In this document: one piece after another, positions 1-64,000 of the stretch
Layout of the letters: each line of letters opens with the position of its first letter
How positions within the stretch are numbered: position 1 is the first letter of the stretch
Origin: Planctomycetota bacterium
Lineage (GTDB): Bacteria > Planctomycetota > JAJSAM01 > JAJVHW01
Length of the DNA stretch: 64,000 nucleotides
Assembly (NCBI GenBank): GCA_022072415.1
Contig: JAJVHW010000006.1
Span: 4,958-68,957, forward strand
Direction: 5' to 3'
Notes under the pieces: generated by a model
Seen by the model: only the letters and a program-made list of their open reading frames with translations
Told to the model about the DNA's origin: nothing
The model's database searches: none
Program-made: the position numbers and the translations under genes

Positions 1-60
1 AAAGTCTAGCTCGTCCGGGCACTTCGCCTCAGCCTCCTGCCAACCGGGCGGCCCTCAGCG

Positions 61-2565
61 GTGTCCGCGAGCCAACCGGCCCTCGCCGCATCCCCGCCCC
101 GCGCGCGTCCACCGGCCCCCGTACACTCCCCGGCGATGACGGCTGAAGCTGCGATGACCGGGCGGGCGGGGCGCGACGCGGCGATCGCGGCGGCGCTGGC
201 GCGGCACTTCGGGTTCGGGGCGCTCCGGCCGCTGCAGAGGGACGCGATCGACGCGGCGCTCGACGGGCGGGATGCGCTGGTCGTGCTGCCGACCGGCGGC
301 GGGAAGTCGCTCTGCTACCAGCTCCCGCCGCTCGTGACCGGCCGGCTCACCGTGGTCGTGTCGCCGCTCATCGCGCTGATGAAGGACCAGGTGGACGGGC
401 TGCGCCTCGCCGGCTACCCCGCGGCGGCGCTGCACTCGAACGTCACGCCGAAGGAGCGGGCCGACCTGCGTCGCATGGAAGCGGCGGGCGAGCTGCGCCT
501 GCTCTTCGTCGCGCCGGAGCGGCTGTTCGCCGACGGGTTCCTCGACTGGATCGAGGGGCTCGCGCCGGGCGCGGTCGCCATCGACGAGGCCCACTGCATC
601 AGCCAGTGGGGCCATGACTTCCGCCCGGAGTACCGCCGCCTGGCCGAGCTGCGGGACCGCTTCGAGCGCGTGCCCTTCCACGCCTACACCGCCACGGCCA
701 CGCCGCGGGTGCGGGAGGACATCGCCACGCAACTGCGCCTCCGCGATCCGGCCGTGCTGGTCGGCACGTTCGACCGCCCGAACCTGACCTACCGCGTGCT
801 GCCGCGCCACGACCTCGCGGGGCAGGTGACGGACGCGATCCGTCGGCATCCCGCCGCGGCGTCGATCGTGTACTGCATCGCGCGGAAGGACACCGAGGAG
901 CTGGCCGCGTCGCTCCGCCGCGCGGGGATCGACGCGCGCGCCTACCACGCCGGGCTCGACCCTGCCGAGCGCGCCCGGGTCAGCGAGGACTTCCGCGCGG
1001 AACGTCTGCACGTGGTGGTCGCCACGGTGGCGTTCGGCATGGGGATCGACCGGGGCGACGTGAGGCTCGTGGTGCACGGGGCGATGCCGAAGAGCGTCGA
1101 GCACTACCAGCAGGAGACGGGGCGCGCGGGGCGCGACGGGCTGCCGGCCGAGTGCCTCCTCCTCTACACGTCGGCCGACGGCGCGAAGTGGCGGTCGATC
1201 CTCGCGCGGAGCGCTGCCGAGGGCGGCGACGACCCGCCCGGCGCGGGCGAGGCCGCCGCCGCGCAGATCGAGCTCCTCTCGCACATGCAGCGCTTCGCCG
1301 GGTCCGCGCGGTGCAGGCATCGCGCGCTCAGCGAGTACTTCGGACAGGAGTACCCGCACTCCGGGTGCGGAGCGTGCGACGTCTGCCTGCGGGAGCTCGA
1401 GGAGGTGCCCGACGGGCACGTCATCGCGCAGAAGATCCTGTCGGCGGTGGCGCGCACCGGCCGGCGCTTCGGCAGCGGCTACGTGATCGACGTCCTCCGC
1501 GGCAGCCGCACGGCGAAGGTGGTCGAGCGCGGGCACGACCGGATCCCCACGTTCGGGCTGCTGAAGGAGATGCCGGCGCAGCGCATCGGCAACTTCATCG
1601 ACCAGCTCGTGGATGCCGGGGCGCTCGCACGAACGGCCGGGGAGTACCCGGTGCTCGAGTTCACCGAGGACTCGGCGCGCGTGCTCCGCGGCGAGCGGCG
1701 TGCAGTGCTCGTGACGCCCCGGGCGGGCCTCGTCGCGAAGCCGCGGCGGCGGCAGGAGGGCGCGCGGTCCGCACAAGGCGGACAGGGTGCGCGGGGCGCG
1801 CCGGAGCGAGACCTCGCGCCGGCCGAGGAGGCGCTGTTCGAAGCGCTGCGCGCGCTTCGGCGCGGGATCGCGTCGGAGCTGGGCGTGCCTCCGTACATCG
1901 TGTTCGGCGACGTGACGCTCGAGGAACTGGCGCGCGTGCGGCCGACGTCCGAGGCGGCGCTCCTGCGGGTGAAGGGCGTGGGCGCGAAGAAGCTCGAGGC
2001 GTTCGGCGCGCGGTTCCTGGCGGCCATCGCGGAGCATCCGGCGGGTCCGCAGGGCGAGGCGCTGCGGGACGCGCCCGCCGCGGCACGCGGCGATTCCGGC
2101 GGAGGTGCCGAGGATGGCGCCGATGACGATGCCGACGATCGCGCCGACGGGAGCGCGGACGGCAGCGCATGCAGCGACGGCGAGTCCGCCGGCACGTCGG
2201 CCCCGAAACGGAGCGCGTCCCGCCGACGCGCCTCGGCTCTTTTCCGCAAGGGAGCAACGTTGGATGCGGTGGCGGCGGCGACGGATCGCGCGCCTTCGAC
2301 CGTCGTGCAGTACCTCGTCGAGTTCCTGCGAGAGGAGCCGCCGGCGTCGCTCGACCCGTGGGTCGCCCCCGAGGTGCAGGCCCGCGTGCTTCCCGCGCTG
2401 GCGTCGTCGCCCGACGGCCGGCTGCGCCCGGTCTTCGATCAACTGGCCGGCGCCGCGACGTACGACCAGATCCGCATGGTCCGCGCGTTCGTCGAGGGAA
2501 AGCTGCACTCCGTGACGGGGATGTCGCCGCGGACGGTGAACGAGCACGGCGAACGGCCCGCGTGA
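61..2565 (+). CDS. recQ: ATP-dependent DNA helicase RecQ with an unusual C-terminal extension (poly-Asp/Ser linker plus ~130 aa tail)
   Basis: DEAH-box helicase motifs are present (LVVLPTGGGKSLCYQLP, AIDEAHCISQWGHDFRPEY), together with the RecQ zinc-binding region (CRHRALSEYFG...CGACDVC) and an HRDC-like region. Start is GTG at 61 or an internal Met. Confidence 0.9.
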   Translation: MSASQPALAASPPRARPPAPVHSPAMTAEAAMTGRAGRDAAIAAALARHFGFGALRPLQRDAIDAALDGRDALVVLPTGGGKSLCYQLPPLVTGRLTVVVSPLIALMKDQVDGLRLAGYPAAALHSNVTPKERADLRRMEAAGELRLLFVAPERLFADGFLDWIEGLAPGAVAIDEAHCISQWGHDFRPEYRRLAELRDRFERVPFHAYTATATPRVREDIATQLRLRDPAVLVGTFDRPNLTYRVLPRHDLAGQVTDAIRRHPAAASIVYCIARKDTEELAASLRRAGIDARAYHAGLDPAERARVSEDFRAERLHVVVATVAFGMGIDRGDVRLVVHGAMPKSVEHYQQETGRAGRDGLPAECLLLYTSADGAKWRSILARSAAEGGDDPPGAGEAAAAQIELLSHMQRFAGSARCRHRALSEYFGQEYPHSGCGACDVCLRELEEVPDGHVIAQKILSAVARTGRRFGSGYVIDVLRGSRTAKVVERGHDRIPTFGLLKEMPAQRIGNFIDQLVDAGALARTAGEYPVLEFTEDSARVLRGERRAVLVTPRAGLVAKPRRRQEGARSAQGGQGARGAPERDLAPAEEALFEALRALRRGIASELGVPPYIVFGDVTLEELARVRPTSEAALLRVKGVGAKKLEAFGARFLAAIAEHPAGPQGEALRDAPAAARGDSGGGAEDGADDDADDRADGSADGSACSDGESAGTSAPKRSASRRRASALFRKGATLDAVAAATDRAPSTVVQYLVEFLREEPPASLDPWVAPEVQARVLPALASSPDGRLRPVFDQLAGAATYDQIRMVRAFVEGKLHSVTGMSPRTVNEHGERPA

Positions 2566-2711
2566 ACGCGGTACTCCTGACGTTCCCCGGCGAGTCGCCG
2601 CACATCACGAGATGAAGTGGAATTCCGGCGTCCGCCGGGCCATCGACACGCCTGCTGCCGAGGACGGCGCTCGCTGCTTCGCCCTGCGCCTGCACGCCGG
2701 CGGCGATCCAG

Positions 2712-4631
2712 TCACTTCCCTCCCACGTACCCGAGGCGGCGAAGCGCCTCGATCGTCCCGGCGTCGAGGTCGCGGGCGCCGCCGAGGAGGGCGGCGGCGG
2801 CGAGGCGGGTGAAGAGGTCGTCCATCAGCGAGAGGGCGCGGCGGGTCTCGGTGGCCTGTTCGACGGCGACGTCCTTCCGGTGGCGCGGGTCGCGCTCGTC
2901 CTCGTAGGCGGAGACGGACTCCTGGAGGGGCGCCTTCGCGCGGATCGCGAGGAGGGAGCCGTCGCGGATCGAGCGGAGGGAGACGGGGGTCATCGTGACC
3001 TCGGCGAGGACGGGCCGCGGGGCGATCGCGTCGGGGCGCGGGCCGGTGCCGAGGACCTGCGCGAGGAGGGACCGGCCGGAGCGCTGCGGGTCGGCGATGC
3101 GCGGGTCCTCGATGCCGCAGAGCTCCGTGAGGGTCGGGCCGACGTCGAGGAGCGTGGCGATGCCGCGGATGCGGCGGCCGCGCGACGCGGCGGGCGCAAC
3201 CGCGTCCGGCGCGCGGATCACGAGCGGCACCGAGATCACCTCGCGGTGGAGCGAGTGCCCGTGGGTCCATCCGCCGTGCTCGCAGAACTCCTCGCCGTGG
3301 TCGGCGAGGACGACGACCACCGTGTCGTCGAGCATCCCCCGCGCGCGGAGCCCGTCCACGAGCTTCCCGAACTCGCGGGACCAGCCGCGGATCTCGCCGT
3401 CGTACTGCGCCACGAGCTTCGCGCGGAAGGCGGGGTCGGGCTCCGGCGTCGTCTGGAACGGGAGGATGCCGTTGTAGCGCGGCGGTTCGGCGTACTCCTC
3501 GCCCTTCGGGAAGCCCATCGCCTCGGCGTCGGCGCGCGCGGGGACGTACGGGAGATGCGGCTCCATCGCGTGGACGTAGGCGAAGAAGGGGCGCCCGTCC
3601 TTCCTCGCCTCGTCGGCGAATGCGAGGGCGCGCTCGTGCAGGTGCGCCGCGCCGCGCTCCTCGCGGACGCCCACTCCGAACGGGCGGCCGGCGAGCGAGA
3701 GGACGCGCGTCATGAAGAGCGCCTTGCCGAGGAGCGTGCCGTTCACGACGACGCTCGGCGCGACGCCCTCGAAGCGCTCGAAGCCCTGTCCGAGCCCGAA
3801 CTCCTCGGAGACGAACGGGTTGTCCACGAACGCCGCGGTGCGCCATCCGGCCGCGCGGAACGTCTCCGAGATCGTGACCGCCTCCGGCACGAGCACGTCC
3901 CGCTGCTCGATGCACGCGTGCGTCGTCGGGTACATCGACGTGAAGAGCGACGCCACCGAGGGCTTCGTCCACGAAGTCACGGCGCGCGCGTCGTTGAAGG
4001 CGACCGCGTCCTTCGCGAACGCGTCGAACTCGGGGCTCGTCGGCTTCGCGTACCCGTGGAAGGAGAGATGGTCCGCGCGGAGCGTGTCCACGAGCACGAC
4101 GAGCACGTTCGGCCGCGGCTTCCCGCCGGCCGGGCCGCGCACCAGCGGCGCGTCGCCTTCGCCGCGGGGCGGGAGGACGAACCCGAAGAGCGCCGCGATG
4201 CCGAGCGACGCGATGGCGAGGAGCGCCCATCGTCCGCCGTGCGTCGCGTCGGCGCCCGGGGACCGGTAGCGCACCGTCACGAGGCCGGCGGCCGCGGCGA
4301 AGAGGAGCAGATCGACGAAGATCGAAAGCGGAGACGTGAAGCCGTCGAGCGCGGCCACGTTGATCCAGGCGGTGACGAAGAACCACACCGCGCCGCCCGC
4401 GAGGAGCAGGTCGAGCATGCGGAACGGCCACGCGAACCGCCGCGCCACGAGCACCGCCGCGGCGCCGAGCGGCGCGAACCATCCCGCGTAGAAGAGGACG
4501 ACCTTCCACCCGTGGTGCGGCTGGAGCACCTCGTGGGAGCTCCCGAGCGCGCGGCCCACGTCGAGGAGTCCCGCGAACGCGCCCGCCGCGGCACCCTGGA
4601 GGACGCCCCGCAGGATCGACGGCTTCCGCAT
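2712..4631 (-). CDS. Membrane-anchored sulfatase (alkaline-phosphatase superfamily)
   Basis: Several N-terminal TM helices are followed by the sulfatase signature LVVLVDTLRADHLSFHGY and the metal-binding region VLADHGEEFCEHGGWTHGHS. The start MRKPSIL was chosen inside the long ORF 2712..5099, whose upstream portion is Arg-rich junk. Confidence 0.8.
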   Translation of the reverse strand: MRKPSILRGVLQGAAAGAFAGLLDVGRALGSSHEVLQPHHGWKVVLFYAGWFAPLGAAAVLVARRFAWPFRMLDLLLAGGAVWFFVTAWINVAALDGFTSPLSIFVDLLLFAAAAGLVTVRYRSPGADATHGGRWALLAIASLGIAALFGFVLPPRGEGDAPLVRGPAGGKPRPNVLVVLVDTLRADHLSFHGYAKPTSPEFDAFAKDAVAFNDARAVTSWTKPSVASLFTSMYPTTHACIEQRDVLVPEAVTISETFRAAGWRTAAFVDNPFVSEEFGLGQGFERFEGVAPSVVVNGTLLGKALFMTRVLSLAGRPFGVGVREERGAAHLHERALAFADEARKDGRPFFAYVHAMEPHLPYVPARADAEAMGFPKGEEYAEPPRYNGILPFQTTPEPDPAFRAKLVAQYDGEIRGWSREFGKLVDGLRARGMLDDTVVVVLADHGEEFCEHGGWTHGHSLHREVISVPLVIRAPDAVAPAASRGRRIRGIATLLDVGPTLTELCGIEDPRIADPQRSGRSLLAQVLGTGPRPDAIAPRPVLAEVTMTPVSLRSIRDGSLLAIRAKAPLQESVSAYEDERDPRHRKDVAVEQATETRRALSLMDDLFTRLAAAALLGGARDLDAGTIEALRRLGYVGGK

Positions 4632-4635
4632 CCCG

Positions 4636-5784
4636 TCAGCCCCCGAACCGGTAGTCGTAGAAGGACGTGTCGCCCGGCGCCGGCAGCGCGCCCTTCCGGA
4701 GCAGGATCGTGCGCACGGCCCAGAGATCCTTGAACACGCGGTAGCGGAGCGCCGTGGAGTCGAGGTACGCGACACCCTCCGAACCGCCCGTCCCCGGCCG
4801 CGAACCGATCTCGCGCTCGACCATGCGCGCGTGCCGCTGGCGGAAGATGAGCATCGACTGCTCGAGCGCGACCAGCGAGTCGAGGAGTTCCCGCGGCCAC
4901 GCGAGGAGCGGCAGGTCGCGGTAGCTCTCGATGAAGAGGATCGCCGCGCGGATGCGGCTGCGCCGCGCGCGCTCGGCGTCGGACGTGCCCTCGGGGAGGT
5001 CCGCGGCGCGGAGGAAGTCGCGGGCCCGGGCGACCTCCGCGCGGTAGCGCGCGGCGAGTGCGCTCCGCGCCGCGGGGTCCTCGAGCTGGAGCGCCGCACG
5101 CGCGTCGGGATCGCCGATGTCCCGCTCCATCGCGGTCACGTAGTCCGCGCAGAAGCCCGCCACGACGGCGGCATCGCCCGCATCCCCCGGACGGCTCCCG
5201 AGGATCGGCGTGCGATGGAGCCACCGCTCGAGCACGACCAGGATCGGCGGGCCGGACTCGCGGAGCGCGTCGAGGCGCGACTTGCTGCCGCTCGCCGAGC
5301 CGTCGGCGTTCATGAGCGCGCGGTCCTGCGAACCCTTCCCGCCGTAGCCGATTCGCGCCGCCTCGTCGAGCCCGAGGATCGCCTCCACCTCGCGGAACTG
5401 GCCGGACTGGAAGCCGCTCGCGCGCATCAGCTTCTCGCGGAAGTCGAGGAAGTCGCGCGTCGAGAGCGTCTCCATCACGCGCCAGTGCTGCGCGGCGATC
5501 TCGAAGATGACCCCCACGCGGCGGAGCGAGTGGACGGCCACGCTCATCCGCTGGTCGGGCACGAACTCCGGGAGCAGCTCGTCGCGGATCCCGCGGAGTT
5601 CGCGGATCGCCAGCTTGAACCAGAGCTCGTAGATCTGGTGGACGACGATGAAGAGTTCCTCGTGCGTCGAGACCGGCGCGCCGCCGACCCCGCCCTGGAG
5701 CGAGAGCAGAGCGTCCACGCGGAGATAGTCCCAGTAGCTCGTCGCCCGCGGTCCGGCTGCGCCGGGGTGGTCGGGTGCGGTCAT
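4636..5784 (-). CDS. kynA: Tryptophan 2,3-dioxygenase
   Basis: The TDO signature SYWDYLRVDALLSLQ and the segment FIVVHQIYELWFKL are present. The start MTAPDHP overlaps the upstream gene's stop (ATGA). Confidence 0.8.
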   Translation of the reverse strand: MTAPDHPGAAGPRATSYWDYLRVDALLSLQGGVGGAPVSTHEELFIVVHQIYELWFKLAIRELRGIRDELLPEFVPDQRMSVAVHSLRRVGVIFEIAAQHWRVMETLSTRDFLDFREKLMRASGFQSGQFREVEAILGLDEAARIGYGGKGSQDRALMNADGSASGSKSRLDALRESGPPILVVLERWLHRTPILGSRPGDAGDAAVVAGFCADYVTAMERDIGDPDARAALQLEDPAARSALAARYRAEVARARDFLRAADLPEGTSDAERARRSRIRAAILFIESYRDLPLLAWPRELLDSLVALEQSMLIFRQRHARMVEREIGSRPGTGGSEGVAYLDSTALRYRVFKDLWAVRTILLRKGALPAPGDTSFYDYRFGG

Positions 5785-6881
5785 TGGATCTCCTGTCTGA
5801 CCTCGGGGACGTCCCGGACGAGCATCCCCGAGACCCGCGCGGCGACGAGCGCGGCCCACGCCATGGCGAACCGCACGCCGAACAGGACGAAGCGGAGCAG
5901 GTCGCGGCCGAAGGTGTGGTCCTCGATCGTCGCGCCGCGCTCCGGCGACGGGTTGAACGTGCCGGAGAGCACGGCCGCGATCCCGAAGAGCCCGAGGAAG
6001 GCCGCGGTCGGCGCCACGGCGATCTTCGCCGCGAACGCGTTCTTCCTCCACGCGCGGAGCGAACGGGTCGGGAGCGCGCCGGACGCGTCGTCGCGGAGGA
6101 CCGTCGCGGCGTGCGCGAACGGCAGGTGGAGCGTGGCGGCGACGAGGCACGCGGCGAGCACCGCGGCCGTGAGCCAGGAAGGCGCGCCGAAGGCGGACTG
6201 GACCGACATCCAGAGCCCGGCGGGAAGCATCCCCACCGCGAGGCAGACCACGAAGAGCCCCGCCGCCGTGCGCCGGTCCATCGGATCGAGTTCGTCGGTG
6301 AAGCCCGCGACGGGCCGGTCCTCGATCGTGGCCTTCGTGATGCGGCGGGACCAGAGCCCGAGCACGGCGAACGCGGGGATCCAGAGCGCGCCGCGGAGCC
6401 ACATCAGGTAGTGGCGCGAGTCCTTCGTGGAGCCGCCCTCGACCCACGACATGAAGAGGAAGAGCGCCGCGAGCATGAACGTGGCCGGGAGGACGCCGGG
6501 GGCCACGGGCGTGCGGAGGATCTCGAGCCACGGGGACTCGGACGGCGCGCCCGGGTCCGCGGGCGCCGGCGCGGACGGCGCTGCGACGGCGGGTGCGGCG
6601 CTCTCGACAGTCGGCTGCGGTTCGGACGCGGGTGCCTCCGCGACGGGCTCCGTGCCGGGCGTCGCATCGGGCGAAGCGCCGTTCGTTGCGCCAAGCGTTG
6701 CGCCTAGCGTTGCGTCGGGCGTCGCGGGCGGAGGGCTCCCCGCCGGCTCCATCTCGAGCGGCGCCGACCCGGACGAATCGCCGCCGGTCGCGTCGGGCGG
6801 CTCGTCCGCGTGCGTCGGTCGGACAGGACCCGCGCGGCGCGGCTCGGGGTCCCCCGGCTCGAGCTCCAGCGGCCCGGTCAT
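5781..6881 (-). CDS. Hypothetical polytopic membrane protein with Pro/Ala/Thr-rich N-terminal low-complexity region
   Basis: Five or six hydrophobic helices follow an N-terminal PT-rich repeat (ATPDATLGATLGATNGASPDATPG). The start MTGPLELEP makes an ATGA overlap with the upstream lipoprotein gene. Confidence 0.55.
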   Translation of the reverse strand: MTGPLELEPGDPEPRRAGPVRPTHADEPPDATGGDSSGSAPLEMEPAGSPPPATPDATLGATLGATNGASPDATPGTEPVAEAPASEPQPTVESAAPAVAAPSAPAPADPGAPSESPWLEILRTPVAPGVLPATFMLAALFLFMSWVEGGSTKDSRHYLMWLRGALWIPAFAVLGLWSRRITKATIEDRPVAGFTDELDPMDRRTAAGLFVVCLAVGMLPAGLWMSVQSAFGAPSWLTAAVLAACLVAATLHLPFAHAATVLRDDASGALPTRSLRAWRKNAFAAKIAVAPTAAFLGLFGIAAVLSGTFNPSPERGATIEDHTFGRDLLRFVLFGVRFAMAWAALVAARVSGMLVRDVPEVRQEIQ

Positions 6882-7279
6882 CGGACCGCGGGGAAGAGCT
6901 CGCGGAACGCCACCGACTCGGGGGAGAGGAAGACGATCTCGAGGCCCGGCAGGCGCTTCACCGGCAGCCAGGCGTTCCACGACACGCCGTCGGACTCGTC
7001 CTCGCTCAGCGCGTTCCGGTTCACGCTGAACACGTCCTTGAAGCACCCGCGGATCGGGCCTTCCGGAACGCACTGGATCACCTGGTACTCGTCCTGCACG
7101 CGGTGGACGAACACCTCTCCGTGCGACGACTTCCACGGTTCGCCGAGGCGGAGCGGCTGGACGCTCCCCGGGGAGACCGGCGCGGCGGTGCTGCCGCCCT
7201 GCGAGGCGCAGGCGGCGAGCGTCGCGGCAATCGAGAGGACGAGCACGACGTGCGGCGCCTTCTTCACGGCGGGGTGCAT
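6878..7279 (-). CDS. Small lipoprotein (signal peptide plus lipobox LAAC)
   Basis: The N-terminus MHPAVKKAPHVVLVLSIAATLAACAS is a signal peptide with a lipobox. It is the first gene of a four-gene overlapping operon. Confidence 0.6.
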   Translation of the reverse strand: MHPAVKKAPHVVLVLSIAATLAACASQGGSTAAPVSPGSVQPLRLGEPWKSSHGEVFVHRVQDEYQVIQCVPEGPIRGCFKDVFSVNRNALSEDESDGVSWNAWLPVKRLPGLEIVFLSPESVAFRELFPAVR

Positions 7280-7319
7280 GGGGCCTCCTTCGCGGCGGGA
7301 CGGCAGGGAGTGTACTCCA

Positions 7320-9161
7320 TCACCGCCCGGAGAGCTTCTCCTCGGTCAGCGTCCCGTCGTCCTGCCGGATGACGTACGCCCGGCGCCCCGCCACGTCGCG
7401 GAACTCGTGCGACGTGCCGCCCGGCCACTGGATCACGACCTTCCGCGCGGCGGGCTCCGCGCCGAGCCCGAAGAAGAAGCGCGGATCGTTGTCGCCGCAG
7501 AACGAGTCGCCGTAGTGGAGCTCGCGGACCTGCACCGAGCCGTCGGCCATGGTGACGAGGACCCGCGCCCCGGCCGGCGTCGTGAGGGGCTTCTTCCCGT
7601 CGAGGCGGAACCGCAGGAACGAGTTCCTGTTCCCCCCGTCGTTCCGGAAGAGCGCCGCCTTCCCGTTGAGCGCGCCGACCCACACGTCCTCGTCGCCGTC
7701 GTCGTCGAAGTCGGCGAAGGTCGCGCCGCGCCAGACGCGCTTCAGGCCGAACGCGGGCCCGGCGTCGTCGGTCACGTCCCGGAGCATCCGCGCGGTCGTG
7801 CCGTCGTTCCGGAGCACCTGGCAGCGCTGCGCGTAGCTCGTCTGCGTCGTCTTCTCGAAGTCGTCCATCTCGCCGTAGACGTGCCCGCACGCGGTGAAGT
7901 AGTCGAGCCATCCGTCGAGGTCGAAGTCCACGAACTTGACGCCCCAGCTCAGGCGGAAGTAGCTCGGCTGCGCGAGCCCCACGGCGTGCGTGCTGTCGGT
8001 GAACGAGATCACGCGGCTCCCGTCGGGGCGGCGGGTGCGTCCGGTCTTGTTCAGGTAGATGGTGTTGTAGTCGTGGGAGAAGTTGGTCACGGTGAGGTCG
8101 AGCCAGCCGTCGCGGTCGTAGTCCGCGGCGTCCACGCCCATGCACGCCTGCTCCAGCATGTCGCGGTTCATGGCGACGCCCGCCTGGAGGGCCAGGTCCT
8201 CGAAGACGCCCTTCCCGTCGTTCACCCAGAGGTGGTTCGACTGCGTGTCGTTCGCCACGAAGATGTCGAGGTCGCCGTCGTTGTCCACGTCGGTCATGAC
8301 GGGGGAGAAGCCGTAGTAGGCCTTCTGGTTCCGGAGGCGCGCCTTCGATTCGTCGGAGAACGTGCCGTCGCCGCGGCCGATCCAGAGACGGTCGAGCTGT
8401 CCCGTGAGTCCCGCGGGGCCCACGTACACCTTGTGACCGCGCCAGGTCGCGTTCCGTCCGCCGATCCCGGCCTTCCGGCACTCGTCGATGTACGCCTTCT
8501 GGTCGGAGTAGTTCGCCGCGTAGATGTCGAGGATCCCGTCGCCGTTCACGTCGCCGAGCGCGCAGGAGGTCGTCATCTCCCAGTCGCCGCCCGCGACGTC
8601 CGCGCGGTCCGTGATGTCCTCGAACGTGCCGTCGCCGCGGTTCCTGTACAGGCGGTTCCGGCCCCAGCAGCAGATGTACAGGTCCGGCCAGCCGTCGCCG
8701 TCCACGTCGCCGGCCGCGCCGCCGAACCCGAACGCCTGGAGGTCGATTCCCGCGGCCTTCGTCACCTCGGTGAACTTCATCCCGCCTTCGTTGCGGAAGA
8801 GGCGCGTGCGGGCCTCGTCGAGGTACTCGAGGACGCCCTGGTCGGTCAGCATCGTGCCGTCCACCACGCAGAGGTCCATGTCGCCGTCGCGGTCGTAGTC
8901 GAACGCGATCGCGGCGGCGCCCATGCCGGAGACGATCCAGTCCTTCTTCGCCGGCTTCCCGGTGTGGTTCATGGTCGCGACGCCCGCCTCCTCGGCGACG
9001 TCCACGAACGTCGGGAACGGGGCGGCCGCGGGCTTCGCGGGCGGGCGCTCCGCCGGGGCCTGAGCGGGGGTCGGCGGCGCATCGGGCGAACTGGGCGCGA
9101 CGGGCGCGGGCGCGGAGTCGCACGCCGCGAGCGCGAGGGCCGCTCCCGCCGCGGCGAACAT
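7320..9161 (-). CDS. FG-GAP/VCBS repeat lipoprotein with C-terminal ASPIC/UnbV domain (CRTAC1-like)
   Basis: Lipoprotein signal MFAAAGAALALAACDS is followed by repeated DxDGDGxxDL motifs and a C-terminal ELHYGDSFCGDNDPRFFFGLG (ASPIC-UnbV). The start was chosen inside ORF 7320..9515. Confidence 0.8.
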   Translation of the reverse strand: MFAAAGAALALAACDSAPAPVAPSSPDAPPTPAQAPAERPPAKPAAAPFPTFVDVAEEAGVATMNHTGKPAKKDWIVSGMGAAAIAFDYDRDGDMDLCVVDGTMLTDQGVLEYLDEARTRLFRNEGGMKFTEVTKAAGIDLQAFGFGGAAGDVDGDGWPDLYICCWGRNRLYRNRGDGTFEDITDRADVAGGDWEMTTSCALGDVNGDGILDIYAANYSDQKAYIDECRKAGIGGRNATWRGHKVYVGPAGLTGQLDRLWIGRGDGTFSDESKARLRNQKAYYGFSPVMTDVDNDGDLDIFVANDTQSNHLWVNDGKGVFEDLALQAGVAMNRDMLEQACMGVDAADYDRDGWLDLTVTNFSHDYNTIYLNKTGRTRRPDGSRVISFTDSTHAVGLAQPSYFRLSWGVKFVDFDLDGWLDYFTACGHVYGEMDDFEKTTQTSYAQRCQVLRNDGTTARMLRDVTDDAGPAFGLKRVWRGATFADFDDDGDEDVWVGALNGKAALFRNDGGNRNSFLRFRLDGKKPLTTPAGARVLVTMADGSVQVRELHYGDSFCGDNDPRFFFGLGAEPAARKVVIQWPGGTSHEFRDVAGRRAYVIRQDDGTLTEEKLSGR

Positions 9162-9187
9162 GCGGCTCGAGCGGTTCCGGGTCAGCT

Positions 9188-9358
9188 TCACGGCTCCTCC
9201 GAATCCGCCCGACGGGCGTCCCACATCTGCTTCACGCGCGCGAGGAAGTAGACGACCGCGGAGAGGACGAGCACGCCCGTCCCCGTCGTCTGCCACCGCT
9301 CGCCCCCGGCGAGCAGGATCGCCGCTCCGGCGACGAGGAGGACGCACGCGGCGACCAT
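9188..9358 (-). CDS. Small two-TM membrane protein (56 aa)
   Basis: The sequence MVAACVLLVAGAAILLAGG...VLVLSAVVYFLARV is hydrophobic. It sits immediately upstream of the FG-GAP lipoprotein gene, and only the 3' part of ORF 9188..9829 is plausible. Confidence 0.35.
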   Translation of the reverse strand: MVAACVLLVAGAAILLAGGERWQTTGTGVLVLSAVVYFLARVKQMWDARRADSEEP

Positions 9359-9547
9359 GCCTGCGTTCAAGCGGAACGTGAAGGGGAGCACGGGCCGGAA
9401 GGTATCCGTCCCGCCCGCGGAATTCGACGTCCGCAGGGCGGGTCCCGGGCGGTGCGCCCGCGCGAACCGCGCGCGAGTCGGGATTTCCGACGGGAACCGG
9501 CGGGCGGCGGAGCATGGTACGGCGTCGTGACCCGGGAGGGCCTGGGG

Positions 9548-9934
9548 TTGCCCGATCTCACCCTGAAGTGCCGAGACTGCGGAGCCGACTTCGTCTTCAG
9601 CGAGGGCGACCAGAGCCGATTCGCGGAGCACGGCTACGCGCCGCCCCGGCGATGCAAGTCCTGCCGCGCGAGGCAGCGCACGCGCGCGGCCAGCACCGGC
9701 ACCGGCGTCGGCACCGGCGATTCGGGGAGGGCTCCCGGCGGCGTTCCCCAGGGGACCCCCGCGCCCGGCGGCGGCGCCGCGGGGGCGGACACGCCTCGCT
9801 CCCGCCCGAAGCCCGCGGGGCCGATGCACGACACCCGGTGCAGCGAGTGCGACGCGCCGACGCAGGTGCCGTTCGTGCCGGACGGACTTCGTCCGGTGTT
9901 CTGCCTCGCCTGCCTGAAGAAGCGCACGCGCTGA
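9548..9934 (+). CDS. Zinc-ribbon protein (two CxxC...CxxC pairs), probable TTG start
   Basis: Two Cys pairs are present: KCRDCGADFVFSEGDQSRFAEHGYAPPRRCKSCR and CSECDAPTQVPFVPDGLRPVFCLACL. GGAGGG at 9535-9540 lies 7 nt before TTG 9548. The ATG at 9452 gives an Arg-rich, implausible N-terminus. Confidence 0.5.
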   Translation: MPDLTLKCRDCGADFVFSEGDQSRFAEHGYAPPRRCKSCRARQRTRAASTGTGVGTGDSGRAPGGVPQGTPAPGGGAAGADTPRSRPKPAGPMHDTRCSECDAPTQVPFVPDGLRPVFCLACLKKRTR

Positions 9935-9968
9935 CGACGGCTCTCCGGCGCGGTCGCGGCGTGACGCC

Positions 9969-12071
9969 TCACCGCGACGGCTCGAGCCTTCCCGTCCCCT
10001 CGGTCGCCGTCCACGCCACCCGCGCGTCGCCGGCCGCCTCGGCGGGCACCTCGAAGGTCTCCGTCGCGCCCCAGGGCCACCGGACCGAGAGCCGGCGCAG
10101 ACGCCCGCCGCTCCCGAGCCCGAGGTGGACGCGCGTGTCCTCGCTGCCGCCGAAGGAGGAGCCGATCCGGACGTCGCGCACGATCGTCCCGCGCGCGCCG
10201 TCGGCGGCTTCCGTCACCGCGGTCACCTTCGCGCCGACGGCCACCGCCCCGTCCTTCCGCAGCACGCGGACCAGCGCCGCCCCGCCGCTCCCGCGGCCGT
10301 CGTTCCGCAGCACGACCGGCGCACCGTCGAGCACGGTCAGGACGAGATCGAGGTGCCCGTCGTCGTCGAGATCCGCGGCGAGGAGGCCTCGGTGCGCGCG
10401 CGGCACCGCCACGTCGCCCGCGTCGCTCGACACCTCGGTGAACCGGCCCGTGCCGTCGTTCCGCATCACGGCCGTGTGCTGGCGGTACGTCGTGTCGGGC
10501 GCCGCGGCGCGCACGTCGGGGTAGAGGTGCCCGTTGGCGTAGGCGAGGTCGAGGTCGCCGTCGTTGTCGAGGTCGGCGAACGACGCGCCCCAGCCCAGCG
10601 TCAGGAACCCGGGGCGGCCCACGCCGGACGCGCTCGTCACGTCGGCGAAGACCGGCGCGCCGGTCGCTCCCATCGAGCGGTAGAGGATGTTCGTCTCGTG
10701 GCTGAAGTTGGTGACGAAGAGGTCGGTCCGCCCGTCGCCGTCGGCGTCGCCCGCCGCGACGCCCATGCTCGCCTGCTCGGCGCCCTGTCCGTCGGACGCG
10801 CAGCCCGACTCGACCGCGGCGTCGCGGAAGCGCCCGCGTCCGTCGTTGAGGAGCAGCACGTTCTTCTGCGCGTCGGCCGCGACGTACACGTCCGGGTCCC
10901 CGTCGTCGTCGTAGTCGGCGACGACCGCCTGGAACGACCAGCGGCGGAGGTGCGGCGGAAGGCACGCGTCCGTGGCGTCGTCGAACGTGCCGTCGCCGCG
11001 GTTCAGGTACACGCGGTCGCGCTGCGGCTCGAGCGGCGCGGGGCCGCACGCGACCGGGAGCGATCGCCACGTGCAGGAGCGGCCGTGCGCCGACTCCTGC
11101 ATGAAGCGGTGCATGTTCGCGTAGTTCGCCACGTAGAGGTCGAGGTCGCCGTCGCCGTCGAAGTCGGACATCGCGGCCGACGTGCTCCACTCGTCCTCGC
11201 CGCCGCCGATCCCCGCGCCTTCGGACGCTTCGCGGAAGCGCATGCCCCCTTCGTTCAGGAACAGGCGGTTCCGGCCGAGGCACGCGACGTAGACGTCGAG
11301 CCGCCCGTCGCCGTTCACGTCCCCCGCCACGGCGCCGCAGCCCCATGCGTCGGCGCGGAGGCCGGACTGCCTCGACACGTCGGTGAAGCGGAATCCGCCG
11401 TCGTTCCGGTAGAGCCGCCAGGTCTCGCCGACCCGCTCGCCGCCGACCAGCGCGGCGGCGCCCGGGAAGAAGAGGTCGAGGTCGCCGTCGCCGTCCGCGT
11501 CGAACGCGCACGCGCCGTGCCCCGTGGTCTCGACCATCCAGTCCTTCGAGTCGAGGCGACCGCGGAGCGGCGCGGCGGTGATGCCCGACCCGCGCGTGAC
11601 GTTCGCGAACTGCGGGCCGTCGTAGCCGGGAACGTGCGGCGCGGCGAGCGCGTAGCCTTCGACGGGGTCCTCGGGGGTGGCGGGTCCGACGGTGCCCGAG
11701 TTCCAGGCCGCCCACCCGGCGACCGCGGCGAGGACCGCCGCGGCGGCCGCGGCGGCGCGCAGGCCCGCGCGACGCATCGGCGTCACCCGCCCCGCCGGGA
11801 GCGCGGACATCACGCGGGCCACGAGTGCGCGGTCGGCCTCGTGCTCCGACGCTGCGTCGGGGACGAGTTCGGCGCGGAGCAGGTCGGCCGTGGCGCGGAG
11901 CTCGTCGCGGAGCGCGGCGCAGTCCGGGCAGGCGGCGAGGTGCTCGACCATCGCCACGCGTTCGTGCGACGGGACTCCCGCCTCCTCGACGGGGATCGTG
12001 TCGCCGATCGTGCGCTCGAGCACGCGCTCCGCGGCGGCGCAGGCCGGCGGACGCGGGTCGCGGGCGGTCAC
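9969..12071 (-). CDS. Anti-sigma factor (zf-HC2, HLAACPDCAAL) fused through one TM helix to an extracytoplasmic FG-GAP/ASPIC-UnbV domain
   Basis: GTG start (VTARDPRPPACAAAERVLER) overlaps the sigma factor's stop (GTGA). One TM helix (AAAAAAVLAAVAGWAAW) is followed by DxDGDGxLD repeats and a C-terminal GSSFGGSEDTRVHLGLG. Confidence 0.75.
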   Translation of the reverse strand: MTARDPRPPACAAAERVLERTIGDTIPVEEAGVPSHERVAMVEHLAACPDCAALRDELRATADLLRAELVPDAASEHEADRALVARVMSALPAGRVTPMRRAGLRAAAAAAAVLAAVAGWAAWNSGTVGPATPEDPVEGYALAAPHVPGYDGPQFANVTRGSGITAAPLRGRLDSKDWMVETTGHGACAFDADGDGDLDLFFPGAAALVGGERVGETWRLYRNDGGFRFTDVSRQSGLRADAWGCGAVAGDVNGDGRLDVYVACLGRNRLFLNEGGMRFREASEGAGIGGGEDEWSTSAAMSDFDGDGDLDLYVANYANMHRFMQESAHGRSCTWRSLPVACGPAPLEPQRDRVYLNRGDGTFDDATDACLPPHLRRWSFQAVVADYDDDGDPDVYVAADAQKNVLLLNDGRGRFRDAAVESGCASDGQGAEQASMGVAAGDADGDGRTDLFVTNFSHETNILYRSMGATGAPVFADVTSASGVGRPGFLTLGWGASFADLDNDGDLDLAYANGHLYPDVRAAAPDTTYRQHTAVMRNDGTGRFTEVSSDAGDVAVPRAHRGLLAADLDDDGHLDLVLTVLDGAPVVLRNDGRGSGGAALVRVLRKDGAVAVGAKVTAVTEAADGARGTIVRDVRIGSSFGGSEDTRVHLGLGSGGRLRRLSVRWPWGATETFEVPAEAAGDARVAWTATEGTGRLEPSR

Positions 12072-12715
12072 TGTCCGTCCTCCATCCGTTCGCGGAGCTT
12101 CCGGAGCGCGCGGGAGATGCGCATCGCGACCGCGGGCGGCTGTTCGCCGAGTGCGGCGGCGATGTCCTTCACCGCCTGCCCTTCGCGGAATCGGAGGAGC
12201 AGGACGATCCGCGTCCTCTCGTCGAGCTCCGCCAGGTGTCCGAGCATGGTGCGCGTCTCCTCCGCCCGTTCCATCGCCGCGCCGGGAGCGGCGGCGCCGG
12301 GGTCGGCGAGTTCCTCGATCGTGCGGTCGGCGGAGTCGTCGCTCCCGCCGTCGCCGCCCCGTCCCGTCGCGGGGGCGAGCGGCCCCCCCGCCCGCCGCTT
12401 CCGGCGCCGGAGCTCCTCCAGCGCTCGGTGCGTGGCGATGGTCGAGAGCCACCCCGCGAACCGTTCCGGGTCGGCGAGCGACGGCAGGCGTTCGAACGCG
12501 GCGAGGAAGACATCCTGCGCCGCGTCCTCGGCCTCCGGCGACCTGCCGAGCCGGGCCGTGACGAGCGCGCGCACGACGCCCGCGTACTTCTCCGCGAGCC
12601 GCCCGAACGCGGAGCGGTCGCCCCCCCTTGCGAGGAGGACGAGCTCGGCGTCCTCGGCGAACCCGGCGGGAGCGTCGGTCATCGTGCGCCCGGCGTCCGT
12701 GCCCGGCCTGTGCAT
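12068..12715 (-). CDS. ECF (sigma-70 family) RNA polymerase sigma factor
   Basis: Region 2 (LLARGGDRSAFGRLAEKYAGVVRALV) and region 4 (EGQAVKDIAAALGEQPPAVAMRISRALRKLRE) are recognisable. It is translationally coupled to the anti-sigma gene. Confidence 0.85.
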   Translation of the reverse strand: MHRPGTDAGRTMTDAPAGFAEDAELVLLARGGDRSAFGRLAEKYAGVVRALVTARLGRSPEAEDAAQDVFLAAFERLPSLADPERFAGWLSTIATHRALEELRRRKRRAGGPLAPATGRGGDGGSDDSADRTIEELADPGAAAPGAAMERAEETRTMLGHLAELDERTRIVLLLRFREGQAVKDIAAALGEQPPAVAMRISRALRKLRERMEDGQ

Positions 12716-13042
12716 GGGAGGATGCTCCCCGACCCGCGCCGCAACACCGAGGGGAAGGGGACGCCCCGGCCGGACCCCATCCGCACCCCGAGCCTCGCAT
12801 CCGGCGCCGCCCCGCGACTCCCCGCACCCCCCCCCTGCCAGCCGCTTCCAACGAACCCGCGCCCAGACCCGCCGGGGGCGACGACGTCAGCCAGGTCTTC
12901 GGACGTCCGCAGGAAGCGAACAGGCTGTCGTGATCACTACAGATCCGCAGGCGCTCATCGCCCCGCCCGGCGTGCAGTCAGGGCAACGGGGCGACGCGAA
13001 CGGGAGCTTTCGAGTGTTTGAGAGCCGTCCCCGTTGGCCCGC

Positions 13043-13516
13043 TCATCCATCCTCTCCCCAGGCCCCATTGGACTCGGAGCAAAGGAAGACCGTTCGCCCC
13101 GGATACAACCCAAACGGATCTCGAATGATAACGTACCTTCCACCCAATCCCGGTCCCCAATCCGGGCGTGGCTCAATAAACCTAAACAGCGTGGGCCGAA
13201 GATCGATGCGCTCAGGTGCGATATCCATGACATTCATTCGAAGATACCCGCTCACGGCCGCGCTATGAGAGATTCGATGTTTCAACGTTTGCCCAGACAG
13301 TATCGACAACACGATCGCGATCACTCCCGCCGGACCGGAAACAATGGAGAACGATCGGACTAACAGCGACGACTTCCTGCACCTGTTCGCAAATGGCACA
13401 AACCACAAGAATGCAGCGATGGCGACTGCAATCACCGCGCCCGTGCGCGCGAATACCCAGGCAAGCATGAACGAAAGCAGCGTCCCGATCAACAGACGAA
13501 ACGTCCACTTATGCAT
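13043..13516 (-). CDS. Hypothetical membrane protein (low-GC cargo ORF)
   Basis: MHKWTFRLLIGTLLSFMLAWVF...AVAIAAFLWFVPF has 3-4 hydrophobic segments. Codon usage is atypical of the host. Confidence 0.45.
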   Translation of the reverse strand: MHKWTFRLLIGTLLSFMLAWVFARTGAVIAVAIAAFLWFVPFANRCRKSSLLVRSFSIVSGPAGVIAIVLSILSGQTLKHRISHSAAVSGYLRMNVMDIAPERIDLRPTLFRFIEPRPDWGPGLGGRYVIIRDPFGLYPGRTVFLCSESNGAWGEDG

Positions 13517-13699
13517 TGGCGGTACCTACTTACTCCTAAGCCTCTTCCACGTGATCGATCCACTTGAGCCGCATCCAGGAGCCGAGTTTCGACATCCGAA
13601 CCACACCGGCTTGTTGCCGCGTAGATGCCCGAAGAGCAGTGCGTACATGCAACACTCCTTGCAGCATTTTGACTGCCTCTCCTTGGACGCGCAGTTTCG

Positions 13700-14617
13700 A
13701 CCGCATCTGTGGTGTGCCAAGAAACGATTCCGGTTTGACGAGGGCGTTCACCGGACACCTCGGGTTCGTCTGATGAGTCCGAGTTCCTCCATCGATGCAT
13801 AGATCGCTTCACGCCGCGCCTTGCGCCGCGCTCGCTCCGATTCGACGCCCGGCAGGGCCTCGGCGAGACGACGGCTGAGGGTCGCGAGGAAGCGTTCACG
13901 AGTCCCAGCATCGTACCAACCCGTCAAGTCCGCGTCCGCCGCCGAGGCCGTCCTGTACCCGAGCCCTCTGCGCAGCCGCCGTTCGTCGAGCAGCGTTCTT
14001 GCCTTCTCGATGCGTGCACGGACCGGGGCGGCGTCGTTCACGACGACACCGCGGCCGAGACCCGTCTCCTCCTTCAGCTCGCGGTTCGTCCTCTCGACCC
14101 ACGCGCTGTGCTGCGGCGTGTGCGGCAGCAAGAGCGGATGCACGACGCCCTGCTCCTTCAGCCACTCCTCGACCGTCCCGCACCTGTAGATCGGGCCGTT
14201 GTCCGTCACAAGCACGAGCGGCAGGCGGCCGCGCTCCACGGCGATCCGCGTGAGGAGTCGCACGACCGCGTCGCCGTCCGCCGGAGCGCCGACCTCGGCG
14301 GCGAGGATCCTCGGCGTCGACACCTCGCGCACCACCTGCCCCTCGACCGCCTCCCCGCCTTCGGTGCGCGCGAGGTGCGTTCCGTCCATCGACCACATCA
14401 CGTCGCGGCCCCCGACCTCTACCGATGTGCGGTGTTCGGCCGCGTGCCCGCGCCGCTGCCTGCGGCGGCTCTGCTTGATCTCGGCGAGGCACTGCCGCAC
14501 GAGGCAGATCGTGAACTTCCGCCAGAAGTCCGGGACCGCCGACGTGCTCGACATCCACGCGCGCCTCGCCACGGCTCTTGAGAGGCTCCGCGAGCGCCAG
14601 CGCCGCACCTGACACAC
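13700..14617 (-). mobile_element. IS copy A: one terminus (TGTGGTGTGCCAAGAAACGATTCCGG) plus an N-terminally truncated rve/DDE transposase (13748..14617)
   Basis: The integrase core is recognisable (MWSMDGTHL, LVLVTDNGPIY, HSAWVERTNRELK). The N-terminal HTH is missing. Confidence 0.7.
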
Positions 14618-14671
14618 CGCCGGGTCCGGTGACTACGTGTCCTCTCCCACCGCGGGCGCACCTACCAGAGC

Positions 14672-14905
14672 GTGAAGGCGAGCCTGCGGATCACCCTCCG
14701 CCGGGCCGGGCTCGGCGACCGCCACGACCTCACGTTCCACAGCTTCCGCCACAGCTTCGCGACGTACTTCCTGGAGCGCGCCGGGGCGGTCACGGACCTC
14801 CAGCAGCAGCTCGGGCATGCGGACCTGAGCACGACGCAGATCTACGCGACGGGGGTCTCGGCGCGGCGGCGGGAGGCGGTGATGGGGATGGAGTTCGGCG
14901 GGTGA
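14672..14905 (+). pseudogene. C-terminal fragment of a tyrosine recombinase/phage integrase
   Basis: It contains [13 protein letters not shown]...[13 protein letters not shown] (the H-x-x-R, H and Y catalytic box). Only 77 aa remain, abutting IS copy A. Confidence 0.6.
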
Positions 14906-15005
14906 AGGGGAGCACGTCCGCATCCCGCTCCCGGACGCCCGAGGTGACGATCATCCGTCAGAAAGCAACCGAATGTCGTAATCCGTAGCCTGGAAACCGA
15001 TGTCA

Positions 15006-15413
15006 TCAACGTCCCGCCGGAACTCTGAATGACACCTCGCCGCGCGAGTTTGCACCCTCAATGGTCGGCTCACCCGCGTCGTCAAATCCGATCACAATTC
15101 GGGAGCCGGTGCCAGACAGCAGCTCCAACGCTGGGGAGTTGCCCCCACCGCCACGAGCGACCATCAGCCGGGCGTACGACTTGTGGTCTGGACCAATGAC
15201 CCCAACCGATGATCGTCCATGCTCCTGACTCCACTCCATAAACGCAATCTGGCGTGGCTCCGCCTCGTTTCCCACGCACAGCTGGCGGCGCGAGCTCTCG
15301 CCGAGCAGCGTGACGGTACGGTGCAGTCTTCGGAACTCGCGGAGTGCGCCGATCGAGGACACGACAATCAGGACCCCAAGAGTAGCCAACCAGAACATCG
15401 TCGCTCGAGTCAC
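15006..15413 (-). CDS. Hypothetical N-terminally membrane-anchored protein (low-GC cargo ORF, GTG start)
   Basis: GGAGGTGAG lies 8 nt before the GTG start. The anchor is MFWLATLGVLIVVSSIGAL. Confidence 0.5.
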   Translation of the reverse strand: MTRATMFWLATLGVLIVVSSIGALREFRRLHRTVTLLGESSRRQLCVGNEAEPRQIAFMEWSQEHGRSSVGVIGPDHKSYARLMVARGGGGNSPALELLSGTGSRIVIGFDDAGEPTIEGANSRGEVSFRVPAGR

Positions 15414-15549
15414 TCAACTCACCTCCGGTCGGGATCGAACTAGTGCCTTCTAGCCTTCATGAGATGCTAGTCAATCGAAAAGCCAGTTCCAGACCTTTGT
15501 CCAGATGCTGTCTCCGCCCGTATGTTCCTCGACGACTGGCTCGACCTCT

Positions 15550-15842
15550 AGGTCCGCAACAGCAGCACAGACGCGAGCAACGTCTCGATCGCCGCCTTTG
15601 ACCTCTACGGCGCGGGTCTCCGGCTGAAGAAGACCTCCTTCGGGAACGGCAACACCTCTGAGCTCGTCTACGACGGCTTCCGCCGCCCGGTCGAGATCAA
15701 CCACAAGCTCTCGGGGGGCAGCGAGTTCGCGGGGCAGGACTGCGCCTGGGACAAGAACGACAACCCCCTCATGGAGAAGCGGAGCCACGAGTCCGGGAAG
15801 GGCGACGTCTACACCTACGACAACCCTCAAGTTGATTGTTGA
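15550..15842 (+). pseudogene. RHS/YD-repeat protein fragment (no start codon)
   Basis: Translation gives AAFDLYGAGLRLKKTSFGNGNTSELVYDGFRRPVEINHKLSGGSEFAGQDCAWDKNDNPLMEKRSHESGKGDVYTYDNPQVDC, which carries YD-repeat motifs. It is a high-GC segment embedded in low-GC DNA. Confidence 0.55.
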
Positions 15843-15904
15843 GAGCGTCCCACTTGGCAACTCTTGACCGTACCCCGGCGCGACTGGCCCGGGTGAGTAT
15901 GACG

Positions 15905-16347
15905 CTACTTCTGCCCGGGTGAGTATCCGCTTGCGGGCGGCTCGGAGACGATGACGACAGAGGGCTCAACTACACGGCATTCAACTTTCAAGTCACGAAA
16001 AGCGTCACGAAGCCGAACAACGCCCGCGGGTCGCTTCGCCTCAAGGAGGCACTCCCCCGACACGGGAAACCCCAAGCGCTCCTTGATGCGACCGATCAAA
16101 GCTGTTGCACCGTAGCGATGAATCTCCGTCAACTTCAGATACTCCGAATCACCGACTTCCATCCACTGTCCGCGCCCACTCATCGCTAGCCCCCCGACTC
16201 CATGAACATCAACACAGAGATCTGTATCCCCACGTAGATGGGCGTTGTGATGCACCCAATAAGTGTGTTCATCGATGAACACCCACAGCGCGACGACGGC
16301 CGCCGTCGTGACCACTACAATCTTCAGCAACAGTCGGCGGTTCACAC
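15905..16347 (-). CDS. Hypothetical membrane-anchored protein (low-GC cargo ORF)
   Basis: MRVNRRLLLKIVVVTTAAVVALWVF is the likely anchor. Upstream codons of ORF 15905..16603 are alternate-frame IS sequence. Confidence 0.4.
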
Positions 16348-16404
16348 GCATGCCAGCTCTCGAGTGTGACTCATGAAGTGTGATGCATGAAGATAGCTCG
16401 CTTG

Positions 16405-16880
16405 AGCGACCTGTGGTGTGCCAAGAAGCGATTCCGGTTTGACGAGGGCGTTCACAGGTCACCTCGGGTTCGTCTGATGAGTCCGAACTCCTCCGTCGAC
16501 GCGAAGATCGCTTCACGCCGCGCCATGCGCCGCGCACGCTCCGATTCGAGGCCCGGCAGGGCCTCGGCGAGACGACGGCCGAGGGTCGCGAGGAAGTGCC
16601 CACAAGTCCCCGGATCGTACCACCTCGACACGTCGGCGTCCGCCGCCCCCGTCGTGCGCCGGCCGAGGCCGCGGTGGCGCCGCTCCTCGTTCAGCACACG
16701 GCGCGAGCACTCGATCCGTTCCCCAGCCTCGGCGGGCGTCCTCACGACGACCCCGCGGCCGCGGCCGGACACCTCCCTCAGCTCACGGTCCGTCCGCTCG
16801 CCCCGCGCGCTCTGCTGCGGCGTGAACGCCAGCGACAGCAGGTGCACGCGGGCATCGCTCAGGAAGTCCTCGTCCATGTC
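16405..16880 (-). mobile_element. IS copy B: same terminus plus a C-terminal 140 aa transposase fragment (16452..16877)
   Basis: The fragment is about 90% identical to copy C and about 75% to copy A. It is truncated within the TPQHSA codons. Confidence 0.65.
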
Positions 16881-17063
16881 ACCTCCGACGCCGGAGGTGA
16901 GCGTCAGTCGCGGGCGTCGAGTTGCGGTCAGCCCGGCGCGTCACGGGCGGAAGTGAGGAACGCGCGATGCCCGGCACGGCCCGGCTCGGCCGGCGGGTAC
17001 CTGGCACCGAGTGCATCACCGAGCGGTGGGTTTGTACCTGGCTCCGCATGACATGGCTCCGTG

Positions 17064-17684
17064 TTACCGCGAACCGACGCACGAAAGCTCCACTCGGATC
17101 AGCGCGTCTCCCCGAACATCAATGACGTCCTTTGAGATGTATCCGCGAGCCACCCCCCGAGAGAGGGATGAAACGTAGACCCAGAACTGCCCCCTTCGAG
17201 CCGTCGGGAACACGACGCCCTGTCGGTACACCTTCGCATTCATCACGCACCTGTGCCGGAGCTCGCTTGAACTCAGTCCGCGCACGTCATCGACTGACTT
17301 GCGAGGGATCAGTCCAGCGACTTCGGATTCGCCACCTTTCGGTAATGGACGCCGAACCAGTCTCAGCTCGACGCGGACGCCCCGAGCCAACGTGATCGAA
17401 ACGTGCACTGTCCGACCTTGAACTACAAGCCGAATGCTCCGCGCTTGATACGTCGACAAGTCTTTCACGGAGACAAGACGTAGCGACTCGCGGCCCGCTA
17501 TCACCTCAGCAAATCTCGGGGAGCCCTCACAGAGGGCTGTGAACTGACCCCGCGCATCCGTTTCGCAACGATACTCCGACAGCCACGCGCCGTCGGACGC
17601 GGTGAACGTGACTGCCACCTGCGCACACTCTACTGGAGTGCCGCTTCGACTGAGTACTCGTCCAACGACCGCGGTCGAACGCAT
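17064..17684 (-). CDS. Hypothetical protein with a carboxypeptidase-regulatory-like beta-sandwich N-terminus
   Basis: GAGGTGAG lies 6 nt before the ATG. The motif GTPVECAQVAVTFTASDG...TDARGQFTA resembles a CarboxypepD_reg domain. Confidence 0.45.
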   Translation of the reverse strand: MRSTAVVGRVLSRSGTPVECAQVAVTFTASDGAWLSEYRCETDARGQFTALCEGSPRFAEVIAGRESLRLVSVKDLSTYQARSIRLVVQGRTVHVSITLARGVRVELRLVRRPLPKGGESEVAGLIPRKSVDDVRGLSSSELRHRCVMNAKVYRQGVVFPTARRGQFWVYVSSLSRGVARGYISKDVIDVRGDALIRVELSCVGSR

Positions 17685-17744
17685 CAGCGCTCACCTCGCA
17701 TGAGTGCCCGCAACATGCGCACATTATGCCTCACAGGAAACACT

Positions 17745-18470
17745 GTGGTGTGCCAAGAAACGATTCCGGTTTGACGAGGGCGTTCACCGGTCACCTCGGG
17801 TTCGTCCGATGAGTCCGAACTCCTCCGTCGACGCGAAGATCGCTTCACGCCGCGCCATGCGCCGCGCACGCTCCGATTCGAGGCCCGGCAGGGCCTCGGC
17901 GAGACGACGGCCGAGGGTCGCGAGGAAGCGTCCACAAGTGCCCGGATCGTACCACCTCGACACGTTGGCGTCCGCCGCCCCCGTCGTGCGCCGGCCGAGG
18001 CCGCGGCGGCACCGCTCCTCGTTCAGCACGCGGCGCGAGCACTCGATCCGTACACCGGCCTCGGCGGGCGTCCTCACGACGACCCGGCGGCCGAGGTCGG
18101 ACGCCCTCTTCCGCTCACGGTTCGTCCGCTCGACCCGCGCGCTGTGCTGCGGCGTGTGCGGCCCGGTCTGGACGTGCGCGGCGCCTCGCCGCGCGGAGTG
18201 CATCGCGCCGCAGACGAGAGCGAGGGTCGTGCCGAACCGCCTTGCGGCGTCTGCCCAGGTCGTGCTGCGTGACGTGGCGTGGAGCGCGTGGAGTTCGTGG
18301 GTCGTCAACGCGCGACGGGATTCCGCTGCGAGCGCGGCGCATTGCGCGGCATGGACAGCGACATTGAGTGCCTCCCGTTCCCGGCCCCGCGGCCCCGCGG
18401 TCCCGTCGTCGCCGGCGCGCGGCCGCTGTGCCCGGGGGGAGCGCGGCTCGGCTCCCCGCTCCACCGCAGC
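17745..18470 (-). mobile_element. IS copy C: same terminus plus a truncated transposase fragment
   Basis: HTPQHSARVERTNRE...GLIGRTRGDR matches copies A and B. The breakpoint lies within 6 nt of copy B's breakpoint. Confidence 0.65.
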
Positions 18471-18513
18471 GGAACGTGACGTTCGCCCCCCGCCGCCGTC
18501 CTACACTCCGGCC

Positions 18514-19398
18514 ATGTCCACCGGCGCGCCTTCCGCCCCCGTCCGTCCCAGCTTCGCCGGGATCGTCCGCGTCCGCACCGGGCTCGACATCTACGTCGAA
18601 CGGCACGGCGAGCGCGGGCGGCCCCCGGTCATGCTCCTCATGGGCACCGGCGCCGACCACTCGCTCTGGAACGCCCAGGTCGAAGCGTACACGCGCGAGT
18701 TCGAGCTCGTCGTCATCGACTCCCGGGGGACCGGACGATCGACCCGTCCCGACGACCCGCGCACCTGCACGCCCCGGGCGATGGCCGAGGACGCGCTCGG
18801 CGTGCTCGACGCGCTCGGGATCGGCCGCGTCCACCTGGGCGGCCTGTCTCTGGGGTCCGCCGTCGCGCAGGAGGCCGCGCTCCTGGAACCCGACCGCCTG
18901 CTCTCGCTCTCCCTCCACGGCGCATGGGCGCGGAGCGACGAGTGGTTCCGCCGCTGCATCGACACGCTCGAGTACCCCGCCGCGCGAGGCGACGTGAAGG
19001 CGTACCTCCGCGCCGGGCTGATGTGGGTGCTCTCCCCGCACTTTCTCGCGACCGAACCGCCGGCGGTGGCCGACATCGAGCGCACGTACGTGGACGAGAA
19101 CCCACATCCGCCCTCCGGTCCGGGCATCTGCGGCCACACGCACGCCGACAAGATGCACGACACGCTCGATCGGCTCCCGTCGATCCGCGTCCGTACGCTG
19201 GTGACCGCGGGCGAGATGGACATCATCACGCCGCCCCGCTACGGCGAGGTCGTCGCCCGCTCGATCCCCGGCGCGCGCTACCACCTCTTCCGCGGCCCGC
19301 TCTCGTCGCACTGCGCGTGCATCGAGATGGCCGACGAGTGGAACCGCGTGACGCTCGCGTTCCTGCGGGGGGACGCGGTGGGCGAAGTCCTCGGATGA
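18514..19398 (+). CDS. Alpha/beta-fold hydrolase
   Basis: The nucleophile elbow HLGGLSLGSAV (GxSxG) is present, along with the conserved segment LLMGTGADHSLW. Confidence 0.8.
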   Translation: MSTGAPSAPVRPSFAGIVRVRTGLDIYVERHGERGRPPVMLLMGTGADHSLWNAQVEAYTREFELVVIDSRGTGRSTRPDDPRTCTPRAMAEDALGVLDALGIGRVHLGGLSLGSAVAQEAALLEPDRLLSLSLHGAWARSDEWFRRCIDTLEYPAARGDVKAYLRAGLMWVLSPHFLATEPPAVADIERTYVDENPHPPSGPGICGHTHADKMHDTLDRLPSIRVRTLVTAGEMDIITPPRYGEVVARSIPGARYHLFRGPLSSHCACIEMADEWNRVTLAFLRGDAVGEVLG

Positions 19399-21167
19399 CC
19401 GACGCCGCGCCGACGTCCGCCGACGGCGATTCGATCTCCCCCCGCCGATACGCCGCGCTGCTCGCGTGCGTGGCGTTCGTCGTCGCGGGCGTCACGGCCT
19501 GGCCGTGGCTCCGTTTCGACTGGGAGATGCGCGCGACGGGCGGCGCCGCGTTGCCGCTCGTCGGCGTGGTGGACGGAGAGTTCTACATCTTCCTCCTCCG
19601 CCGCGCGGCCGAGGGCTTCACCGACAGCGCGAATCATCTCCTCCTCGAGCACCGCGGCCCTTCCGGGCACTCCGAGGAGGAACTCGTCCGGTGGATCGCG
19701 TCGGCTCCGCTCCGGATCTTCGGCGGGAGCGCGCATCACGTGGTCCTGGCGATGACGGCGGTCTGCGCGGGGCTCCATGCGCTGCTGTTCGCGGCGATCG
19801 CGCGCGCCGTCGGGGCTTCGCGAGCCGCCGCCGCGGCGACGGCCGCCGCGTGCTGCCTGGTCCCCCACGTCTTCGCGTGGTACGGCGCCGGCTTCTGGCT
19901 CCTGCGCCCCGATGCGGCGCTGCTCGACTTCCTGCCGCTCGCGCGGCCCGTGCATCCGAGCGTCTCCGGACTCCTGCTCTGGGGCGGCGTGCTCGCGGCG
20001 GTCCGCGCGGTGCGGAACGGGTCGCGCGTCGCGCTCGTCGCCGCGGCGGCGATGACGTGGCTCTCGTGGGAGATCTACCGCCCCGTCTTCCCGCTCCTCG
20101 GGGCGTTCATGGTCGGCGCGTGCGCCGCGCACTGGCTCCGCGGCGACCGCAAGTCCGCGGCGTGGACCGCCGCGCTCGGCGCGGCCGTGCTGGCGCTCCG
20201 CTTCGGCGCGTTGACGTCGACGGTGGGCGGCGAGGACCTCGTCAACGGAATGGGCGTGCCGCGCAGGGCGCCGATCCTGACCGCGAACGCGGCCCTCCTG
20301 GTCGCCGTCGCCGTCGCCGCGGTCGCGGTCGCCCTCCGCAGGCGGCTTCGCGCCGAGCCGGTGATGTTCGCCGTGTCCGCGGCCGGCGCGACTCTCCTCG
20401 TCTGGAACCAGCAGGTCGTGACGGGACGCATCTTCCAGCCGTTCCACTACGACTGGTTCTGGACGACCCCGTTCACGTGGCTCGCGCTCGCCGGCGTCGC
20501 AGCCGCGCTCCCCGCGCCGAAGCCGCGAGCGTCCACGGCCGTCGCGCTTGCCGTCCTCGCCCTGTCGGTCGTGTCGGGCCTCCGCATCCAGGACCACGCG
20601 CGCCGCCGCCGCGCCGCGTGGTACCGCACCGTGCAGACGCAGCGCGGCGCGTTCGACTGGCTCGCCGCGAACGCCGGTCCGGACGATGTCGCCGTGTTCG
20701 CCCGCGACGAGTCCGCCCGCCTCTACGCGGCGCACACGGGGCGGCCCGTCTACGCCGTCATGGAGATGCAGTTCACGGCGACGGCGCCCGACGAGCGAGA
20801 GCGCCGCGAGCGCCGCCTCGTGCAGTTCGACGTCTTCGGGGTCACGCGCGACGCGCTCGCCGCCGGAATGGACGACCGGAGCGCGATCCACGGGATGCTC
20901 TTCGGCTGGCGGACGTTCGGTCCGCCCGGCCCCCGCATCGCCGCCGTGATGCACACCGACGCTCCGCCGCCGCTCCCGGCGGCGACGCGCGACGAGATCC
21001 TCGCCGCGTGGGACGCGCTCCGCGCCCGTCCCGACGCGGAACGCAGGACGCTGCACCGGCTCGACTGGATCGTCTGGACCGACGACGCCCCGAAGGAGTT
21101 CCGCGAGCCGACGGACCTGCCGCTCGCCGCCAAGGGCCCGGGCTGGCGCATCCGCCGCGTGCGCTGA
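19395..21167 (+). CDS. Large polytopic membrane protein (about 12 TM; possibly a GT-C-like glycosyltransferase)
   Basis: ATGA overlap with the hydrolase gene. Many hydrophobic helices are followed by a soluble C-terminal domain. Confidence 0.6.
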   Translation: MTDAAPTSADGDSISPRRYAALLACVAFVVAGVTAWPWLRFDWEMRATGGAALPLVGVVDGEFYIFLLRRAAEGFTDSANHLLLEHRGPSGHSEEELVRWIASAPLRIFGGSAHHVVLAMTAVCAGLHALLFAAIARAVGASRAAAAATAAACCLVPHVFAWYGAGFWLLRPDAALLDFLPLARPVHPSVSGLLLWGGVLAAVRAVRNGSRVALVAAAAMTWLSWEIYRPVFPLLGAFMVGACAAHWLRGDRKSAAWTAALGAAVLALRFGALTSTVGGEDLVNGMGVPRRAPILTANAALLVAVAVAAVAVALRRRLRAEPVMFAVSAAGATLLVWNQQVVTGRIFQPFHYDWFWTTPFTWLALAGVAAALPAPKPRASTAVALAVLALSVVSGLRIQDHARRRRAAWYRTVQTQRGAFDWLAANAGPDDVAVFARDESARLYAAHTGRPVYAVMEMQFTATAPDERERRERRLVQFDVFGVTRDALAAGMDDRSAIHGMLFGWRTFGPPGPRIAAVMHTDAPPPLPAATRDEILAAWDALRARPDAERRTLHRLDWIVWTDDAPKEFREPTDLPLAAKGPGWRIRRVR

Positions 21168-22397
21168 TCAGGTCTTCCGGCGCGCGTGGTCCGAAGGCGA
21201 CCGCTCGGCCACGCGCCGGGCCGCGGCGCGGGCGACGGTGCCGTCGCCGAACCGGTCGGTGAGCGCGTCCACGGCGCGGTCGAGCCGCCGCTTCCTCTCG
21301 TCGGCCGGAGACGCGAAGAGGTCGCCCTGCGCTCCGTCCTTCGTGAACCGGCCGGCCGACACGCCGATGAGCCGCACCGGACGGAACGACGCCGACGCCC
21401 ACGTCTGGAAGAGCGACCGCGCGGCGCTCCACACGTCGGCCGTCGCATCGGTCGGCTGCGGGAGGGTCGTCTGCCGCGTGATCGTCTCGAACGCGCCGTA
21501 GCGGATCTTCACGTGCACTTCCCGCGCGCGCAGCCCGCTCCGCCGGATGCGCCGCGCGACGGCCTCCGCTTCGGCGAGCAGCACGGAGAGCACCTCGGCG
21601 GGATCGCCGAGGTCGGTCTCGAACGTCCGCTCCTGACCGATCGACTTCGCCTCGGAATCGGGGACCACGTCGCGGTCGTCCTGCCCCGTCGCGAGCGCGC
21701 GCCAGTGGTCCGCGGCGCCGCGTCCGACGGTGCGCGCGAGCAGTTCACCGTCGCACGCGAGGAGCTCCGCGATGGTCCGCACGCCGATCCCGTGCAGCTT
21801 CCGCTCCGCGACCTCGCCGACGCCCCAGATCTTCCGCACCGGAAGCGGCGCGAGCAGCGCCGGTCCGCCGCCGCGGGGGACGACCGTCAGACCGTCGGGC
21901 TTCTTCAGGTCGCTCGCGAGCTTCGCGAGGAACTTGTTCTCGGCGACGCCGGCCGACGCCGTGAGCGAGAGCTCCTCGCGGATGCGGCGGCGGAGGCGCT
22001 CCGCCGTGTCCGCGGGCGGCCCGTGCAGCCGCTCGGTGCCGGTCAGGTCCACGAACGCCTCGTCGATCGAGAGCGGCTCGACCAGCGGCGAGAGTTCCTC
22101 CAGCATCCCGAACACCTGCGCGGAGACCGCCGCGTAGTGGTCCATCCTGGGCTCGACGACGATCGCCTGCGGGCAGAGCCGCTTCGCGACCGCGAGCGGC
22201 TGGGCCGACCGGCACCCGAACTTCCGCGCCTCGTAGCTCGCCGTGGTGAGCACCGACCGAGCGCCCTCGAACGCGACCACCACCGGCTTCCCGCGGAGTT
22301 CCGGCCGGTCCCGCTGCTCCACCGACGCATAGAACGCATCCATGTCCACATGGAGGATCACCCGCCGGACCGGGGCTTCGGGAGAGGGGCTCGGCAC
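21168..22397 (-). CDS. dinB: DNA polymerase IV
   Basis: Y-family polymerase motifs are present: ILHVDMDAFYASVE, SIDEAFVDLT and KFLAKLASDLKKPDG. Confidence 0.9.
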   Translation of the reverse strand: MPSPSPEAPVRRVILHVDMDAFYASVEQRDRPELRGKPVVVAFEGARSVLTTASYEARKFGCRSAQPLAVAKRLCPQAIVVEPRMDHYAAVSAQVFGMLEELSPLVEPLSIDEAFVDLTGTERLHGPPADTAERLRRRIREELSLTASAGVAENKFLAKLASDLKKPDGLTVVPRGGGPALLAPLPVRKIWGVGEVAERKLHGIGVRTIAELLACDGELLARTVGRGAADHWRALATGQDDRDVVPDSEAKSIGQERTFETDLGDPAEVLSVLLAEAEAVARRIRRSGLRAREVHVKIRYGAFETITRQTTLPQPTDATADVWSAARSLFQTWASASFRPVRLIGVSAGRFTKDGAQGDLFASPADERKRRLDRAVDALTDRFGDGTVARAAARRVAERSPSDHARRKT

Positions 22398-22466
22398 GCG
22401 CGGATTGTCGCAGGCCAGGGGACGGTCCCGGCCGCACGGGTCTCGTCGGACGGCCGCGGCGGCGCG

Positions 22467-23567
22467 TCAGTTGAACAGGAAGTGGCAGACGTCGCCGTCG
22501 CGCATCACGTACGAGCGGCCCTCGGTGCGCATCCTGCCCGCGTCGCGGATCGCCTTCTCGGTCTTCAGGGCGACGAGGTCGTCCACGCCGTAGGTCTCCG
22601 ATCGGATGAAGCCCTTCTCGAAGTCCGTGTGGATGACGCCCGCGGCCTGCGGCGCGGTGGCGCCGACGGGGATCGTCCAGGCGCGGATCTCCTTCGGGCC
22701 GGCCGTGTAGAACGACTGCAGCCCGAGGAGCCGGTACGCGGCGCGGGCGAGGGTCGCGAGCGCGGGCTCCTCCATGCCGAGGCTGCCGAGCAGCTCCATG
22801 CGGTCGGCCTCCGGGAGCTCGCCGAGCTCGCTCTCGATCTTCGCGCAGACGGGGACGACCTCCATCCCCTCCGCGGCGGCGCGGGCGCGGACGCGCCCCG
22901 CCAGCTCGCCCTTGCCGAGGACGTCGTCCTCGCCGACGTTCATCACGTAGAGGACCGGCTTCGCGGTCAGCAGCCCGAGGAGATCCACGCCGCGCTGCTC
23001 CTCGGCCGTGAGCCCCTTCAGGGCGCGCGCGGGCTTCCCGGCCTCGAGGAGCGGGAGGAGCTTCCGGATCACCGCCACGCGGAGCGCCGACTCCTTGTCG
23101 CCGCCCTTCGCCGCGCGCTCCGCCTTCGGGAGCGCCGCCTCGACGAGCTGGAGGTCGGCGAGCATCAGCTCCGTGTCGATCGTGTCGATGTCGCGGATCG
23201 GGTCGACGGAGTTCTCGACGTGGAGGACCTGCTCGCCGCCGGGAGGCGACTCGAAGCAGCGCACGACGTGGAGGATCGCGTCCACTTCGCGGATGTGGGA
23301 CAGGAACTTGTTGCCGAGGCCCTCGCCTTCGGACGCGCCGCGGACGATGCCCGCGATGTCCACGAGGCGCAGCACCGCGGGGACGATCTTCTCCGACGAG
23401 ACGTACCCCCGGATGAGCTCGAGGCGCGGGTCGGGGATCGCGACGACCCCGACGTTCGGCTCGATCGTCGCGAACGGATAGTTCGCGGCGAGAGCCCCGG
23501 CCCGGGTCAGGGCGTTGAAGAGCGTGCTCTTCCCGACGTTCGGCAGACCGACGATTCCAGCTTCCAC
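22467..23567 (-). CDS. ychF: Ribosome-binding ATPase YchF
   Basis: [18 protein letters not shown] and the C-terminal TGS domain ([28 protein letters not shown]). Confidence 0.9.
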
Positions 23568-23749
23568 GTGTCACCTCGGGCGCCCGGGCTGATTCCCGGA
23601 GCGCGGAAGGGTGTATCGCGCCGCCCGCCCGAGGGCTCGGGGAAGTCGCGCGTCGGGCGGCGGCCGCCGGATCCTCGGGCGCGTCGGTCGCGGGCCGGTC
23701 CGCACGCGGATCGTTGCAGCCGCCACCCCGTTCCATGTAGACCGCGGGC

Positions 23750-24253
23750 ATGAACGCCCCGATTCGAACGGCTCCCCTGGCCCTCGTCCTCGCGCTGACG
23801 GCCGCCGCGTGCGGCGGATCGGAGAAGCCGGCTCCGGCTCCCGCACCGACGCCTGCGCCATCGCCTGCGCCGACCCCCGAAGGCGCACCGGCTGCGGCGT
23901 GGCCGTCGATGACCCACGAGCAGCGCGAGGCTCACATGAAGGCAGTCGTCATGCCCGCGATGCGCGCGGCGTTCGCCAAGTGGAAGCCCGACGAGTTCGC
24001 CGACATGAAGTGCGGCGTCTGCCACGGCAAGGAGCCGAAGAAGCGCAACTTCAAGATGCCGAACCCCGACATCGAGAAGCTCCCGACCACGCCCGAGGGC
24101 TGGAAGGCGCTCGAAGCCCACGAACCCGACGCGATGGCGTTCATGGGGAAGACCGTCGTCCCCGGGATGGCGAAGATGCTCGGCGTCGCCCCATACGACC
24201 CGGCGACGAAGCAGGGCTTCGGCTGCTTCAACTGCCACGAGGCGCAGAAGTAG
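23750..24253 (+). CDS. Di-heme cytochrome c lipoprotein
   Basis: A signal peptide with lipobox LTAAAC precedes two CxxCH motifs (CGVCHG and CFNCHE). Confidence 0.7.
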   Translation: MNAPIRTAPLALVLALTAAACGGSEKPAPAPAPTPAPSPAPTPEGAPAAAWPSMTHEQREAHMKAVVMPAMRAAFAKWKPDEFADMKCGVCHGKEPKKRNFKMPNPDIEKLPTTPEGWKALEAHEPDAMAFMGKTVVPGMAKMLGVAPYDPATKQGFGCFNCHEAQK

Positions 24254-24269
24254 GGGACATCCCGCACGC

Positions 24270-24659
24270 CTACTTCAGCCGCACCAGCTTCCCCTTGCGT
24301 CGCACGAGGTTCTTGTAGTCCCACTGGATGTCCCGCGCCTTCCCGAGCCACCGGGCGAGCGCCTTCACGTCCACCTGGTCGGCCGACGTGTACCGCGCCT
24401 CCGCCGCCTTGAAGCTGCCCTCCGGCGCGAGCCCCTCCTCGTCGAACGACTGCCCGCTCCAGAAGAGGAGCCGCACGCAATCCTTCAGCTTGCTGTAGCC
24501 CGCGACCGGATTCCCGTCGAGGAACCACACGGGATGCGCGTGCCACACCTTGTTCTCCGCCTCCGGCAGTCCGCGGTCGATCTCCGCCGCGAGCCGCTCG
24601 CAGATCGCCCGGTCTGCGGCCTTCTGCTTCGCGTTGTACGCCTTCGTGTCGGGATGCAT
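24270..24659 (-). CDS. DUF1801/YdhG-like protein
   Basis: A small soluble protein containing WHAHPVWFLDGNPVAGYSKLKDCVRLLFWSG. Confidence 0.5.
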   Translation of the reverse strand: MHPDTKAYNAKQKAADRAICERLAAEIDRGLPEAENKVWHAHPVWFLDGNPVAGYSKLKDCVRLLFWSGQSFDEEGLAPEGSFKAAEARYTSADQVDVKALARWLGKARDIQWDYKNLVRRKGKLVRLK

Positions 24660-25159
24660 GGGTCGGCTCCGGGTCGGGCGGGCTCGTCACAGTCTACCCG
24701 CGAGGGTCCCGTCGGTCAGTCCGGCGACGGCGCGGGCACGCCGGCTGGAAGACGCAGGGCGGAACGCCTGACGGGGCGGCGCGCGGATCGGCTCATCGCC
24801 GGGAACGAGCGCCTGAACGACGTGTGCGATTGACCCCGACCGGCCCGAGCGCCCCGCTCGCTCGGACGTTCCGCATCGACGAATCGCGCTCATCGAAGGC
24901 GACATCGGCGACCTGCGCAGGACACTCGCAGCCGCGCATTCGACGCGAAAGCGTTCACGATGACCGCACGTGCACTCTCGGACGACGGTGGACGACCTCG
25001 GTGCCGACGACTCGCTGCTGGAGCGAGCCTACGTCGCCCCCACGCCGGGATTCGCTGTCTGGCTCGCCTCCGATCAGGTCGTCGCCGGTCGGGGATGCGG
25101 CAGAGAGGTCCGATCCGCCAGAGTCTTCGCGAACGACAGGAGTCGGCGCATCGCCGACC

Positions 25160-26032
25160 TCACCCCTCGAACGAGTACCCCGCCAGGAACGGCTCGGACG
25201 CGATCAGCGCGTCGATGCGGCGGCGGTGATCGGGGGTGAAGGGGAACGTGTCGCGGCTTCGGCGGGGCGACGGGAAGATCACGGCGGCGCAAGCGTCGAG
25301 GAACGGCGGCGGAGCGTCGAGCCCGACGAAGGAGCAGAGGCGGCGGACCTCGCGGCGCGGGTCGGCGATCACGTCCTCGTGGCGGACGTCGAGGACGGAG
25401 CCGCGGCGGAACGCGTCGTCCCACACTCCGGCCGCGTCGCGGATCCTCGCGACGCCGCGGACGAGGCCGGACGTGACGTCGATCAGCTTCTCCATCGGCG
25501 CGCCGCTCCGCCGGTGGCGCGTCGCGAGGATGTCGTACGGATTCCGCGCCACGTGGACCAGCCTCGGCGGCGCGCCGAAGAGCGCCGCGGCGCGCGCGAG
25601 GAGCGTGGGTTCGGCGGAGAGGCGGCGCACGGAGCGGGCGCCCTTCTTGTCGCCCATCACACGGAGGTCGCCCGTCGCGCCCTGCCCGGCGCCGGGGACG
25701 GCGTACGAGTAGTCCATCCACTTCCGGTCCATCGCCTCGAACTGGCGGCCGTTCTCGAGGACGAGGGAGAGGATCTCCTCGCGCGAGAACCCGCGGTCTA
25801 CGAAGTGGAAGAGGTCGAGTTCGTGCGCGACCGCGGCCTGCGGGTGCGCGTCGAGGAGCGACCCGAACAGGCTGTGGCCCGAGCGCGGGTAGCCGATGAA
25901 GACGACCACCGTCTTCACGCCCGCGAAGAGCGGCGCCTCGCGGCGCGCGGCGTCGGCCGAGAACGTGCGGAGGAGTCCGACGTCGGCCTCCGGGTATCGC
26001 TTGATGCCGACGCACGGCGGGACGGGCGTCAC
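25160..26032 (-). CDS. Sulfotransferase family protein (GTG start overlapping the ABC gene stop)
   Basis: The PAPS 5'-phosphosulfate-binding-like loop VVFIGYPRSGHSLFGSLL is present. It occupies the 3' portion of ORF 25160..28678. Confidence 0.7.
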   Translation of the reverse strand: MTPVPPCVGIKRYPEADVGLLRTFSADAARREAPLFAGVKTVVVFIGYPRSGHSLFGSLLDAHPQAAVAHELDLFHFVDRGFSREEILSLVLENGRQFEAMDRKWMDYSYAVPGAGQGATGDLRVMGDKKGARSVRRLSAEPTLLARAAALFGAPPRLVHVARNPYDILATRHRRSGAPMEKLIDVTSGLVRGVARIRDAAGVWDDAFRRGSVLDVRHEDVIADPRREVRRLCSFVGLDAPPPFLDACAAVIFPSPRRSRDTFPFTPDHRRRIDALIASEPFLAGYSFEG

Positions 26033-28696
26033 GCCGGGAGCTCCTCGTCGTCGTCGGACCCGGCGTCCGCATCCCCGGACGAGTCGCCGCCTTCGGACTC
26101 CGCCTTCTTCCGCTCCCCCATCTGCCGGTCCCACATCTCCTTGAACCGGCCGCCCTCGCGGTCCATCAGGAGCGACGGCGGGCCCTGCTCGACGATGGCG
26201 CCCTGGTCGAGCACGACCACGTGGTCGGCGTCGCGAATCGTGGAGAGTCGGTGCGCGACGACGATGACGGTGCGGCCGTGCATCAGCTTCGCGAGCGCGG
26301 CCTGCACCTGCGACTCGGCGTGGCTGTCGAGGGCGCTCGTCGCCTCGTCGAGGATCAGCACCGGCGCGTCCTTCAGGATCGCGCGGGCGATGGTCACGCG
26401 CTGGCGCTGCCCGCCGGAGAGCGACGTGCCGCGCTCGCCCGCCATCTTCCCGTAGCCGCCCTCCATGCGGGCGATCTCGTCGTGGACGAACGCGTCGCGC
26501 GCGGCCTGCTCGACCTGCTCGCGCGTGGCGCCGGGGCAGCCGTAGCGGATGTTCTCCTCGATCGACGCGTTGAAGAGGAAGGCGTCCTGCGTCACGATCG
26601 CCACGTTTGCAAGGAGGCTCTCCTTCGTGACGCTCCGCGCGTCGCGCCCGTCGAAGAGCACGGCTCCCTCCGTCGGGTCGTAGAACCGCGCGACCAGGTC
26701 GCAGATCGTCGTCTTCCCCGCGCCGGTCGGGCCCACGAGCGCGACGACCTTCCCCGCCGGGACCACGAGGTCGATCCCGCGCAGGATGTCCTTCTTCCGG
26801 TAGGCGAAGCGCACGCCGCGGAGCTCGATGCCGCGCGAGAGCGGGCCGCGGGGCATGCGGTCCGCGCCGTCGGGGAGCGTGTCCGGCTCGTCGAAGATCT
26901 CGAAGACGCGCTCGGTGCCCGGGACCGCCTCGATCAGCTTGTTGATGACGGAGGTGATCTCCTTCGACTGCTGGTAGCAGGTCTGGACGATCAGCGTGAA
27001 CGCGAAGAGGTCGCCCACCGAGACGCGCCCCGCGAGCACGAACTTCCCTCCGTACCAGACGAGCAGCGCGCCGCCGCCCATCTGCATCAGGTCCATCAGC
27101 GCCTTGCTCATCGCGGAGAGCCGCTGGAGCTTCCGCGCCTCGCGCCGGTAGCGGTGGACCACCTCGTCGAGGCGCTCGGTCTCGCGCGTCTCGCCGGAGA
27201 ACGCCTTCACCACCTTGATCCCGATCATCATCTGGAAGATGACGTGGCTGATCTCGGCCAGGATGAGCTGCCGCGTCTCCGCGCGCTTCTTCACCTTGCG
27301 CGCGATCCGGTAGAGCGGGAAGACGAGGAGCGGGAGCCCGAGGAGGATGAGCGCGAGGCCCCAGTTCGTGACGAAGGCGAGCAGCAGCGCGCCGGCCAGC
27401 ACGAAGGGCGCGGTGAACGCCGTCTCGAAGACCTGGTTCAGCACGTTCCGGAGCGACGCGACGTCGCGCTCGAGCCGCGCGACGAGGTCGCCGAGCTTGT
27501 GCTTCCCGTAGAAGGAGAGCGGCAGCCGGACGAGCTTCGCGCCGAGCGAGACGCGCACGTCGGCGATCATCTGCGTCGCGTAGAAGTTCTGGAGGTAGTC
27601 GCGGAGGAACCCCGTCCCCGCCATGAGCACGCCCACGCCGAGGGTCGCCCACGAGAGCCAGCGGAGGCGGTCGAGGGCGTCGGCGCCCGGGTCCACGAGC
27701 ACGTCGTCGAAGAGCTCGCTCCCGAGCTTGATCTTCAGCATCTGCGAGGCGGAGAAGAGGCCGCCCAGCACGATGACGACGAGGATCCCCCACCTGTACG
27801 GCTTCGCGAACGAGTAGACGCGGAGGAGCGACGAGATCCGGCCCTGCCGCCCTCCGACCCAGAGGAACGCCGCCACGACGCCCGTGAGCAGCGCGCCGCC
27901 GAGGAGCACGTGCCACGGCTTCGCGCGGCCGACGTACTGCGCGCCGACGCGCAGGCTGAGCCCGCCGGTGTCGCGGAGCGCCTCGCCCTCGGTCATCTCC
28001 ACGAGGACGCCGAACCGCGGGGCGTTCCGGCCTTCGCCGTACGCGGCGGAGAGCTTCGACCACGTCGCGAGCACGCGCTCCGACTTCCCTCCGCGGAACG
28101 TCGGCGGGTTCCCGTCGTCGTCCGGCTCCGCGAGGCCGCCGCGGCCCTGGAGGTGCTTCGCAAGCGCCTCGACGCCCTTCGACTCGTGGTCCTTGTCGAA
28201 GCGGTGGCGATGGCGCTCCTGCACGGCCTTCGGGTCGCCCTGCATGCGGAAGAGGACGCGGCCCGTGTCGTCGGCGACGGCCAGGTGCTCGTAGTTCCCC
28301 GACGACGCGCGCCCGCCCACCGGCGGACCGACGGCGGCGACCGCCTGCGCGCGCGCCGCGAGCGTCTCGTAGCGGATCTTCGCGGAGCGCCCGTTCTCGG
28401 AGATCGCGAGGTTCCGCGGCAGGAACTCGACGGTCAGCTCCGTCTCCGTGCCGCCGCCCCACCGGTCGATCGGCGGCGGCGGGGCCGCCGACATGTCGCC
28501 CGCGGCGAGCGCGGCGCGGGCCGACGCCACGGTCGAGGCGATCTCCCCGTCGAACGCCTTCCGCGCCGCGTCGATCCGCGCGAACGCCGCGCGGCGCGCG
28601 ACCGCCGACGCCCGGGAGTCGTTCACCGCGGTCGCGACCGCCGCCACGAGCATCGCGAACGCGAGCACGCACAGCCACGCCTGGATGCGCCTCATC
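26029..28696 (-). CDS. ABC exporter (fused permease/ATPase, MsbA-like) with an extra 280 aa N-terminal periplasmic domain
   Basis: Walker A GPTGAGKTT, the ABC signature LSGGQRQR, Walker B ILILDEATSALD and six TM helices are all present. An N-terminal signal-anchor plus a soluble domain precedes the transmembrane domain. Confidence 0.85.
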
Positions 28697-29816
28697 GCGG
28701 CGGCTCCGGCCGGCTTCCGAGGAGTTCGCGGTAGACCGCGAGGTTCCCCCCGACCATCGCGTCGATCGTGAACTTCCGCTCGACGTGCCGCCGCCCCTCG
28801 TCGGCGAGGCGGGCCGCGAGCGCGCGGTCCGCGAGCAGGCGCAGCACCGCCGCGGCGAGCGCGGCTGGGTCGCGCACGGGCACGGTGAGTCCGGTCTGTC
28901 CGTCCACGATCACTTCGGGGATTCCTCCCGCCGCCGAGCCGACACAGGGCCGCCGGAGCGCCAGCGCATCGAGCAGGCTCGTGCAGAGGCCCTCCAGCAC
29001 GCTGCACATCACGAAGACGTCGCAGCCGGCGAGGAGCGAGGGTACGTCGGTGCGGAACCCCGTGAAGACGATTCGGGACGCCACGCCGAGCGCCTCGGCC
29101 TCGGCGCGCACCTTCGGCAGGCACTCGCCCTCGCCCACGAGGACGATCCGCGCCTCGGGGTGGGCGGCCAGGATCGCCGGCGCCGCGCGCACGAGGAACT
29201 CCTGCGCCTTGTGCCAGCCGAACGCCGCCACGTCGAGGATCACGGGCGCGCCGCGCGGCATCCCGAACTCGGCCGCGTAGTCGTGCGGCGCGACGCCGTC
29301 GAAGCGCGCGAGGTCGATCCCCGAGTGGACGACGCGGATCCGCTCCGGCGGGATCCCGTCCTTCACCATCTGCGCGCGGATGCCCTCGCTGATCGCCACG
29401 TAGCGGTCCACGCCGAAGCGGTACTTGAACCACGAGAGCCGGAGCGCGTTCCGGTAGATCGTGAAGTCCACGCGGCGGGAGACGACGGTCTTCCCGATGC
29501 CGGCCGCCTTCGCCGCGAGCACGCCCAGCGTGTGGGCATGGCTCGTGTGCATGTGGATCACGTCGGGGCGGAACGAACGGAAGACGCGGCGGAGGCGGAG
29601 CACGCCGGCCGGGTCGGCCTCGCCCCGCGTCCGGACCTCGGCGACGTCGAGCCCCTTCGCGCGGCAGCGCTCGACGTACGGCATCCCCGGCTGCCCGACG
29701 CAGAGGTTCGTCACGCCGCGGCGTGCGAGTCCCTCGGCCAGGTAGAGCGCCTGCTGCTCGCCCCCGCGCCAGCCCTTCTCCGTGTCGATGTGGAGGACGC
29801 GGAGGGGGGCCGTCAC
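28692..29816 (-). CDS. Glycosyltransferase family 4
   Basis: A GTG start gives VTAPLRVLHID. The EX7E-like region CSVLEGLCTSLLDALALRRPCVGSAAGGIPEVI is present. It forms an ATGA overlap with the ABC exporter gene. Confidence 0.8.
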   Translation of the reverse strand: MTAPLRVLHIDTEKGWRGGEQQALYLAEGLARRGVTNLCVGQPGMPYVERCRAKGLDVAEVRTRGEADPAGVLRLRRVFRSFRPDVIHMHTSHAHTLGVLAAKAAGIGKTVVSRRVDFTIYRNALRLSWFKYRFGVDRYVAISEGIRAQMVKDGIPPERIRVVHSGIDLARFDGVAPHDYAAEFGMPRGAPVILDVAAFGWHKAQEFLVRAAPAILAAHPEARIVLVGEGECLPKVRAEAEALGVASRIVFTGFRTDVPSLLAGCDVFVMCSVLEGLCTSLLDALALRRPCVGSAAGGIPEVIVDGQTGLTVPVRDPAALAAAVLRLLADRALAARLADEGRRHVERKFTIDAMVGGNLAVYRELLGSRPEPPR

Positions 29817-30949
29817 GCCGGCACCCCCGCCCCGGCGCGCGCGGCGTCGCGGTAGGCCTCGACGGTGCGGCGCGCCGTCTCCTTCCAGTCGAACTGCGCG
29901 GCGCGCGCGTGGCCGCGTCCGATCCACGCCTGCCGTTCGCCGCCGTCGACGAGCCGGAGCGCCGCCGCGGCGAGTTCCTCCTCCGAGTCGGGGTGCACGA
30001 GCACCGCGGCGCCGCCGCAGGTCCCCTCCGTGGCGGCCGCGCGGGCCGCGACGACCGGAGTCCCGCACGCCATCGCCTCGAGCACGGGGAGCCCGAAACC
30101 CTCGCCCTTCCCGGTGAAGCAGAACGCGACAGCCCCGGCGTAGAGCGCGGGGAGCTCGTCGTCGCCGACGTATCCCAGACGCTTCACGCGCGACGCCACG
30201 GGGAGCCCCTCCGCCGCGGCGAGCACGTCCTGCCCCCCCGTCTGCACCGGCCCCGCGAGCACCAGGTCGAGGTCGAGCCCGGGGCGCCGCGCGTGGATCG
30301 CGCCGAACGCGCGGACGAGAGGCATCAGGTTCTTCCGGGCGGAGATCTGCCCCACGAAGAGCAGGTACGGCGACCGGAGCCCGTTCGCCTCGCGGACTCT
30401 CGCCACCGCCTCCGGCGTCTGCGGACGGAACGCCGCGCCGAGCCCGAGCGGCACGACGCGCGTGCGCGGCGCGGCCTCCGGGAACCGCCGGAGGAACGCG
30501 TCCCGCGTGTAGTCGGAGATGCAGAGGATCACGGCCGCGCGGCGCGCCACGTCGGCGAGCGCCCGCTCCTTCGTGCGGCGGAACTTCTCGTCGGCGATCC
30601 CCGGGAGCTCGAGGGCGGAGAGGTCGTGGACGGTGGACACGCAGGGGACCCGGCGGAACTTCGGGATGCGGAGGTCGGGCCCGTGGATCACGTCGAGGCC
30701 CCGCGGGCGGATCGGGATCGGACCGTCCTGGAACCAGCGCATGCGGAACCGCGCGTCCTCCGGCACGACCACGTGGGCCCGCCGCCCGAATCGGGAGATC
30801 CGGTAGAGGAGGTCGGCCCGGTCGTCCTCGCCGAGGACGGCCGGGAGCGCGTCCACGAGCGACGCGCAGTAGCGCGCGACCCCCGTGCGCTCGGCCTTCG
30901 CCACGCACGAGCAGTCGATGCCGATCCGCATCGGGCCGATTGTCCGCAA
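29813..30949 (-). CDS. Glycosyltransferase family 4
   Basis: MRIGIDCS at the N-terminus and GEGFGLPVLEAMACGTPVV in the catalytic region. It forms a GTGA overlap with the downstream GT4. Confidence 0.8.
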   Translation of the reverse strand: MRTIGPMRIGIDCSCVAKAERTGVARYCASLVDALPAVLGEDDRADLLYRISRFGRRAHVVVPEDARFRMRWFQDGPIPIRPRGLDVIHGPDLRIPKFRRVPCVSTVHDLSALELPGIADEKFRRTKERALADVARRAAVILCISDYTRDAFLRRFPEAAPRTRVVPLGLGAAFRPQTPEAVARVREANGLRSPYLLFVGQISARKNLMPLVRAFGAIHARRPGLDLDLVLAGPVQTGGQDVLAAAEGLPVASRVKRLGYVGDDELPALYAGAVAFCFTGKGEGFGLPVLEAMACGTPVVAARAAATEGTCGGAAVLVHPDSEEELAAAALRLVDGGERQAWIGRGHARAAQFDWKETARRTVEAYRDAARAGAGVPA

Positions 30950-31629
30950 CGGACCCCGAAACCGCGCCTTTGAACCCGACGCGAGTAGGATCGGCCGCTC
31001 TGGGCGACCCCGTGGTTCCGTCGGCAGAGGACGTCGAGCGCGCCACCGTCGCGACGCTCGGGAAGCAGGGCGCGTTCCGGCCCACGGTGAGGCTCGTCGA
31101 GGCGGGCGGGGAGCGGCTCGTCGCCAAGGACTACCGCGCGTGCACGGCGCTCTACCGCTGGACGGTGGGCGCGTGGAACCTCGCGCGGGAGGAGTCGGCG
31201 CTCCGGCGGCTCGACGGGATCGACGGCATCCCGCGGTTCCGGGGGCGCGCGGGGCGGTGGATCCTCCTCATGGACTGGATCCGCGGCCGCGACCTCGGGA
31301 AGGTGCGCCGGTTCCGCCAGACGCCGGAGTTCTACGACCGTCTGATGGCCGTCGTGGCCGAGATGCACGCCCGCGGAGTCGTCCACCTGGACCTCCGTCA
31401 GCGCCGGAACATCCTCTTCCGCCCCGACGGCGCCCGGCCGGCGGTGCTCGACTTTGGCTCCGCTCTCTGTCTCCGTCCGGGGACACTCATGCATCGCTTC
31501 CTTTCGCGGATCGACCGCTCGGGAGTCCTCAAGTACAAGCGGCGGGCGCAGCCCGACGCGCTGTCCCCCGAGGAGGCACGGGCGTTGCGATCCGTGGAGA
31601 GGCGAAGGAAGTGGTGGCCGTTCAGTTGA
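30940..31629 (+). CDS. Kdo/lipopolysaccharide-kinase family protein (protein-kinase-like fold)
   Basis: VVHLDLRQRRNILF...VLDFGSA is an HxD/DFG-like catalytic core. The start is uncertain because it overlaps the divergent GT4 5' end. Confidence 0.6.
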   Translation: MSATDPETAPLNPTRVGSAALGDPVVPSAEDVERATVATLGKQGAFRPTVRLVEAGGERLVAKDYRACTALYRWTVGAWNLAREESALRRLDGIDGIPRFRGRAGRWILLMDWIRGRDLGKVRRFRQTPEFYDRLMAVVAEMHARGVVHLDLRQRRNILFRPDGARPAVLDFGSALCLRPGTLMHRFLSRIDRSGVLKYKRRAQPDALSPEEARALRSVERRRKWWPFS

Positions 31630-31693
31630 CTCCGCACGGAAGACCTGCGGGACGGCCGCCGCGACGTGATCCGCGTTCCGAGGAGGAACCCCG

Positions 31694-32953
31694 ATGCTGA
31701 CGCAGTCTCTCCCCCGCCGCGCGCCGCTCTGGCGCCGCGCCGCAGCGTACCTCGCCGTGTTCGCGGCCACCGTGCTCGGCGCCGGCCGGGCCCTGGCCGG
31801 CGACGCCGTGAAACTCCAGTTCGAGTTCATCGACGACCGCACGCAGATCAACGCCGCCGAGTCGATCGACGTGCAGATCGTCGGGATCGACGCGACCGGC
31901 GCGCGCGTCGGGTTCAAGGACCTCGAGGTGTCGGCCACGGGCGGCACGTTCACGGTCGTCCGCCAGCCCTTCTCCTGCCGCTACACGGCGCCCGCCGAGG
32001 GCACCGACCTCGCCGCGTACCGGCTCCGCGCGTGGCTGAAGGCCCGCCCGGAGGTGAGCGGCGAGGCGACGATCACCGTCATCCCGCCCCCCGCCTACAA
32101 GCGCCTCGCGATGACCGGACCGGGCACGACGCCCGCCGGGGCGTTCGTGGACCTCGACCTCCTCGGCGAGAACGCCGCGGGCCAGATGGTCGCCGCCGAC
32201 CCGGCCACCGTCAGCGTGAAGGTCGCCTCCGGCCCCGGCACGATCACGCTGGTCAAGCCCGGGCGCTACAGGCTCGCGACCGAGGTGAAGGACACCGGCA
32301 CGTCGCGCGTCGTCGCGTCGCTGGTGCGCCACCCGTCGATCCAGTCCACCGTGGACGTGGTCGTGACCGGCGCGGCCACGCCGCAGCCCCAGCCCCAGCC
32401 GCAGCCCCTCCCGGTTCCTCCGCCGACCGGCGGCTCGGGATCCTCCGGCGGCGGCACGCCCCCGGCCCCGCCCGCCGGGGGCGGCGCAGGCGGCGGCACG
32501 AAGCCCGTCGACCCGCCGAAGCCGGTGGACAAGAACGACGTCGTCTGGCCGAGCGGCAACATCCGCATCGGCGCGTGGCGCACCATGGCCGCGGGCGACG
32601 CCGACTGGAGCGACTCAGAGAAGTCGATGCCGAAGCCTGCCGGCGAGTTCGTCGCGCGGAAGGACAAGCAGAAGCTCCGCATCGTGATCGAGCGGAAGGA
32701 CACGATCAAGGTCGAGCTCGAGGAGTGGATCGGCGACAAGAAGGGCGCGGACGTGAAGCGCCTCGACCCGACCAAGGACGGCCGCTTCCAGCTCGAGCGG
32801 AACAAGAAGGACCAGTACGTCATCCACTTCGAGGCGGCTCCGCCGGACAACGGGAAGCCCCTGAACCTGGCGATCCTCCTGACCTTCGCGGACAACAAGA
32901 TCGCCCGCGAGGAGATCGTCCTGCGCCGCGACGCGCCGGAGCCGAAGAAGTAG
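31694..32953 (+). CDS. Secreted hypothetical protein with a (PQ)n linker
   Basis: An AGGAGGA RBS precedes a signal peptide MLTQSLPRRAPLWRRAAAYLAVFAATVLGAGRALA. There is a PQPQPQPQPLPVPPPTGGSGSSGGG linker. Confidence 0.65.
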   Translation: MLTQSLPRRAPLWRRAAAYLAVFAATVLGAGRALAGDAVKLQFEFIDDRTQINAAESIDVQIVGIDATGARVGFKDLEVSATGGTFTVVRQPFSCRYTAPAEGTDLAAYRLRAWLKARPEVSGEATITVIPPPAYKRLAMTGPGTTPAGAFVDLDLLGENAAGQMVAADPATVSVKVASGPGTITLVKPGRYRLATEVKDTGTSRVVASLVRHPSIQSTVDVVVTGAATPQPQPQPQPLPVPPPTGGSGSSGGGTPPAPPAGGGAGGGTKPVDPPKPVDKNDVVWPSGNIRIGAWRTMAAGDADWSDSEKSMPKPAGEFVARKDKQKLRIVIERKDTIKVELEEWIGDKKGADVKRLDPTKDGRFQLERNKKDQYVIHFEAAPPDNGKPLNLAILLTFADNKIAREEIVLRRDAPEPKK

Positions 32954-33149
32954 ACCCCGCTCCCGTCCGCACCCGGCGGCCCGCGACCCCTCCCGGGGTC
33001 CGGGCCGCCTCGATTCCGAGGGGCAGGACCCGCCCGCGCCGGGGGTTGGCACGAACCGTGCAACCGGAACTTGGGTGGGGACGTCCCACTTCCGATAGAG
33101 TGTCCGTCCTCCGGAACTCGGACAGACCCCTCACAAGGAGGCCTGAGAG

Positions 33150-34100
33150 ATGCGTTCGATGATGGTTGCGGCAGCCACGGCGCTGCTGACGTTCGCCGCC
33201 GGCGCCGCGCTGGCCGGCAAGGGCGACAAGGCGGAACCGAAGATCACGGTCCGCTTCGCCAAGTCCTGGGACACGGCGGTCGCCGAGGCGAAGGAGCTGA
33301 ACCTGCCGCTGATCGTCCACAGCCACGGCTTCTATTGAAACCCCTGCTGGGGGATGCACGGTGCCGTGCTCCAGAACGAAGACTACATCAGCTTCTCCAA
33401 CGAGAACACTGTCGAGGTGCTCGCCCTCGGGCGGCTCGACGAGGGCATCCAGAAGAACGACCCCCGCGCCGCCGAGTACGACGCGAAGGACGCCGACGGG
33501 AAGCCCGTGAAGTACATGGTGAGCTGGCCCGGACTCACGAAGGAGGAGATCTTCGCGCTCAACTCCTCGAAGGCCGGCTCCTACAACAACACCGGCGGCA
33601 TCCCGTTCACGTGCGTGGTCAACCCGCACGACGAGAAGGAGATGCAGCGGTGGCAGGGCGGCCAGTCGGCGAAGACGATCATGGAGGCCGTCGCCACCCA
33701 CAAGAAGACGATCAACGCCCAGTTCGGCCCGAGCCTCTCGCGCGGGACGATCAAGAAGATCGAGGAGGAGGGGAAGAAGATCGCCGCCTCCCTCGAGAAG
33801 GGCAACCTCGCGGCCGCGGCCGCCGACCTGAAGAAGCTCCAGAAGTCGGTGTCCGGGAAGGACGGCAAGGTCCCCGAGGGCCTGAAGCCGCGCCTCGGCA
33901 AGGTCGAGGACGCGCTCGTCGAGGCGATCGGCAAGGTGCTCGACGAGGCCGAGGGCCTCATCGGCACGGGTGACGCCGCGGGGGCGAAGAAGTCCCTCGC
34001 GAAGGTCGCCGCCGCCGCCAAGGGCACGTCCGCGGAAGCCCGCGTGAAGGAGCTCGAGGCGAAGATCAAGGAGATGGCTCCCGCCGAGCCCGCGAAGTAG
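33150..34100 (+). CDS. Candidate selenoprotein: secreted thioredoxin-fold protein with an in-frame TGA (33336-33338) at the first position of a U-N-P-C motif, plus a Lys/Ala/Glu-rich tail
   Basis: ORFs 33150..33338 and 33354..34100 are in the same frame, separated only by the TGA. The context is LPLIVHSHGFY-TGA-NPCWGM, and a cis-Pro-like GGIPFTCVV follows downstream. A SECIS-like hairpin at 33352..33372 has a bulged U and a GUGC apical loop. There is an AGGAGG RBS and a signal peptide. Confidence 0.45.
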
Positions 34101-34123
34101 TCCGTCGCTCCGTCGCGTACTCA

Positions 34124-34160
34124 GGGGCCCGTCTGCCGCGCTTCGCGGACGACGGGCCCC
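34124..34160. terminator. GC-rich hairpin between convergent genes (bidirectional terminator candidate)
   Basis: A 10 bp perfect stem (GGGGCCCGTC, 17 nt loop, GACGGGCCCC) lies between the stops at 34100 and 34179. Confidence 0.4.
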
Positions 34161-34178
34161 GTTCGATTCCGGGCCGGG

Positions 34179-36668
34179 TCAGTCCTTCCCGCCGAACTTC
34201 TGCCCGGGCTCGCCGGAGATGCGAACGTTCGCGCCGGAGGGCACCGTCATCGCGGGGATCGTTCCGCCGAAGAGGATGCGCACGGCGCCGTTGCCCGACT
34301 CGGCGAGCGGCGATCCCGCGATCACGTCGCGGATGCCGTCGCCGTTCACGTCGATCGGCGGGAAGCCGAAGATCCCGAACTGTTCGCCCGCCGCGCCGAA
34401 GAAGCGCCGCCCCGTCGCCCACGACTGGCTCGCGGGGGAGTCGAACACGACGACGACGCCCGCATCGGCGTCGGCGCCGTTGTCGGCTCCGGGCGCGGTG
34501 GCGAGGACATCGGCGAGCCCGTCGCCCGTCACGTCGGCCGCGCCGATCGCGGCGCCGAGGTGGTCCCCCGCCGCCACGCCGAAGAACATGAAGTCCGCCG
34601 TCGAGGCTCCGGCCGACGCGAGGCCGTCCTCGCCCCGGAACCCGTAGATCCGCCCCGCCCCCGCGGCCGAGCCGCCCTGGTTGAACTCGACCGCGCCCAC
34701 CAGCAGGTCGGCGCGGCCGCCTCCCGTGACGTCGCCCACGGCGAGCGGGATCCCGAACCCCGAATCGGTCCCTTCGCCGGTGAGGATCACGTCGGCGGTG
34801 GACGCCGGGCGCGTCCCCGCGACGATGGGCCCCGCGAACACGTAGCACCTGCCGGTGGCGCCCGCCGTGTCGATCTGGTCCGCGCCGACGACCAGGTCCC
34901 TCGCGCCGCTCCCGATCAGGTCCCCCGACGCGATCGCCGCGCCGAAGAGGTCCGACGCGGCTTCGCCCGTCAGGATCACGTCGGCCGCGTCCGCGGTGGT
35001 GCTCGCGGTCAGCGGCCCGAAGAAGATCAGCACGGCGCCGTTCCCGGTCCCGGTCCGGTTGTTGGACTCGTCGCCCACGATCAGGTCGTCCACGCCGTCG
35101 CCGGTCACGTCGGCGATGTGCAACTGGTTCCCGAAGTTCGGGTCGGCCGCCGATCCCGTGATCTCGATGTCCGCGTCGCCCGACGCGCCGAACCCGGACT
35201 TCCCGAACAGGATGCCCACCGTCGCCGGCTGGCGCGCCGACACGGCGAGGTCTGCGACCCCGTCCCCGTCGAGGTCGCCGGACGCGACGAAGCGGCCCAG
35301 TTCGTCGCCCGGGGTCCCGTTCGTGAACTTCGGGCTCGCGGACGACGCCGACGTCGTCGCGGCGATCGTCCCGCCGCGGAACACGCTCACGCTGCCGCGG
35401 TCGCCGTTCTCCCCGGGCGAGCCGACGACGAGGTCGGCGAGCCCGTCTGCGTCGAGGTCCCAGTCCACGACGCCCCGCGGGCGGAACGCCTGGTAGGTGC
35501 TGAAGTGCGCGACCGGGAACGAGACGGTGCGGTTCACCGTGTCGAACACGAACGCCGCGGGCGGCGCGAGGACGACCTCGGTCACCTTGCCCTTCGCGTC
35601 GCGCACGAAGATCCGCAGGTCGTCGGTCGTCGTTCCGGGAGGGAGCGGGGCGTACGGGATCGTGACCGTGGCAGGCACGGCGAAGGACGTGCCCTCGGGC
35701 CCGAAGAACACCGCGGGTCCGCCGCCCGCGACGTCTTCCGCCTTCGGAGCCACGGCGGCGCCCGTGCCCACGATGATCCCGGTCGGAAGGGCGAGCGCGC
35801 CGCCGGGCACGTCCACCGACGCGCCGTCCACCGGCGACAGCGCGTCGTCCACCGCGACCATCCCGCCCTCCGCGCCGACGACGGCGCCGGTCGCGAGCGA
35901 CCCGTCGCCGGGCCCGAGCTTCCGGTCGGTGAGATCCACCCGCTTCGAGGTCTCCCGGGGCAGGGTCGCGGTCGCCGTCCCGGTGAACGGACCGCCCGCG
36001 CCCGCGTCGGCGACGAAGATGCGCCACGTCCCGGTGGAAGAGATCGTCCCGCGGCCGGAGTGCGACGTCGCGCCCTCGCGCGGCGGCGCGAAGATCGCGC
36101 CGCATCCGCCGTCGGAGCAGATCCTGTCGAGTCGCGGCAGCGATGCGCTCCCCTGCGCGCGCTTCACGACGAACGACACCTGCGTCCCCGCGGCGAACTC
36201 GAACGGGACCTCGACCTCGCCGCCGCTCGTGTCGCCTCCGAACGGCGTCTTCTTCGGGACGGACCACGACGCGGTGACGTCGTAGTCGCCGACGACGCCG
36301 TCGCCGGACACGACGATGCGGTACACGCCCGTCTCGGGCACCAAGCCGCTCCACGCCGCGCCGGTCGCGCCCTTCGGCGTCGTCGGCGTCGCGTCGGTGA
36401 GGTCCCCCGCCGTCGGCGCGACGATCTCGAACCCCGCCCGCGGTGCGGCCGGCGCGCCCTTCGCCTTCCGCCCCTTCACCGACACCTTGAGCGTCGCCCC
36501 TGCCGGGATCTCGATCCGGTACGTCTCGAACTCGGCCGCGGGGTTCAGCGTTCCGCGCGCCTTGAACCCGTTCCGCACGGCCACGTCCACGTCGGCGCGC
36601 GCAGACGCTGCGGCGACGAGGAGCGCAAGGTGCGACACGACGAGGACGGCGGAACGCGATCGAGTCAT
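34179..36668 (-). CDS. Secreted FG-GAP repeat protein (integrin-alpha-like repeats) with an N-terminal beta-rich domain
   Basis: A signal peptide MTRSRSAVLVVSHLALLVAAASARA precedes multiple DxDGDGxxDLxVG repeats. Confidence 0.8.
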   Translation of the reverse strand: MTRSRSAVLVVSHLALLVAAASARADVDVAVRNGFKARGTLNPAAEFETYRIEIPAGATLKVSVKGRKAKGAPAAPRAGFEIVAPTAGDLTDATPTTPKGATGAAWSGLVPETGVYRIVVSGDGVVGDYDVTASWSVPKKTPFGGDTSGGEVEVPFEFAAGTQVSFVVKRAQGSASLPRLDRICSDGGCGAIFAPPREGATSHSGRGTISSTGTWRIFVADAGAGGPFTGTATATLPRETSKRVDLTDRKLGPGDGSLATGAVVGAEGGMVAVDDALSPVDGASVDVPGGALALPTGIIVGTGAAVAPKAEDVAGGGPAVFFGPEGTSFAVPATVTIPYAPLPPGTTTDDLRIFVRDAKGKVTEVVLAPPAAFVFDTVNRTVSFPVAHFSTYQAFRPRGVVDWDLDADGLADLVVGSPGENGDRGSVSVFRGGTIAATTSASSASPKFTNGTPGDELGRFVASGDLDGDGVADLAVSARQPATVGILFGKSGFGASGDADIEITGSAADPNFGNQLHIADVTGDGVDDLIVGDESNNRTGTGNGAVLIFFGPLTASTTADAADVILTGEAASDLFGAAIASGDLIGSGARDLVVGADQIDTAGATGRCYVFAGPIVAGTRPASTADVILTGEGTDSGFGIPLAVGDVTGGGRADLLVGAVEFNQGGSAAGAGRIYGFRGEDGLASAGASTADFMFFGVAAGDHLGAAIGAADVTGDGLADVLATAPGADNGADADAGVVVVFDSPASQSWATGRRFFGAAGEQFGIFGFPPIDVNGDGIRDVIAGSPLAESGNGAVRILFGGTIPAMTVPSGANVRISGEPGQKFGGKD

Positions 36669-36710
36669 CGGAGACCTCCCGGCTGCGCCGGAGTCTATCC
36701 GACCGGCGCT

Positions 36711-37863
36711 CTACGCAGTCCCGGCGGCCCGCTTTCCGAGGATCACCTCGTAGAACGCCTCGATCCGCCGCGCCTGGAGCGCGAGTCCGTAGCGGCGGTG
36801 CGCGATGTCGTGGGCCGACGCGGAGAGCCGCTCGCGGAAGGAGGCGTCCTCGGCGAGGCGGATCAGCGCGGACGCGAGTTCGTCGGGGGAATCGCCGACG
36901 AGGATCCCGTTCACGCCGTCCTCGATCAGGTCCACGAGGTGCCCGCGGCGCGCGGCGACGACGGGCACGCCCATCGCGAGCGCCTCGCGCGCGGCGCGGC
37001 ACGAGCCGTCGCTCCCGGGGACGAGGTACACCTTCGCGTGCATGCAGCGGAGGGTCGCCACGTACTCCGACCCGCGACGGTAGCCCGTGAAGATCGCCTT
37101 GCCCTGGAGGTCCTTCCGCGCGGCCGGCTTCACCGCGACCTCGTCCATCCACGTCCCGCGTCCGACGAGCAGGATCTTCATGCGCGGCACGCGCCGCGCG
37201 ACCTGCGTCATCGCCTCGAAGAACACCTCGAACCGGCGGTGACGCTGCATGCGCGCGACGATCCCGACGACGAAGTCCTCCGGCTCGATCCCGTAGTCCT
37301 TCCGGAGGTCCGGGAGCCCCTTCGCCCGGGGGTTGAAGCGGCGGAGGTCCACCGCGCCGTCCACCCAGATCGCGCGCTCCTCCTCCAGGCCGAACCGCTG
37401 GACCACGGAGTTCCGCACGCGCTCGCTGATGGCGACGACGCCCGCGCATCCGCCGCGGAGGAGGGTCTTCGTGTCCTTCGTGACCGGCGGCGGATCGCCG
37501 TCGTAGAGCGAACGGACGATCGGGATCCCGAGCCCCTCGGCCGCGCCGAGCGCGATGCGGTGGTCGTTCGGGAGGTGGCAGTGGATGACGTCGGGGCGGT
37601 GCTTCCTCAGCCACGCGCGGAGCGCGCGGCGGTCGAGGGCGTCCCAGATGGGGTTCCGGTGCTTGCCGAGGCGGAGCACGAGCCGCGGCTCGAGCCCGCG
37701 GCGGCGGGCCTCGTCGGCCACGTCGTTCGGGAGCGGCTCCACCTCGCGCCCGCAGAGGAACTCCACCGTGTGCCCGCGCTGGCGGAGCTGCGCCGCGAGG
37801 TTCACGGCCGGCTCCGCCGGACCGGTCCACTTCCAGTTCGCGAAGAGATGCAGGATGCGCAAG
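36711..37863 (-). CDS. Glycosyltransferase family 4 (probable TTG start)
   Basis: RILHLFANWKW at the N-terminus and EALAMGVPVVAARRGHLVDLIEDGVNG in the catalytic region. Confidence 0.75.
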
Positions 37864-37873
37864 ACGTGGATCC

Positions 37874-39607
37874 TCACTCGATCGGGTCCATGCGGACGAC
37901 GATCTTCCGCCGGCACTCCGCCGCGACGCGGCGGAACCACTCCTTCCACCCCGCAGCCACCTCGGGACGCCCCGCGGCGTACGCGCGGAAGAACCGCAGG
38001 CGGTCCGCGAGGGAGATGCACACGGGCACGCTCGCCGAGAGCTGCGCCAGGTTCTTCACCCGCCGGCGGAACGGCACGCGGCGGTCGAACTCCACGCGGT
38101 CGTAGTCGGCCAGCACGAGCCGGGGCCCCGCCGCCGCTCCGCGGCGGAGGAACAGGTTCACCGCCTTCAGGTCGCCGTGGTAGACGCCCGCGTCGTGGAG
38201 CCGGCGGACGAGCGACGCAGCGGCCTCGACGAGCGCGCGCTTCTCGGCCCGGCGCGCGGCGTCGGGGGCCGACGCGTGGCGCGCGAGCACCACGAGATCG
38301 GACCGCGTGCCGTCCCCGAGGTCCTCCATCACGAGGAACGCGTCCCCGAGCGCCGCGCCGCGCCCGCGGACGAGGAGCGCCAGCGGCTCCGCCGCGTCGA
38401 AGCCGCGGACGAGGAGCCCGTTCCCGGCGACCCATGCGGCCACGGCCCGCGGAGTCCGCACGAGGTTCTTCGCCCGGTCCATCGCGCCGCCCCGCCGGTA
38501 CTGCTTCACGATCACGCTGCGCGGCGCGCCGCCCTCCTCCGGCGGCGGGAGGCTCTGGCGCGTGAGCGCGGACCGGCTCCCGTCCTTCAGCACGTTCCTC
38601 GCCTTCGCCGCCACGTCGCGGAGGTGCGGCGCGACGAGCCCCGCGAGCGCGCGGGCGTCGAGGGTCCGGAGGTGATGGACGCGCATCCCCTCCGCGGCCG
38701 TCACGTCGAACTTCGACGACCGGGCGAGGCTCCGGTCGGTGCGGCTCCGCACGCGCCGGAGCTCCATCCTCGCGAGCTCCGGCTCGAGCGCCGCGGAGAG
38801 CGCGCCTTCCGCGAGCAGGCGTTCCACGCGCGTGCCCGACGGTCCGCCCGCGGTCGCGTACGTCTCGCAGATCCTGCGCCGCTCCTCCTCCGTGCTGCAC
38901 GTGAGCATCGAGTGGAGGAGCTTCACGAGGTCGAACCATCGCGCCGACTCCGACGGGCGCGCAGGGCGCGTCACCGAGTGGAGGTCGATCACGTGGAGCG
39001 ACGGCGCGTCCGGCGGCCCGTTCACGAGGAGGTTCCCGCCGTGGAAGTCGTTGTGGACGAACCCCGCGTCGTGCATCCGGCGGACGAGGCGCGCGAGCGC
39101 GTCGTAGAGCGCGCCGCGGAGCGCCGCGCGGCGGTCCGCCTCGGCGCGGTCGCCTTCGGCGGCGGCGCCCCCGAGCATGTGCTTCTCGACGAACGCGTTG
39201 AGATGGAGCGCGTCGGGGATCTCGCGCGTGACCAGCGCCGCGTCGCGGAGCACGCCTCCTGCGCGCCGCTCTCCGAAGGCGAGGGGCACCGACGTCGGAA
39301 TGCCCGCCGCGTCGAGCGCGCGGCCGACGTCCCACTCGGTCTTCGCGCGGGAGTCCTTCACCGCGTACTTCACCACGTCCTGCGCGCCGGACACGCGGTA
39401 GCGCTTCACGATCACGCGGCCGCCGCCGGGCATCGGCACGCGGAACACCGCGCGGACGAGGTTCCGCTTGAGCACCGCGACGCCGGGCGCGCCGTCGATC
39501 TCGCCGAGCCGCCCGGCGATCCCGGCGCGCACCGCCTCCGCGGTCGCCGCCTCCGCGGTCCATCGGAGCCCCGAGGCGTCGAACGTCACCGTCGCCTCAG
39601 CGGGCAT
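37874..39607 (-). CDS. Protein with two tandem Kdo/LPS-kinase-like domains
   Basis: Domain 1 contains VIVKRYR...FVHNDFHGGNLLV. Domain 2 contains VIVKQYRRGG...VYHGDLKAVNLFL. Confidence 0.7.
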   Translation of the reverse strand: MPAEATVTFDASGLRWTAEAATAEAVRAGIAGRLGEIDGAPGVAVLKRNLVRAVFRVPMPGGGRVIVKRYRVSGAQDVVKYAVKDSRAKTEWDVGRALDAAGIPTSVPLAFGERRAGGVLRDAALVTREIPDALHLNAFVEKHMLGGAAAEGDRAEADRRAALRGALYDALARLVRRMHDAGFVHNDFHGGNLLVNGPPDAPSLHVIDLHSVTRPARPSESARWFDLVKLLHSMLTCSTEEERRRICETYATAGGPSGTRVERLLAEGALSAALEPELARMELRRVRSRTDRSLARSSKFDVTAAEGMRVHHLRTLDARALAGLVAPHLRDVAAKARNVLKDGSRSALTRQSLPPPEEGGAPRSVIVKQYRRGGAMDRAKNLVRTPRAVAAWVAGNGLLVRGFDAAEPLALLVRGRGAALGDAFLVMEDLGDGTRSDLVVLARHASAPDAARRAEKRALVEAAASLVRRLHDAGVYHGDLKAVNLFLRRGAAAGPRLVLADYDRVEFDRRVPFRRRVKNLAQLSASVPVCISLADRLRFFRAYAAGRPEVAAGWKEWFRRVAAECRRKIVVRMDPIE

Positions 39608-40379
39608 CCGGCCTCCAGAGGTCGCGTCCGAGCTCCCGGAGCTTCGCGTACTTGAGGAAGACGTAGTAGGCGCCCGACACGGCCGCGCAGAAGCCCGCCG
39701 CGCCGTCGAGGAAGCCCGCGCGGAGCACGTACATCCGCACGAACTTCCCGAACGGGCGGAGCGTCAGGTCGAGGAGCCCCGCGCGCCGTCCGGCCGCATG
39801 CTTCTCGCGCGCCGCGATCGACGTGAACGAGTCGATCGTGCGGAGATGGTCGGAGAGCGAGCGGTAGCTCAGGTGGAGGAGATCCCCGCCGATCCGCCGC
39901 ACCGGGCCGCCCCCGGGGTCCGTCACCACGTGATCGTGCGGGTTCGTCCCGCCCCACCGCGCGCGGCTCCTCCGGAAGAGCCGGAGCTTCCGGTCCGGAT
40001 ACCAGCCGCCGTGCCGGATCCACCGCCCGAGGTAGAACGTGCGCCGCGCGCACTCGAAGCCGGCGGCGTCGCCCGGCGACCCGAGCGCGGCGAGGATCGA
40101 CGCGCGGAGCTCCGGCGAGACGCGCTCGTCGGCGTCGAGGCAGAGCACCCAGTCGTGCGTCGCCTCCGAGAGCGCGAAGTTCTTCTGCTGCACGTGCCCC
40201 GGCCAGTCGCGCTCGATCACACGCGCCCCGGCCGCCGCGGCGAGTTCGCGGGTGCGGTCCGTCGAATGGCTGTCCACCACGACCCACTCGTCCGCGAAGT
40301 CCGCCGAACTGAGGCAGTCGGAGATGTTCGCCTCCTCGTTCATCGCGACGATGCACACGGAGAGTTTCGGACGCGTCAC
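39597..40379 (-). CDS. Glycosyltransferase family 2
   Basis: LSVCIVAMNEE...WVLCLDADE (DxD motif). The GTG start overlaps the upstream kinase stop (GTGA). Confidence 0.75.
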   Translation of the reverse strand: MTRPKLSVCIVAMNEEANISDCLSSADFADEWVVVDSHSTDRTRELAAAAGARVIERDWPGHVQQKNFALSEATHDWVLCLDADERVSPELRASILAALGSPGDAAGFECARRTFYLGRWIRHGGWYPDRKLRLFRRSRARWGGTNPHDHVVTDPGGGPVRRIGGDLLHLSYRSLSDHLRTIDSFTSIAAREKHAAGRRAGLLDLTLRPFGKFVRMYVLRAGFLDGAAGFCAAVSGAYYVFLKYAKLRELGRDLWRPDAR

Positions 40380-41209
40380 AGCGCGGCCCCCCGGACGGGG
40401 CGGACGGCGTCGTGCCGCGCGATGTGCGCCGCGAGCCGCGAGGCGAGGGCGCGGAGGTCGTCGCGCGACGGCCAGTCGGCGCCGGCGTATGCGCGGAGGA
40501 CCCGCATGCGGTCCGCCCGGGTCACCGGGTGCCCCGCCGCGGCGACCTTCGCGGCGTAGCGGTCGAACCGGAACAGTCCGGCGAGCCGCCTCTCGCGCGG
40601 GAGCGGACGCGCGCGCTTCACGCGGTCGAGGTCGAGGACCCGGACCGCGGCACCGTCGGCGAGGAGGTTCTTCAGGTGGAGGTCGGGGTGGTCGAAGCCC
40701 GCGTCGTGAAGGGCGCGGATCGACCGGCCGGAGGCGGCGAGGATCGCGCGGCGCGCGGCCGGCGCGAGGCCCTCGGCGAGCGCCTGCTCGACGTCGCGGG
40801 CACCGGGGACCTCCTCGAGCAGGAGCCATCCCGCGCGGAACAGCGCGTCGGCACGCCGCGACACGACGCCCAGCGCGCGGCAGACGGGGACTCCCGCGGC
40901 CTCCGCGTCCACGTGCGCGCGAAGCTCGCCGAGGAACCGCCCGTCGCCGACGTGGCGCGCCCCGGTCACGCGGCCGAGCACCCCGCCGTGCAGGTACGGG
41001 CGCACGAACACGCGCCCGGCTCCGGGAACCTCCACCGAGAAGGGCCGCCCGCGCCCGCGGAACTCGCGGACCGCCCGCAGGCGGGCCGACGCGGGGTCGG
41101 CGAGCGACGCGGCCAGCGCGTCGGCGACGTCCTCGCGGAGCACCATGTCGGCGCCCCCCGAGGACCGCCGCACGAAACCGCGCGGAAGCTCAGCCGCCGT
41201 CGGGCCCAT
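40376..41209 (-). CDS. Kdo/LPS-kinase family protein (KdkA/WaaP-like)
   Basis: FDHPDLHLKNLLADG...VLDLDRV in the catalytic region. Confidence 0.65.
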   Translation of the reverse strand: MGPTAAELPRGFVRRSSGGADMVLREDVADALAASLADPASARLRAVREFRGRGRPFSVEVPGAGRVFVRPYLHGGVLGRVTGARHVGDGRFLGELRAHVDAEAAGVPVCRALGVVSRRADALFRAGWLLLEEVPGARDVEQALAEGLAPAARRAILAASGRSIRALHDAGFDHPDLHLKNLLADGAAVRVLDLDRVKRARPLPRERRLAGLFRFDRYAAKVAAAGHPVTRADRMRVLRAYAGADWPSRDDLRALASRLAAHIARHDAVRPVRGAAL

Positions 41210-41301
41210 GCGCGGGATTGTCCCCGCCGTCCGCCCCGCCCGGCAGGGTTTCGGGGCCCCGCGGCGCAGGGGAGACTTTGCACGGCAAAGGCCGAGGGGC
41301 G

Positions 41302-41922
41302 ATGCTCGTGCCCGTGACCCGCCGCGAACCCCGCCCGACCGCCTCCGCGAAGCACGCCGCGGACGACCTGCGGTTCATCCGCGAGACCCTCGAGCGCTCC
41401 GGGCGCTTCACGGCGATCCCCGGCGCCGGAGTGGCGGCGCTCGGCGGGATCGCGTTCACGGCCGCGGCGCTCGCGCAGCAGGCGCGCGACGCGCGCACCT
41501 GGCTCTGGATCTGGGCAGCGGCCGCGGGCGCGGGGATCGCCGTCGGCCTCGCCGCGGTGGCCGTGAAGGCCCGCCGCTCGGGGATGCCGGCCTTCTCCGG
41601 CCCGGCGCGCAGGTTCCTCGCGGCACTGCTTCCCGCGGTCGCCGCGGGCGCGCTGGTGACGGTGCCCCTCGTCTCCCGCGGGCAGACGGCGCTCGTCCCC
41701 GCGCTCTGGATGCTGTTCTACGGCGTCGGCCTCTTCGCGGCGGCGCTCGGCGCCACGCGGATCGTCGCGGTGGCGGGCCTCTGGATCGCCTCGTGCGGCG
41801 CGGCGGCGCTGGTCCTTCCCGCGCGGATGGGGAACGAACTCCTCGCCGCCGGGCTCGGCGCGGGGCACGTCGCGGCGGGCGTCGCGGTCCTCCTCCTCGA
41901 CCGGAGGCGCGATGACCGCTGA
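41302..41922 (+). CDS. Hypothetical four-TM membrane protein
   Basis: Hydrophobic helices. It overlaps the downstream regulator gene start. Confidence 0.5.
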   Translation: MLVPVTRREPRPTASAKHAADDLRFIRETLERSGRFTAIPGAGVAALGGIAFTAAALAQQARDARTWLWIWAAAAGAGIAVGLAAVAVKARRSGMPAFSGPARRFLAALLPAVAAGALVTVPLVSRGQTALVPALWMLFYGVGLFAAALGATRIVAVAGLWIASCGAAALVLPARMGNELLAAGLGAGHVAAGVAVLLLDRRRDDR

Positions 41923-42259
41923 ACGCACCCGGAAGGTGCGCGCGTCGGCTGCGCTGTTCCGGGACGGCGCGGGGCTCGACCCGCTCGTCCACGAGCGCGT
42001 GCGTCTCGGCATCCTCGCGGCCCTCGCCGCCGAGTCCCCCGCGGCGTTCACGGACCTCCGCGACGCGCTCGGCCTGACCGACGGGAACCTCGCCGTGCAC
42101 GGCCGGCGCCTCGAGGAGGCGGGCTACGTCGTCCAGGCGAAGCGGTTCCGCGGCGAAGCGCGGAAGACCGAGTTCTCGATCACGCCGAAGGGCCGCGCCG
42201 CGCTCGCCTCGTACCTCGACCGGATGGACGCGATCCTCCGGAACGCCCGCAACGCCTGA
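41912..42259 (+). CDS. Winged-helix transcriptional regulator (ArsR/PadR-like)
   Basis: ERVRLGILAALAAESPAAFTDLRDALGLTDGNLAVHGRRLEEAGYV. Confidence 0.55.
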   Translation: MTAERTRKVRASAALFRDGAGLDPLVHERVRLGILAALAAESPAAFTDLRDALGLTDGNLAVHGRRLEEAGYVVQAKRFRGEARKTEFSITPKGRAALASYLDRMDAILRNARNA

Positions 42260-42494
42260 GGCGTCGTCCCGAAACAACTGACACATTTCGTCACGCGGCT
42301 TGCGGCGGTCCTTCGATGCGGATCCAGCGGTCCAGGCTCGCAAGCCGCGCGCCAGCAAGCTGCCGCAATGCATCGGCCGTCTGCGGCGTTGGGCTCGCGC
42401 CGCAACTCGCTCCGTTGAGTTGGCGGCGCTCGCCCGCCTTGCAGCCGGCTCGCTGCATCGCGGCCAAATGTGTCACTTGTTTCGGGACGACGCC
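42260..42494 (+). repeat. MITE copy 1 (about 235 bp) with 29 bp imperfect terminal inverted repeats
   Basis: The termini are GGCGTCGTCCCGAAACAACTGACACATTT and AAATGTGTCACTTGTTTCGGGACGACGCC. It is flanked by TGA on both sides, and a second copy lies at 52218..52451. Confidence 0.6.
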
Positions 42495-42499
42495 TGACG

Positions 42500-43570
42500 T
42501 CACGCCCCGAGCAGCCAGTCCTTCCACCACGCGAGGCACTCCCGCGCGACGAACAGGGGCGTCTTCGTGACGCGCTCCGACGGGACGGCCGGGACCGTGT
42601 ACGCGCGGAGCCCCCGCCGCTCGAACGCGAGATCGAGGCGCGGGAGGTGCCATCCGTGGCTCACCACGAGCACCCGCGCGCCGGGTCCGAGGAGCGCCGC
42701 GGCGTTCGCGACCGTGCTCCGCGAGTCCAGCCCCGCGGGGTCGAGTTCGATCGCGTCGGGCGGAACGCCGAGCGACGCGGCGAGGCGGCGCATCGACTCC
42801 GTCTCGTGGACGTCGCCGTCGCCCGGGCCGCCGGAGAGCACGAGACGGGGCGCGAGACCCTCGTGCCATGCGGCGCACGCGGTCGTCACGCGGTCGCGGA
42901 GGGACGTGGAGGGACGTCCGTCGGCGTAGGCGCGGGCGCCGAGGACGACGATCGCGTCGGCCCGTCGCGCGTACCGGCTCGTCCCCGTCGTCGCCATGAG
43001 CAGGAGCGGGAACGCGAGCGCCGCGGCGGCGGCCCACGCCACGACGGGGAGTCGCGCCCGCGACGCGTTCCCGTCACGGGCCGCCGCGACGGCGACGCAC
43101 GCGAGGAGCGCCGCGAAGACGAGCGACAGCGAGATCCACGGCGTGTCCACCGCGCCCTCGAGGTCGAGCCGGATCACGCGGACCGCATCGGCCAGCGTCA
43201 CGGCCGCGAGCGACGCCGCCGCGCAGATCGCCGGGACGCGCGCCCGGGGCAGGCCGACCGCCCAGGCGGCCATCGCCGCGCCCGCGGCGGCGAGGACGAC
43301 GCGGAGCGCGGCGCCGCCGAGCGGCCGCGCGTCGATCCATGTTCCGTTGGCGTCGAATGCGGGGACGGCGAGCCCGGCGAGCGCGTTCACGGAGGCGAAG
43401 CCGCCGAGGAACAGCGCGAACCCGCGCAGCGCGGCTCCGGATGCGACGACGATGCCCACGAGGGCATCGTACGACCGCCGCCGCCAGCCCGGATCATTCG
43501 CGACGGTTCGCGCGTGACCGTCGCCGCGTGGACGACCGCGGAATCGCCGTGCGATGTCGTCGTACGACAT
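42500..43570 (-). CDS. Membrane protein with a C-terminal DUF218 (ElyC/SanA/YdcF-like) domain
   Basis: VVLGARAYADGRPS...LVLSGGPGDG...SHGWHLPR after N-terminal TM helices. Confidence 0.65.
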   Translation of the reverse strand: MSYDDIARRFRGRPRGDGHARTVANDPGWRRRSYDALVGIVVASGAALRGFALFLGGFASVNALAGLAVPAFDANGTWIDARPLGGAALRVVLAAAGAAMAAWAVGLPRARVPAICAAASLAAVTLADAVRVIRLDLEGAVDTPWISLSLVFAALLACVAVAAARDGNASRARLPVVAWAAAAALAFPLLLMATTGTSRYARRADAIVVLGARAYADGRPSTSLRDRVTTACAAWHEGLAPRLVLSGGPGDGDVHETESMRRLAASLGVPPDAIELDPAGLDSRSTVANAAALLGPGARVLVVSHGWHLPRLDLAFERRGLRAYTVPAVPSERVTKTPLFVARECLAWWKDWLLGA

Positions 43571-43638
43571 CGACGCACGATGCAGGCAGTCCGCGAACTG
43601 GATGCCGTTCCCGCGCGAACTCTCGTGCAGGACCCGGA

Positions 43639-44436
43639 CTAGTCCTTCTTCTTCCCCTCGCGGTCCCGCTTCCGCTGGTCGCGGTCCTCCTTCGCGCCGC
43701 GGGCCTTGTCGCGGTTCACGGCGGCGAGGTCGAAGTCGAACGTGGCCTTGTTGTCCTTCCACCACTTCCGCCACATGTCCGGATCGACGACGCCCCGCTC
43801 GCCGGTCGCGTACTGGAGCGCCTTGCGGTAGAGGGACTGCATGCCGGAGCCGTTCCGGCCTCGCCGGGACATGTGGTCGATCAGCTTCTCGATCGCCTCC
43901 GCGCACGGCACGTTCGCCACGGCCATGGCGCGCGCCTCGGCGACATCGAGGTCGGAGTCGTCCTGGATGCCGTCGAGCAGCGCGTCGATCGTGCACGGCT
44001 GGGCGAGGTCGTGGAGGCTCTTAGCCACCGCGATGAGCTCCATCTGGTCCTTCACGTCCTTCTCGATGAACTTGATCCGGGCGCCGAGCGCCTCGGCGGC
44101 CTTCTTCTTCTGGTCGTCGGCCGTGCGCGCGCCGAGCGCCTTCACGGCCGCGAGCCGCACGTCGGCGTCCGAGTCCTTCAGGAGCTTCACGAGGACCGGG
44201 AGGAGCTTCGCGTCCTGGACGGAGAGCGCGCCGGTCGCCCCGTCGAGCCGCGTGGCAGCGAACTTCGCGTCGTTCATCTTCGCGATGAGCGCGTCGGCCT
44301 CGGCCGCGACCTGCGCGGCGGCGTCCTTCGGCTTCTCCTCCTCCTTCGCCTTCCCGGCGGGCGGGTCCTCGGCGAAGGCGGCGGCGGCGAACGCGAGCAG
44401 GGTGAACAGCGCGGCCGGTCGGGTCATTCGGGACAT
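43639..44436 (-). CDS. Secreted HEAT-repeat (PBS-lyase-like) protein
   Basis: A signal peptide is followed by repeated LLxxLxDxDxxVRxxAxxAL units. Confidence 0.65.
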   Translation of the reverse strand: MSRMTRPAALFTLLAFAAAAFAEDPPAGKAKEEEKPKDAAAQVAAEADALIAKMNDAKFAATRLDGATGALSVQDAKLLPVLVKLLKDSDADVRLAAVKALGARTADDQKKKAAEALGARIKFIEKDVKDQMELIAVAKSLHDLAQPCTIDALLDGIQDDSDLDVAEARAMAVANVPCAEAIEKLIDHMSRRGRNGSGMQSLYRKALQYATGERGVVDPDMWRKWWKDNKATFDFDLAAVNRDKARGAKEDRDQRKRDREGKKKD

Positions 44437-44469
44437 CGGTTCCTCCGTCTCAGGAACACCTGCCGACGC

Positions 44470-45864
44470 TCACCGGTTTCGCGGAGTCCCGGCGGCCGCC
44501 TCGACCGCCGCCGCGAGCTCGCCTTCGAGGCCCTCGAGCGTCACCCCGAGGAGACGGCCGAGTTCGGCCGCCGGCCCCCCTCGGACGTCGGTCCCGGCGT
44601 CGGCGACGACCTTCCGGAACCGCTCGGCGCCGCGCGAGGCCACGAGGTGCCGGACGAGCGCCCACGAGAGCGCGTACCGGAGGCGTCCGTCGGCGCCCGC
44701 GAACTCGGGCGGCCCCGAGTGGACGAGGTTCAGCGCCGTCGGGAGCGCCCTCCGCCCGGCCGCGTCCGCGATCGTGGCGACGAGGTCCGGCCGCGGCCCG
44801 GGGTCCTCGAGGTGCGTCGCGGCGCCTTCGTCGAGCCACGACGGCACGCCGCGCCGCGCCGACCGGCTGTAGAGAAGCGCGTGGGACATCTCGTGACGGA
44901 GCGTCTTCGCGAGGTCGGACCGCCCGGCATGGACGTGGATGCGCGCGCCGCCCGCCTCGCCGCGTCCCATCCCCGTCGGCATCGTGAACGCGCGACCCGG
45001 GAGCGATGCGGGGAAGAGCCGCCGCCGGTGCGCCTCGTGCTCGTCCAGCGTGCGGGAGAAGACGAGCGTGACGCGGGTCCCGGGCGTCGGCGTCCCGAGG
45101 AACTCCGCGCACTCGCGCGCCGCACCGGCGAGCGCCGCCTCGACGTCGCGGGGGAGGGACGGACCGATCCGCGTCTCCACGGCGATCCCGGCCGCCTCGA
45201 ACGTCCACGGCGACCCGTTCGCGGCGCGCATGCGGTCCGGCGCGGAGAGCGAGAGGTCCCACGCGACCAGCCGCTCGCCGACGTCGCACGCGTCCGCGTC
45301 CGCCCCGGCCTTCCGCGCCTCGGCCCACGCCGCCTTCGCCGCCGCCGCGTCGCCGCGCGTCCAGAGCAGCGTGGCCCGCTCCGCGGCGCACCACGCTGGC
45401 TCGATCCCCTGCTCCGCCGCGTCGGCGGTCCGCGCGAGCGCGACGTCCCACCGCCTCCCCGCGCGGAGCGCTCGGACGAGCTTCTTCCACGCGTCGGCCG
45501 ACTCCGGGGCGAGCGCCACGGCGATCTCGAGCGACGCCGCGCCCTCGTCCGTCCGGCCGAGCTCCACCTGGAGGTTCCCGAGCTGCGTCCACGCCCACGC
45601 GTGCCCGCGGTCGATCCGCGTCACCCGGTCATAGGCCGCCGCCGCCTCGTCGAGGCGCCCCAGCTTGTGGAGCGCGTACGCCCGGAACTCCCAGCCGACG
45701 AGGTCGTCCTTCGCGCCGAGGAGCACGGCATCGGCCGCGCGGAGAAGCTCCCCCCACGCGCCGCGCCGCCGGATCTCGTCGAACGTCGCGCGGAGGTCCG
45801 ACGAAGGCTCCCCGGCGCGGGCCGCGCCTGCGAAGAGGAGGAGCAGGAGCATCGCCCGCCGCAC
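44470..45864 (-). CDS. Secreted TPR-repeat protein with a C-terminal HExxH (HEMSH) putative metallopeptidase domain
   Basis: A signal peptide and TPR helices are followed by TLRHEMSHALLYS. Confidence 0.65.
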   Translation of the reverse strand: MRRAMLLLLLFAGAARAGEPSSDLRATFDEIRRRGAWGELLRAADAVLLGAKDDLVGWEFRAYALHKLGRLDEAAAAYDRVTRIDRGHAWAWTQLGNLQVELGRTDEGAASLEIAVALAPESADAWKKLVRALRAGRRWDVALARTADAAEQGIEPAWCAAERATLLWTRGDAAAAKAAWAEARKAGADADACDVGERLVAWDLSLSAPDRMRAANGSPWTFEAAGIAVETRIGPSLPRDVEAALAGAARECAEFLGTPTPGTRVTLVFSRTLDEHEAHRRRLFPASLPGRAFTMPTGMGRGEAGGARIHVHAGRSDLAKTLRHEMSHALLYSRSARRGVPSWLDEGAATHLEDPGPRPDLVATIADAAGRRALPTALNLVHSGPPEFAGADGRLRYALSWALVRHLVASRGAERFRKVVADAGTDVRGGPAAELGRLLGVTLEGLEGELAAAVEAAAGTPRNR

Positions 45865-45916
45865 GGGCCGGATCCTACCCGCCCGGGGACGGCGTCAGAG
45901 GCTCTGAAGAAGCCCC

Positions 45917-46459
45917 TCAGGCCCTGAAGATCTCGACGCGGTCGAGCTTGGTCTTCGCGTTCCCGGCGCGGGCGATCTTCGCGATCAGTTCGGCGCCCTG
46001 GGTGACCTTGCCGAACACCGTGTGCTTGCCGTCGAGCCACGGGGTCGCGACCTCGGTGATGAAGAACTGCGAGCCGTTCGTGCCGGGGCCGGCGTTGGCC
46101 ATCGAGAGGACGCCGGGGCCGTCGTGGCGGAGGGCGGACGTGCACTCGTCCTTGAACTTCCAGCCGGGTCCGCCGGTGCCGGTGCCCATCGGACAGCCGC
46201 CCTGGATCATGAACTCGGGGATCACGCGGTGGAACACGGTGCCCGTGTAGAGCGGGTCCTTCGACTTCGCGCCCTTCGGCGTCGTCCACTCGACGGTGCC
46301 CGTCGCGAGCGCGACGAAGTTGTCCACGGTGCGCGGCGCCTCCTTCTCGTGGAGGACGCACTCGATGGGCCCGGCCGACGTCACGAACCGCGCGTGGAGC
46401 TTCCCCGCGCCGGGGACGTTCGCCTTGGGTGCCGGGGTGTCTCCGCCTGATCCGAACAT
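45917..46459 (-). CDS. ppiB: Cyclophilin-type peptidyl-prolyl cis-trans isomerase
   Basis: [13 protein letters not shown]...[15 protein letters not shown]. Confidence 0.85.
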
Positions 46460-46530
46460 GAACGCCTCCTTGGGATGCAAAGCGCGGAGTTTCGTCGCCC
46501 GGGCCGCGCGGAACACGGATTCGCGGCGCG

Positions 46531-47532
46531 TCAGAAGTCCCAGGTCCACCCGATCGAGAGCGACCCGAACCGCTGGCCGCCGTCCTGCCCCTCGAACTCG
46601 TCGGTGCGGTGGACGTGCGTGTAGGCGATGCGGAACTTCCCGAACTCCAGCGCGATCCCCGCGCGGAGCTCCGCGACCAGGGGCTCCTTGTCCACGTCGT
46701 GCCCGTCGTGGAACAGCGGCCCGTCGAGGAACGCGTTCCGGCCGACGGCGCGCGCGTCGGCGCCGCCGAACACGTACCAGCGGGGCGACGAGCCGCGGTC
46801 GCCGTCGTCGGGGACCTCGATCGCCGTGGTGTGGATCGTGTTGACGCCGAAGTCGCGCGGCAGCCGCCAGCCGAGCCGCGCCTGGAGGCCCCCCACGGCG
46901 TTCGCGTGGATCGTCCCGAGGCTCGCCCCGACCTTGCCGAGCACGTCCCAGTCCATCTGCGAGAACGCCTCGCCCGCTGCGAGACGGCGGCGGTACTCGT
47001 AGGTGCCGACGATTCCGGCCTCGCTCGCCGCCTGGTGGCGCCACCCGCGCGGGCGGTCGGACCCGGTCCAGTCGTGGACGAGCTTCTGCGCGTCCTCGGC
47101 GAGCGACGCGGCGCCGGTGACGCCCACGTCCACCTCGAACGTGCTCGCGTAGTCTCCGACCGGGTGCTCGCCCGCGCGCCGCCCCGCATTCGCCACGAGC
47201 AGGCCGGCGTAGAGCCAGCCCGCGTACGGGCGGTCGTCCTCGATCCTCCGGCGGAGCTTGATCTTCTCGGGCGTGTAGACCTCCTGCGCGACGACCGCCC
47301 CGATCTGCGTCGTGGAGCCGCGCTCGTAGAGCGGCGTGGCCGACGCGGCGGCGCGCATCCACTCCGGCGTCGCGTCGGCGTCGAACATCGACGAGACGCG
47401 GAACCCGCTCGTGTAGTAGCGGTCGCTGCGGTTGCCTGCGCCGAAGATGTCGTTCTCGAAGTGGATGCTCGTGGTGCCGCAGGCCGCGAGCAGGAGCGGA
47501 GCGGCGGCGGCGGCGTTGCGCGTGGTTCGCAT
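46531..47532 (-). CDS. Outer-membrane beta-barrel protein, lipid A deacylase LpxR-like (DUF2219)
   Basis: Lipoprotein-like signal [19 protein letters not shown] beta-strand-rich sequence ends in GWTWDF. Confidence 0.5.
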
Positions 47533-47543
47533 GGGTCTCTCCG

Positions 47544-48827
47544 TCAGTTCGGTCCCGCAGCGACGAGCGGCTTCAGGAACGACTCCCACTCGGTCTCGAG
47601 CGGGAGCACGAGGGCCGCGACTCGGGCGGGATCGCGCTCCGCGACCGCCGCGGCGAGCGCGGCGGGGTGCTTCCGCGCGAGGAAGTGGACGACCGACCAG
47701 CACTCCGCGTACGCCGCGGAGCGGCCGGCGGCGCCGGCCGCGAGCACCCGGTCCGAGAGGATGTCCGCGAGCCGCGTGCGGCGTCCCGCCGCGCGCGCGC
47801 CGCGCAGGTCGCCGAGCCGGGCGCGGTTCGGCGCGTCGGGGACGAACGTCCCGCGCCCCTGCACCTCGAACAGCGTGGCGATCCCCTCGACGAGCCAGAG
47901 CGGCTGGCCCGCGCGGCAGACCCCGGTCGCGAAGGCCACCTGGTGCGCCGCCTCGTGCGTGACGGACGCGAACGACTCGCGCTCGACATGCTCGTCGAGG
48001 GCGCGCCGACGCGCCTCGATCTCGCGCTCGAGGCCCTCGACGGACTCCCGGGCCGACGATTCGTCCGCGCGGACCGCGGCGAGGCGGGCGTCGAGGGCGT
48101 CCCGTGCCGCACGCGCCGACGCGCCCCGCACCGCGGCGCGTTCGGCCGTCAGGGATGCGATCGCCTGCTGCACGCCGAGCAGCGCCGACCGCGCCGCGGC
48201 GAGTTTCTCCTCCGCCTCGGAGATCGCCGTCCGCGCCGCGCGCACGTCCGGCGACTCCTCGACGTCGTAGACGAGCACGCGCCCGGCCCCGTGGTCGTAG
48301 ATCCCGGTGAGCCCCTTCACCTCGTCCGAGGGACGCGCGAGCGCCGCGGCGAACCGCTCGAAGCTGGCGAAGACGCGCACCTCGAGCTTTCGGCCGACCT
48401 GCGCCGCCGGGATGCCGAGCGATGCGCACCACGCATGGAACTTCGCGTACGCCGCCTCGAACCGGTCGGCCCGCGCGCGCATGTCCCGGACGCCGGCATC
48501 GTGCGCGATGCGGTAGTGCGCGGTGACCACCAGCCCCGCGCCCGGTCCGTGGAGCGCGCGCAGCGCAGCGTCGGCCGACGGGTCGTCGGGGAGCGCGCCG
48601 ACGGCCCCGGCGGGCGGAGCGGAGGCTCCGGGCGTCCGCTCGATCGACGCGACCCGGTCCCGCGGCAGCGTGACCGCGCCGCCCGCGACCGCCACGCGGA
48701 CGTGCGTGTCCGTCTCGCTCACCTCGCCGACGAGCGTCCCTCCGCCGGAGAGCCGGACTTCGTCGGCCGCGCCCCGCGCCCCGAGGGCGAGGACGGCGGC
48801 GGACGCCAGGGGGACGACGAAGCGCAT
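47544..48827 (-). CDS. Secreted hypothetical protein with an HExxH (HEAAHQ) motif and a central coiled-coil
   Basis: Signal peptide, an Ala/Arg-rich coiled segment, and HEAAHQVAF. Confidence 0.55.
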
Positions 48828-48866
48828 CGCCGCCTCATCGGCAGGAACGGCGCGGCACCTGCAGCG

Positions 48867-51269
48867 TCACTGGATGGTCCAGGACAGGCGGTAGCTCGCC
48901 CGCGGCGCGGTCGGATAGGCAGTCACGCGCAGGAAGTGCGTCCCACTGGACGAGGGCGTGTACTCGAGGAAGAAGTTGTAGTCCGTCTGCCCGAAGATGT
49001 CCGTGTAGTCGTCCGCGTAGCCGAGCTCGAGCGTGCCTCCGGCGTCGGCGAAGATCGTCCCCACCGTGTCGCCGTCCCCGGTCGTGTAGAAGGCGTAGGT
49101 GTTCCCGGCGACGAGGTCGATCGCGTACCAGTCGGCGATGTCGTTCGCGTCGAGCTCGTGCTGCGACGTCGTGCCGAATGAATCGGACCCGAGGTCCGTC
49201 GCGCCGGCGCCGTTGTCGTCCTCCGGATCGAACGCGTCGAGCCCCGGCGAGCCGGACACGTTCACCGTGATCGCCGTCCCCGCGAAGCCGTTCGCGTCGT
49301 AGGGCCCCACGCGGTAGGTGTGCTGCCCCGGGCCCGGGCGGTGCTTGTACGACTTCGCGCCCGCTCCGAGGTTCGTCAGCGTGACGAACCCCGACGGCCC
49401 CTCGAGCTCGACGCGGTACCCCTGTTCGCCGGCCGCGCGGTCCTTCCACGTGAGCTTGACGACGCCCCTCCGGTTCACGGTCGCGCGGAGCCGCTTCACC
49501 GCCGCCGGGAGCTCCCCCGCCGGCGCGTAGTAGACGAGGGAGTACGACGTGTCGGACGCCAGCGCGCGGCGGACGCGGAGCCAGTGCCGCGCCGTCGCGG
49601 TCGCGACGTGCTGGATGCGGAACCCCGTCCCCGCCACGCCGGAGTCGGCGGCGACGACGTTCGCGCCGCCCGCGTCGAGCGACAGGTCCGCGCGCACCGG
49701 GCCGGACGCCTGGAACACGTACGTCGTGCCCTGCGCGAGGTCGAACGCGAACCAGTCCTCGGGATCGGTGGTCTGGAGGGTGTGGAGCCCGTGCGACGCC
49801 GCGTTCCCGGGCGGCGGGCCCATGTCCGTCGCGCCTGCGCCGGTGTCGTCCGTCGGGTCCCACGCGTCCGGCATGGGCACGGGCGGCTGCCCGTCGCCGA
49901 GGAACGGCGCGAGGAAGTTCTCGTAGCTCACGTCGAAGCGCCCGTAGTCGTCTGGGTCCCGCAGCGCGTTGCAGAAGGAGAGCCCGCAGCAGAGCTGCCC
50001 GATCACCTGCTGCTGCGCGTTGAAGAGCGCGGAGCCGGAGGATCCCTGCGCCGTCACGCCGTCGTCCCACGTGACCGTGTGGAACGCGCCGGTCCGGTCG
50101 GTCAGCTCGCCGTAGCTGATCCGCATGTGCTCGCCCTCGGGGTGGTGCACCCCGAGGACCGTGATCCCCTCCTGCGGCGTCGCGGCGTTCCAGCCGCAGA
50201 AGTACCGGTTCGAGGGCAGCGTGCCCGTGATGCGGACGAGCGTCACGTCGGTCGAATCCGACGTCACGGAGAGCTGCGCGCCGACGGTGCGCGGCACCGA
50301 CCCGATCGAGGGCGGCGAGCCGCCGCACGTGGACGCCTTGTAGTCCCAGAAGAACTCCATCGTGCGCGCCACCTTGTCGGTGGAGACGCAGTGGTTCGCG
50401 GTCAGGAAGTACGGGATCGTCGTGTTCGGATCGGAGTCGTTGAGCAGCGTGCCGGAGCAGAGGAACGTCGAGCCTCCGCTCGTGAACTCGTAGCGGGCGA
50501 CGGCGCGGGAGACGTTGGCGTTCCACGTCGCGTCGCACGCGATGTTGTTCATGCAGGAGAGGTTCGCCGCGAGTCCGGCTCCGTCGTCGTGGACGTGCGA
50601 CGGCTCGTCGGGCGCCTTGTAGCGGTGCGTGATCCCGTCGATCTCGAGCGAGACGCGGCGGTCGAGGGACTCCTCCGGCACGCGGAGCGTCACGCGCACG
50701 CGCTCGCCGAACACCGTCGGGGACATGAGGAAGCCGCCGTCCTCGGGCATGCGGAGCGGGCCGTAGGCCTCCTTCGGCTCGTCGGCGTCGGAGACGATCA
50801 GCTCCGCGCCCGGCGGCAGCGACGCGCGGGAGAACTTCACGCGTACGCCTCGGGCTCCGGCGGACTCGACGAGCGCCGTCCACGTGCGGGAGCCGTCGCC
50901 GCCGGTCTCCGCATCGCGCCAGCGCGACGGCCGCGGGGGCACGCGGATCACGCCGGTCGCGCGCTCCACGCCGACGCGGCTCCAGCGCTTCGCAAGTGCG
51001 CCCGGACGCGCCTTCTCGACCTCGTCCTGCGCGCGGAGCGACGCCTCGTCGATCGGAGGGAGCGAGACGCGCCGCGCCGGGGCGCGCGCGGACTTCGACG
51101 CTCCGCCGGGCCACGCCTTCCGGGCGGCCTCCGGGCTCGCCGCGTCGCCGAGGAGCGGCAGGTCGCGGGGTCCCTCGGCGCCGGGGGCTTCCTGGGCTGC
51201 GGCGGGCGCCGCGGCTGCCGCCAGCGCGAGCCCCAGAAGGACCCGCGCCGCGTTCGGACGGACGTGCAT
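48867..51269 (-). CDS. Secreted trypsin-fold (S1) serine endopeptidase with C-terminal pre-peptidase (PPC) domains
   Basis: Catalytic LTANHCV and GSSGSALF. There are two repeats of WF/YAxDL...Y.F PPC-like modules. The start MHVRPNA has a signal peptide. Confidence 0.75.
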   Translation of the reverse strand: MHVRPNAARVLLGLALAAAAAPAAAQEAPGAEGPRDLPLLGDAASPEAARKAWPGGASKSARAPARRVSLPPIDEASLRAQDEVEKARPGALAKRWSRVGVERATGVIRVPPRPSRWRDAETGGDGSRTWTALVESAGARGVRVKFSRASLPPGAELIVSDADEPKEAYGPLRMPEDGGFLMSPTVFGERVRVTLRVPEESLDRRVSLEIDGITHRYKAPDEPSHVHDDGAGLAANLSCMNNIACDATWNANVSRAVARYEFTSGGSTFLCSGTLLNDSDPNTTIPYFLTANHCVSTDKVARTMEFFWDYKASTCGGSPPSIGSVPRTVGAQLSVTSDSTDVTLVRITGTLPSNRYFCGWNAATPQEGITVLGVHHPEGEHMRISYGELTDRTGAFHTVTWDDGVTAQGSSGSALFNAQQQVIGQLCCGLSFCNALRDPDDYGRFDVSYENFLAPFLGDGQPPVPMPDAWDPTDDTGAGATDMGPPPGNAASHGLHTLQTTDPEDWFAFDLAQGTTYVFQASGPVRADLSLDAGGANVVAADSGVAGTGFRIQHVATATARHWLRVRRALASDTSYSLVYYAPAGELPAAVKRLRATVNRRGVVKLTWKDRAAGEQGYRVELEGPSGFVTLTNLGAGAKSYKHRPGPGQHTYRVGPYDANGFAGTAITVNVSGSPGLDAFDPEDDNGAGATDLGSDSFGTTSQHELDANDIADWYAIDLVAGNTYAFYTTGDGDTVGTIFADAGGTLELGYADDYTDIFGQTDYNFFLEYTPSSSGTHFLRVTAYPTAPRASYRLSWTIQ

Positions 51270-51434
51270 CGATCGCTCCTCCGCGCGGAGCCGGGCTGCG
51301 AAGGACCGGCGCCGCAACGGGGATGATGACACGAGTTTCCCGGCACGGGCCGGAGATACGCGAGCTCCCTCCCCGCCGGGCGCAGAGGCCCCTATGGAAC
51401 CTGCCGCGCCGCGACAGGTTCCTTCACGGCCTCA

Positions 51435-52203
51435 TCAGCCGCCGCCGCGCCCCTTCGGCACGGTGAGCCCGTACCAGAGGATGTGCCAGAAGGCGGCGAT
51501 GCCGTCCTTCCACGTAATCTTCTTCCCCTCGGCGTACGTGCGCCCGTCGTACCCGATCCCGACCTCGTAGAACCGCCACCCGGCGCGCGCGAGGCGCACG
51601 GTGATCTCCGGCTCGAAGCCGAAGCGGTCCTCCTTGAGGACGAGACCCTGCACGCACTCGCGGCGCATGGCCTTGAAGCACGTCTCCATGTCCGTCAGGT
51701 TGAGGTCGCTCGTCATGTTGCTGAGCGTCGTCAGCATGCGGTTCCCGACGGTGTGCCAGAAGTAGAGGACGCGGCCCGCCTCGCCGCCGCGGAAGCGGGA
51801 GCCGTAGACCACGTCGGCGCGGCCGTCGGCGATGGGCTCGAGGAGCTTCCCGTACTCGCGGGGGTCGTACTCGAGGTCGGCGTCCTGGACGAGCACCGCC
51901 TCGCCGGTCGCCGTCGCGAACCCGGTGCGCATCGCCGCGCCCTTGCCTTCGTTCCGCTCCTTCAGGACGAGCCGGTCGATCCGGTCCCGGATCCGCTCGA
52001 GTTCCCGCCGCGTCCCGTCGGTCGAGCAGTCGTCCACGACGACCACCTCGACCGAGGCTCCGAGGTGCGACAGGTCCACCGCGCGGACCTTCTCCACGAC
52101 GGCCGCGATCGTCGCCTCCTCGTTGAAGCACGGGATGACGACGGAGACGCGCCACGGGCGTTCGAGCGGCTTGCGTGCGGAGGCGTCGCGGGCGGCGGTC
52201 AAG
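51435..52203 (-). CDS. Glycosyltransferase family 2 (polyprenyl-phosphate sugar transferase-like), probable TTG start 14 nt from MITE copy 2
   Basis: VSVVIPCFNEE...VVVVDDCSTDGT...VQDADLEYDP. The 5' end of ORF 51435..52454 is MITE-derived. Confidence 0.7.
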
Positions 52204-52217
52204 CCGGGGAGTGTAAG

Positions 52218-52451
52218 GCGTCGTCCCGAAACAAGTGACACACTTGGCCGCGATGCGGCGAGCCGGCTGCAAGGCGGGCGAGCGGCGCCAACTCGACGGA
52301 GAGAGTTGCGGCGCGAGCCCAACGCAGCAGACGGCCGCCGGATCGCGGCAGCTTGCTGGCGTGCGGGTTGCGATCCGTTCGTACAGGGTTTTCCGGCGAC
52401 GGACGTCGCAACCCGCATGACGAAGTGTGTCAGTTGTTTCGGGACGACGCC
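52218..52451 (-). repeat. MITE copy 2 (inverted orientation relative to copy 1)
   Basis: It is about 90% identical to the reverse complement of 42260..42494. Flanks are TAA and CAA. Confidence 0.6.
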
Positions 52452-52522
52452 CAAGTGGCGTCCGGCGCGCCCGGGAGTTCCGGCGCGGCGGGCCGTCGTC
52501 CCGGCGAAAGTGGCCCGTTCCC

Positions 52523-53161
52523 ATGGGCGACACGGGTTCCCCCCAGGCCGAGTGCGACCGCTTCTTCGAGGCGGCGCAGGCCGCGATCGACACGCAGCGC
52601 TTCGACGACGCCGAAGCCGCTCTGCTCGAGGCCGCAGGTGCCGCGGCTCGGTGCGGTCCGAGGGACCCGCGGAACGCGGTCGCGATGCATCACCTCGGGA
52701 TCGTCCACGGCGCGCGCGCGCGCTTCGGAGACGCGGAGCGGGCGCTGGTCGCGGCGGTCGCTGCGTGGGAGCGTTCCGTCGGGCCGGACGATCCGCACGT
52801 CTGCGCCAGCGTGAACGCCCTGGGCCACGTGCTCGCCCTGGCCGAGCGCCACGAGGAGGCCCTCGCGCAGTTCGGGCGGTGCCTCGCGATCTGGGAGCGC
52901 GTCCGCGGGCCCGCGCACCTGGTCGTCGCCGCGTGCCTCCACAACGTCGCGACGCAGCACGCCGCGCTCGGACGGCACGAGACCGCGGTGCCGCTGTTCG
53001 AGCGCGCGCTCGCGATCGACGAGTCGGCGCGGGGGAAGGACCACCCCGGCTCCGCGGACACGCTCGAGGTGTACGCCGAGTCGCTCGCTGCGCTCGGCCG
53101 CGAGGCCGCGGCCCTCGCCGTCTCCGGACGTGCCGCGGCGCTCCGGGCCGCCGCGTCCTGA
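52523..53161 (+). CDS. TPR-repeat protein
   Basis: Repeated AxxxLGxVxxxxxxxxEAxxxxxRxLAI units. Confidence 0.6.
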   Translation: MGDTGSPQAECDRFFEAAQAAIDTQRFDDAEAALLEAAGAAARCGPRDPRNAVAMHHLGIVHGARARFGDAERALVAAVAAWERSVGPDDPHVCASVNALGHVLALAERHEEALAQFGRCLAIWERVRGPAHLVVAACLHNVATQHAALGRHETAVPLFERALAIDESARGKDHPGSADTLEVYAESLAALGREAAALAVSGRAAALRAAAS

Positions 53162-53180
53162 TCCGCCGCGCAACGCCCCG

Positions 53181-54413
53181 TCAGGCGCGACCCGCCGCCA
53201 CGGACTGCACGCGGAGCACGGCCGCGGCCCTCCGTCCGTCGGGCGAGATCCGGCAGCGGGACCCCCGCGGCACCAGCACGGCGCCGCCCGAAGGCGCGAT
53301 CCATGCGCGGTCCCCGGCGTGGACGCGGATCGGCCCGGCGAGCACGATCATCACCACGTCTCCCCGCTCGGCGACGACGCGGACTTCGGCACCCGCGGGG
53401 ATCTCGTCGCGAACCGCACGCACGCACGACGACGCGACCGCGAACGACTCCGGATCGCGGCTCGCCGCCTCGGGAGTGACGTGGCGCCACTCGAGCGGCC
53501 GCGGTCCCGCGGGATCCGCCACGGTGAACGCGCGATATGCCCGCACCTCGTCGAGACCGTCCACGCCCAGCGCCTCCGCGAGTCCGCGGTCGTCGTCGGG
53601 GTGCTCCGCGAGGTACCTCACGACGAACGTCCTCCGGAGCGACTCCGCCGTGCAGCGCACGCCCGCCGCGTCGGCGGCCCGGCGCACGGCGTCCTCGACC
53701 GCACGCGCGTCCATCGCCGCCCGCCCGCCCACCCGGAACAGGAATCCTCCCCGCCGGCGCGGGTTCTCGGCGAGGAGCGCGGCCATCCGGGCCGACGCGT
53801 AGGGACCGAGACGGAGGAGCTTCGGGCGGCGCCCCCGGACCCGCACCCACTCCGCGCGTCCGGCGCGGATCTGGACGTCGCCGGACCGGATCCGCGCGGC
53901 GTCCTCCGCGCGAAGCCCCGTGCCGAGCAGCAGCGACACGATCGCCGCGCACTGCGGGCCGAGCACGTCCGCCGCGGCCCGCAGGCGCCGCTCGCCCGCC
54001 GCGTCGAGGGCCGCCGTCGCGTCCCTGCGGGCGACGTCGAGGAACGGAAGCTCCGCGAACCCGCGGGCCGTGCGCTCGAGCCACGGCTCCGCGCGTGCGG
54101 CGAACGCGGCGTAGCGGCGGAGGAAGGAGAGCCGGCGGTTCAGCGTCGCCGGCGCGGTCCCCGAGGCGAGCTGGCGCCGGCGCATCCGGTCGAACCTGGC
54201 CGGTCCGAAGTCCTTCAGGTCGAACTTCCGCCCCCGGGGACCGGCGCACGCCGCGAGCGTGGCCCAGTCCGACGCGTAGCACGCGCGCGTGACCGGCGCC
54301 AGGCCGTCGCGCCGCAGGTGCTCGCGGAACGCCTCGAACCGGCGCGCCTCGCGCGGCGTCGCGCGGTCACCCCCGGATTCGGCGACGTTTCGTGCGGGCG
54401 TGCGCGTACTCAT
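53181..54413 (-). CDS. Fusion of a tyrosine-recombinase-like domain (degenerate catalytic residues) with a C-terminal cupin
   Basis: SAM-like N-domain FREHLRRDGLAPVTRACYASDWATLA and box I LLLGTGLRAEDAARI. Box II is degenerate (LRRTF in place of LRHxF, and the second His is lost). Cupin-like EVRVVAERGDVVMIVLAGPIRVHAGD. Confidence 0.6.
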   Translation of the reverse strand: MSTRTPARNVAESGGDRATPREARRFEAFREHLRRDGLAPVTRACYASDWATLAACAGPRGRKFDLKDFGPARFDRMRRRQLASGTAPATLNRRLSFLRRYAAFAARAEPWLERTARGFAELPFLDVARRDATAALDAAGERRLRAAADVLGPQCAAIVSLLLGTGLRAEDAARIRSGDVQIRAGRAEWVRVRGRRPKLLRLGPYASARMAALLAENPRRRGGFLFRVGGRAAMDARAVEDAVRRAADAAGVRCTAESLRRTFVVRYLAEHPDDDRGLAEALGVDGLDEVRAYRAFTVADPAGPRPLEWRHVTPEAASRDPESFAVASSCVRAVRDEIPAGAEVRVVAERGDVVMIVLAGPIRVHAGDRAWIAPSGGAVLVPRGSRCRISPDGRRAAAVLRVQSVAAGRA

Positions 54414-54474
54414 ATAATACGACTATAACGTCCCCGCTCCCGGAGGCAACCGGAGGCCGGGCGGAGGAGACCGC

Positions 54475-55605
54475 ATGCCGAACGTCCGCTACGTGACGAA
54501 CCTCGCCGCGCTTCCGGGGATCCCGGCCCACGCCCGCCCCCACCTCGAGCGGATCGCGGAGAAGTACAAGTTCCGGGCGAACGACGGCTACCTCGGCCTG
54601 ATCGACTGGTCGGACCCGGCGGACCCGATCCGCCGGATCGTCGTCCCGGACGCCGGGGAGTCGGAGGACTGGGGCGCCCTCGATGCGTCGAACGAGGCCG
54701 CGCACACGGTCGCGCCGGGGACCCAGCACAAGTACGCGCAGACCGCCCTCCTCCTCGTGAACGAGGTGTGCGGCGCGTACTGCCGGTACTGCTTCCGCAA
54801 GCGCCTGTTCATGGACGGGAACGACGAGACCTCGATGGACGTCGGCCCCGGCTGCGAGTACATCGCGGCGCGGCCGGAGATCACGAATGTCCTGCTGACC
54901 GGCGGCGATCCGCTGGTCCTCTCCACCCGCCGCCTCGGCGAGATCCTCGCCCGGGTGCGCGCGATCCCCCACGTGCGGATCATCCGGATCGGCTCGAAGA
55001 TGACGGCGTTCAACCCGCACCGGATCCTCGGGGACCCGGAGCTTCCGCGCATGCTCGGCATGCACAGCCTCCCCGACCGCCGCGTGTACCTGATGGCGCA
55101 CTTCGACCATCCGCGCGAGCTCACCGGCGACGCGGTGGCCGCGATCGACGCGCTGATCCGGGCCGGCGTCATCGTCGTCAACCAGTGCCCCCTGCTCGCG
55201 GGGATCAACGACGACGCGGACACCCTCCGCACGCTCTTCCGCGAACTGTCGTTCGCGGGCGCGCCGCAGTACTACGTGTTCCAGGGACGGCCCACGGCCG
55301 GGAACCTCCCGTTCCGCGTGCCGATCGTGCGCGGGTGGCACATCTTCCAGGAGGCCCTCCGGGGCATCTCCGGGCTCGCGAAGCGCGCGCGCTTCGTGAT
55401 GTCGCACGAGAGCGGCAAGGTCGAGGTGGTCGCGGTGACCGACGACGACGTCATCGTGCGGTACCACCGGGCGCGGGACCCGGCGATGCGGGGCCGCGTG
55501 CTCGTCTACGAACGCGACGACGACGCCGCGTGGCTCGACGAACTCCGCCCGCGGGGCCGCCGCCCCTCGGACGAGCCGGTCGGCGCCGCCCTCGGGCCGG
55601 AGTAG
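54475..55605 (+). CDS. KamA-family radical SAM protein (lysine 2,3-aminomutase-like)
   Basis: CGAYCRYCFRKR (CxxxCxxC) and LLTGGDPL. Confidence 0.85.
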   Translation: MPNVRYVTNLAALPGIPAHARPHLERIAEKYKFRANDGYLGLIDWSDPADPIRRIVVPDAGESEDWGALDASNEAAHTVAPGTQHKYAQTALLLVNEVCGAYCRYCFRKRLFMDGNDETSMDVGPGCEYIAARPEITNVLLTGGDPLVLSTRRLGEILARVRAIPHVRIIRIGSKMTAFNPHRILGDPELPRMLGMHSLPDRRVYLMAHFDHPRELTGDAVAAIDALIRAGVIVVNQCPLLAGINDDADTLRTLFRELSFAGAPQYYVFQGRPTAGNLPFRVPIVRGWHIFQEALRGISGLAKRARFVMSHESGKVEVVAVTDDDVIVRYHRARDPAMRGRVLVYERDDDAAWLDELRPRGRRPSDEPVGAALGPE

Positions 55606-55641
55606 CGCGCGCGGCGCCGGATCGGCGAGAGTCGGCGCTCC

Positions 55642-56466
55642 ATGGAACTCCGCAACTACGTCACGACGCCGGACCTCGTCACCGCGGTGCAGGCGGCCGT
55701 CGCGCTGGAGCGCCCGCTCCTCGTGAAGGGCGAGCCGGGGACGGGGAAGACCGTCCTCGCCGAGGAGGTGGCGGCGTCGCTCGGGAAGCCGCTCTTCCGC
55801 TGGCACGTGAAGTCCACCACGAAGGCGCAGCACGGGCTCTACGAGTACGACGCCGTCGCGCGGCTCCGCGATTCGCAGCTCGGCGACCCGCGCGTGAGCG
55901 ACGTGCGGAACTACATCGTGAAGGGCCGCGTGTGGGAGGCGTTCGAGGCGCCGGAGGGCGCCGTGCTGCTGATCGACGAGATCGACAAGGCGGACATCGA
56001 GTTCCCGAACGACCTCCTCCAGGAGCTGGACCGGATGGAGTTCTTCGTGCACGAGACCCGCGAGTGGGTCCGCGCGAAGCGGCGCCCGCTCGTCTTCATC
56101 ACGTCGAACAACGAGAAGGAGCTCCCCGACGCGTTCCTCCGCCGGTGCTTCTTCCACTTCATCCGGTTCCCCGACCGCGAGACGATGGCGCGGATCGTCG
56201 CCGTGCACTTCCCCGGACTCCAGGAGGCGCTCCTCCGCGAGGCGCTCTCGCTCTTCTACGGACTCCGCGACGTGCCGGGGCTCCGGAAGAAGCCGTCCAC
56301 TTCGGAGCTCCTCGACTGGGTGAAGCTCCTCGTGCACGAGGGCGTCCCCGCCGAGACCCTCGCCCGGGCGGACGCGCAGGCGCCGCTCCTCGGCGCGCTG
56401 CTGAAGAACGAGCAGGACACCGCGACGGTCCGTCACGCCGGGCTCCGCCGCTCGCGCAGGGCGTGA
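55642..56466 (+). CDS. MoxR-family AAA+ ATPase (CbbQ/NorQ/CoxD-like)
   Basis: Walker A GEPGTGKT and Walker B LLIDEIDKA. Confidence 0.8.
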   Translation: MELRNYVTTPDLVTAVQAAVALERPLLVKGEPGTGKTVLAEEVAASLGKPLFRWHVKSTTKAQHGLYEYDAVARLRDSQLGDPRVSDVRNYIVKGRVWEAFEAPEGAVLLIDEIDKADIEFPNDLLQELDRMEFFVHETREWVRAKRRPLVFITSNNEKELPDAFLRRCFFHFIRFPDRETMARIVAVHFPGLQEALLREALSLFYGLRDVPGLRKKPSTSELLDWVKLLVHEGVPAETLARADAQAPLLGALLKNEQDTATVRHAGLRRSRRA

Positions 56467-56470
56467 CGGC

Positions 56471-57679
56471 GTGTTCGACCGCTTCTTCCTCTCGCTCCGC
56501 GACGCGAAGGTGCCCGTGTCGCTCCGCGAGTACCTGACGCTGCTCGAAGCCGTCGAGCGGGGCTGCGCGGACTTCGACGTCGAGCGCTTCTACGAGCTCG
56601 CGCGCACGACGCTCGTGAAGGACGAGCGACACTACGACCGGTTCGACCGGGTGTTCGCCGCGCACTTCGGGAACCTCGGAGAGGGCGCAGGACTCGATCC
56701 GTCCGGAGTGCCCGCCGGGTGGCTGGAGGCGCTCGCGCGGCGGGTGCTCTCCGAGGAGGAGAAGGCGCTCGTCAAGTCGCTCGGGGGCTTCGAGAAGCTG
56801 ATGGAGGAGCTACGGAAGCGGCTCCTCGAGCAGAAGGACGTCCACCGCGGCGGCTCGAAGTGGATCGGCACGGGCGGCACGTCGCCCTTCGGCGCGATGG
56901 GGTACCACCCCGAGGGCGTCCGCATCGGCCCCGTCTCGGCCGGGAACCGCACGGCGGTCAAGGTGTGGGACCGCCGCGAGTTCAGGGACTACGACGACGA
57001 CGCGGAGGTCGGCGTCCGCACGTTCCAGATGGCGCTCCGGCGTCTCCGGCGCTTCACGCGCGAGGGGCGCCCCGACGTGTTCGACGTGGACGGCACCATC
57101 GACGCGACCGCCCGGAACGCGGGGCTCCTCGACGCGCAGTTCGTCCCGGAGCGGCGGAACCGGCCGAAGGTGCTGCTCCTCCTCGACGTCGGCGGGTCGA
57201 TGGACGACCACGTCGAGACCGTCACGCAGCTCTTCAGCGCCGCGCGCGCGGAGTTCACGCGGCTCGTGCCGTTCCAGTTCCACAACTGCGTGTACGAGAC
57301 GCTCTGGCGCACGTCGGGGCCGCGCGAGTCGCGGACCGCGGCGACCGCCGAGGTGCTCCGCACCTACGGGAAGGACCACGGGCTGGTGGTGGTCGGCGAC
57401 GCCGCGATGAGCCCGTACGAGCTCGACGCGCCGGGCGGCGCGATCCACCACTGGAACGACGAGACCGGCGCCGCGTGGCTCGAGCGGCTCGTCGCCCATT
57501 ACCCGCGGGCCGCGTGGATCAACCCGATGCCGGAGGCGCGATGGCGCGCCTTCGAGACCGTCGGCCGCGTGAAGGGGATCTTCGGGAACCGCATGTTCCC
57601 GCTGACCGTCGGCGGGATCGAGCAGGCGATGCGGCGCCTCGCGCGCGCGACGCCGGCGCCTCCGCCGCGGGCGGCCTGA
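56471..57679 (+). CDS. VWA domain protein (CoxE-like partner of the MoxR ATPase)
   Basis: MIDAS-like LLLDVGGSMDD. It is adjacent to the MoxR ATPase in the same orientation. Confidence 0.75.
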   Translation: MFDRFFLSLRDAKVPVSLREYLTLLEAVERGCADFDVERFYELARTTLVKDERHYDRFDRVFAAHFGNLGEGAGLDPSGVPAGWLEALARRVLSEEEKALVKSLGGFEKLMEELRKRLLEQKDVHRGGSKWIGTGGTSPFGAMGYHPEGVRIGPVSAGNRTAVKVWDRREFRDYDDDAEVGVRTFQMALRRLRRFTREGRPDVFDVDGTIDATARNAGLLDAQFVPERRNRPKVLLLLDVGGSMDDHVETVTQLFSAARAEFTRLVPFQFHNCVYETLWRTSGPRESRTAATAEVLRTYGKDHGLVVVGDAAMSPYELDAPGGAIHHWNDETGAAWLERLVAHYPRAAWINPMPEARWRAFETVGRVKGIFGNRMFPLTVGGIEQAMRRLARATPAPPPRAA

Positions 57680-58891
57680 TCACCGGTCGGTGGAGAGCTC
57701 GCCGGTGGGGACCGCGCGGAAGCCGAGGCAGAGCGAGATTCCGTCCATGGACCCGTTCCCGTCGAGGTCGAGGTCCGCGGCGAGCCCGAGCAGGGCGAGG
57801 ACCCCGGCGTCCACCGTGATGCCCTGCGCTTCCATGAACTGCGTGACGGCGTCGATCGGGAGCCCCATCGCGATGCGGCCCGTGACCGGCGCGTCGGCGC
57901 CGGGATCGACCGTGCCGTCCACCTTCACGATCCCTTCGGCGGGGACGACGAACCCGCCGACCGCGACCGCCGCGCCGGAGAGATCGATCGCGAAGCGGCC
58001 TGCGGAGACCTTCGTGAAGGAGCGCGGCGTCGGGCGTCCGTCGCCCGCGAGGACGGACGTGACCGCGAACGGCTCCGTGCCGCTGAAGTTGTCGGACGGC
58101 TCCCCGTCGCGGTCCTCTCCGGCGGACAGCGACGCGAACGCGAGCGCGTCCTTCTTGAGGGCGTGCACGCCCCAGAGCCAGAGGAGTGCGACCTCCTCCG
58201 CGGTCCCCAGCGTCTCGTTCGCGAGCGCCGCCGGATCGACCCCGGCGAGCCCCGCGAGGCCCTGGAGCGCGTTGTCCCCGTCGCGGTCGCCGTCGAGGTC
58301 GGGCGACTGCGCCGCGGGAACGGAGAAGAACTCCGAGACGACCCAGACGGAGTCGTTCCCGTCGTCCCAGGGCGTGAAGCCCTTCGCCGCCGAGAAGCCG
58401 TCCGAGATCAGCGTGAGCGCGCCCGAGAGCGTCGCGGGGTCGGGCGCCGCCTTCCGCAGCGGCGCGAGCGCGGCGTCCGTCCCGTCGCGCGCCTTCTGGA
58501 TCTTCCTCCGGGCGGACTCGGGCAGGTGGAGCGCGCCGAGCGCGCCGTCGAGCGCCTCGAGAGACACCACGAGGTCCCGGTGGTAGGAGGCGCGCGCCTG
58601 GTCGTGCGCGTCGCGGAGCGCCAGTTCGATCTCCGTTCCGGCGAGCGCGGTCTCGAGGATCTTCGCCGACTTCGAGACGGCCTTCACCTCGTTCGCGATG
58701 GACCGTTCGTTGGAGTGCTTCCCGAGCGCGGCGTCCATGCGGTCGAGGGCGCGGATCTCCGCGCCGGTCGCGCCGGAACGGGCGGCCGTCACCGCGTCCT
58801 CGACCCCCTCGACGTACGTCGAGACCCCGTGCGCGGCGGCGGCGCCGGCAAGGACGAGGGTGAAGACGGCTGCGGCGGACTTCCTCGGCAT
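57680..58891 (-). CDS. Secreted hypothetical protein
   Basis: Signal peptide MPRKSAAAVFTLVLAGAAAAHG. No recognisable motif. Confidence 0.5.
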   Translation of the reverse strand: MPRKSAAAVFTLVLAGAAAAHGVSTYVEGVEDAVTAARSGATGAEIRALDRMDAALGKHSNERSIANEVKAVSKSAKILETALAGTEIELALRDAHDQARASYHRDLVVSLEALDGALGALHLPESARRKIQKARDGTDAALAPLRKAAPDPATLSGALTLISDGFSAAKGFTPWDDGNDSVWVVSEFFSVPAAQSPDLDGDRDGDNALQGLAGLAGVDPAALANETLGTAEEVALLWLWGVHALKKDALAFASLSAGEDRDGEPSDNFSGTEPFAVTSVLAGDGRPTPRSFTKVSAGRFAIDLSGAAVAVGGFVVPAEGIVKVDGTVDPGADAPVTGRIAMGLPIDAVTQFMEAQGITVDAGVLALLGLAADLDLDGNGSMDGISLCLGFRAVPTGELSTDR

Positions 58892-58937
58892 GATGTCGAT
58901 CCTCCGCGGGGACTGCGGGGCCCCGCAGACGGAGAGC

Positions 58938-59722
58938 CTACTCCAGCGCGGCCAGTCGTGCGACGAGTCGCGCCCATCCGGCCCGCACGATCACGTCCCG
59001 GGCCGACTGCGCGCGGGCGCCCGTGAGGGCGCGTCGCCACCCGATCATGTCCACGTGGTCGGCCTCCCACACCTCGGCCCCGGGCCACCGCGACGCGGAG
59101 CGCACGGTGACGAGTCCGTCGTTCGGGCCCTCCGTGTCCGCGAGGTGCTGCGCCGGGACGCGGAGAAGCGGGTGGACGCGCGCCGGGTCGACGGCCCCCG
59201 CCACCGCCATGTAGACGACGCCGGGCACGTCCGGAGTCGCGTCGTCGAACGCCCGGCAGGCCGCCGTCGCGAGGTCCCCGATGCCCGCCAGCGCGGATGC
59301 GGCGTCGCCGAGGGCCCACCGCCGTCCCCGGTCCCCCACCCTGCCGACAATCTCGTCCGCGATCGCGCTCCCGAGGTGCGGCGTGCCGAGGGTCGTCAGG
59401 GAGAGCACGCGCTCGTCCATCCCCATGTGCGTGATCATCTGCCGCGCGTCGAGCCCGCCCATGCTGTGGGCGACGACGTGCGCCTTCCCGCGTCCGGCCG
59501 CCGCGCGCACGGCGTCGCGGAGCGCGGCGGCGCGCCGCACGATCGACCCGGCCGGCGGCACGGCGGGAGTGTGGACCTCGGTGCCCGACTTCCGCAGCCG
59601 CTCCGGAATGCCGCGGAAGTAGCTCGCGAGCTCGATCCCCGCGACGACGAGCTGCGAGAACCCGAGCAGCCCGTGCGCGAGCACGACGGGGTGCCGGAGC
59701 TTCGGGAGCGACCCGCTCATGC
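58938..59722 (-). CDS. Lipase-like alpha/beta hydrolase
   Basis: VVAHSMGG (GxSxG). ATGA overlap with the upstream kinase gene. Confidence 0.65.
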
Positions 59723-61012
59723 GTGGCGCCGCGCGCGGAGCGTGGATTCCACGACGTCCGCCGACACCGGGCCCGCGAGCGCGGCCAGCGCGCCCGCGTC
59801 GCGGAGACGGTCCTCCGGATCCGGAGCGATCAGCGCGGCGCACACCGGACGGAAGTCGGGCGGGACGGCCTCGAGCGGCGACGGGCCGTCGCCCGCTCCC
59901 GCCGTGCCGAACCGGCGCTTCGCGAGCACGAGCGCGCCGATCTCCTCCTGCGGGAACGGCGTCTCGCCCGTGAACATCTCGATCATGGTGCAGCCGAACG
60001 CATAGAGGTCCGCGCTCGCGGACGGCGGCGCGCCGAGGAAGAGCTCCGGGGCCATGTACCGGGGCGTCCCGCAGATCCGCACCTGCGACGCCGCCGCGTC
60101 GGGGGGCGAGTCGACGGACCGCGCGATCCCGAAGTCGGTGAGGCGCGCGTCGCCGCTCCTCGCGAGCATCACGTTCGACGGCTTCACGTCGCAGTGGACG
60201 ACTCCCTTCGCGTGGACGAAGGACAGCGCGCCCGCCACGGCGCCCGCGACTCCGCGCGCGTCGCGGACCGGGAGCGGCCCGGAGAGCGTGATCGCGTCCC
60301 AGAGCGACGGGCCGTCGAGGAACTCCATCACGAGGAACTTCGTGCCGTACGCGTCGAAGCTCCCGTGGCACGTCGCGACGCCCGGATGCGCGAGGTCGAG
60401 CAGCATCCGCGACTCGCGCTCGAAGAGGTCCATCGCAGCGCGGTCGCGCGAGAACCGGTGGGAGAGCATCTTCAGCGCCACGGTGCGCCCGTCGTCGAGC
60501 CGCACGGCCTCGTACACCACCGCCGTGGCGCCGCGCCCCGCCGGGCGGACGACGCGGAAGCCGCCGAGCACCTTGTCCGCGAGCCCGTCGGCGACGGACT
60601 TCCCGAGCCGCTGCGCCGTCAGCTCCGTGAGGATGCCGAGGATTTCCGGCGTCCGCGCCTCGAGCGCGCGGAACGCCGCCACGGAGAGGAACAGCGCCTC
60701 GCCCGGCTCGGTCGCGACCACGTCCGCGTTCCGCGGCGCGCCGGTGAGCAGCGCCATCTCGCCCGCGATGTCGCCCCGCTCCATCTGCGCGAGGATCAGG
60801 TCCGAGCCTTCCTTCCGCCGGAGGCGCACGTCCGCGCGCCCCGACGCGAACAGCCAGAGCCCGTCGGCCGGATGCCCCTGCCGGATCAGCGCATCCCCCG
60901 CCGCGAACCGCCGCGGCTCGCACGCCGCCGCCAGCGCCTCGACGACGCTCCCCGCGAGCGGACGCACGACGTCCACCTCGGAGAGAAGCGCCCGCCGCGC
61001 GCGAAGATCCAT
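59717..61012 (-). CDS. Cyclic-nucleotide-binding domain fused to a Ser/Thr protein kinase
   Basis: cNMP-binding GDIAGEMALLTGAPRNADVVA, then kinase motifs VALKML, HCDVKPSNVML, DFG and APE. Confidence 0.8.
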   Translation of the reverse strand: MDLRARRALLSEVDVVRPLAGSVVEALAAACEPRRFAAGDALIRQGHPADGLWLFASGRADVRLRRKEGSDLILAQMERGDIAGEMALLTGAPRNADVVATEPGEALFLSVAAFRALEARTPEILGILTELTAQRLGKSVADGLADKVLGGFRVVRPAGRGATAVVYEAVRLDDGRTVALKMLSHRFSRDRAAMDLFERESRMLLDLAHPGVATCHGSFDAYGTKFLVMEFLDGPSLWDAITLSGPLPVRDARGVAGAVAGALSFVHAKGVVHCDVKPSNVMLARSGDARLTDFGIARSVDSPPDAAASQVRICGTPRYMAPELFLGAPPSASADLYAFGCTMIEMFTGETPFPQEEIGALVLAKRRFGTAGAGDGPSPLEAVPPDFRPVCAALIAPDPEDRLRDAGALAALAGPVSADVVESTLRARRHA

Positions 61013-61064
61013 CCGCCGGGGAGGCTACCCCGTCCGCAGGCTCCCGGCCACCTGGCGATCGCGG

Positions 61065-63608
61065 CTACTTCGCGAGGAACCCGGACCCGTCGGTCTCCCA
61101 GCGCGCGTCGAAGAACCCCGCGGCGAGGACGGCGTCGTCGCCCCGGGTCAGCGTCGCGTCGGACCAGACGGTGTAGTCGGGCCATCCGGCGCCGCTGATG
61201 AAGAGGCCGTGGAGGTTCCCCAGGCGGGCGCCGCGCACGCCGGTGTCGCCGAGCACTCCGACGAGCGCGTCGGGGTCGTCGGCGCGGGGGCGGACGAAGA
61301 AGGCGGCGAGGGCGTCGCCGCGGAACGTGCGCTCGGTCCCGCCGCCGACGCGCGCGCTGTCGTCGCGGACGGTGACGGCTCCGCGCGCGACGCGGACCGG
61401 CGACGACGGGCCGACGACCTGCGCCCAGGCCGCGTTCGTGTCGGCGTTGCCGTAGAGGATCAGGTTCCGCCCCGCGAACTCGCGCGGCGCGCCGGTCACG
61501 ACGCCGTCCCACGCGACCGTGACGGCGCCGTTCCCGCGGTACCACCACTGCATCGCGTCGAACCGCGCCCGCGACCACGCCTCGGCGTTCTCCTCGGGCG
61601 TTCCCTGCGTGGGGAGCACGAGGACGAAGCGGCGGTCGAACGCGCGCTTCATCGGCCCGCTCCGCGCGGCGGACTTCTGCGCGGCGGGCGGCGTGCCGCT
61701 CACCTCCAGCCATCCGTCGTCGCCTCGCATGAACCACGCGGGCTCGCGCGATGCGGCGAACTGCCTGCCGTCCACCGCGATCTCGCGGAGCGGCTTCCCG
61801 TCCGGAGACGACACGGCGAGCCACCGCACGTTGTCCGTCGTCACCTCGGCGCGCCGCCGCGAGGGGTCGAACGCCGCGCGCACCGTCGCGGGCGAGCCGT
61901 AGCGCACGACCTGCTCCACGCGGAGCCAGTGGTGGCGGCTGTCCATCGCGGGATCGAAGATCATCCACTCGAGCGACAGGGGCGCGGGGCCCGGCGTGAC
62001 CGAGCGGAAGTGGTCGAACGCGGACTCGAGGTTCACGCAGTCGGCGCCCGGAGTGGACGGGTCGTCCCACCAGTGCCCGCCGCCCTCCTGCCACACCGTC
62101 ACCGGAGGCGCGCCCGCCGCCGTGAGCGCGTCGACCATGCGGTCGGCCTGCGACTTCGGCACGTTGTCGTCCGCCGTCCCGTGGATGACGAACACGGGCG
62201 CCTGCACGAGGTTCCGGATCATCGAGAGCGTGTCGGAACCCCCGTCGCCGCCGAACCACCACTTCGACAGCGCCGTGCGCGGCCGCGGGTTCCCGTAGCC
62301 GTCGAACGACTCCCATCCGGCGCTCGGCACCGCCGTGAGGAACCGGTCGGGATCGTGCGCGAGGAAGTGCCACGTGCCGTGGCCTCCCATCGAATGCCCG
62401 GTCAGGTGGACGCGCCGCGGGTCGATCCCGGTCACGCGGAGCGCATCGGCGAGCGTCTCGTAGCCGTCGGCGCGGCCCCAGTCCTGCCAGTCGAACCCGA
62501 ACGGGCGGCGGTTGGTCGGGCACGCGACCGCGAAGTCGGGCCGCGCGGAGTACGACCGGGCCTGCCCGAGGCAGTCCACTCCGGCGCCGTGGAGCGACAG
62601 CACGAGCGAAGGCGGCCCCTTCGCCGCGAGGCGCTCGTCCACGGGGAGCAGCGCCCACTCCTGCACCGATCCGTCGATGTCGGAGCGCCGCGTGACGCGC
62701 CGCGCGCCGCTCGCGGCTCGCACGTCGAGCTGGATCGGATGGCGCGCGGCGACGGCGCCGTCCACCGTGAGCACGAGAGGGACGGAGATGCGGTCGGTCG
62801 CCGCGTCGGCCGCGGGGGCGCGGATGCGGACGCGGCGCTTCGTCTGCGCGAGCGGCGGCAGCGTGAACGGATCCGAGTTCTCGCCCCCGCTCTCGCCCGC
62901 GACGGCGAGCCGCACGTTCGCGACGGTCTTCGCCGAGACGTTCCGCACGACGACCGACGCCCAGCCTTCGAGCGGCTCGCCGCGCACGGCGTCCGGGCAC
63001 GTCACGTCCTCCGCGCCGATCTCCACTCCCTCGGCGCAGGGCGTCACGGAGAAGAGCACCTTCCCGCGGAGCCCGGAGAGGTACACGCGGTTCACGCCGG
63101 CGCGGAGGAGGACCGGGAAGCCGCCCGTGCCGAGCCCGTACACGTCGCCGGGGCGCGCGTCGCCGTTCACCCACACGGTGGCCGCCCCGCGGACGTCCAT
63201 CCGCGCGAGCTGGTCCGCTGGCGATCGGATCTCCGCACACGCCCATCGCTTGCCGGTGGGCGAGAACATGCCCGTCGCGTCCGCGGACATCTCCTCCCAC
63301 GCGACGGGGGTCCCCGTCTCGCCGGTGACCGTCTCCCCCGCCGCGGGCGGGGCCGCGTCGCGCGCGTGCAGGTGCCTGGCGAACACGACATCGGTGCGGA
63401 TCGGGCGGCGCGGCGCGGTCTCCGGGTCCGGGAGGACGAGCCACTTCGAGGGGACGAGCGACGGAGCCGCGTCCGCGGCGGCCTTCGACCCGGGAGGAGG
63501 CGGAGGCGGCGGCGGATCGCCCCCGTCCTGCGCGCGGAGAACCGCGCACGGGAGAGCGAGGAGGACGAGCGCGGCGGACGCGCGCCGCGTGCGGTCACTT
63601 CGGTGCAT
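61065..63608 (-). CDS. Secreted prolyl-oligopeptidase-like (S9/alpha-beta hydrolase) protein with an N-terminal poly-Pro segment
   Basis: Signal peptide, PPPPPPPP, GHSMGGHG (GxSxG), and HGTADDNV. Confidence 0.7.
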   Translation of the reverse strand: MHRSDRTRRASAALVLLALPCAVLRAQDGGDPPPPPPPPGSKAAADAAPSLVPSKWLVLPDPETAPRRPIRTDVVFARHLHARDAAPPAAGETVTGETGTPVAWEEMSADATGMFSPTGKRWACAEIRSPADQLARMDVRGAATVWVNGDARPGDVYGLGTGGFPVLLRAGVNRVYLSGLRGKVLFSVTPCAEGVEIGAEDVTCPDAVRGEPLEGWASVVVRNVSAKTVANVRLAVAGESGGENSDPFTLPPLAQTKRRVRIRAPAADAATDRISVPLVLTVDGAVAARHPIQLDVRAASGARRVTRRSDIDGSVQEWALLPVDERLAAKGPPSLVLSLHGAGVDCLGQARSYSARPDFAVACPTNRRPFGFDWQDWGRADGYETLADALRVTGIDPRRVHLTGHSMGGHGTWHFLAHDPDRFLTAVPSAGWESFDGYGNPRPRTALSKWWFGGDGGSDTLSMIRNLVQAPVFVIHGTADDNVPKSQADRMVDALTAAGAPPVTVWQEGGGHWWDDPSTPGADCVNLESAFDHFRSVTPGPAPLSLEWMIFDPAMDSRHHWLRVEQVVRYGSPATVRAAFDPSRRRAEVTTDNVRWLAVSSPDGKPLREIAVDGRQFAASREPAWFMRGDDGWLEVSGTPPAAQKSAARSGPMKRAFDRRFVLVLPTQGTPEENAEAWSRARFDAMQWWYRGNGAVTVAWDGVVTGAPREFAGRNLILYGNADTNAAWAQVVGPSSPVRVARGAVTVRDDSARVGGGTERTFRGDALAAFFVRPRADDPDALVGVLGDTGVRGARLGNLHGLFISGAGWPDYTVWSDATLTRGDDAVLAAGFFDARWETDGSGFLAK

Positions 63609-63927
63609 CGGTCTTCTCCCCGTCCGGCGCGGCGAGCGCCGCGGACGCGCCGCGAAGCGCCTCCTCCACGGCCGCCGCCTTGAACCTCGGTCCCGAGAAG
63701 CTCGTCTCGAGGACGAACCGCCCTGCGCGCACGGTCCACACTTCGGTCGCCGGCGCATTCTCCGGAACGCGCCGCGCGCGGTGGCCCGGAAGCCCCGCGG
63801 CGCCGTCGGCGTACGTCGCCGCGACGGCTCCCGGAGCACGGTCGCGCGCCTCCGAGAGCCTGCGTTCGAGCGCGACGAACGCCGCGGCCGACTCCTCGTC
63901 GTCGAACGCGAGCACGCCCGCGACCAC
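63595..63927 (-). CDS. Small hypothetical protein overlapping the 5' end of the S9 hydrolase gene
   Basis: Ordinary amino-acid composition. There is no other support. Confidence 0.3.
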   Translation of the reverse strand: MVAGVLAFDDEESAAAFVALERRLSEARDRAPGAVAATYADGAAGLPGHRARRVPENAPATEVWTVRAGRFVLETSFSGPRFKAAAVEEALRGASAALAAPDGEKTDAPK

Positions 63928-64000
63928 GAACCCATGCCGCTCGGACCACGTGCGCGCGGCCGTGTCCGCGATGCGGTCGAGGCACGGGTCGTCGGCCGCG

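Follow-up and report, generated by a model that had tools for sequence, protein, structure and literature searches.

Signalling by an ECF sigma factor and a single-pass zinc-finger anti-sigma factor with a large outer domain is textbook knowledge. A close known system is SigW-RsiW of Bacillus subtilis (5wuq), which is controlled by regulated intramembrane proteolysis and whose two-gene operon, N-terminal HxxxCxxC domain, one transmembrane helix and extracytoplasmic C-terminus are all found again in the locus analyzed here. The outer domain of an anti-sigma factor can be a receptor, as in RsiV (lysozyme) and in the RsgI proteins (polysaccharides), the latter of which, in Clostridium thermocellum, bear domains for polysaccharide binding or of the glycoside-hydrolase type. 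Our locus resembles RsiV and RsgI in concept only, and from general knowledge, in that a large outer domain of the ligand-binding type is fused directly to the anti-sigma domain; however, the folds of RsiV (DUF4179/lipocalin-like) and RsgI (CBM or GH) are unrelated to the propeller described below, and the classes of anti-sigma domain differ too. That propeller belongs with the CRTAC1/ASPIC/UnbV proteins (9etn and the bacterial "CRTAC1 family proteins"), with which it shares FG-GAP repeats, DxDxDG calcium loops and a UnbV_ASPIC C-terminus. Such propellers abound in Planctomycetota, Acidobacteriota, Poribacteria and other groups, with thousands of homologues in our first search, and we found no bacterial function on record for them. 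Because the signalling scheme itself is established, the advance reported here is incremental rather than conceptual: the CRTAC1-like propeller anti-sigma factor appears to represent a variant of it with a new sensor. It comes from a phylum in which signal transduction has been poorly characterized.

The window, i.e. the whole stretch of 64 kb that was analyzed, encodes the two partners, a stress-type sigma factor and its anti-sigma factor, in one operon on its minus strand, with the following features:

12068..12715, minus strand: ECF-type sigma-70 family sigma factor, 215 aa (Pfam and TIGR02937)
9969..12071, minus strand: anti-sigma factor with an extracytoplasmic CRTAC1/ASPIC-like propeller, 700 aa, GTG start
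11802..12071, minus strand: cytoplasmic anti-sigma domain, residues 1-90 (profile matches, conserved putative zinc ligands)
11700..11762, minus strand: single transmembrane helix, residues 104-124, N-in/C-out (Kyte-Doolittle and model)
10287..11609, minus strand: seven-repeat FG-GAP/integrin-like beta-propeller, residues 155-595 (seven DxDxDG-type calcium-loop motifs)
9972..10283, minus strand: C-terminal UnbV_ASPIC beta-sandwich, residues 597-700 (Pfam and model)

The sigma factor matched Sigma70_r2 (E = 4e-14; 52.5 bits, gathering score 24), Sigma70_r4_2 (6e-9; 35.8 bits, 25.7) and Sigma70_ECF (7e-6; 26.6 bits, 21.1), as well as TIGR02937 at 75.5 bits, above the cutoff of 42.9. The domain search gave no match to sigma regions 3 and 1.1, and the protein consists of the sigma-2 and sigma-4 regions only, as defines ECF (group 4) sigma factors. 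Its score with the best NCBIfam subfamily, TIGR02984 (Sig-70_plancto1), is 86 bits, under the cutoff of 184, which excludes membership; its nearest solved structures are AlgU (6in7_B) and SigW (5wuq_A; 2e-10). An alternative start at ATG 12681, the one called in the closest relative (locus L127), would yield 204 aa. The TGA stop codon of the sigma gene (12070-12068) is overlapped by the GTG start codon of the anti-sigma gene (12071-12069; cagTGAcc), which is preceded by a Shine-Dalgarno sequence, GGAGGA, 6 nt upstream, and each of the six relatives for which genes are called (five loci plus the P0010 contig) has the same 4-nt overlap. The sigma and anti-sigma genes are translationally coupled, and both this overlap and the Sigma70 domains scoring above curated cutoffs agree with the first-pass annotation, which had claimed an ECF sigma factor coupled through GTGA to an anti-sigma factor.

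The N-terminal 90 residues of the anti-sigma protein carry the sequence signature of an anti-sigma domain and a predicted topology of four helices (residues 9-20, 35-47, 49-69 and 73-90), and the AlphaFold model of the whole 700-aa protein (mean pLDDT 90.8) comprises four helices, the transmembrane helix, the propeller and the beta-sandwich. The putative zinc ligands Cys11, His44, Cys48 and Cys51 form the pattern C-x32-HxxxCxxC, with HLAACPDC at residues 44-51 (HxxxCxxC at nucleotides 11919-11942). This motif and the upstream Cys are retained in 24 of 28 orthologues, and among the motif-bearing ones His44, Cys48 and Cys51 are invariant and Cys11 is conserved in at least 90%. The other four lack the His/Cys/Cys set, the first Cys being gone in the same four, and because these orthologues have no zinc ligand at all, zinc is not essential to the family. 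The zf-HC2 motif that had been claimed for this domain stands as far as the HLAACPDC stretch is concerned, but Pfam zf-HC2 (PF13490) matched the window protein alone under the gathering score (E = 0.0087; 16.6 bits versus 22.2), and only over profile positions 20-35. When a profile of the orthologues' N-termini was used, zf-HC2 proteins accounted for 131 of the best 150 hits, and the low score of the window protein is therefore attributed to divergence in helix I rather than to missing homology. Against the PDB, the top matches of this N-terminal profile were RsiW (the best solved match, E = 0.004), RslA and ChrR, and the SigW-RsiW complex 5wuq was retrieved by both the sigma factor and the anti-sigma domain. 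The NCBIfam model NF052375 ("antisigma") matched the domain at 1.2e-8, below its cutoff, and Foldseek, queried with the N-terminal model on its own, gave no significant solved structure.

The Kyte-Doolittle profile revealed a sole hydrophobic segment, with its maximum at residues 104-122, which the model folds into a helix at residues 105-124 flanked by an Arg-rich stretch before it and an acidic one after it. The single transmembrane helix noticed at first reading was thus corroborated, and it indicates that the propeller lies outside the cytoplasm. In this outer part, FG-GAP_3 matched in seven stretches (1e-49, 167 bits) and UnbV_ASPIC at residues 611-676 (2.5e-12; 46.9 bits, cutoff 23.4), the model is all-beta at residues 597-698, and the Asp residues of the calcium loops are invariant in 92 homologues. 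The best Foldseek match of the propeller was murine CRTAC1 (9etn_A; E = 3.7e-31, TM-score 0.74), also detected by phmmer (4.7e-18), followed by GlcNAc-binding fungal lectins, integrin alpha, and two enzymes that act on carbohydrates, aldos-2-ulose dehydratase and the rhamnogalacturonan lyase YesW. The protein has all the hallmarks of the CRTAC1/ASPIC-UnbV family, and these Pfam and structural matches bear out the earlier assignment of FG-GAP/VCBS repeats and an ASPIC-UnbV C-terminus. Whereas the extracytoplasmic domain of RsiW has about 100 aa, the propeller and beta-sandwich of the window protein span 546 aa. It is plausible that the propeller acts as a sensor. Cys333 and Cys342 were considered as specific to the anti-sigma clade and dropped, given that CxW...CGP is also found in ordinary CRTAC1-family members. 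A literature search for a CRTAC1 structure paper found none.

About 28 full-length orthologues of the sigma-coupled propeller anti-sigma factor were found, all of them from Planctomycetota MAGs or metagenomes, and a metagenome scan added only one more. The fusion of the anti-sigma domain to the propeller is not an assembly artefact, since it is full-length in these orthologues, and the arrangement is a conserved trait of a single group of uncultured Planctomycetota. Within this anti-sigma clade the propeller domain is 53-79% identical. The other CRTAC1-family members that we found are secreted, lipid-anchored or fused to TPR and have no cytoplasmic domain, and only the clade of the window protein has an N-terminal anti-sigma domain and a transmembrane helix. 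Among the best 150 relatives of the anti-sigma domain, FG-GAP repeats occurred only in members of this same family, with no independent fusion; six CRTAC1-family candidates for such fusions (L090, L046, L078, L067, L043 and L034) were rejected because their longer N-termini are signal peptides or transmembrane anchors. Literature searches returned no publication joining an anti-sigma factor, FG-GAP and ECF, and only unrelated genome papers for UnbV/ASPIC and a sigma factor, and the main text of the ECF re-classification paper does not mention FG-GAP, VCBS, UnbV or propeller.

Gene context was taken from 12 syntenic, informative loci, which share the order sigma gene, anti-sigma gene, zinc-ribbon gene, small 2-TM ORF and free propeller lipoprotein gene. 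In the window, the neighbouring genes are as follows:

9452..9934, plus strand: zinc-ribbon (treble-clef) protein gene (Pfam zf_Tbcl 3e-13, zf_Tbcl_2 2e-12)
9188..9391, minus strand: ORF of a small 2-TM protein, 67 aa, GTG start, conserved in 10 loci
7320..9191, minus strand: free CRTAC1/ASPIC-like propeller lipoprotein, 623 aa, paralogue of the anti-sigma propeller
6878-7279, minus strand: 133-aa lipoprotein, in the conserved downstream cluster
5781-6590, minus strand: membrane protein, in the conserved downstream cluster
4636-5784, minus strand: tryptophan 2,3-dioxygenase (Pfam Trp_dioxygenase)
2712-4631, minus strand: membrane-anchored sulfatase-family protein (Pfam Sulfatase)

The free propeller contains FG-GAP_3 (8e-41) and UnbV_ASPIC (1.6e-14) and shares 39% identity with the anti-sigma propeller over 539 aa (E = 6e-104), an alignment that upholds the paralogy proposed from the first reading; the two genes are adjacent in all 12 informative loci. 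The first-pass annotation had described this lipoprotein as a paralogue at 7320..9161, 1 kb away, and the common architecture was found as claimed, but its start is 30 nt off and the gap is 0.78 kb. The most likely start is GTG 9191 rather than 9161, giving a protein of 623 aa (MKLTRNRSSRMFAAAGAALALAAC, lipobox LAAC) with a lipobox Cys that all orthologues share. The two propeller genes are separated by the zinc-ribbon gene, which is convergent with the anti-sigma gene and occupies the same position in 11 of the 12 loci, and the small ORF, whose stop is overlapped by the GTG at 9191 through GTGA (a 4-nt overlap found in seven of eight loci). This small membrane ORF, overlooked at first reading, encodes a protein that is conserved across its loci while varying at synonymous sites, gave no match in a Pfam search, and is preceded at 7 nt by a TACCTT box (9399-9404). 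The downstream cluster (2712..7279, minus strand) is tightly packed on the same strand and is syntenic in L002, L006, L008 and the P0010 contig.

A candidate promoter is located immediately upstream of the sigma gene:

12719..12745, minus strand: promoter-like bipartite motif, GTTGC-N15-GCATCCT

This is the sole exact match in the 64-kb window (0.02 expected), and the consensus GTTGY-N15-GCATCYT is present 5′ of the sigma gene in 12 of 12 loci. The PWM score of the window motif was 27.2, compared with a background maximum of 17.6 in 2.53 Mb. From its position and conservation, the motif is a putative ECF-dependent autoregulatory promoter, although it differs from the SigW consensus and from the common GGAAC/CGT-type ECF promoters. 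A second copy, spaced identically, is found 5′ of the free propeller in 9-10 related loci, and a further one precedes the abhydrolase gene in L008; these additional copies scored 18.8-21.9, above the same background maximum, and the second-site instances are orthologous and hence not independent observations. In all motif-bearing loci, the Leu codon that forms the -35 element within the small ORF is TTG, a codon that makes up just 0-6.5% of the Leu codons in the neighbouring genes. The second motif is missing in the window and in L127: the window region 5′ of the free propeller has no site within two substitutions of the motif, and at the position of the relatives' copy both half-sites are altered, with TGG for TTG and GGCGTGCTC for GGCATCCTC. 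Thus, a search for an ECF promoter motif, as proposed in the first-pass annotation, found one 5′ of the sigma gene (12715) but not 5′ of the free propeller of the window, and a regulatory link to the latter is unsupported for the window genome. In the relatives, the free propeller is likely an output of the sigma system, because a sigma-type motif precedes it in most of them.

Taken together, these data make it probable, at roughly 60%, that the locus encodes a functional ECF sigma/anti-sigma module of the classical single-pass zinc-finger kind (class I, ZAS-like), whose input domain is a calcium-binding CRTAC1/ASPIC-like seven-repeat propeller with a beta-sandwich. In the resting state, the cytoplasmic domain would retain the sigma factor at the membrane, and a change sensed by the propeller would inactivate the anti-sigma factor, probably via regulated proteolysis as for RsiW, RseA or RsiV; no counterpart of PrsW and RasP, the proteases of the SigW-RsiW system, was identified for the window system. 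The signal might be a ligand bound or lost, or the loss of calcium, and a glycan or an envelope component would be the likeliest class of ligand because of the relatives of the propeller fold. The freed sigma factor would then transcribe from GTTGY-N15-GCATCYT promoters, with its own operon as one target and, in most relatives, an internal promoter in the small-ORF gene as a second one that would drive the free propeller and the genes that follow. The most fitting role for the free paralogue is then that of an output, and it could feed back on the signal. In the window, this second promoter seems to have decayed, leaving the free propeller apparently dependent only on a housekeeping-like TAnnnT promoter before the small ORF.

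The two propellers could instead form a receptor/decoy or co-inhibitor pair, which extends the decoy idea of the first-pass annotation: the free propeller would titrate a shared ligand, or would bind the anti-sigma propeller and shield it from the site-1 protease in the manner of RseB for RseA, and so set a threshold or a negative feedback. We consider this unlikely. The free copies form a monophyletic clade, the sister of the anti-sigma clade, both share W178 and insertions at positions 290 and 331 as derived features, all seven calcium loops are intact in both propellers, their genes are neighbours throughout, and with a sigma-type motif before the free copy in most relatives its level would rise upon induction. 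By analogy with Escherichia coli RseA-RseB, a separate periplasmic protein encoded beside the anti-sigma gene could modulate proteolysis; RseB, unlike the free propeller, is not a paralogue of the periplasmic domain of its partner. However, the two clades are about 42% identical, barely above the 41.6% to unrelated CRTAC1-family proteins, and of the 129 positions that never vary in the anti-sigma clade, 43 have not been preserved in the free clade, so that the two may differ in specificity. Moreover, the operon of the free copy also encodes enzymes and membrane proteins, which fits an effector role equally well. The presence of the sigma-type motif is compatible with feedback and does not thereby demonstrate competition by a decoy. 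A paralogue-based circuit, with the sigma factor inducing a lipid-anchored sensor copy that competes for the ligand or docks on and protects the anti-sigma propeller, appears doubtful to a similar degree; if true, it would provide adaptation or threshold control by a design not described for ECF systems, and the first functional assignment for bacterial CRTAC1/ASPIC proteins.

It is likewise improbable that the propeller acts enzymatically, on carbohydrates or otherwise, with the module reporting substrate availability like RsgI and the free paralogue being an induced secreted enzyme. The fold neighbours PVL and AAL-2 (GlcNAc-binding lectins), aldos-2-ulose dehydratase, YesW and the biofilm-matrix protein Bap1 would suit such a role, as would the His and acidic residues that do not vary in the anti-sigma clade and hardly vary family-wide (TNFSHE, ANGH.Y) and the sulfatase-family gene of the downstream cluster, but structural matches besides CRTAC1 are weak (TM-score 0.3-0.5), the downstream genes form no recognizable glycan-utilization set and, from our searches and knowledge, we know of no catalytic activity in any CRTAC1/ASPIC protein. 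Least likely of all is that the zinc finger is itself the sensor, as a redox/thiol switch like RsrA with the propeller merely a fused membrane-anchored structural or enzymatic module: its ligands are conserved in most orthologues and the family falls in zf-HC2, but the four orthologues devoid of zinc ligands still have the propeller, the transmembrane helix and the sigma partner, a 550-aa domain so conserved within the clade probably matters to the module, and most ZAS proteins (RsiW, RslA partially, ChrR) are not thiol switches.

With a propeller sensor wired to a transcriptional read-out and a predicted promoter, as in the preferred reading, the question of what CRTAC1-like propellers recognize becomes a reporter-gene experiment, and the conserved pairing with the free paralogue, together with the motif shared in the relatives, constitutes a small testable regulon.

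The Peptidase_M50B, PatA_N response-regulator and FHA neighbours of the relatives are not found in the 64-kb window. In each of the five relatives with Pfam-annotated calls (four loci and the P0010 contig), the Peptidase_M50B gene is the third gene upstream, L008 has an ORF similar to it upstream of the module, and this peptidase is not a canonical M50 protease of the RseP/RasP type. An insertion, which had also escaped the first reading, is found here:

12751..18411, no strand: inserted mobile-element block, 5,661 bp, lower GC (0.65), absent from the collinear contig L127

This 5.66-kb block separates the abhydrolase gene from the sigma promoter motif and sits a few bases 5′ of that motif. 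Neither terminal inverted repeats nor a target-site duplication were evident at its ends. Within it lie a transposase-like ORF of the rve type (13748-14617) and, in three copies, a segment of about 440 nt.

The sigma and anti-sigma genes of the window (about 73% G+C) are arranged as follows.

12715..12068, minus strand: sigma ORF, 215 aa
12071..9969, minus strand: anti-sigma ORF with an outer propeller, 700 aa

At the 3' end of the sigma ORF (...GGAGGACGGACAGTGACC), the GTG start of the anti-sigma gene (12071-12069) overlaps the sigma TGA stop (12070-12068). This GTG, with GGAGGA 6 nt upstream, is the sole plausible start; the next in-frame one lies downstream of a conserved Cys11. The GTGA coupling reported in the first-pass annotation is thus present in the window, and gene calls, which exist for six relatives (five loci and the P0010 contig), show the same 4-nt overlap in every one of them. 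The sigma product is an ECF sigma factor that scored above the Pfam gathering scores for Sigma70_r2 (4e-14), Sigma70_r4_2 (6e-9) and Sigma70_ECF (7e-6) and reached 75.5 bits with TIGR02937 (cutoff 42.9); its closest solved structures are AlgU (6in7_B, 1.8e-11) and SigW (5wuq_A, 2e-10). The start of the sigma gene is ambiguous between ATG 12715, 3 nt past the promoter-like motif described below, and ATG 12681, the start called in L127, the closest related locus; in loci L002 and L004 there is no start codon at the upstream position. An NCBI entry identical to the anti-sigma protein is titled 'MAG: hypothetical protein HMLKMBBP_00168 [Planctomycetes bacterium]'. We put the probability that the two products form a sigma/anti-sigma pair at about 90%.

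The N-terminus of the anti-sigma protein contains the motif HLAACPDC (H44-x3-C48-x2-C51), with Cys11 33 residues upstream. When the window protein was compared alone, Pfam zf-HC2 matched with the second half of its profile only and below threshold (16.6 bits against 22.2, E=0.0087), and the NCBIfam 'antisigma' model NF052375 gave 1.2e-8, under its cutoff. A profile of 20 orthologous N-termini, however, had RsiW (5wuq_C, E=0.004), RslA (3hug_B) and ChrR (2q1z_B, 2z2s_B) as its four best PDB matches, and it retrieved 3,446 proteins at E<=0.001 from 1.84 billion cluster representatives, with 131 of the best 150 being Pfam zf-HC2 members. At the level of sequence, this family-wide comparison settles the predicted identity of the domain despite the failure of the single-sequence search: the zf-HC2 assignment made earlier stands on motif, gene order and family profile, but not on the Pfam threshold for the window protein. 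AlphaFold models of the full-length protein (mean pLDDT 90.8) and of its N-terminal 127 aa (90.5) place four helices at 9-20, 35-47, 49-69 and 73-90, such that His44 closes helix II and CxxC opens helix III; a linker and a helix at 104-124 come next. The isolated N-terminal model had no significant Foldseek match in the PDB. The last helix coincides with the sole strongly hydrophobic window (104-122), in agreement with the single transmembrane segment noted before, and its Arg-rich preceding and acidic following flanks indicate an N-in/C-out topology.

Pfam confirmed the predicted propeller, with FG-GAP_3 matching in seven stretches (1e-49) and UnbV_ASPIC at the C-terminus (2.5e-12), and the modelled structure agreed. 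Residues 155-595 contain seven DxDxDG-type loops whose Asp residues are invariant across 92 homologues, and residues 597-698 are all-beta in the AlphaFold model. The best solved relative is CRTAC1 (9etn_A), both by sequence (4.7e-18) and by Foldseek (E=3.7e-31, target-normalised TM 0.74, 588 columns). The outer domain is a bona fide member of the CRTAC1/ASPIC family.

The fusion of the two parts recurs in about 28 full-length orthologues (673-718 aa, covering 88-99% of the query at 46-74% identity); wherever a taxonomic label is given, it is that of a Planctomycetota MAG. Thousands of further homologues align with the propeller only and are secreted, anchored or TPR-fused; where alignments reached nearer the N-terminus and were inspected as candidates for further fusions, the extra sequence was no more than a signal peptide or an anchor. 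Of the 150 proteins closest to the anti-sigma domain, FG-GAP occurred only in members of the propeller anti-sigma family, which suggests that the combination arose once, within the reach of these searches. The fusion is real, family-wide and narrow in spread.

Twelve syntenic loci or contigs (L001, L002, L004-L009, L127, L128, L129 and the P0010 contig) have in common the gene order divergent abhydrolase, sigma, anti-sigma/propeller, convergent treble-clef zinc-ribbon, small ORF and free propeller, the last being a paralogous lipoprotein gene. In the window, the genes beyond the anti-sigma gene are the following.

9452-9934, plus strand: treble-clef zinc-ribbon gene (zf_Tbcl and zf_Tbcl_2), between the propeller genes on the opposite strand in 11/12 loci
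9391..9188, minus strand: conserved small ORF, 67 aa in the window, two hydrophobic helices
2712-7279, minus strand: tightly packed gene run behind the free propeller, syntenic in several relatives

The run encodes a small lipoprotein, a polytopic membrane protein (weak UbiA-like match), a tryptophan 2,3-dioxygenase and a sulfatase-family protein with an N-terminal membrane domain; several loci likewise have a small lipoprotein, a membrane protein, the dioxygenase and a membrane-anchored sulfatase-family protein after the free propeller. It is a functionally odd mix with no obvious shared pathway. The most divergent orthologous locus, L129 (8296-12019), has a tandem pair of free propellers and no zinc-ribbon gene, and in L005 an insertion of about 5.5 kb follows the anti-sigma gene. 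In six of the relatives (L001, L002, L008, L128, L129 and the P0010 contig), a Peptidase_M50B, a PatA_N-type response regulator and two FHA-domain proteins flank the abhydrolase upstream of the module; these genes are absent from the window. The Peptidase_M50B could be an intramembrane protease for the anti-sigma protein.

Over 539 aa, the free and anti-sigma propellers share 39% identity, in agreement with the paralogy noticed at first pass. All free copies, that of the window included, have a lipobox Cys. The start of the free-propeller gene, placed at ATG 9161 at first pass, is most probably GTG 9191 (MKLTRNRSSRMFAAAGAALALAAC), which overlaps the small-ORF stop by 4 nt, as was seen in 7/8 loci (GTGA in the window, ATGA or TTGA in relatives). 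A rough neighbour-joining tree grouped all anti-sigma propellers (17/17) in one clade and 11 free propellers, together with one orphan sequence, in its sister clade, with W178 and insertions at positions 290 and 331 as derived characters common to both and lacking in other family members. Nevertheless, identity between the two clades (42.4%) is close to that with outsiders (41.6%), so the duplication is old and the sister relation weakly supported. The small ORF (54-86 aa across loci), which encodes a membrane protein, has no Pfam match; conservation of its residues with variation at synonymous sites identifies it as a genuine gene.

In 12/12 loci, the 260 nt preceding the sigma gene contain a single conserved element, GTTG(C/T)-N15-GCATC(C/T)T (spacing 16 in L006).

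12745..12719, minus strand: sigma-type motif, the single exact match in 64 kb (0.02 expected)

From its position and conservation, the element is read as a putative promoter recognised by the sigma factor, on which reading the sigma operon would be autoregulated. In relatives, a second copy with the same spacing lies within the small ORF, 55-90 nt before the free-propeller start, exact in L002, L004, L005, L006, L007, L128 and the partial locus L085 and with one mismatch in L001, L008 and L009, these instances being orthologous to one another and not independent. A weight matrix built from the sigma sites only gave 18.8-21.9 for four of the second sites and 20.8 for a further site directly upstream of the L008 abhydrolase gene, against two matches of at least 16 (maximum 17.6) in 2.53 Mb of unrelated loci. 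Moreover, the small-ORF Leu codon that supplies GTTG is TTG in every motif-bearing locus despite a TTG share of 0-6.5% among Leu codons of the adjacent large genes, a sign that the nucleotide sequence is under selection in addition to the protein. If the element is such a promoter, the free-propeller operon would be a sigma target in most relatives, and we regard membership of the free paralogue in the regulon of those relatives as rather probable.

Unlike this motif, TAnnnT boxes (TACCTT, TACACT, TAGACT, TAGCCT) located 6-9 nt before the starts of the small-ORF, zinc-ribbon and abhydrolase genes suggest housekeeping-type promoters and leaderless mRNAs in the lineage.

9399-9404, minus strand, and 18535-18561, plus strand: TAnnnT boxes in the window; others in loci L002, L006, L007, L008 and L128

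A palindrome, GCAACG-CTAC-CGTTGC, was also observed just upstream of the sigma motif in L001 (7376-7395), L002 (7366-7385) and L004 (7375-6394 region), and read on the other strand it yields a near-copy of that motif, GTTGC-N15-GCGTCCT, directed towards the abhydrolase gene; in L009 (95-135), four tandem GTTGC pentamers take its place. They could be regulon promoters that point divergently, or another regulator could bind there.

Taken together, a classical ECF/anti-sigma account is the best supported. The cytoplasmic zinc-finger domain would sequester the sigma factor, the propeller would be the extracytoplasmic input, and inactivation of the anti-sigma protein, probably proteolytic, would free the sigma factor to act at GTTGY-N15-GCATCYT, a scheme that would work as in SigW-RsiW and other class I anti-sigma systems. 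For the propeller as input domain, we lean only slightly towards acceptance. As a rival reading, the free propeller might serve as a decoy, as first suggested, or as an RseB-like co-inhibitor, both compatible with the data. An enzyme that senses its substrate, as in RsgI, would draw on the weaker structural matches of the propeller, namely the GlcNAc-binding fungal lectins AAL-2 and PVL, integrin alpha subunits, aldos-2-ulose dehydratase, rhamnogalacturonan lyase YesW and the Vibrio matrix protein Bap1; the fold neighbours are ligand-binding or carbohydrate-acting proteins, all distant except CRTAC1. A thiol switch at the zinc site is weakened by the alignment, in which 24/28 full-length orthologues retain the H/C/C triad and P0015, P0021, P0025 and P0032 have lost triad and first Cys together while keeping the rest of the protein (the pattern expected of a four-ligand metal site), so zinc binding is dispensable in part of the family. 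What is new is the combination of an ECF/anti-sigma pair with a CRTAC1/ASPIC propeller and its conserved partnership with a free paralogue; we found no paper combining anti-sigma or ECF factors with FG-GAP or UnbV/ASPIC propellers. The main use of the system would be as a way to probe by experiment what bacterial CRTAC1-like propellers do.

The window itself departs from most relatives in two further respects. The search for an ECF promoter motif proposed in the first-pass annotation gave a promoter-like element upstream of the sigma gene but none upstream of the free propeller, where the second motif is gone both in the window (TGG and GGCGTGCTC, against TTG and GGCATCCTC in relatives) and in L127 (CTG and GGGATCCTC). 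In this genome, therefore, the free propeller seems to rely on the TACCTT promoter ahead of the small ORF. L127 is otherwise collinear with the window except for one block.

12751..18411: inserted block, 5,661 bp, 65% G+C against about 0.74, absent from L127

The block contains an rve-type transposase-like ORF (13748-14617, minus strand), three direct copies of a ~440-nt segment (13707, 16411, 17743) and several unannotated ORFs facing the sigma gene; terminal inverted repeats or a target duplication were not found at its ends. In relatives, 100-340 nt separate the abhydrolase gene from the sigma gene. Since the insertion is 5 nt upstream of GTTGC, it leaves the core sigma motif intact (matrix score 27.2) but has displaced anything further upstream.

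Follow-up and report, generated by a model that had tools for sequence, protein, structure and literature searches.

Dead right ends of an IS481-family element and attached foreign low-GC DNA in a planctomycete genome island

What brought a series of short, low-GC reading frames into the gap between two host genes, and why does a piece of the same insertion sequence (IS) stand before several of them? The question arises in a window of 64,000 nucleotides from a Planctomycetota bacterium (contig JAJVHW010000006.1). The initial annotation had read the locus as a degraded polymorphic-toxin, immunity or orphan-cassette region, or as an integron-like cargo array mobilised by the IS. The best explanation, held with slightly better than even confidence, is a decayed fossil pile-up of IS-plus-cargo units containing at least four right ends of one IS family.

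The island lies in the intergenic gap separating two divergent host genes. In a relative of ~80% identity (L057; related loci carry such numbers), the two flanking genes are only 112 nt apart, so the island is an insertion, spanning roughly 12777 to 18472 (~5.7 kb). The L057 alignment ends at ~12776 and the confident match resumes at ~18473; an island placed at 12950-18480 is therefore real, but its bounds required correction. In a 98%-identical strain (L003), other DNA is present from 13042 onward: the alignment runs from 13042 to 11374, followed by 144 unrelated nt. Comparison with other genomes thus bears out a foreign origin, the site being empty in one relative and differently filled in a close strain. 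The occupant of the site is a strain-variable foreign insertion whose content is unlike between close strains. The features at its edges are:

12068 to 12715, minus strand: host ECF sigma-factor gene (Pfam Sigma70_r2/r4), left flank, outside the island; adjoins the hydrolase gene in L057
12777 to 12912, unstranded: GC-rich filler at the left edge, missing from L057 and common to the 98% strain (covered by L003 and L005); may be a decayed tail belonging to a fourth IS copy
12942 to 13042, unstranded: 100 nt common to the 98%-identical strain (L003 alignment)
18195 to 18472, minus strand: GC-rich stretch from IS copy C to host DNA
18514 to 19398, plus strand: host alpha/beta-hydrolase gene, right flank, outside the island; also beside the sigma-factor gene in L057

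The reported GC drop holds for part of this length: low-GC stretches lie at 0.55-0.63 against a genome background of 0.72-0.78, but IS and recombinase fragments lie at 0.70-0.75, which makes the island a GC mosaic.

The repeats within it are clearly real IS ends, well beyond chance. A 44-nt terminus occurs three times (13708, 16412 with 1 mismatch, 17744), on one strand throughout and with 0 matches in shuffles, and it is kept beside three unrelated flanks. It closes three co-oriented repeats of 420-800 bp (13707-14144, extending to 14503; 16411-16848; 17743-18162) with a common end nucleotide, and after each comes different low-GC DNA with a minus-strand ORF. Three same-strand copies, each followed by a distinct ORF, had been recognised from the outset; a fourth, solo right end on the plus strand is now added to them:

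12913 to 12941, plus strand: IS_D, solo right inverted repeat from another sub-lineage of the IS family, facing into the island
13707 to 14503, minus strand: IS copy A, third-gene codons 64-314 and right inverted repeat (13708-13751), by homology to L007
16411 to 16877, minus strand: IS copy B, pseudogene, third-gene codons ~175-312 and right inverted repeat (16412-16455)
17743 to 18194, minus strand: IS copy C, pseudogene, third-gene codons ~179-314 and right inverted repeat (17744-17787)

What the window copies retain of a three-gene IS481-family element is the 3' part of its last gene plus the right inverted repeat, and the copies fall into two sub-lineages. Identity is 94% between B and C (over 414 nt) and 81-82% between A and either of them. 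Copy A has 74% amino-acid identity to residues 64-314 of L007 ORF3 (Pfam rve, E=2e-7), and its nucleotide homology to L007 stops at 14503, exactly where it meets a recombinase fragment. IS_D matches the L012 right end at 23/29 nt when aligned end-to-end (z=5.7), and its alignments to 12 loci finish exactly at the IS terminus. Ka/Ks is 1.41 for B vs C and 0.29 for A vs L007; copies B and C are in neutral drift. No complete IS is present in the window, nor any ORF1, ORF2 or left end, and the IS481-type transposase gene is absent there. The stretch at 18195 to 18472 may preserve the 5' part and left end of copy C in heavily decayed form; its similarity to ORF1 N-termini (z<=3.4) is not significant, and it contains a weak left-end-like TGCGGTGGAG.

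Two fragments of other elements lie among the IS copies:

14503 to 14914, plus strand: tyrosine recombinase 3' fragment, ~135 codons, with an intact ORF at 14642-14905, head-on to truncated copy A
15552 to 15839, plus strand: YD/RHS-repeat-like fragment, 96 codons, on the strand opposite to the IS copies

The integrase fragment of the initial annotation is secure (Pfam Phage_integrase, E=1e-12). It shows 87% nucleotide identity to L052 9820-10232, and its 90% cluster includes a 454-aa integrase. The YD fragment is supported by 58% identity (E=2e-19) to an L038 YD-repeat ORF that begins at a related IS right end, but its sole Pfam match, RHS_repeat, is sub-threshold (E=0.08).

IS481-family elements are typically ~1-1.3 kb long (ISfinder). 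Intact relatives of the window's IS measure 3.0-3.4 kb and encode, in this order, an IS481-type transposase, a small helix-turn-helix/coiled-coil protein and a second, divergent rve protein. The three-gene order is kept in ~25 loci and the terminus in ~30 related loci; these were located by a third-gene motif on mostly short contigs, so copies lacking that part would be missed. ORF1 scores 232.9 bits in L027 against the NCBIfam IS481 cut-off of 224 and falls just under it in L059 (210). The second rve protein is under both the IS3 and the IS481 cut-offs (75 vs 160; 70 vs 224). What had been called the rve transposase in the window is thus an rve gene, but the accessory third gene and not the IS481-type transposase. 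Ten complete elements with both inverted repeats (25-40 bp, TGT...ACA ends) were located. The IS481 family is characterised by TGT...ACA termini and 2-15 bp target duplications (PMC10045372). The relatives agree with it in their ends and in a first gene that passes the NCBIfam cut-off; they differ in length, in their two extra genes and in the missing target duplication, which was found in 0/10 complete copies. Recombination between copies could account for this.

The DNA at the right end of relatives is distinctive. In 8/8 elements, the GC drop begins exactly at the right end and the left flank is host-like; flank GC is 0.52-0.70 on the left and 0.48-0.62 on the right, the right being lower in every case. 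The dip spans 1.2-1.8 kb, then GC returns to host level. At 6/29 right ends, this DNA is a co-oriented Rhs core tail or YD repeats: five loci (L016, L017, L019, L027 and L030) have core-tail motifs immediately at the right end, and L038 has YD repeats there. The tails lie 0-53 codons from the cleavage motif, always co-oriented, and carry C-terminal modules and a following ORF. TcC/Rhs proteins make up the best five PDB matches of the L016 flank, and the DPxGL cleavage motif is where they align. Cargo is mixed, including a PD-(D/E)XK nuclease and a CarboxypepD_reg protein besides toxin modules. Truncated copies with a co-oriented ORF downstream also occur elsewhere (L010, L058), and in L042 an IS, 2.75 kb of DNA and the next IS follow one another in direct orientation. 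No conserved motif was found in the DNA abutting 29 right ends.

Mobilisation of the cargo by the IS, as first proposed, is possible, but the ends of a transposition unit were not found. Sequences resembling a surrogate right end in the island are 5 weak matches (15-16 of 26 nt) vs 4.7 expected, none above chance. No convincing unit-level target duplication was seen in L012, L013 or L016; the only 10-mer match, in L013, falls within a coding region and has nothing resembling an IS end next to it. Co-mobilisation is not demonstrated, because a complete IS, a surrogate right end and a unit-level target duplication are all lacking.

The history proposed for the pile-up runs as follows. Each IS copy would have come with low-GC accessory DNA joined at its right end, like present relatives, and such units would have built up one after another, in the same orientation, at one site. 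They may have accumulated by insertion into or beside a resident copy, or by recombination between IS copies. The 5' parts would have been lost later through direct-repeat recombination or plain deletion, and a deletion would have fused copy A head-on to the recombinase gene at 14503. The remnants in the window would no longer be able to transpose, and the four small ORFs would be leftover cargo.

The alternative that survives best, possible but doubtful, is plain debris: a resident low-GC foreign island that received repeated independent IS insertions and random deletions, with the IS-ORF pattern a coincidence. The retained end and orientation are alike in 3/3 copies, a pattern that is weakly non-random (chance ~1 in 16, and B and C may not be independent). 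The recombinase and YD-repeat fragments of unrelated elements suit general decay, the 14503 junction may be a simple deletion between two divergent genes, and the failure to find transposition-unit ends in the island is in keeping with this account. Insertion into a pre-existing island, however, predicts low GC on both sides of the IS, and relatives show it on the right side only, starting precisely at the IS end. The missing target duplications of the complete copies, together with the fixed orientation of the Rhs tails and their closeness to the cleavage motif, also speak against it.

The cargo proposed under the pile-up reading consists of four small minus-strand ORFs whose GC3 is 0.63-0.69, vs ~0.9 in host genes:

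13043 to 13516, minus strand: o157, low-GC ORF with three predicted TM segments (hydropathy); no homologues found
15006 to 15413, minus strand: o135, low-GC ORF with a predicted N-terminal TM segment; GGAGGTGAG 4 nt before its GTG start
15905 to 16351, minus strand: o148, low-GC ORF with a predicted N-terminal TM helix; no homologues found
17064 to 17684, minus strand: o206, low-GC ORF without a TM segment, with a weak CarboxypepD_reg-like N-terminus; GAGGTGAG upstream

Membrane anchors claimed for three of the ORFs are thus predicted by hydropathy in o157, o135 and o148. A Shine-Dalgarno sequence said to be shared by two ORFs is not: the motif listed for o135 occurs before that ORF only, and o206 has cGAGGTGAG. 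For three low-GC segments, the probability of a minus-strand ORF that long is 0.057 (o157), 0.073 and 0.014 (o206); each value is weak alone, and the Fisher combination is ~0.003 (own calculation). The ORF lengths are jointly above chance, and some of the ORFs were probably once real genes. By analogy, they are possibly candidate membrane-anchored immunity-type proteins.

A working orphan array would go further, making the membrane-anchored ORFs expressed immunity-type or otherwise useful cargo genes that are under selection and transcribed from or through upstream IS remnants. This is unlikely. In its favour are the shared orientation of all four ORFs (4/4) and the IS ends, the TM anchors of three ORFs, good Shine-Dalgarno sequences before two, and the joint length statistic. 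Rhs tips in relatives have a downstream ORF in the corresponding place, and by eye the N-terminus of several of these ORFs is lipoprotein-like or a TM segment. Orphan immunity genes are documented in decayed toxin clusters (PMC11481896). Against this, o148 and o157 have no homologues among billions of proteins, and exhaustive search of the same scale with o206 returned itself and weak partial matches only. Its CarboxypepD_reg-like match is under the Pfam cut-off (E=4e-4). Domain-library scans with o135 (Pfam, NCBIfam, PADLOC, PHROG) were empty, and the ORF screen against toxin and immunity families matched none in the window, PADLOC included. Structure models are of low confidence: AF2 is confident only in the TM helix of o148 and gives o206 a pLDDT of 39.5. 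Promoter-like sites were looked for and none found, and o157 is absent at the site in strain L003.

An assembly artefact, in which the MAG contig mis-joins repeat-bounded pieces into an unreal tandem array, is very unlikely. The internal order from 13754 to 17808 is known from the MAG assembly alone, public short-read contigs breaking at repeats; the independent short-read assemblies all break within them, and B and C share 94% identity across 414 nt. However, four runs reproduce the two edges of the island at 100% identity, the A and C termini with their unique flanks among them, o206 is found on independent contigs, and A is 19% off B and C, enough for an assembler to separate. A mis-join could permute units, not create them.

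Scarcely credible is a site-specific cassette array (integron-like or Xer-cassette-like) whose ORFs were moved by the island's tyrosine recombinase: its best NCBIfam matches are Xer and integron integrases, in L052, 3' fragments of this recombinase gene recur four times in one orientation between pieces of cargo, and IS481-related IS1202-family elements abut Xer sites (10.1101/2022.12.17.520857), but the matches are all far under cut-off (29-58 bits vs 220-435), the window has a single truncated fragment, what recurs at the boundaries is an IS end, the 29 right ends have no common abutting motif, and neither attC-like inverted repeats, an Rfam match in the window nor a conserved 20-30 nt imperfect palindrome at low-GC segment ends was found. 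An integron proper, with intact intI, attI and attC cassettes, is rejected on the same scores and searches, and with it the integron-like array first suggested.

Among known systems, IS26 forms translocatable units and pseudo-compound transposon arrays, as Harmer, Moran and Hall reportedly described in 2014. In such arrays, new units are added next to a resident copy. The likeness is one of layout only: direct IS copies alternate with unrelated cargo, as in the IS-cargo-IS arrangement of L042, and individual copies lack target duplications. IS26, however, is a one-gene IS6-family element and its copies are complete, whereas the transposase of the window's IS relatives is of IS481 type and the window has right-end stubs only; a circular unit and conservative targeted integration are features of IS26 and are not known for the present family. 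ISEcp1 mobilises adjacent DNA by a one-ended process. The cargo here likewise lies beyond the right end only, co-oriented with the transposase, but the surrogate end and unit-level duplication are missing, as described above.

Rhs orphan toxin/immunity arrays, reportedly described by Poole et al. in 2011 and Koskiniemi et al. in 2014, also consist of tandem co-oriented units with strain-variable content, in which a variable-length 3' piece with a fixed end gives way to lower-GC DNA that varies and contains small ORFs. Here, by contrast, the conserved piece is an IS end rather than an rhs core, and the frame is not continuous across the boundary. Beyond the IS ends of the window, none of the three downstream frames contains a toxin domain or DPxGL tail, and a GC3-filtered list of long ORFs, read without a Pfam scan, gave no candidate for a main rhs gene beside the island. 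H-rpt/ISAs1 elements are said to lie within E. coli Rhs elements (Hill et al., 1994, by report). Decayed, IS-disrupted toxin/immunity clusters leave orphan immunity genes (PMC11481896). In both, as in the relatives, an IS is found within or next to an Rhs or toxin locus, but the IS family differs, and here it is specifically the right end, in one orientation. The ISAba32 group (IS1202 family) targets XerCD sites; its members insert so that the left end lies 5 bp away from a conserved site, and they generate 5-bp duplications (10.1101/2022.12.17.520857). It resembles the present case as an IS481-related IS at cassette boundaries in fixed orientation, but here the right end is involved, without a conserved abutting motif or duplications.

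The degraded toxin/immunity region of the initial annotation therefore stands in part: IS ends abut Rhs tails in relatives, but the window itself has no toxin, DPxGL or immunity match. By analogy with those relatives, the toxin/immunity idea is plausible for the island. The region itself is an ordinary mobile-DNA graveyard of dead IS right ends and attached foreign low-GC DNA.

The low-GC island of the window (about 12777-18472), which lies between an ECF sigma-factor gene and a hydrolase gene, is, as judged from sequence comparison, an insertion whose content differs between strains. The source is a Planctomycetes metagenome-assembled genome (MAG; locus tags HMLKMBBP_), and GC in the window is about 0.72-0.78, dropping to about 0.6 only at 13-18 kb (1-kb resolution). 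In the relative L057 (about 80% nucleotide identity), the ECF sigma-factor and hydrolase genes are just 112 nt apart; its alignment covers window positions 11632-12776 and resumes from about 18411-18473. In the 98%-identical strain L003, the match to the window runs as far as 13042, the stop codon of the small ORF o157, and is followed by 144 nt of unrelated sequence. These two comparisons, of the kind that the initial annotation called for, support a foreign island: one genome is without the insertion, another has other DNA beyond 13042. Both island edges are 100% identical in four other sequencing runs, whose contigs end within repeats, so the internal order of the island is that of the MAG assembly alone. 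Searches with island DNA found no match in plasmid and phage collections, an Rfam scan of the island returned nothing at E ≤ 1, and a promoter/terminator scan found no enrichment there. The host context includes, downstream of the ECF sigma factor, a gene for a 960-residue protein (9969-12851, minus strand) whose N-terminus looks anti-sigma-like by eye and is followed by FG-GAP/VCBS-type repeats. ARAGORN also reports a tRNA-His at 25350-25438 (plus strand) with its anticodon at position 30; at 89 nt it is unusually long for a tRNA.

Three truncated copies of one IS (A, B and C) are present, and the common terminus ascribed to them is real: one strand has three instances of a 44-nt terminus (13708, 16412 and 17744), and shuffled sequence has none. 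Self-comparison delimits the copies as direct repeats, and there is also a solo right end (the right inverted repeat of an IS) from another sub-lineage:

13707-14144, extending to 14503, minus strand: direct repeat A
16411-16848, minus strand: direct repeat B
17743-18162, minus strand: direct repeat C
12913-12941, plus strand: solo right end, 23/29 nt identical end-to-end to that of the related locus L012 (z = 5.7)

Identity is 94% between B and C and 81-82% between A and either of them. All three end at one shared nucleotide, past which the DNA is unrelated. The rve protein of copy A has 289 residues (314 in intact relatives) and corresponds to ORF3 of the intact element; along with the right end, A keeps ORF3 codons 64-314, B about 175-312 and C about 179-314. 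ORF1, ORF2 and the left end were not found in the window, and candidates for a left end or surrogate right end, sought across the island, were at chance level only. The solo right end faces copy A, so that the o157 segment sits between two right ends. Ka/Ks is 1.41 for B vs C and 0.29 for A vs the related locus L007; B and C have been drifting as pseudogenes.

The homology between copy A and L007 stops at 14503, exactly where other-strand homology to a tyrosine recombinase gene (that of locus L052) starts, so a single deletion fused two divergent genes. This recombinase fragment (about 14503-14914, plus strand), first described as an integrase fragment, is genuine (Pfam Phage_integrase, E = 1e-12). 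The proposed RHS/YD fragment (15552-15839, plus strand) is plausible, with 58% identity to a YD-repeat ORF of locus L038; its sole Pfam match, RHS_repeat, is sub-threshold (E = 0.08), and a PDB sequence search gave no match. In L052 itself (Planctomycetota, GCA_034680565.1), 3' fragments of the recombinase gene occur four times in one orientation, each time ending at the stop codon (1373-1561, 9534-10225, 13620-13701 and 17510-17698), and alternate with 3.5-8.6 kb of cargo, a layout reminiscent of tandem accretion at a site within the 3' end of the gene.

The intact element carries a conserved gene trio, found in about 25 related loci, of which the window rve gene is the third. ORF1 combines helix-turn-helix and rve transposase Pfam domains and scores 232.9 with the NCBIfam IS481 model (cut-off 224); the ORF2 product is small, a helix-turn-helix/coiled-coil protein; that of ORF3, a second rve protein, falls below both the IS3 and IS481 cut-offs and shares only about 30% identity with IS3 transposases from a plasmid collection. 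For ten elements (2,959-3,357 bp, ends TGT...ACA) the left and right inverted repeats could both be placed, and examples of the three-gene IS (3.0-3.4 kb) are:

L027, 444-3402
L037, 472-3623
L040, 153-3218
L012, 5784-8926
L013, 5805-9073

The right-end sequence is kept across about 30 loci, and similarity ceases exactly at ...ACA; the related loci were collected via an ORF3 motif, so this sample is biased towards copies that keep the right end. Most of the contigs are short, and a scan of a genome collection yielded 7 loci, the source genome not among them. Target duplications were seen in none of the ten complete copies; the IS481 family normally generates duplications of 2-15 bp (PMC10045372). 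No published account was found of an IS481-family element of three genes, one of them for an additional, divergent rve protein. In L008/L010 (2219-3100), an internal deletion has put the helix-turn-helix part of ORF1 (PYTPEERCAAIEALAKSG) in frame with ORF3, which is entered at about residue 107; the right end follows, and then an ORF of 571 residues with a hydrophobic stretch at its N-terminus. Copy C was considered as a similarly internally deleted element with a decayed ORF1 N-terminus at 18195-18464. The similarity to ORF1 is not significant (z ≤ 3.4). A BLASTP alignment of copy C with the L008 fusion ORF is confined to the third-gene part, and a left-end-like TGCGGTGGAG at about 18463-18472 is at most suggestive.

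Distinct low-GC ORFs do lie behind the IS copies: four on the minus strand (o157, o135, o148 and o206), with GC3 of 0.63-0.69 vs about 0.9 in host genes. Hydropathy bears out membrane anchoring for three (o157 has three TM segments; o135 and o148 have a single one at the N-terminus) and shows no TM segment in o206. A Shine-Dalgarno sequence thought to be common to two ORFs proved not to be shared: GGAGGTGAG stands upstream of o135 only, and o206 has cGAGGTGAG. Three of the four are without annotation in the public record. The suggested check against toxin and immunity libraries gave nothing above cut-off (Pfam, NCBIfam, PADLOC, PHROGs). No homologues of o148 or o157 occur in an index of 5.8 billion proteins, an exhaustive search with o206 returned, apart from o206, only long repeat proteins that matched weakly and in part, and domain-library scans, the sole search made with o135, were empty. 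AlphaFold2 single-sequence models are unusable (pLDDT 39.5 for o206, 47.6 for o148). The chance of such long minus-strand ORFs, per low-GC segment, is 0.057, 0.073 and 0.014; our own Fisher combination of the three gives about 0.003, so some of the small ORFs were probably once genes. No DPxGL motif or toxin domain occurs between any IS end in the window and its ORF. The o157 C-terminus (13046-13110, minus strand; GGRYVIIRDPFGLYPG) is like the Rhs tail motif GRWxxxDPxG over the motif's first half and sits exactly where the 98%-identical strain diverges, which may be chance. The spacer from right end to ORF start is 58-59 nt in both B and C, and between the copy B right end and o148 (16331-16410, minus strand) there is a 14-nt tandem repeat (TTCATGCATCACAC / TTCATGAGTCACAC).

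Among related loci, the DNA beyond the right end is the poorer in GC. In eight elements with both flanks, GC is 0.52-0.70 on the left and 0.48-0.62 on the right, the right having the lower value in every element; past the right end the dip extends for 1.2-1.8 kb in long contigs before host GC returns. In locus L042 (1178-3930), 2.75 kb of low-GC DNA separates one IS from the left end of a second copy in direct orientation, a compound-transposon-like layout. In about one-fifth of the examined flanks, foreign DNA begins at most a few dozen codons short of the end of an Rhs core, and in five loci an Rhs core tail opens the right flank in the orientation of the IS:

L016, RYLRPVIGRWCTRDP...DPLGL
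L017, HPYGLAG
L019, FAYVRSRSTILTDPTGL
L027, LQRDPLGYANGPCLFEY...DPSG
L030, ANQYEYGSSRPFSGTDPTG

Searched against PDB, the L016 flank gives TcC/Rhs proteins as its top five matches, all individually weak (best E = 0.23) and aligned at the cleavage motif; the L038 flank, which begins with YD repeats, had no match in a PDB sequence search. In L016 the right inverted repeat also stands in tandem (4048-4121; 37 nt, twice), immediately upstream of the core tail. The left flank is not rhs in both visible cases with an Rhs-tail right flank (L027 and L016), so simple insertion into an intact rhs gene does not account for them. Behind the module, several loci have a larger ORF with an N-terminus that resembles, by eye, a lipoprotein signal or TM anchor. 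The L022 flank carries a metallopeptidase motif, and other flanks code for unrelated proteins (e.g. a PD-(D/E)XK nuclease and a CarboxypepD_reg protein). Across 29 flanks, no conserved motif or recombination site abuts the right end, as sought by analogy with Xer-site targeting; a dif-like string spotted by eye in the flank of copy C failed as a candidate Xer site. Target duplications around a whole unit were sought in L012, L013 and L016, with no convincing case; a 10-mer match in L013 was discarded, lying inside coding DNA with no end-like sequence adjoining.

The initial annotation was real and largely accurate as a whole, and the island itself is ordinary, inert mobile-DNA debris of an uncultured planctomycete. 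The best-supported reading is that IS-plus-right-flank units accumulated at a permissive intergenic site and have decayed. New units might repeatedly insert into a resident IS, after which direct 5' repeats would recombine; or a circle with the IS 3' part and cargo could integrate by single crossover. Either route would yield cargo alternating with 5'-truncated copies, and the data do not tell them apart. A toxin/immunity content is suggested by analogy with the Rhs-tip flanks of relatives; next to the window's IS ends there is no toxin domain or DPxGL motif, and the small ORFs match no family above cut-off. The layout is like that of IS26 arrays, but the transposase family here is the wrong one; like that of ISEcp1-type units, but with no surrogate end and no unit-level duplication; and like that of Rhs orphan arrays, except that the conserved block is an IS end and not the rhs core.

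A plain graveyard of decayed mobile DNA, without IS-plus-cargo units, is a viable alternative: the window pattern alone would arise by chance about 1 time in 16, sampling via the ORF3 motif favours copies that retain the right end, and the related contigs are mostly short. Beyond the accumulation of IS-plus-right-flank units, this IS481-family lineage with its three genes may serve as a dedicated vehicle that moves right-end accessory modules as IS-plus-cargo units, the window being a fossil of a co-oriented array; we consider this rather unlikely. The right end would then pick up DNA, notably Rhs toxin tips, severed shortly before DPxGL, together with their immunity genes; units would move or recombine between genomes without target duplications, forming co-oriented arrays, and the second rve protein would belong to the unusual mechanism. 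An integron-like cargo array, also raised initially, is rejected: there are no attC-like inverted repeats and no Rfam match, and the recombinase falls far below the NCBIfam cut-offs.

The island is of little weight in itself; the comparative pattern around this IS family, with host-like DNA on the left, foreign low-GC DNA on the right and no target duplications, is the lead to keep. If this pattern reflects mechanism and not sampling, it would offer a way for toxin tips and immunity genes to spread and accumulate, and a concrete case for asking what role a second rve protein plays in a transposon.

Follow-up and report, generated by a model that had tools for sequence, protein, structure and literature searches.

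Clusters for the assembly of the lipopolysaccharide (LPS) core have been described in Pseudomonas, where P. aeruginosa PA4996-PA5012 and P. syringae PSPTO_4983-5003 comprise msbA, GT4 glycosyltransferase genes (WaaG/WapG) and genes for several WaaP-family kinases (PMC8005017). Sulfation of LPS has been described in Sinorhizobium meliloti; according to PMC12445080 (citing Cronan and Keating 2004), it is carried out by LpsS, which is annotated there as an Stf0-family enzyme. Here, we describe a locus from an uncultured Planctomycetota bacterium in which four overlapping genes encode two family-4 glycosyltransferases (GT4a and GT4b), an ABC exporter and a sulfotransferase. The genes lie in a stretch of 64,000 nucleotides (termed the window herein), from whose first nucleotide all positions are counted. 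In our preferred reading, to which we give about an even chance, they are the terminal operon of an LPS core-assembly locus, in which lipid A-core would be sulfated in the cytoplasm and then flipped by an MsbA-type transporter.

Architecture of the four-gene operon

The operon is located on the minus strand and starts with GT4a (29813..30931, 372 aa, a family-4, GT-B glycosyltransferase), followed by GT4b (28692..29816, 374 aa, also family 4), the ABC exporter (26029..28695, 888 aa) and the sulfotransferase (25160..26032, 290 aa). An independent frame-scoring gene call returned the same boundaries, the phase is as expected through each of the four genes, and third-position GC is 0.92 to 1.00. 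Consecutive genes share four nucleotides: GTGA at 29816..29813 (GT4a/GT4b), ATGA at 28695..28692 (GT4b/ABC) and GTGA at 26032..26029, where the GTG start of the sulfotransferase overlaps the ABC stop codon. Read on the minus strand, these overlaps agree with the original prediction, apart from its running the ATGA one base too far (28692-96 in place of 28692-28695) and counting four junctions where four genes have three. Such 4-nt overlaps are found in 6 of the 32 same-strand neighbor pairs of the window (3 of the 6 within the cluster) and, being not rare in this genome, are a sign of an operon and nothing exceptional. The GT4b/ABC overlap is kept in eight relatives. The cluster had been predicted to begin at a TTG at 30949, but GT4a most likely starts at the ATG at 30931, because homologues align from its residue 1 and are called from there.

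Both glycosyltransferases score above the cut-offs of the GT-B profiles (Glyco_transf_4 for the N-domain and Glycos_transf_1 for the C-domain). GT4a matches Glyco_trans_1_4 with 92 bits (cut-off, 27), Glycos_transf_1 with 77 bits and Glyco_transf_4 with 40 bits; the corresponding Pfam scores of GT4b are 124, 115 and 82 bits, with Glyco_trans_1_4 at 124 (cut-off, 27). Read by eye, GT4a carries an EX7E-type motif (GEGFGLPVLE), and GT4b has an invariant E275...D283 at this place. GT4a is 56 to 69% identical to the copies in the related loci L003, L008, L009 and L011. Conservation within the module is highest for GT4b, with 71 to 82% identity in close relatives. It belongs to a widespread family; in genome contigs, its relatives number more than 508.

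The core of the ABC protein (residues 291 to 888; 26029..27825, minus strand) consists of a six-helix ABC_membrane domain (residues 306 to 571, 148 bits), a nucleotide-binding domain (ABC_tran, residues 638 to 787, 108 bits) and an acidic C-terminal tail. With one domain of each kind it has the layout of a half-transporter, and its ATPase motifs appear intact by eye (Walker A GPTGAGKTT, signature LSGGQRQR, Walker B ILDEATSALD and H-loop AHRLS). Together with the sulfotransferase described below, the four domain assignments of the original prediction hold, each above the Pfam gathering score. The label "MsbA-type exporter" needs qualification: MsbA_lipidA (TIGR02203, 438.4 bits) and MsbA_rel (438.7 bits) are tied as the best NCBIfam models, but neither curated cut-off is reached (602 for the TIGR02203 equivalog and 780 for MsbA_rel), and a periplasmic N-terminal extension of ∼290 aa had been missed.

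This extension (residues 1 to 290; 27826..28695, minus strand) is in a single open frame with the core, with continuous third-position GC, and hydropathy places a transmembrane (TM) helix at residues 2 to 27, an extracytoplasmic domain of ∼230 aa and a second TM helix at residues 260 to 282. The same TM-loop-TM layout is found in 13 related ABC genes. A sequence search with the extension gave four matches among 1.84 billion representatives, only one of them clear (E 1e-19) and belonging to an orthologous ABC protein, and Pfam gave no match in residues 1 to 300, including none to a Cache or PAS model. Two AlphaFold2 models of the extension (pLDDT 75 and 81) had dCache ligand-binding domains as their best PDB folds (E 3e-4 to 9e-4, with TM-scores of only 0.24 to 0.34). 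The extension is an orphan by sequence that is modelled, with weak similarity, as a dCache-like tandem PAS fold, and it might serve for docking or sensing in the periplasm.

Distribution and linkage of the sulfotransferase

The last gene of the operon encodes a protein that is predicted to be soluble; no TM segment, membrane signal or export signal was found in it. It matches Sulfotransfer_3 (51.8 bits; cut-off, 27) and Sulfotransfer_1 (35 bits; cut-off, 22), so that the assignment, for which the original prediction had singled out profile searches as decisive, is upheld. These two were the only Pfam matches at E ≤ 0.01, there was no match to an Stf0-type profile, and NCBIfam returned nothing but a 16-bit NoeE fragment. 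The family-invariant motifs GYPRSGHSL (residues 47 to 55), E71, GDK (127 to 129) and HxxRNPxD (160 to 167) are all kept. The first and last of them, at least 90% conserved over 123 family members, are what we take, from general features of the fold, to be the PAPS-binding motifs (5'-phosphosulfate loop and 3'-phosphate). Among solved structures, the sulfotransferase domains of CurM and OLS come nearest (E ∼1e-5). No PAPS-synthesis genes were found in the window by Pfam scans, which took in 43 of the 46 called genes.

In relatives, the GT4-GT4-ABC genes and the divergent small kinase gene beside them recur in unchanged order, as expected from the original prediction, and constitute the conserved core. 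The prediction had counted the sulfotransferase into this unit as well. As in the window, the ABC gene is directly followed by a sulfotransferase gene in L003, L014 and L016; L094 is a further, probable case. Over the informative related loci, the sulfotransferase is present in this position in 4 of 14 and absent from 10, in which the ABC gene is the last one of the operon or has only unrelated genes after it. Its absence from these relatives shows that it is dispensable for the module; the sulfate-adding enzyme is an optional add-on outside the conserved unit.

The same 10 loci also speak for an alternative in which the operon assembles and flips LPS core while the sulfotransferase is an inserted passenger acting on another substrate (exopolysaccharide, capsule, a small molecule or a protein). 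The ABC-linked sulfotransferases fall in one small clade of 10 of the 123 family members, a grouping that argues against a passenger, although the clade also includes a copy without an adjacent ABC gene (L093). More distant homologues (43 to 46% identity) are located in multi-sulfotransferase polysaccharide clusters with glycosyltransferases (in L004 also with Wzx-type flippases), which suggests that the family acts on carbohydrates; since these clusters are not LPS loci, they again favor a passenger. However, its start and the ABC stop codon overlap in the window and also in L014, with L094 as a further, probable case, and the gene has retained its position at an identity of only 40 to 50%. 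In addition, GT4b family members have a second, unrelated Sulfotransfer_3 subfamily within 10 kb at 9 of 80 genome loci, a recurrence that speaks for a functional link. On balance, we regard a passenger as unlikely.

Lipopolysaccharide context and the probable product

The gene divergent from GT4a encodes a small protein-kinase-like protein of ∼205 aa (31012..31629, plus strand). It had been predicted as a Kdo-kinase-like gene at 30940..31629; it is indeed a divergent neighbor and weakly kinase-like, with weak Pkinase/APH matches in Pfam and RIO2 and protein kinases as PDB matches, but the NCBIfam models KdkA (25 bits) and PRK12274 (68 bits) stay below their cut-offs. The frame is open from 30940, and the start is probably near the GTG at 31012, which would leave ∼80 bp of divergent intergenic DNA. 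L003, L009, L011 and L012-L019 have copies with 62 to 75% identity, likewise divergent and in the same place. The gene is followed in the same orientation by one for a secreted protein of 419 aa (31694..32953, plus strand). This protein has an N-terminus resembling a signal sequence, a linker rich in Pro and Gln, and no match in Pfam or NCBIfam. A homologue (45% identity) adjoins the kinase in L009/L010 and recurs in L013-L018.

Further genes on the minus strand are of the kinds found in LPS-core loci: a third family-4 glycosyltransferase, GT4c (36711..37877, GT4 domains in Pfam), a double Kdo/WaaP kinase (37874..39589; PF06293, 132 bits), a GT2 glycosyltransferase (39597..40358; Glycos_transf_2, 64 bits), a Kdo/WaaP kinase (40376..41173; PF06293, 66 bits) and a homologue of the outer membrane lipid A deacylase LpxR (46531..47532; 294 bits to the Pfam LpxR profile, which is matched along its whole length). 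The presence of the latter indicates that lipid A is both made and remodeled by the organism. Within 20 kb there are thus three Kdo/WaaP-like kinases (two belong to the Kdo/WaaP family of Pfam), GT2, GT4c and LpxR. In L009, L013-L018, L021 and L029, the GT4c/kinase/GT2/kinase block is directly upstream of the kinase/GT4a-GT4b-ABC module.

No WaaA, GT9 heptosyltransferase, WaaL or lpx biosynthetic genes were found in the 64-kb window by the Pfam scans of 43 of its 46 called genes, so the link to the LPS inner core comes from the context of the GT4b family elsewhere. We scanned 120 ORFs around GT4b orthologues at ten loci outside the window's clade, from Desulfobacterales, delta- and gammaproteobacterial metagenome-assembled genomes (MAGs), an anammox Planctomycetota MAG, Eiseniibacteriota and Acidobacteriota. 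GT4b neighbors were enriched in LPS genes, with 14 Kdo/WaaP kinases, 6 GT9 heptosyltransferases, 4 WaaA and 4 lipid A acyltransferases, besides 3 Sulfotransfer_3 proteins; in L070, GT4b and WaaA are beside GT9, a kinase and a sulfotransferase. The location of the operon inside an LPS-core-type locus makes lipid A-core the likely product. The original prediction of a sulfated glycolipid/glycan export system survives as far as cytoplasmic sulfation followed by ABC flipping is still the best reading; the operon is not a separate system beside LPS genes but belongs to an LPS-core-type locus with kinases, glycosyltransferases and LpxR.

Rather unlikely, in our estimate, is a reading in which the operon makes and flips another lipid-linked glycan, either a sulfated glycolipid of the glycosyl-diacylglycerol type or an undecaprenyl-diphosphate-linked oligosaccharide that an ABC flippase of the PglK/Wzk type would flip for use in O-antigen, capsule or protein glycosylation. 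It draws on the resemblance of GT4a and GT4b to PimA/PimB, MshA, BshA and PglA in searches of solved structures and of NCBIfam, as GT4 enzymes also make glycolipids and undecaprenyl-diphosphate-linked glycans, and the lack of WaaA and heptosyltransferase genes in the window fits it. The ABC core is, moreover, a generic ABCB-type half-transporter, about equally near in PDB to exporters of the TM287/288 type (TM288, 310 bits) and to E. coli MsbA (306 bits). However, the PglK model gives only 144 bits, over the nucleotide-binding domain alone, and the positional equivalents of the ABC gene score best as MsbA: in other Planctomycetota, TIGR02203 is the best model for all ABC genes after GT4b (462 to 504 bits), and at the same locus MsbA scores reach 585 bits in a Desulfobacterales MAG and 632 bits, above the TIGR02203 cut-off, in an anammox genome. 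The WaaA/GT9/lipid A acyltransferase loci of GT4b orthologues in other phyla point the same way, and no initiating phosphoglycosyltransferase, polymerase or ligase gene was found beside the operon. Finally, a pair like RaxST/RaxB, in which a tyrosine of a secreted peptide would be sulfated and the peptide exported by the ABC protein, is very improbable: it would agree with a sulfotransferase adjoining an ABCB-type exporter and with weak, P-loop-only matches to tyrosylprotein sulfotransferases (E 0.06), but Pfam found no Peptidase_C39 domain in the ABC protein, there is no membrane fusion protein gene (HlyD-type) or candidate precursor peptide gene near the operon, the relatives of the sulfotransferase are in polysaccharide clusters, and both GT4 genes would be left unexplained.

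For the sulfated lipid A-core that we prefer as product, we infer the following route. GT4a and GT4b would extend lipid A-core with sugars at the cytoplasmic face of the inner membrane, and the soluble sulfotransferase, using PAPS, would form a sulfate ester on a core sugar or on lipid A. The sulfate would add negative charge beside the phosphates from the neighboring WaaP/Kdo-type kinases, and the MsbA-lineage half-transporter may then flip the completed molecule to the periplasmic leaflet. By coupling translation, the 4-nt overlaps would ensure that enzyme and flippase are produced together.

Comparison with described systems

The CurM and OLS domains (4gbm and 4gox) are the closest solved sequences to the sulfotransferase and have P-loop-like PRSG and RxPY motifs in common with it, but they are polyketide synthase domains that sulfate a β-hydroxyacyl intermediate, whereas the window gene is free-standing and in a glycan context. 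For the extension of the ABC protein, the top Foldseek PDB matches of both models, at a probability of 0.97 to 0.99, are dCache domains of Helicobacter pylori TlpA (6e0a/9kpj) and Dickeya MkcA (9heh), known from chemoreceptors. As in those proteins, the module is predicted to lie in the periplasm, flanked by TM helices on both sides, and in the models a long stalk helix seems to lead into two PAS-like subdomains of the alpha/beta type; the low TM-scores, ∼10% identity and lack of a Cache/PAS Pfam match set it apart, as does the output, which is an ABC exporter here and a kinase, chemoreceptor or cyclase there.

MsbA of E. coli and Salmonella (e.g., 3b5w, 5tv4 and 6bpl) is among the best bacterial matches of the ABC protein, has the same half-transporter core architecture and, like it, is encoded among LPS genes. 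The window protein differs in its score below the equivalog cut-off (438 versus 602), in its acidic C-terminal tail and in the added TM helix, ∼230-aa periplasmic domain and TM helix, which are in no solved MsbA. LpsS of S. meliloti is likewise a cytoplasmic, dispensable sulfotransferase, for which modification of LPS has been proposed or shown; it is annotated as an Stf0 enzyme and, as far as PMC12445080 shows, is separately regulated and uncoupled from msbA, while Sulfotransfer_3 and Sulfotransfer_1 are the only families matched by the window protein. The Pseudomonas core clusters, in which WaaP-family kinases give the core negative charge, have their counterpart in the window's MsbA-lineage ABC gene, three GT4 genes, GT2 gene and three kinase-like genes. 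The proteins are only distantly related, and the window has no heptosyltransferase, WaaA or WaaL; its ABC protein, in turn, scores below the MsbA cut-off, carries a 290-aa periplasmic extension and is coupled to a sulfotransferase.

Gene structure and surroundings of the operon

Because long ORFs occur in every frame of the window at its G+C content of ∼73%, third-position GC was used to choose between frames. It was 0.92 to 1.00, in a single phase, in each of the four proposed genes, and frame scoring placed all of them on the minus strand: GT4a (the first GT4 gene, 29813 to 30931), GT4b (the second, 28692 to 29816), the ABC exporter gene (26029 to 28695), and the sulfotransferase gene (25160 to 26032). 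The original prediction, a translationally coupled GT4-GT4-ABC-sulfotransferase cluster that might export a sulfated glycolipid or glycan, counted four junctions; there are three, and each has the 4-nucleotide (nt) overlap that was claimed for it (on the minus strand, GTGA at 29816 to 29813, ATGA at 28695 to 28692, and GTGA at 26032 to 26029). The start of the first gene is more likely the ATG at 30931, where its homologues begin, than the TTG at 30949. Overlaps of 4 nt are found at 6 of the 32 same-strand pairs of the window, half of them within this operon, and the one between GT4b and the ABC gene is kept in eight related loci; they are an operon marker and not an anomaly. A scan of positions 24200 to 31700 for consensus promoters and terminators, which is uninformative at 73% GC, returned no promoters and no excess of terminators over shuffled sequence. 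The sulfotransferase gene is followed by a gap of 500 nt.

All four predicted domain assignments exceeded the Pfam gathering scores. GT4a and GT4b are both GT4 enzymes, the exporter contains ABC_membrane and ABC_tran, and the sulfotransferase (290 amino acids) scored 51.8 bits against Sulfotransfer_3 and 35 bits against Sulfotransfer_1. Conserved to at least 90% over 123 family members, the motifs GYPRSGHSL, E71, GDK, and HxxRNPxD are all present in the latter protein, which has no hydrophobic segment; its closest solved relatives are the sulfotransferase domains of CurM and OLS (E value, ∼1e-5). Inspection by eye showed that residues 275 to 283 of GT4b, where the EX7E motif of GT4 enzymes usually sits, read E275-G-L-C-T-S-L-L-D283 throughout its family; the second acid is Asp, whereas GT4a keeps the normal E...E form.

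The same strand carries, upstream of the operon, genes for a third GT4 enzyme (GT4c, 36711 to 37877), a Kdo/WaaP kinase with two domains, a GT2, and one more Kdo/WaaP kinase; an LpxR homologue lies further on. On the divergent side, a small kinase-like gene adjoins the operon and precedes the gene for a secreted 419-amino-acid protein (p419; 31694 to 32953, plus strand), which matches no family, contains a linker rich in Pro, Gln, and Gly, and is kept beside the small kinase in related loci (45% identity). Three large FG-GAP/ASPIC-repeat proteins are encoded in the window (7320 to 9191, 9969 to 12023, and 34179 to 36590), one of them inserted between the LPS-type block and the kinase/p419 pair; a sulfotransferase homologue in another genome (locus L007) likewise adjoins such a gene. 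A sulfatase-family protein of 639 amino acids (2712 to 4631; 125 bits) is encoded 20 kb from the sulfotransferase, a proximity that is probably coincidental. Elsewhere, on the plus strand (54475 to 57679), genes for a radical-SAM-like protein (just under the cutoff), a MoxR-type AAA ATPase, and a VWA/CoxE-like protein form a trio adjoined by a tyrosine recombinase gene (53181 to 54413). The stretch from 12700 to 18500 has a lower G+C content (0.64 to 0.67, versus ∼0.73) and a weak coding signal. It looks like a decayed mobile element, with an rve/DDE integrase-like ORF (13748 to 14617), a phage-integrase C-terminal fragment (14672 to 14905), and a weak O-antigen-ligase-like fragment (13043 to 13516; 18.7 bits, below the cutoff). 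An rRNA operon, at first suspected in this lower-GC stretch, was ruled out, and an Rfam scan of the whole window gave no matches, rRNA included.

An extended ABC exporter

The predicted ABC exporter is borne out by its domains, but an extension had been overlooked: the protein has 888 amino acids, versus ∼580 to 600 for solved MsbA chains. Residues 1 to 290 comprise a transmembrane (TM) helix, a hydrophilic stretch of ∼230 amino acids, and a second TM helix right before the elbow helix, an arrangement that puts the hydrophilic part on the extracytoplasmic side. The layout recurs in 13 related ABC genes, with loops of ∼230 to 370 amino acids, and the inserted periplasmic domain differs in size among clades. 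In a sister group of three genes (loci L021, L024, and L029; 1,012 to 1,025 amino acids), the loop measures ∼370 rather than ∼230 amino acids and the TM-loop-TM order is kept.

The core of the exporter scored 438 bits on both MsbA_lipidA and MsbA_rel, under the cutoff of each, and was equally close to TM288 (310 bits) and Escherichia coli MsbA (306 bits) in the PDB. More distant Planctomycetota have an ABC gene of normal size (∼640 amino acids) after GT4b, for which MsbA_lipidA was the best model in every case (462 to 504 bits); MsbA is also encoded elsewhere in the GT4b locus of an anammox genome (632 bits, passing the cutoff) and of a Desulfobacterales metagenome-assembled genome (MAG) (585 bits). 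The sequence of the window protein matches MCG3133087.1 (from a Planctomycetota MAG) exactly; the public name of the latter, "Vitamin B12 import ATP-binding protein BtuD," is a misannotation in view of its ABCB-type exporter domain content.

By sequence, the N-terminal periplasmic domain is an orphan. When 1.84 billion representatives were searched exhaustively with HMMER, four matches came up, namely, one clear orthologue, one probable orthologue (E value, 1.6e-5), and two low-complexity sequences. AlphaFold2, run on a five-sequence alignment, modeled residues 1 to 335 (pLDDT, 75; pTM, 0.69) and the cropped periplasmic part (pLDDT, 81; pTM, 0.82); in both models, a long helix leads into two alpha/beta units. 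Foldseek searches of the PDB placed dCache ligand-binding domains (Helicobacter pylori TlpA and Dickeya MkcA) at the top and PAS and CHASE4 domains next; the dCache matches are weak (E values of 3e-4 to 9e-4; TM scores of 0.24 to 0.34). These models hint at a domain that may be dCache-like in architecture only, which is not a dCache family assignment.

Conservation and LPS-core context

In relatives retrieved with the sulfotransferase and ABC proteins, the order of divergent small kinase, GT4a, GT4b, and extended ABC gene is conserved, and the gene products are 62 to 75% (small kinase), 56 to 69% (GT4a), 73 to 82% (GT4b), and 46 to 63% (ABC) identical to those of the window. The closest Planctomycetota repeat the full layout of Kdo kinase, GT2, double Kdo kinase, GT4c, p419/kinase pair, and GT4a-GT4b-ABC. 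Synteny thus upholds the predicted cluster except for its last gene. Among 14 informative loci (extended ABC gene plus at least 750 nt downstream), a sulfotransferase directly follows the ABC gene in 4 (the window, L003, L014, and L016); in the other 10, the operon stops at the ABC gene and mostly faces a gene on the opposite strand. The ABC-linked sulfotransferases are 40 to 50% identical, and their start overlaps the ABC stop in the window and in L014. All four fall within a clade of 10 of the 123 sequences in a neighbor-joining tree, which fits inheritance with the operon and then repeated loss; one clade member (L093) is not linked to an ABC gene. On a short contig (L094), the start of a 75%-identical sulfotransferase is overlapped by the end of an acidic ORF, and YchF lies downstream of the sulfotransferase both there and in the window.

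More distant homologues belong to polysaccharide clusters that also encode glycosyltransferases, several further sulfotransferases, and, in L004, Wzx-type flippases; this setting points to carbohydrates as the substrates of the family. The L004 cluster (GCA_036505015.1, DASXUC010000128.1, 127 to 12216) is a candidate for making a heavily sulfated exopolysaccharide: it has six Sulfotransfer_3 genes and two genes for Wzx-type flippases, along with several GT4 genes, a deacetylase gene, and methyltransferase genes. Read with the patchy distribution of the ABC-linked gene, these clusters leave room for the enzyme being a passenger that acts on another glycan; its retention within one clade, with a start overlapping the ABC stop, speaks against this, and we consider it unlikely.

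A GT4b alignment scan of genomes found >508 relatives, and 80 loci were retained. Among 120 ORFs within ∼6.5 kb of GT4b orthologues at ten loci outside the window's clade (Desulfobacterales, delta- and gammaproteobacterial MAGs, an anammox Planctomycetota MAG, Eiseniibacteriota, and Acidobacteriota), the commonest families besides GT4 were Kdo/WaaP kinases (14), GT2 (10), GT9 heptosyltransferases (6), WaaA (4), and lipid A acyltransferases (4). One locus, L070, encodes GT9, Kdo kinase, and Sulfotransfer_3 on one strand, next a double kinase, GT2, GT, GT4b, and GT2, and last, on the other strand, GT4c and WaaA. This arrangement around GT4b matches an inner-core pattern. Its small kinase is no close kin of the window's (BLAST E value, 0.17).

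The L070 sulfotransferase (5198 to 6037) belongs to a second Sulfotransfer_3 subfamily, one with essentially no relation to the enzyme of the window (BLAST E value, 0.003); its gene overlaps a Kdo/WaaP kinase gene and adjoins a heptosyltransferase. Nine of the 80 loci (L070, L038, L076, L082, L074, L046, L055, L031, and L033) have a member of this subfamily no more than 10 kb from GT4b. It lies ∼5 kb upstream of GT4b in five Desulfobacterales-type loci, whereas two Desulfonema loci have it immediately downstream; of two Planctomycetota, one (a complete chromosome) has it immediately upstream and the other (L033) ∼8 kb upstream. These genes of Desulfobacterales-type genomes and two Planctomycetota sit in bona fide LPS inner-core loci. 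Counting the window-type enzyme in L014 and L016, a sulfotransferase is near GT4b in 11 of 80 loci, a raw count that is only suggestive of a link.

No PAPS-synthesis, WaaA, heptosyltransferase, or lpx biosynthetic genes were found in the 64-kb window. The operon product could be another lipid-linked glycan or glycolipid; set against the inner-core families around GT4b, this is unlikely. A RaxST/RaxB-like peptide sulfation-secretion system was rejected as highly implausible, since the ABC protein lacks a C39 domain and no fusion protein is encoded among the neighbors.

A candidate pathway and known systems

Around the observed gene structure, protein families, synteny, and context of the operon, we infer an acceptor, a sulfation step, and a flipped substrate. 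GT4a and GT4b would extend lipid A-core on the cytoplasmic face, the soluble, PAPS-dependent enzyme would sulfate a core sugar, and a dimer of the MsbA-lineage ABC protein would flip the sulfated product; the overlaps would couple translation of all four proteins. A broader proposal links recurrent, chemically overlooked LPS-core sulfation in environmental diderm bacteria with a dCache-like periplasmic domain on a planctomycete MsbA-type flippase, a pair that we advance as speculation of low probability. If it is true, two unrelated Sulfotransfer_3 subfamilies were recruited independently to the neighborhood of one core GT4 family (in Planctomycetota and Desulfobacterales), sulfate supplements or replaces phosphate as the negative charge of the core, and the periplasmic domain, in one planctomycete clade, makes LPS flipping responsive or physically coupled to a partner on the periplasmic side.

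The negative charge of the LPS core normally comes from phosphate and acidic sugars; bridged by divalent cations, it keeps the outer membrane together, and it sets sensitivity to cationic peptides and phages. Sulfation of the core before flipping in several environmental phyla would be a second, largely unstudied charge chemistry of LPS, for which rhizobia are, to our knowledge, the sole precedent, and it could matter under phosphate scarcity. A periplasmic sensor-like domain on a flippase of the MsbA lineage would amount to a new type IV ABC exporter architecture and a candidate point of regulation in outer-membrane biogenesis; we know of no ligand-sensing or docking module described on MsbA-type exporters. 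All carriers of the operon variants are uncultured. In the incomplete literature library that was searched, no direct report was found of a sulfotransferase encoded in an LPS core locus or of an MsbA that carries a periplasmic domain.

In the Pseudomonas core cluster, the closest characterized analogue of the GT4b loci, msbA is found together with the GT4 genes WaaG/WapG and with several kinases of the WaaP family (PMC8005017). The precedent for sulfation of LPS is LpsS of Sinorhizobium meliloti, an Stf0-family enzyme whose role is still described as unclear (PMC12445080); the window sulfotransferase belongs to a different family. The observation behind the original prediction stands, and its interpretation, partly upheld, is sharpened to an LPS-core operon of a known general kind, with two variations that look new: from sequence, a translationally coupled, variably present Sulfotransfer_3 enzyme and, from structural models, a periplasmic dCache-like extension of the flippase.

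Follow-up and report, generated by a model that had tools for sequence, protein, structure and literature searches.

Does the segment 33150-34100 of the window, the 64,000-nucleotide stretch of planctomycetotal DNA analysed here, contain two small genes, or a single gene whose in-frame TGA is read as selenocysteine (Sec)? The current annotation holds two ORFs, of 62 and 248 aa. The first, at 33150-33338, has the tail ...LPLIVHSHGFY and then a TGA at 33336-33338; the second, at 33354-34100, begins with an ATG at 33354 that is in frame with the first ORF and ends with a TAG at 34098-34100. One TGA alone parts them. A previous sequence-only reading had placed both ORFs in one frame, had written the read-through product as FY-U-NPC-WGMH and had noted an AGGAGG ribosome-binding site ahead of the first ORF. 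The sequence confirms all of this: reading through the TGA gives ...HGFY-U-NPC-WGMH..., and the Shine-Dalgarno-like AGGAGG can be read directly at 33136..33141 on the forward strand, 8 nt 5' of the ATG at 33150. On the strength of the shared frame, of fused homologues with Cys and of an alternation of TGA, TGC and TGT at one codon, we regard it as highly probable that 33150..34100 (+) is one Sec-encoding gene, previously mis-annotated as two, with a predicted product of 316 residues and a TAG stop. The predicted Sec codon, at 33336..33338 (+), would specify U63, the first residue of a putative redox motif U-N-P-C (UxxC) encoded at 33336..33347 (+). Of the 27 genes called with confidence in the window, 20 end with TGA, which excludes genome-wide recoding. 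Five other in-frame TGA candidates in the window turned out to be antisense frames or gene junctions and were set aside.

A single base change, from TGC or TGT to TGA, would suffice to produce this picture from a Cys-type gene, either in a pseudogene or through a sequencing or assembly error. However, the exact window gene was recovered, with identical sequence, from four separate and independent sequencing runs, which excludes a sequencing error. Furthermore, we took 63 related loci, of which metagenomes supplied 31 and GTDB species genomes 32 (31 of these 32 records are titled as Planctomycetota lineages), which together with the window gave 71 gene copies. Codon 63 is TGA in 55 of them, TGC in 14 and TGT in 2, while TAA and TAG never occur. 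The TGA copies come from dozens of MAGs and metagenomes, and all 55 keep the frame and the spacing across the TGA. The protein is conserved on either side of this codon, over ~40 residues 5' (...SWEAAVEEAKLLNVPIVVHSHGFY) and over its whole length 3', with abundant synonymous differences among copies on both sides and no other disruptions. Recurrence of TGA at one codon in 55 of 71 copies is far beyond chance, and a pseudogene or an error is, against such protein-level conservation, already as good as refuted.

A protein search with the fused sequence, written with C for U, yielded 89 relatives that fall into two groups by length. Forty-four are ~300 aa long, and 43 of these carry HG..C..C (given as HGFYC[GP]PCWGMH); the remaining 45, of ~240 aa, start right after the motif, the majority with the Met-His of WGMH and others with V/MLQN. 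The sequence-only reading had set, as a test in advance, that a Cys should be expected opposite the TGA, and the TGA column indeed coincides with the first Cys of CxxC in 43 of the 43 full-length proteins that have the motif. It had also pointed out that ORFs always separate in homologues would speak against a single gene; in all Cys forms they are fused. Full-length relatives further away have CPPC, or lack a redox motif altogether. When 1.84 billion representative proteins were searched with a profile, 295 relatives emerged; among the best 150 of these, 74 start just past the motif, 11 are short ORFs that end with ...HSHGFY and 12 are strict Cys forms, so that both halves of split genes are on record. 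Gene callers divide the Sec-form gene in every assembly, and no database member of the family is annotated with U. Sec forms exceed Cys forms by ~3:1, and since Sec forms are far rarer than Cys forms in most selenoprotein families (PMC1794560), their predominance in this Planctomycetota family is atypical.

The annotation as it stands amounts to the proposal that the TGA is a genuine stop, yielding a 62-aa secreted peptide and a separate 248-aa cytoplasmic protein that starts at 33354; it matches the database entries, and an ATG is indeed available 15 nt past the TGA. This ATG, however, corresponds in the fused Cys forms to a conserved Met inside the protein, that of WGMH, and in many TGA forms the Met is replaced by Val, Gln or Leu codons. 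The kept frame and spacing described above also argue against termination, and a stop at this point would cut a thioredoxin fold between strand beta-1 and helix alpha-1 and would part the signal peptide from its domain. The fold was evaluated by modelling a Cys homologue 55% identical to the window protein (P0004) and, separately, the 248-aa ORF of the window alone. The P0004 model, of high confidence, has a thioredoxin fold of the DsbH/DsbD-gamma type followed by a TPR-like tail. Its CGPC occupies residues 62-65, directly after a strand at 53-59 and at the beginning of a helix (63-73). This model supports the claim that U-x-x-C occupies the thioredoxin active-site position after beta-1, which for the window protein would be the N-terminus of alpha-1. 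Modelled alone, the 248-aa ORF loses the strand pairing with beta-1, and thioredoxins are no longer its top matches; by itself this product is an incomplete domain. Taken together, these points make a genuine stop very unlikely indeed, and the single Sec-encoding gene remains the preferred reading.

Within this one gene, the predicted protein is divided into three parts. A putative signal peptide of the Sec pathway (MRSMMVAAATALLTFAAGAALA, 33150..33215, +) is recognised by a charged start and a subsequent hydrophobic stretch; it has an A-L-A motif ahead of GK, a putative cleavage site and no lipobox Cys, and the model residues 1-20 are of low confidence. The same charged-then-hydrophobic N-terminus is common to the listed full-length homologues, except for two N-terminally incomplete calls, and export by the Sec pathway is thus the probable fate of the protein. 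The thioredoxin-fold domain, of the DsbH/DsbD-gamma/Thioredoxin_7 type, would extend over approximately 33252..33665 (+). It contains the GGIPFT loop (33594..33611, +), which by alignments and model takes the position of the thioredoxin cis-Pro loop, with the invariant Pro P152. The sequence-only reading had described GGIPFTCVV as cis-Pro-like; the stretch falls at residues 149-157, its Pro is invariant in two family alignments, and the same homologue model supports the assignment by placing this Pro directly before a strand at 152-156, an agreement in position. The C-terminal domain, at approximately 33666..34097 (+), appears all-helical and TPR-like: its 130-140 residues form helical hairpins in the model, with generic TPR-like matches only. 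Pfam Thioredoxin_7 (PF13899) matches residues 38-79 with 16.7 bits (E = 0.0079), below the gathering threshold of 27 bits, and the window protein would accordingly be a superfamily-level relative and not a member by the curated cut-off. In NCBIfam the one hit was marginal, to the DsbD-like part of the selenoprotein TsoB, at 11-17 bits where the cut-off is 805. The redox motif of the Cys forms, CGPC or CPPC, is of the thioredoxin type, and for this reason a role as reductase or isomerase seems likelier than one as DsbA-like oxidant.

The sequence-only reading had also drawn a SECIS-like hairpin with a bulged U, a GCACG/CGUGC stem and a GUGC loop whose G lies 23 nt from the UGA. This hairpin is present (33352..33372, +) and is the minimum-free-energy fold. 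It starts 13 nt downstream of the TGA, inside the coding sequence, and reads GGA-U-GCACG-GUGC-CGUGC-UCC. The lower stem pairs 33352-33354 with 33370-33372, the bulged U is at 33355, the upper stem pairs GCACG (33356-33360) with CGUGC (33365-33369), and the loop GUGC covers 33361-33364, its first G being 23 nt after the TGA. We compared it with a published set of criteria for bacterial SECIS elements (PMC13188914 Fig. 2A), which sets the loop at 3-9 nt, the upper stem at 4-16 bp and the spacing at 16-37 nt, and asks for a G in the first two loop positions and an energy <= -7.5 kcal/mol. The window hairpin agrees with every one of these, with its GUGC loop, 5-bp stem, 22-nt spacing and -11.4 kcal/mol, and a check of the region against bacterial SECIS rules, which the earlier reading had recommended, thus came out in favour of its proposal. 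As a single sequence, however, the hairpin is not beyond chance and constitutes weak evidence. Against dinucleotide shuffles it reaches z = -1.57, with 14 of 200 shuffles folding as well; against synonymous recodings of its own peptide it is not more stable (z = +0.28), and 52% of such recodings also satisfy the criteria. The reason is that the M-H-x-x-V peptide largely dictates the GCAC...GUGC stem in a genome of 73% GC. No Rfam family matched the window at gathering thresholds, and a search by E-value around the TGA gave only noise, including a 13.5-bit antisense 'tRNA-Sec' match with E = 4.

The comparison across the family is more informative. The bSECIS criteria are passed by 40 of 47 distinct Sec forms versus 6 of 16 Cys forms (Fisher p = 5e-4), and when a G[G/U] loop is also required only 3 of the 16 Cys forms pass (Fisher p = 3e-6); synonymous shuffles pass at ~18%, and at ~7% with the loop requirement. 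In 40 of 47 Sec forms, G[G/U] opens a small loop 22-26 nt from the UGA. Hairpin stability was rejected as a discriminator of Sec and Cys forms: the minimum free energy of nt +13..+48 is -9.7 kcal/mol for Sec versus -9.6 kcal/mol for Cys forms (p = 0.18), and the window is no better than its synonymous shuffles. By inspection, the Sec forms fall into two hairpin designs, A and B. Type A comprises 28 distinct sequences, including the window, and has an upper stem GCAC-N/N-GUGC that closes a loop of either GGUC or GUGC, with a bulged U and a lower stem of 3 bp. In type A 88% of cells are paired, as compared with 66% when the type A model is applied to the 16 Cys forms, where it shows no covariation; since the classes were defined after inspection, these percentages are biased towards the models. 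Covariation in type A is 0.268 versus 0.093 in shuffles, which ignore phylogeny (0/500 reach it), and it drops to <= 0.066 when the partners are slid. Three pairs change on both sides. The loop-closing pair 25-30 occurs as GC16/CG7/AU3, and pair 18-36, whose partners are the third bases of codon +5 and of the Leu codon +11, as GC10/CG9/UG3. Pair 18-36 joins two synonymous sites, and its covariation is therefore not explicable by selection on the protein.

Type B belongs to another clade and comprises 18 sequences of the form CAUUCUGC-CGUG(A/U/C)U-GCAGAAUG, with a loop that begins 26 nt after the UGA. There is hardly any variation over nucleotides 22-41, even at the synonymous sites, all of which share in it, and covariation is lacking because of this invariance. 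The segment uses CAU, UCU and AAU, codons that are rare in these genes; the type B model, likewise defined after inspection, leaves Cys forms 29% paired. Seven type B sequences fall short of the -7.5 kcal/mol cut-off. The Val codon at +10 is GTG in 40 of 40 Sec forms versus 36% gene-wide. The region-wide entropy of synonymous sites after the UGA shows no dip (0.81 versus 0.87-0.88), because the two designs are mixed, and only site-specific signals are informative. In this way, the proposal of a SECIS element stands at the level of the family, where criteria, covariation and constraint at synonymous sites all support a predicted SECIS function of the RNA structure, and it does not stand on the lone hairpin, which is weak in a GC-rich context.

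The fdhF element of E. coli is the reference bacterial SECIS. Its upper stem-loop ends in a loop of 4 nt, GGUC, a U is bulged out beneath the upper stem, and the loop begins 18 nt after the UGA. The putative type A element resembles it by the GGUC or GUGC loop and the bulged U, here with a 5-bp upper and a 3-bp lower stem; it differs in that its loop begins 22 nt after the UGA and in the sequence of the stem.

Neither the 64-kb window nor the homologous loci, ~600 kb in all, yielded a selA, selB, selD or tRNA-Sec. The search consisted of ARAGORN on the window and 33 loci, tblastn of E. coli SelA, SelB and SelD against the ~600 kb, and Pfam/NCBIfam scans of the genes of the window. This negative result, together with a hairpin that is thermodynamically unexceptional, could favour an explanation in which the UGA is read through without Sec, by a near-cognate Cys or Trp tRNA or by a suppressor tRNA, and the hairpin merely slows termination. 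Yet the codon coincides precisely with the nucleophilic Cys of CxxC, where known selenoproteins characteristically carry their Sec, and SelB-type hairpin features are found in the 40 of 47 Sec forms mentioned above. A leaky stop at a catalytic residue in ~75% of a family is hard to rationalise when TGC or TGT, one base away, is used by 16 copies. Finally, a second family in the lineage repeats the pattern, and we consider read-through without Sec decidedly unlikely. Insertion of Sec, our preferred reading, is also consistent with the background that other Planctomycetes have a complete Sec machinery and several split selenoprotein genes (PMC4807772).

This second family is represented by an unrelated Sec/Cys thioredoxin-type gene in the flank of locus L037; the MAG of L037 also carries two Sec copies of the window family, on L041. 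The gene encodes a signal peptide, a Thioredoxin_7 domain with ...LVLIEYGREA-U-GNC... and a helical tail, and downstream of its TGA, at a distance of 18 nt, lies the GUG loop of a strong hairpin. Of the 56 relatives in databases, about 50 are truncated just past the motif, and in five that are full-length the position is occupied by Cys. The presence of this further Sec/Cys family in a related MAG supports the prediction that Sec is decoded in this lineage.

To examine how Sec and Cys forms are related, a neighbour-joining tree was used, and the placements that follow are those of an unbootstrapped tree. Type A Sec forms are basal and widespread, and include a tandem HRHGFY-U paralogue clade; type B is a derived group. 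The Cys forms make up one main derived clade, with separate placements of L037 and of L042/L043/L045. In the Cys forms of L042/L043/L045 the type A stem is retained, but the G[G/U] loop is not. Remnant SECIS structures have been described in genes converted from Sec to Cys (PMC1794560), and the stem in these three loci resembles such remnants. A joint reading can be proposed, in which a family found only in Planctomycetota, and not yet catalogued, was predominantly and probably ancestrally Sec-based and underwent at least three later switches between Sec and Cys, some of them leaving SECIS remnants. Two SECIS designs would serve the same codon in different clades, and the sister family, with its signal peptide, Thioredoxin_7 domain and helical tail, would have behaved likewise, the whole forming a lineage-specific periplasmic selenium redox system. 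We give this joint reading about an even chance.

How far is such a protein new? The sequence-only reading had called an exported thioredoxin-like selenoprotein unusual, which was overstated. Catalogued exported thioredoxin-type selenoproteins include thiol:disulfide interchange (PF13098), DsbA-like and DsbG-like proteins, as well as thiol-disulfide isomerase-like/TlpA-type proteins (cd02966) and the redoxin family (PMC13188914 Table 1), and selenoproteins with signal peptides have already been described (bioRxiv 10.1101/2022.07.06.499078). With the catalogued UxxC selenoproteins the window gene shares a bacterial origin, the thioredoxin fold, Sec in place of the N-terminal Cys of CxxC, the existence of Cys homologues, a SECIS hairpin that follows closely on the UGA inside the coding sequence, and a location predicted to be outside the cytoplasm. 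It differs from them in that their Pfam/NCBIfam models do not match here, apart from the sub-threshold Thioredoxin_7, and in its ~140-aa TPR-like tail, its restriction to Planctomycetota and its excess of Sec over Cys. Among the 119 catalogued prokaryotic selenoprotein families (PMC13188914 Table 1), those with a Pfam, NCBIfam or TIGRFAM model were covered by Pfam and NCBIfam scans at E <= 1, which gave only the sub-threshold Thioredoxin_7 and the marginal TsoB hit and so no family match, and our literature search found no paper linking Planctomycetota to such a protein. The mechanism is the standard bacterial arrangement, UxxC in a thioredoxin fold with Cys homologues and a SECIS within the coding sequence, and judging from these comparisons the gene very probably represents a small, uncatalogued Planctomycetota selenoprotein family of a well-known kind.

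Among proteins of known structure, DsbH (2ju5), DsbD gamma (1uc7, 2fwh) and an exported cytochrome c biogenesis-related domain of Bacteroides (3f9u) share 12-18% identity; these differ by having Cys instead of Sec and by lacking the helical tail. Unlike DsbD, the window gene is neither fused to nor located beside a DsbD-type membrane domain. Proteins of the YbbN/CnoX type (3qou, 3qdn) are similar in that a thioredoxin fold is followed by helical repeats, with ~270 columns aligned by Foldseek. CnoX is cytoplasmic and is not known to have a canonical CxxC. Membership of the CnoX/YbbN-like chaperedoxins was rejected, given a global TM of ~0.27, and the resemblance is one of architecture only.

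From the observed frame, Sec/Cys alternation, conservation, hairpin features with their covariation, and fold, the following pathway can be proposed. Translation would start at 33150, and the N-terminal signal peptide would direct export through the cytoplasmic membrane. At the UGA at 33336, the hairpin at 33352-33372 would recruit SelB and Sec-tRNA(Sec), and these would insert selenocysteine. The mature protein would then consist of a DsbH/DsbD-gamma-type thioredoxin domain, with U-N-P-C at the canonical CxxC site, and the TPR-like helical tail. Most likely it would act as a periplasmic thiol-disulfide (selenylsulfide) oxidoreductase in which Sec is the attacking nucleophile. Sec insertion, export, the direction of the redox reaction and any substrate or partner are parts of this pathway that we infer.

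These results matter first for annotation, as public databases break about three quarters of the family into a pair of ORFs that mean nothing by themselves, one a stub of 62 aa and the other a 'hypothetical protein' that is truncated, and recognising the Sec codon corrects this. One family, and apparently also a sister family, would be added to the prokaryotic selenoproteome, and for uncultured Planctomycetota a use of selenium in the cell envelope is predicted. How the mechanism is understood does not change, and nothing in it is surprising; the family offers a natural case of a UxxC oxidoreductase in which Sec forms are dominant and two SECIS designs exist side by side, which bears on the evolution of SECIS elements within coding sequences and on the question of when Sec is preferred over Cys.

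The surroundings of the gene point to no partner. Its neighbours encode glycosyltransferases, Kdo/heptose-kinase-like proteins, an FG-GAP protein and hypothetical proteins, and none of the neighbours in the window recurs at the other loci of the family. A TrxB-like gene near the copy at L070 is apparently coincidental. Scans for sigma-70 promoters and intrinsic terminators gave nothing useful. Between the Sec gene and the convergent downstream gene, a repeat search identified a 17-nt inverted repeat at 34124..34160; it has no T-run and was not called by the consensus terminator scan, and from its sequence and position it is possibly a bidirectional terminator.

The window holds a single copy of the selenoprotein gene, which encodes a thioredoxin-fold protein with predicted export and has an in-frame TGA as its candidate selenocysteine codon. 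At six of the related loci (L003, L008, L016, L024, L028 and L041), two TGA copies of the family lie approximately 0.9 to 1.1 kb apart as tandem paralogues. The upstream copies of six tandem loci form a distinct HRHGFY-U clade, in which the loop-closing pair of the hairpin is encoded as R-S (CGG UCG). At two other loci, L043 and L045, a TGA copy adjoins a TGC/TGT copy, so that the Sec form and the Cys form of the gene stand side by side.

Comparison of the hairpins showed that three Cys-form copies (L042:343, L043:4697 and L045:10169) have kept the upper stem (GCAC...GUGC) of type A, the hairpin design shared with the window, and have lost the G[G/U] start of the loop. These hairpins resemble SECIS fossils that persisted once Sec had been replaced by Cys. 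Further away in the family, the CxxC/UxxC motif is wholly lost in five full-length proteins found by profile search, P0109, P0116, P0133, P0149 and P0165 (for example HAHAFASAASWDMH), which are presumably redox-inactive paralogues.

In the window, genes for GT4 glycosyltransferases and Kdo/heptose-kinase-like (PF06293) proteins, at 28692-31629 and 36700-41400, form a cluster around the selenoprotein gene. This setting is suggestive of a cell-envelope glycan locus; the GT4 and PF06293 neighbours are not conserved at the other loci of the family. An integrase-core (rve) ORF lies at 13751-14632 and a phage-integrase-family ORF at 53184-54422, both on the minus strand, the latter adjoined by radical-SAM, AAA and VWA/CoxE-like genes. 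Together with their surroundings, the integrase ORFs hint at mobile or island DNA inside the window.

A combination of FG-GAP_3 and ASPIC/UnbV domains is among the weak selenoprotein candidates of Planctomycetes P1 and P2 (PMC4807772 Table S9). The window gene with FG-GAP_3 repeats and an ASPIC/UnbV domain (7320-9557, minus strand) was scanned for in-frame TGA candidates, and none was found. ARAGORN also called an 89-nt tRNA-His(gtg) at 25350-25438 on the plus strand, with its anticodon at position 30. This call is probably a false positive, given that an Rfam search of the whole window returned no tRNA match and that the site falls within GC3-rich, coding-like sequence.

A second candidate selenoprotein family, unrelated to that of the window gene and alike in layout, was observed at the related locus L037 (11044-11997, minus strand; first base of the TGA at plus-strand coordinate 11790). 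Its protein consists of a signal peptide, a Thioredoxin_7 domain carrying ...LVLIEYGREA-U-GNC... and a helical tail. The gene also has a strong hairpin, whose GUG loop lies 18 nt 3' of the TGA. Of its 56 relatives in the databases, about 50 are cut short immediately past the motif, and five full-length relatives have Cys at the TGA column.
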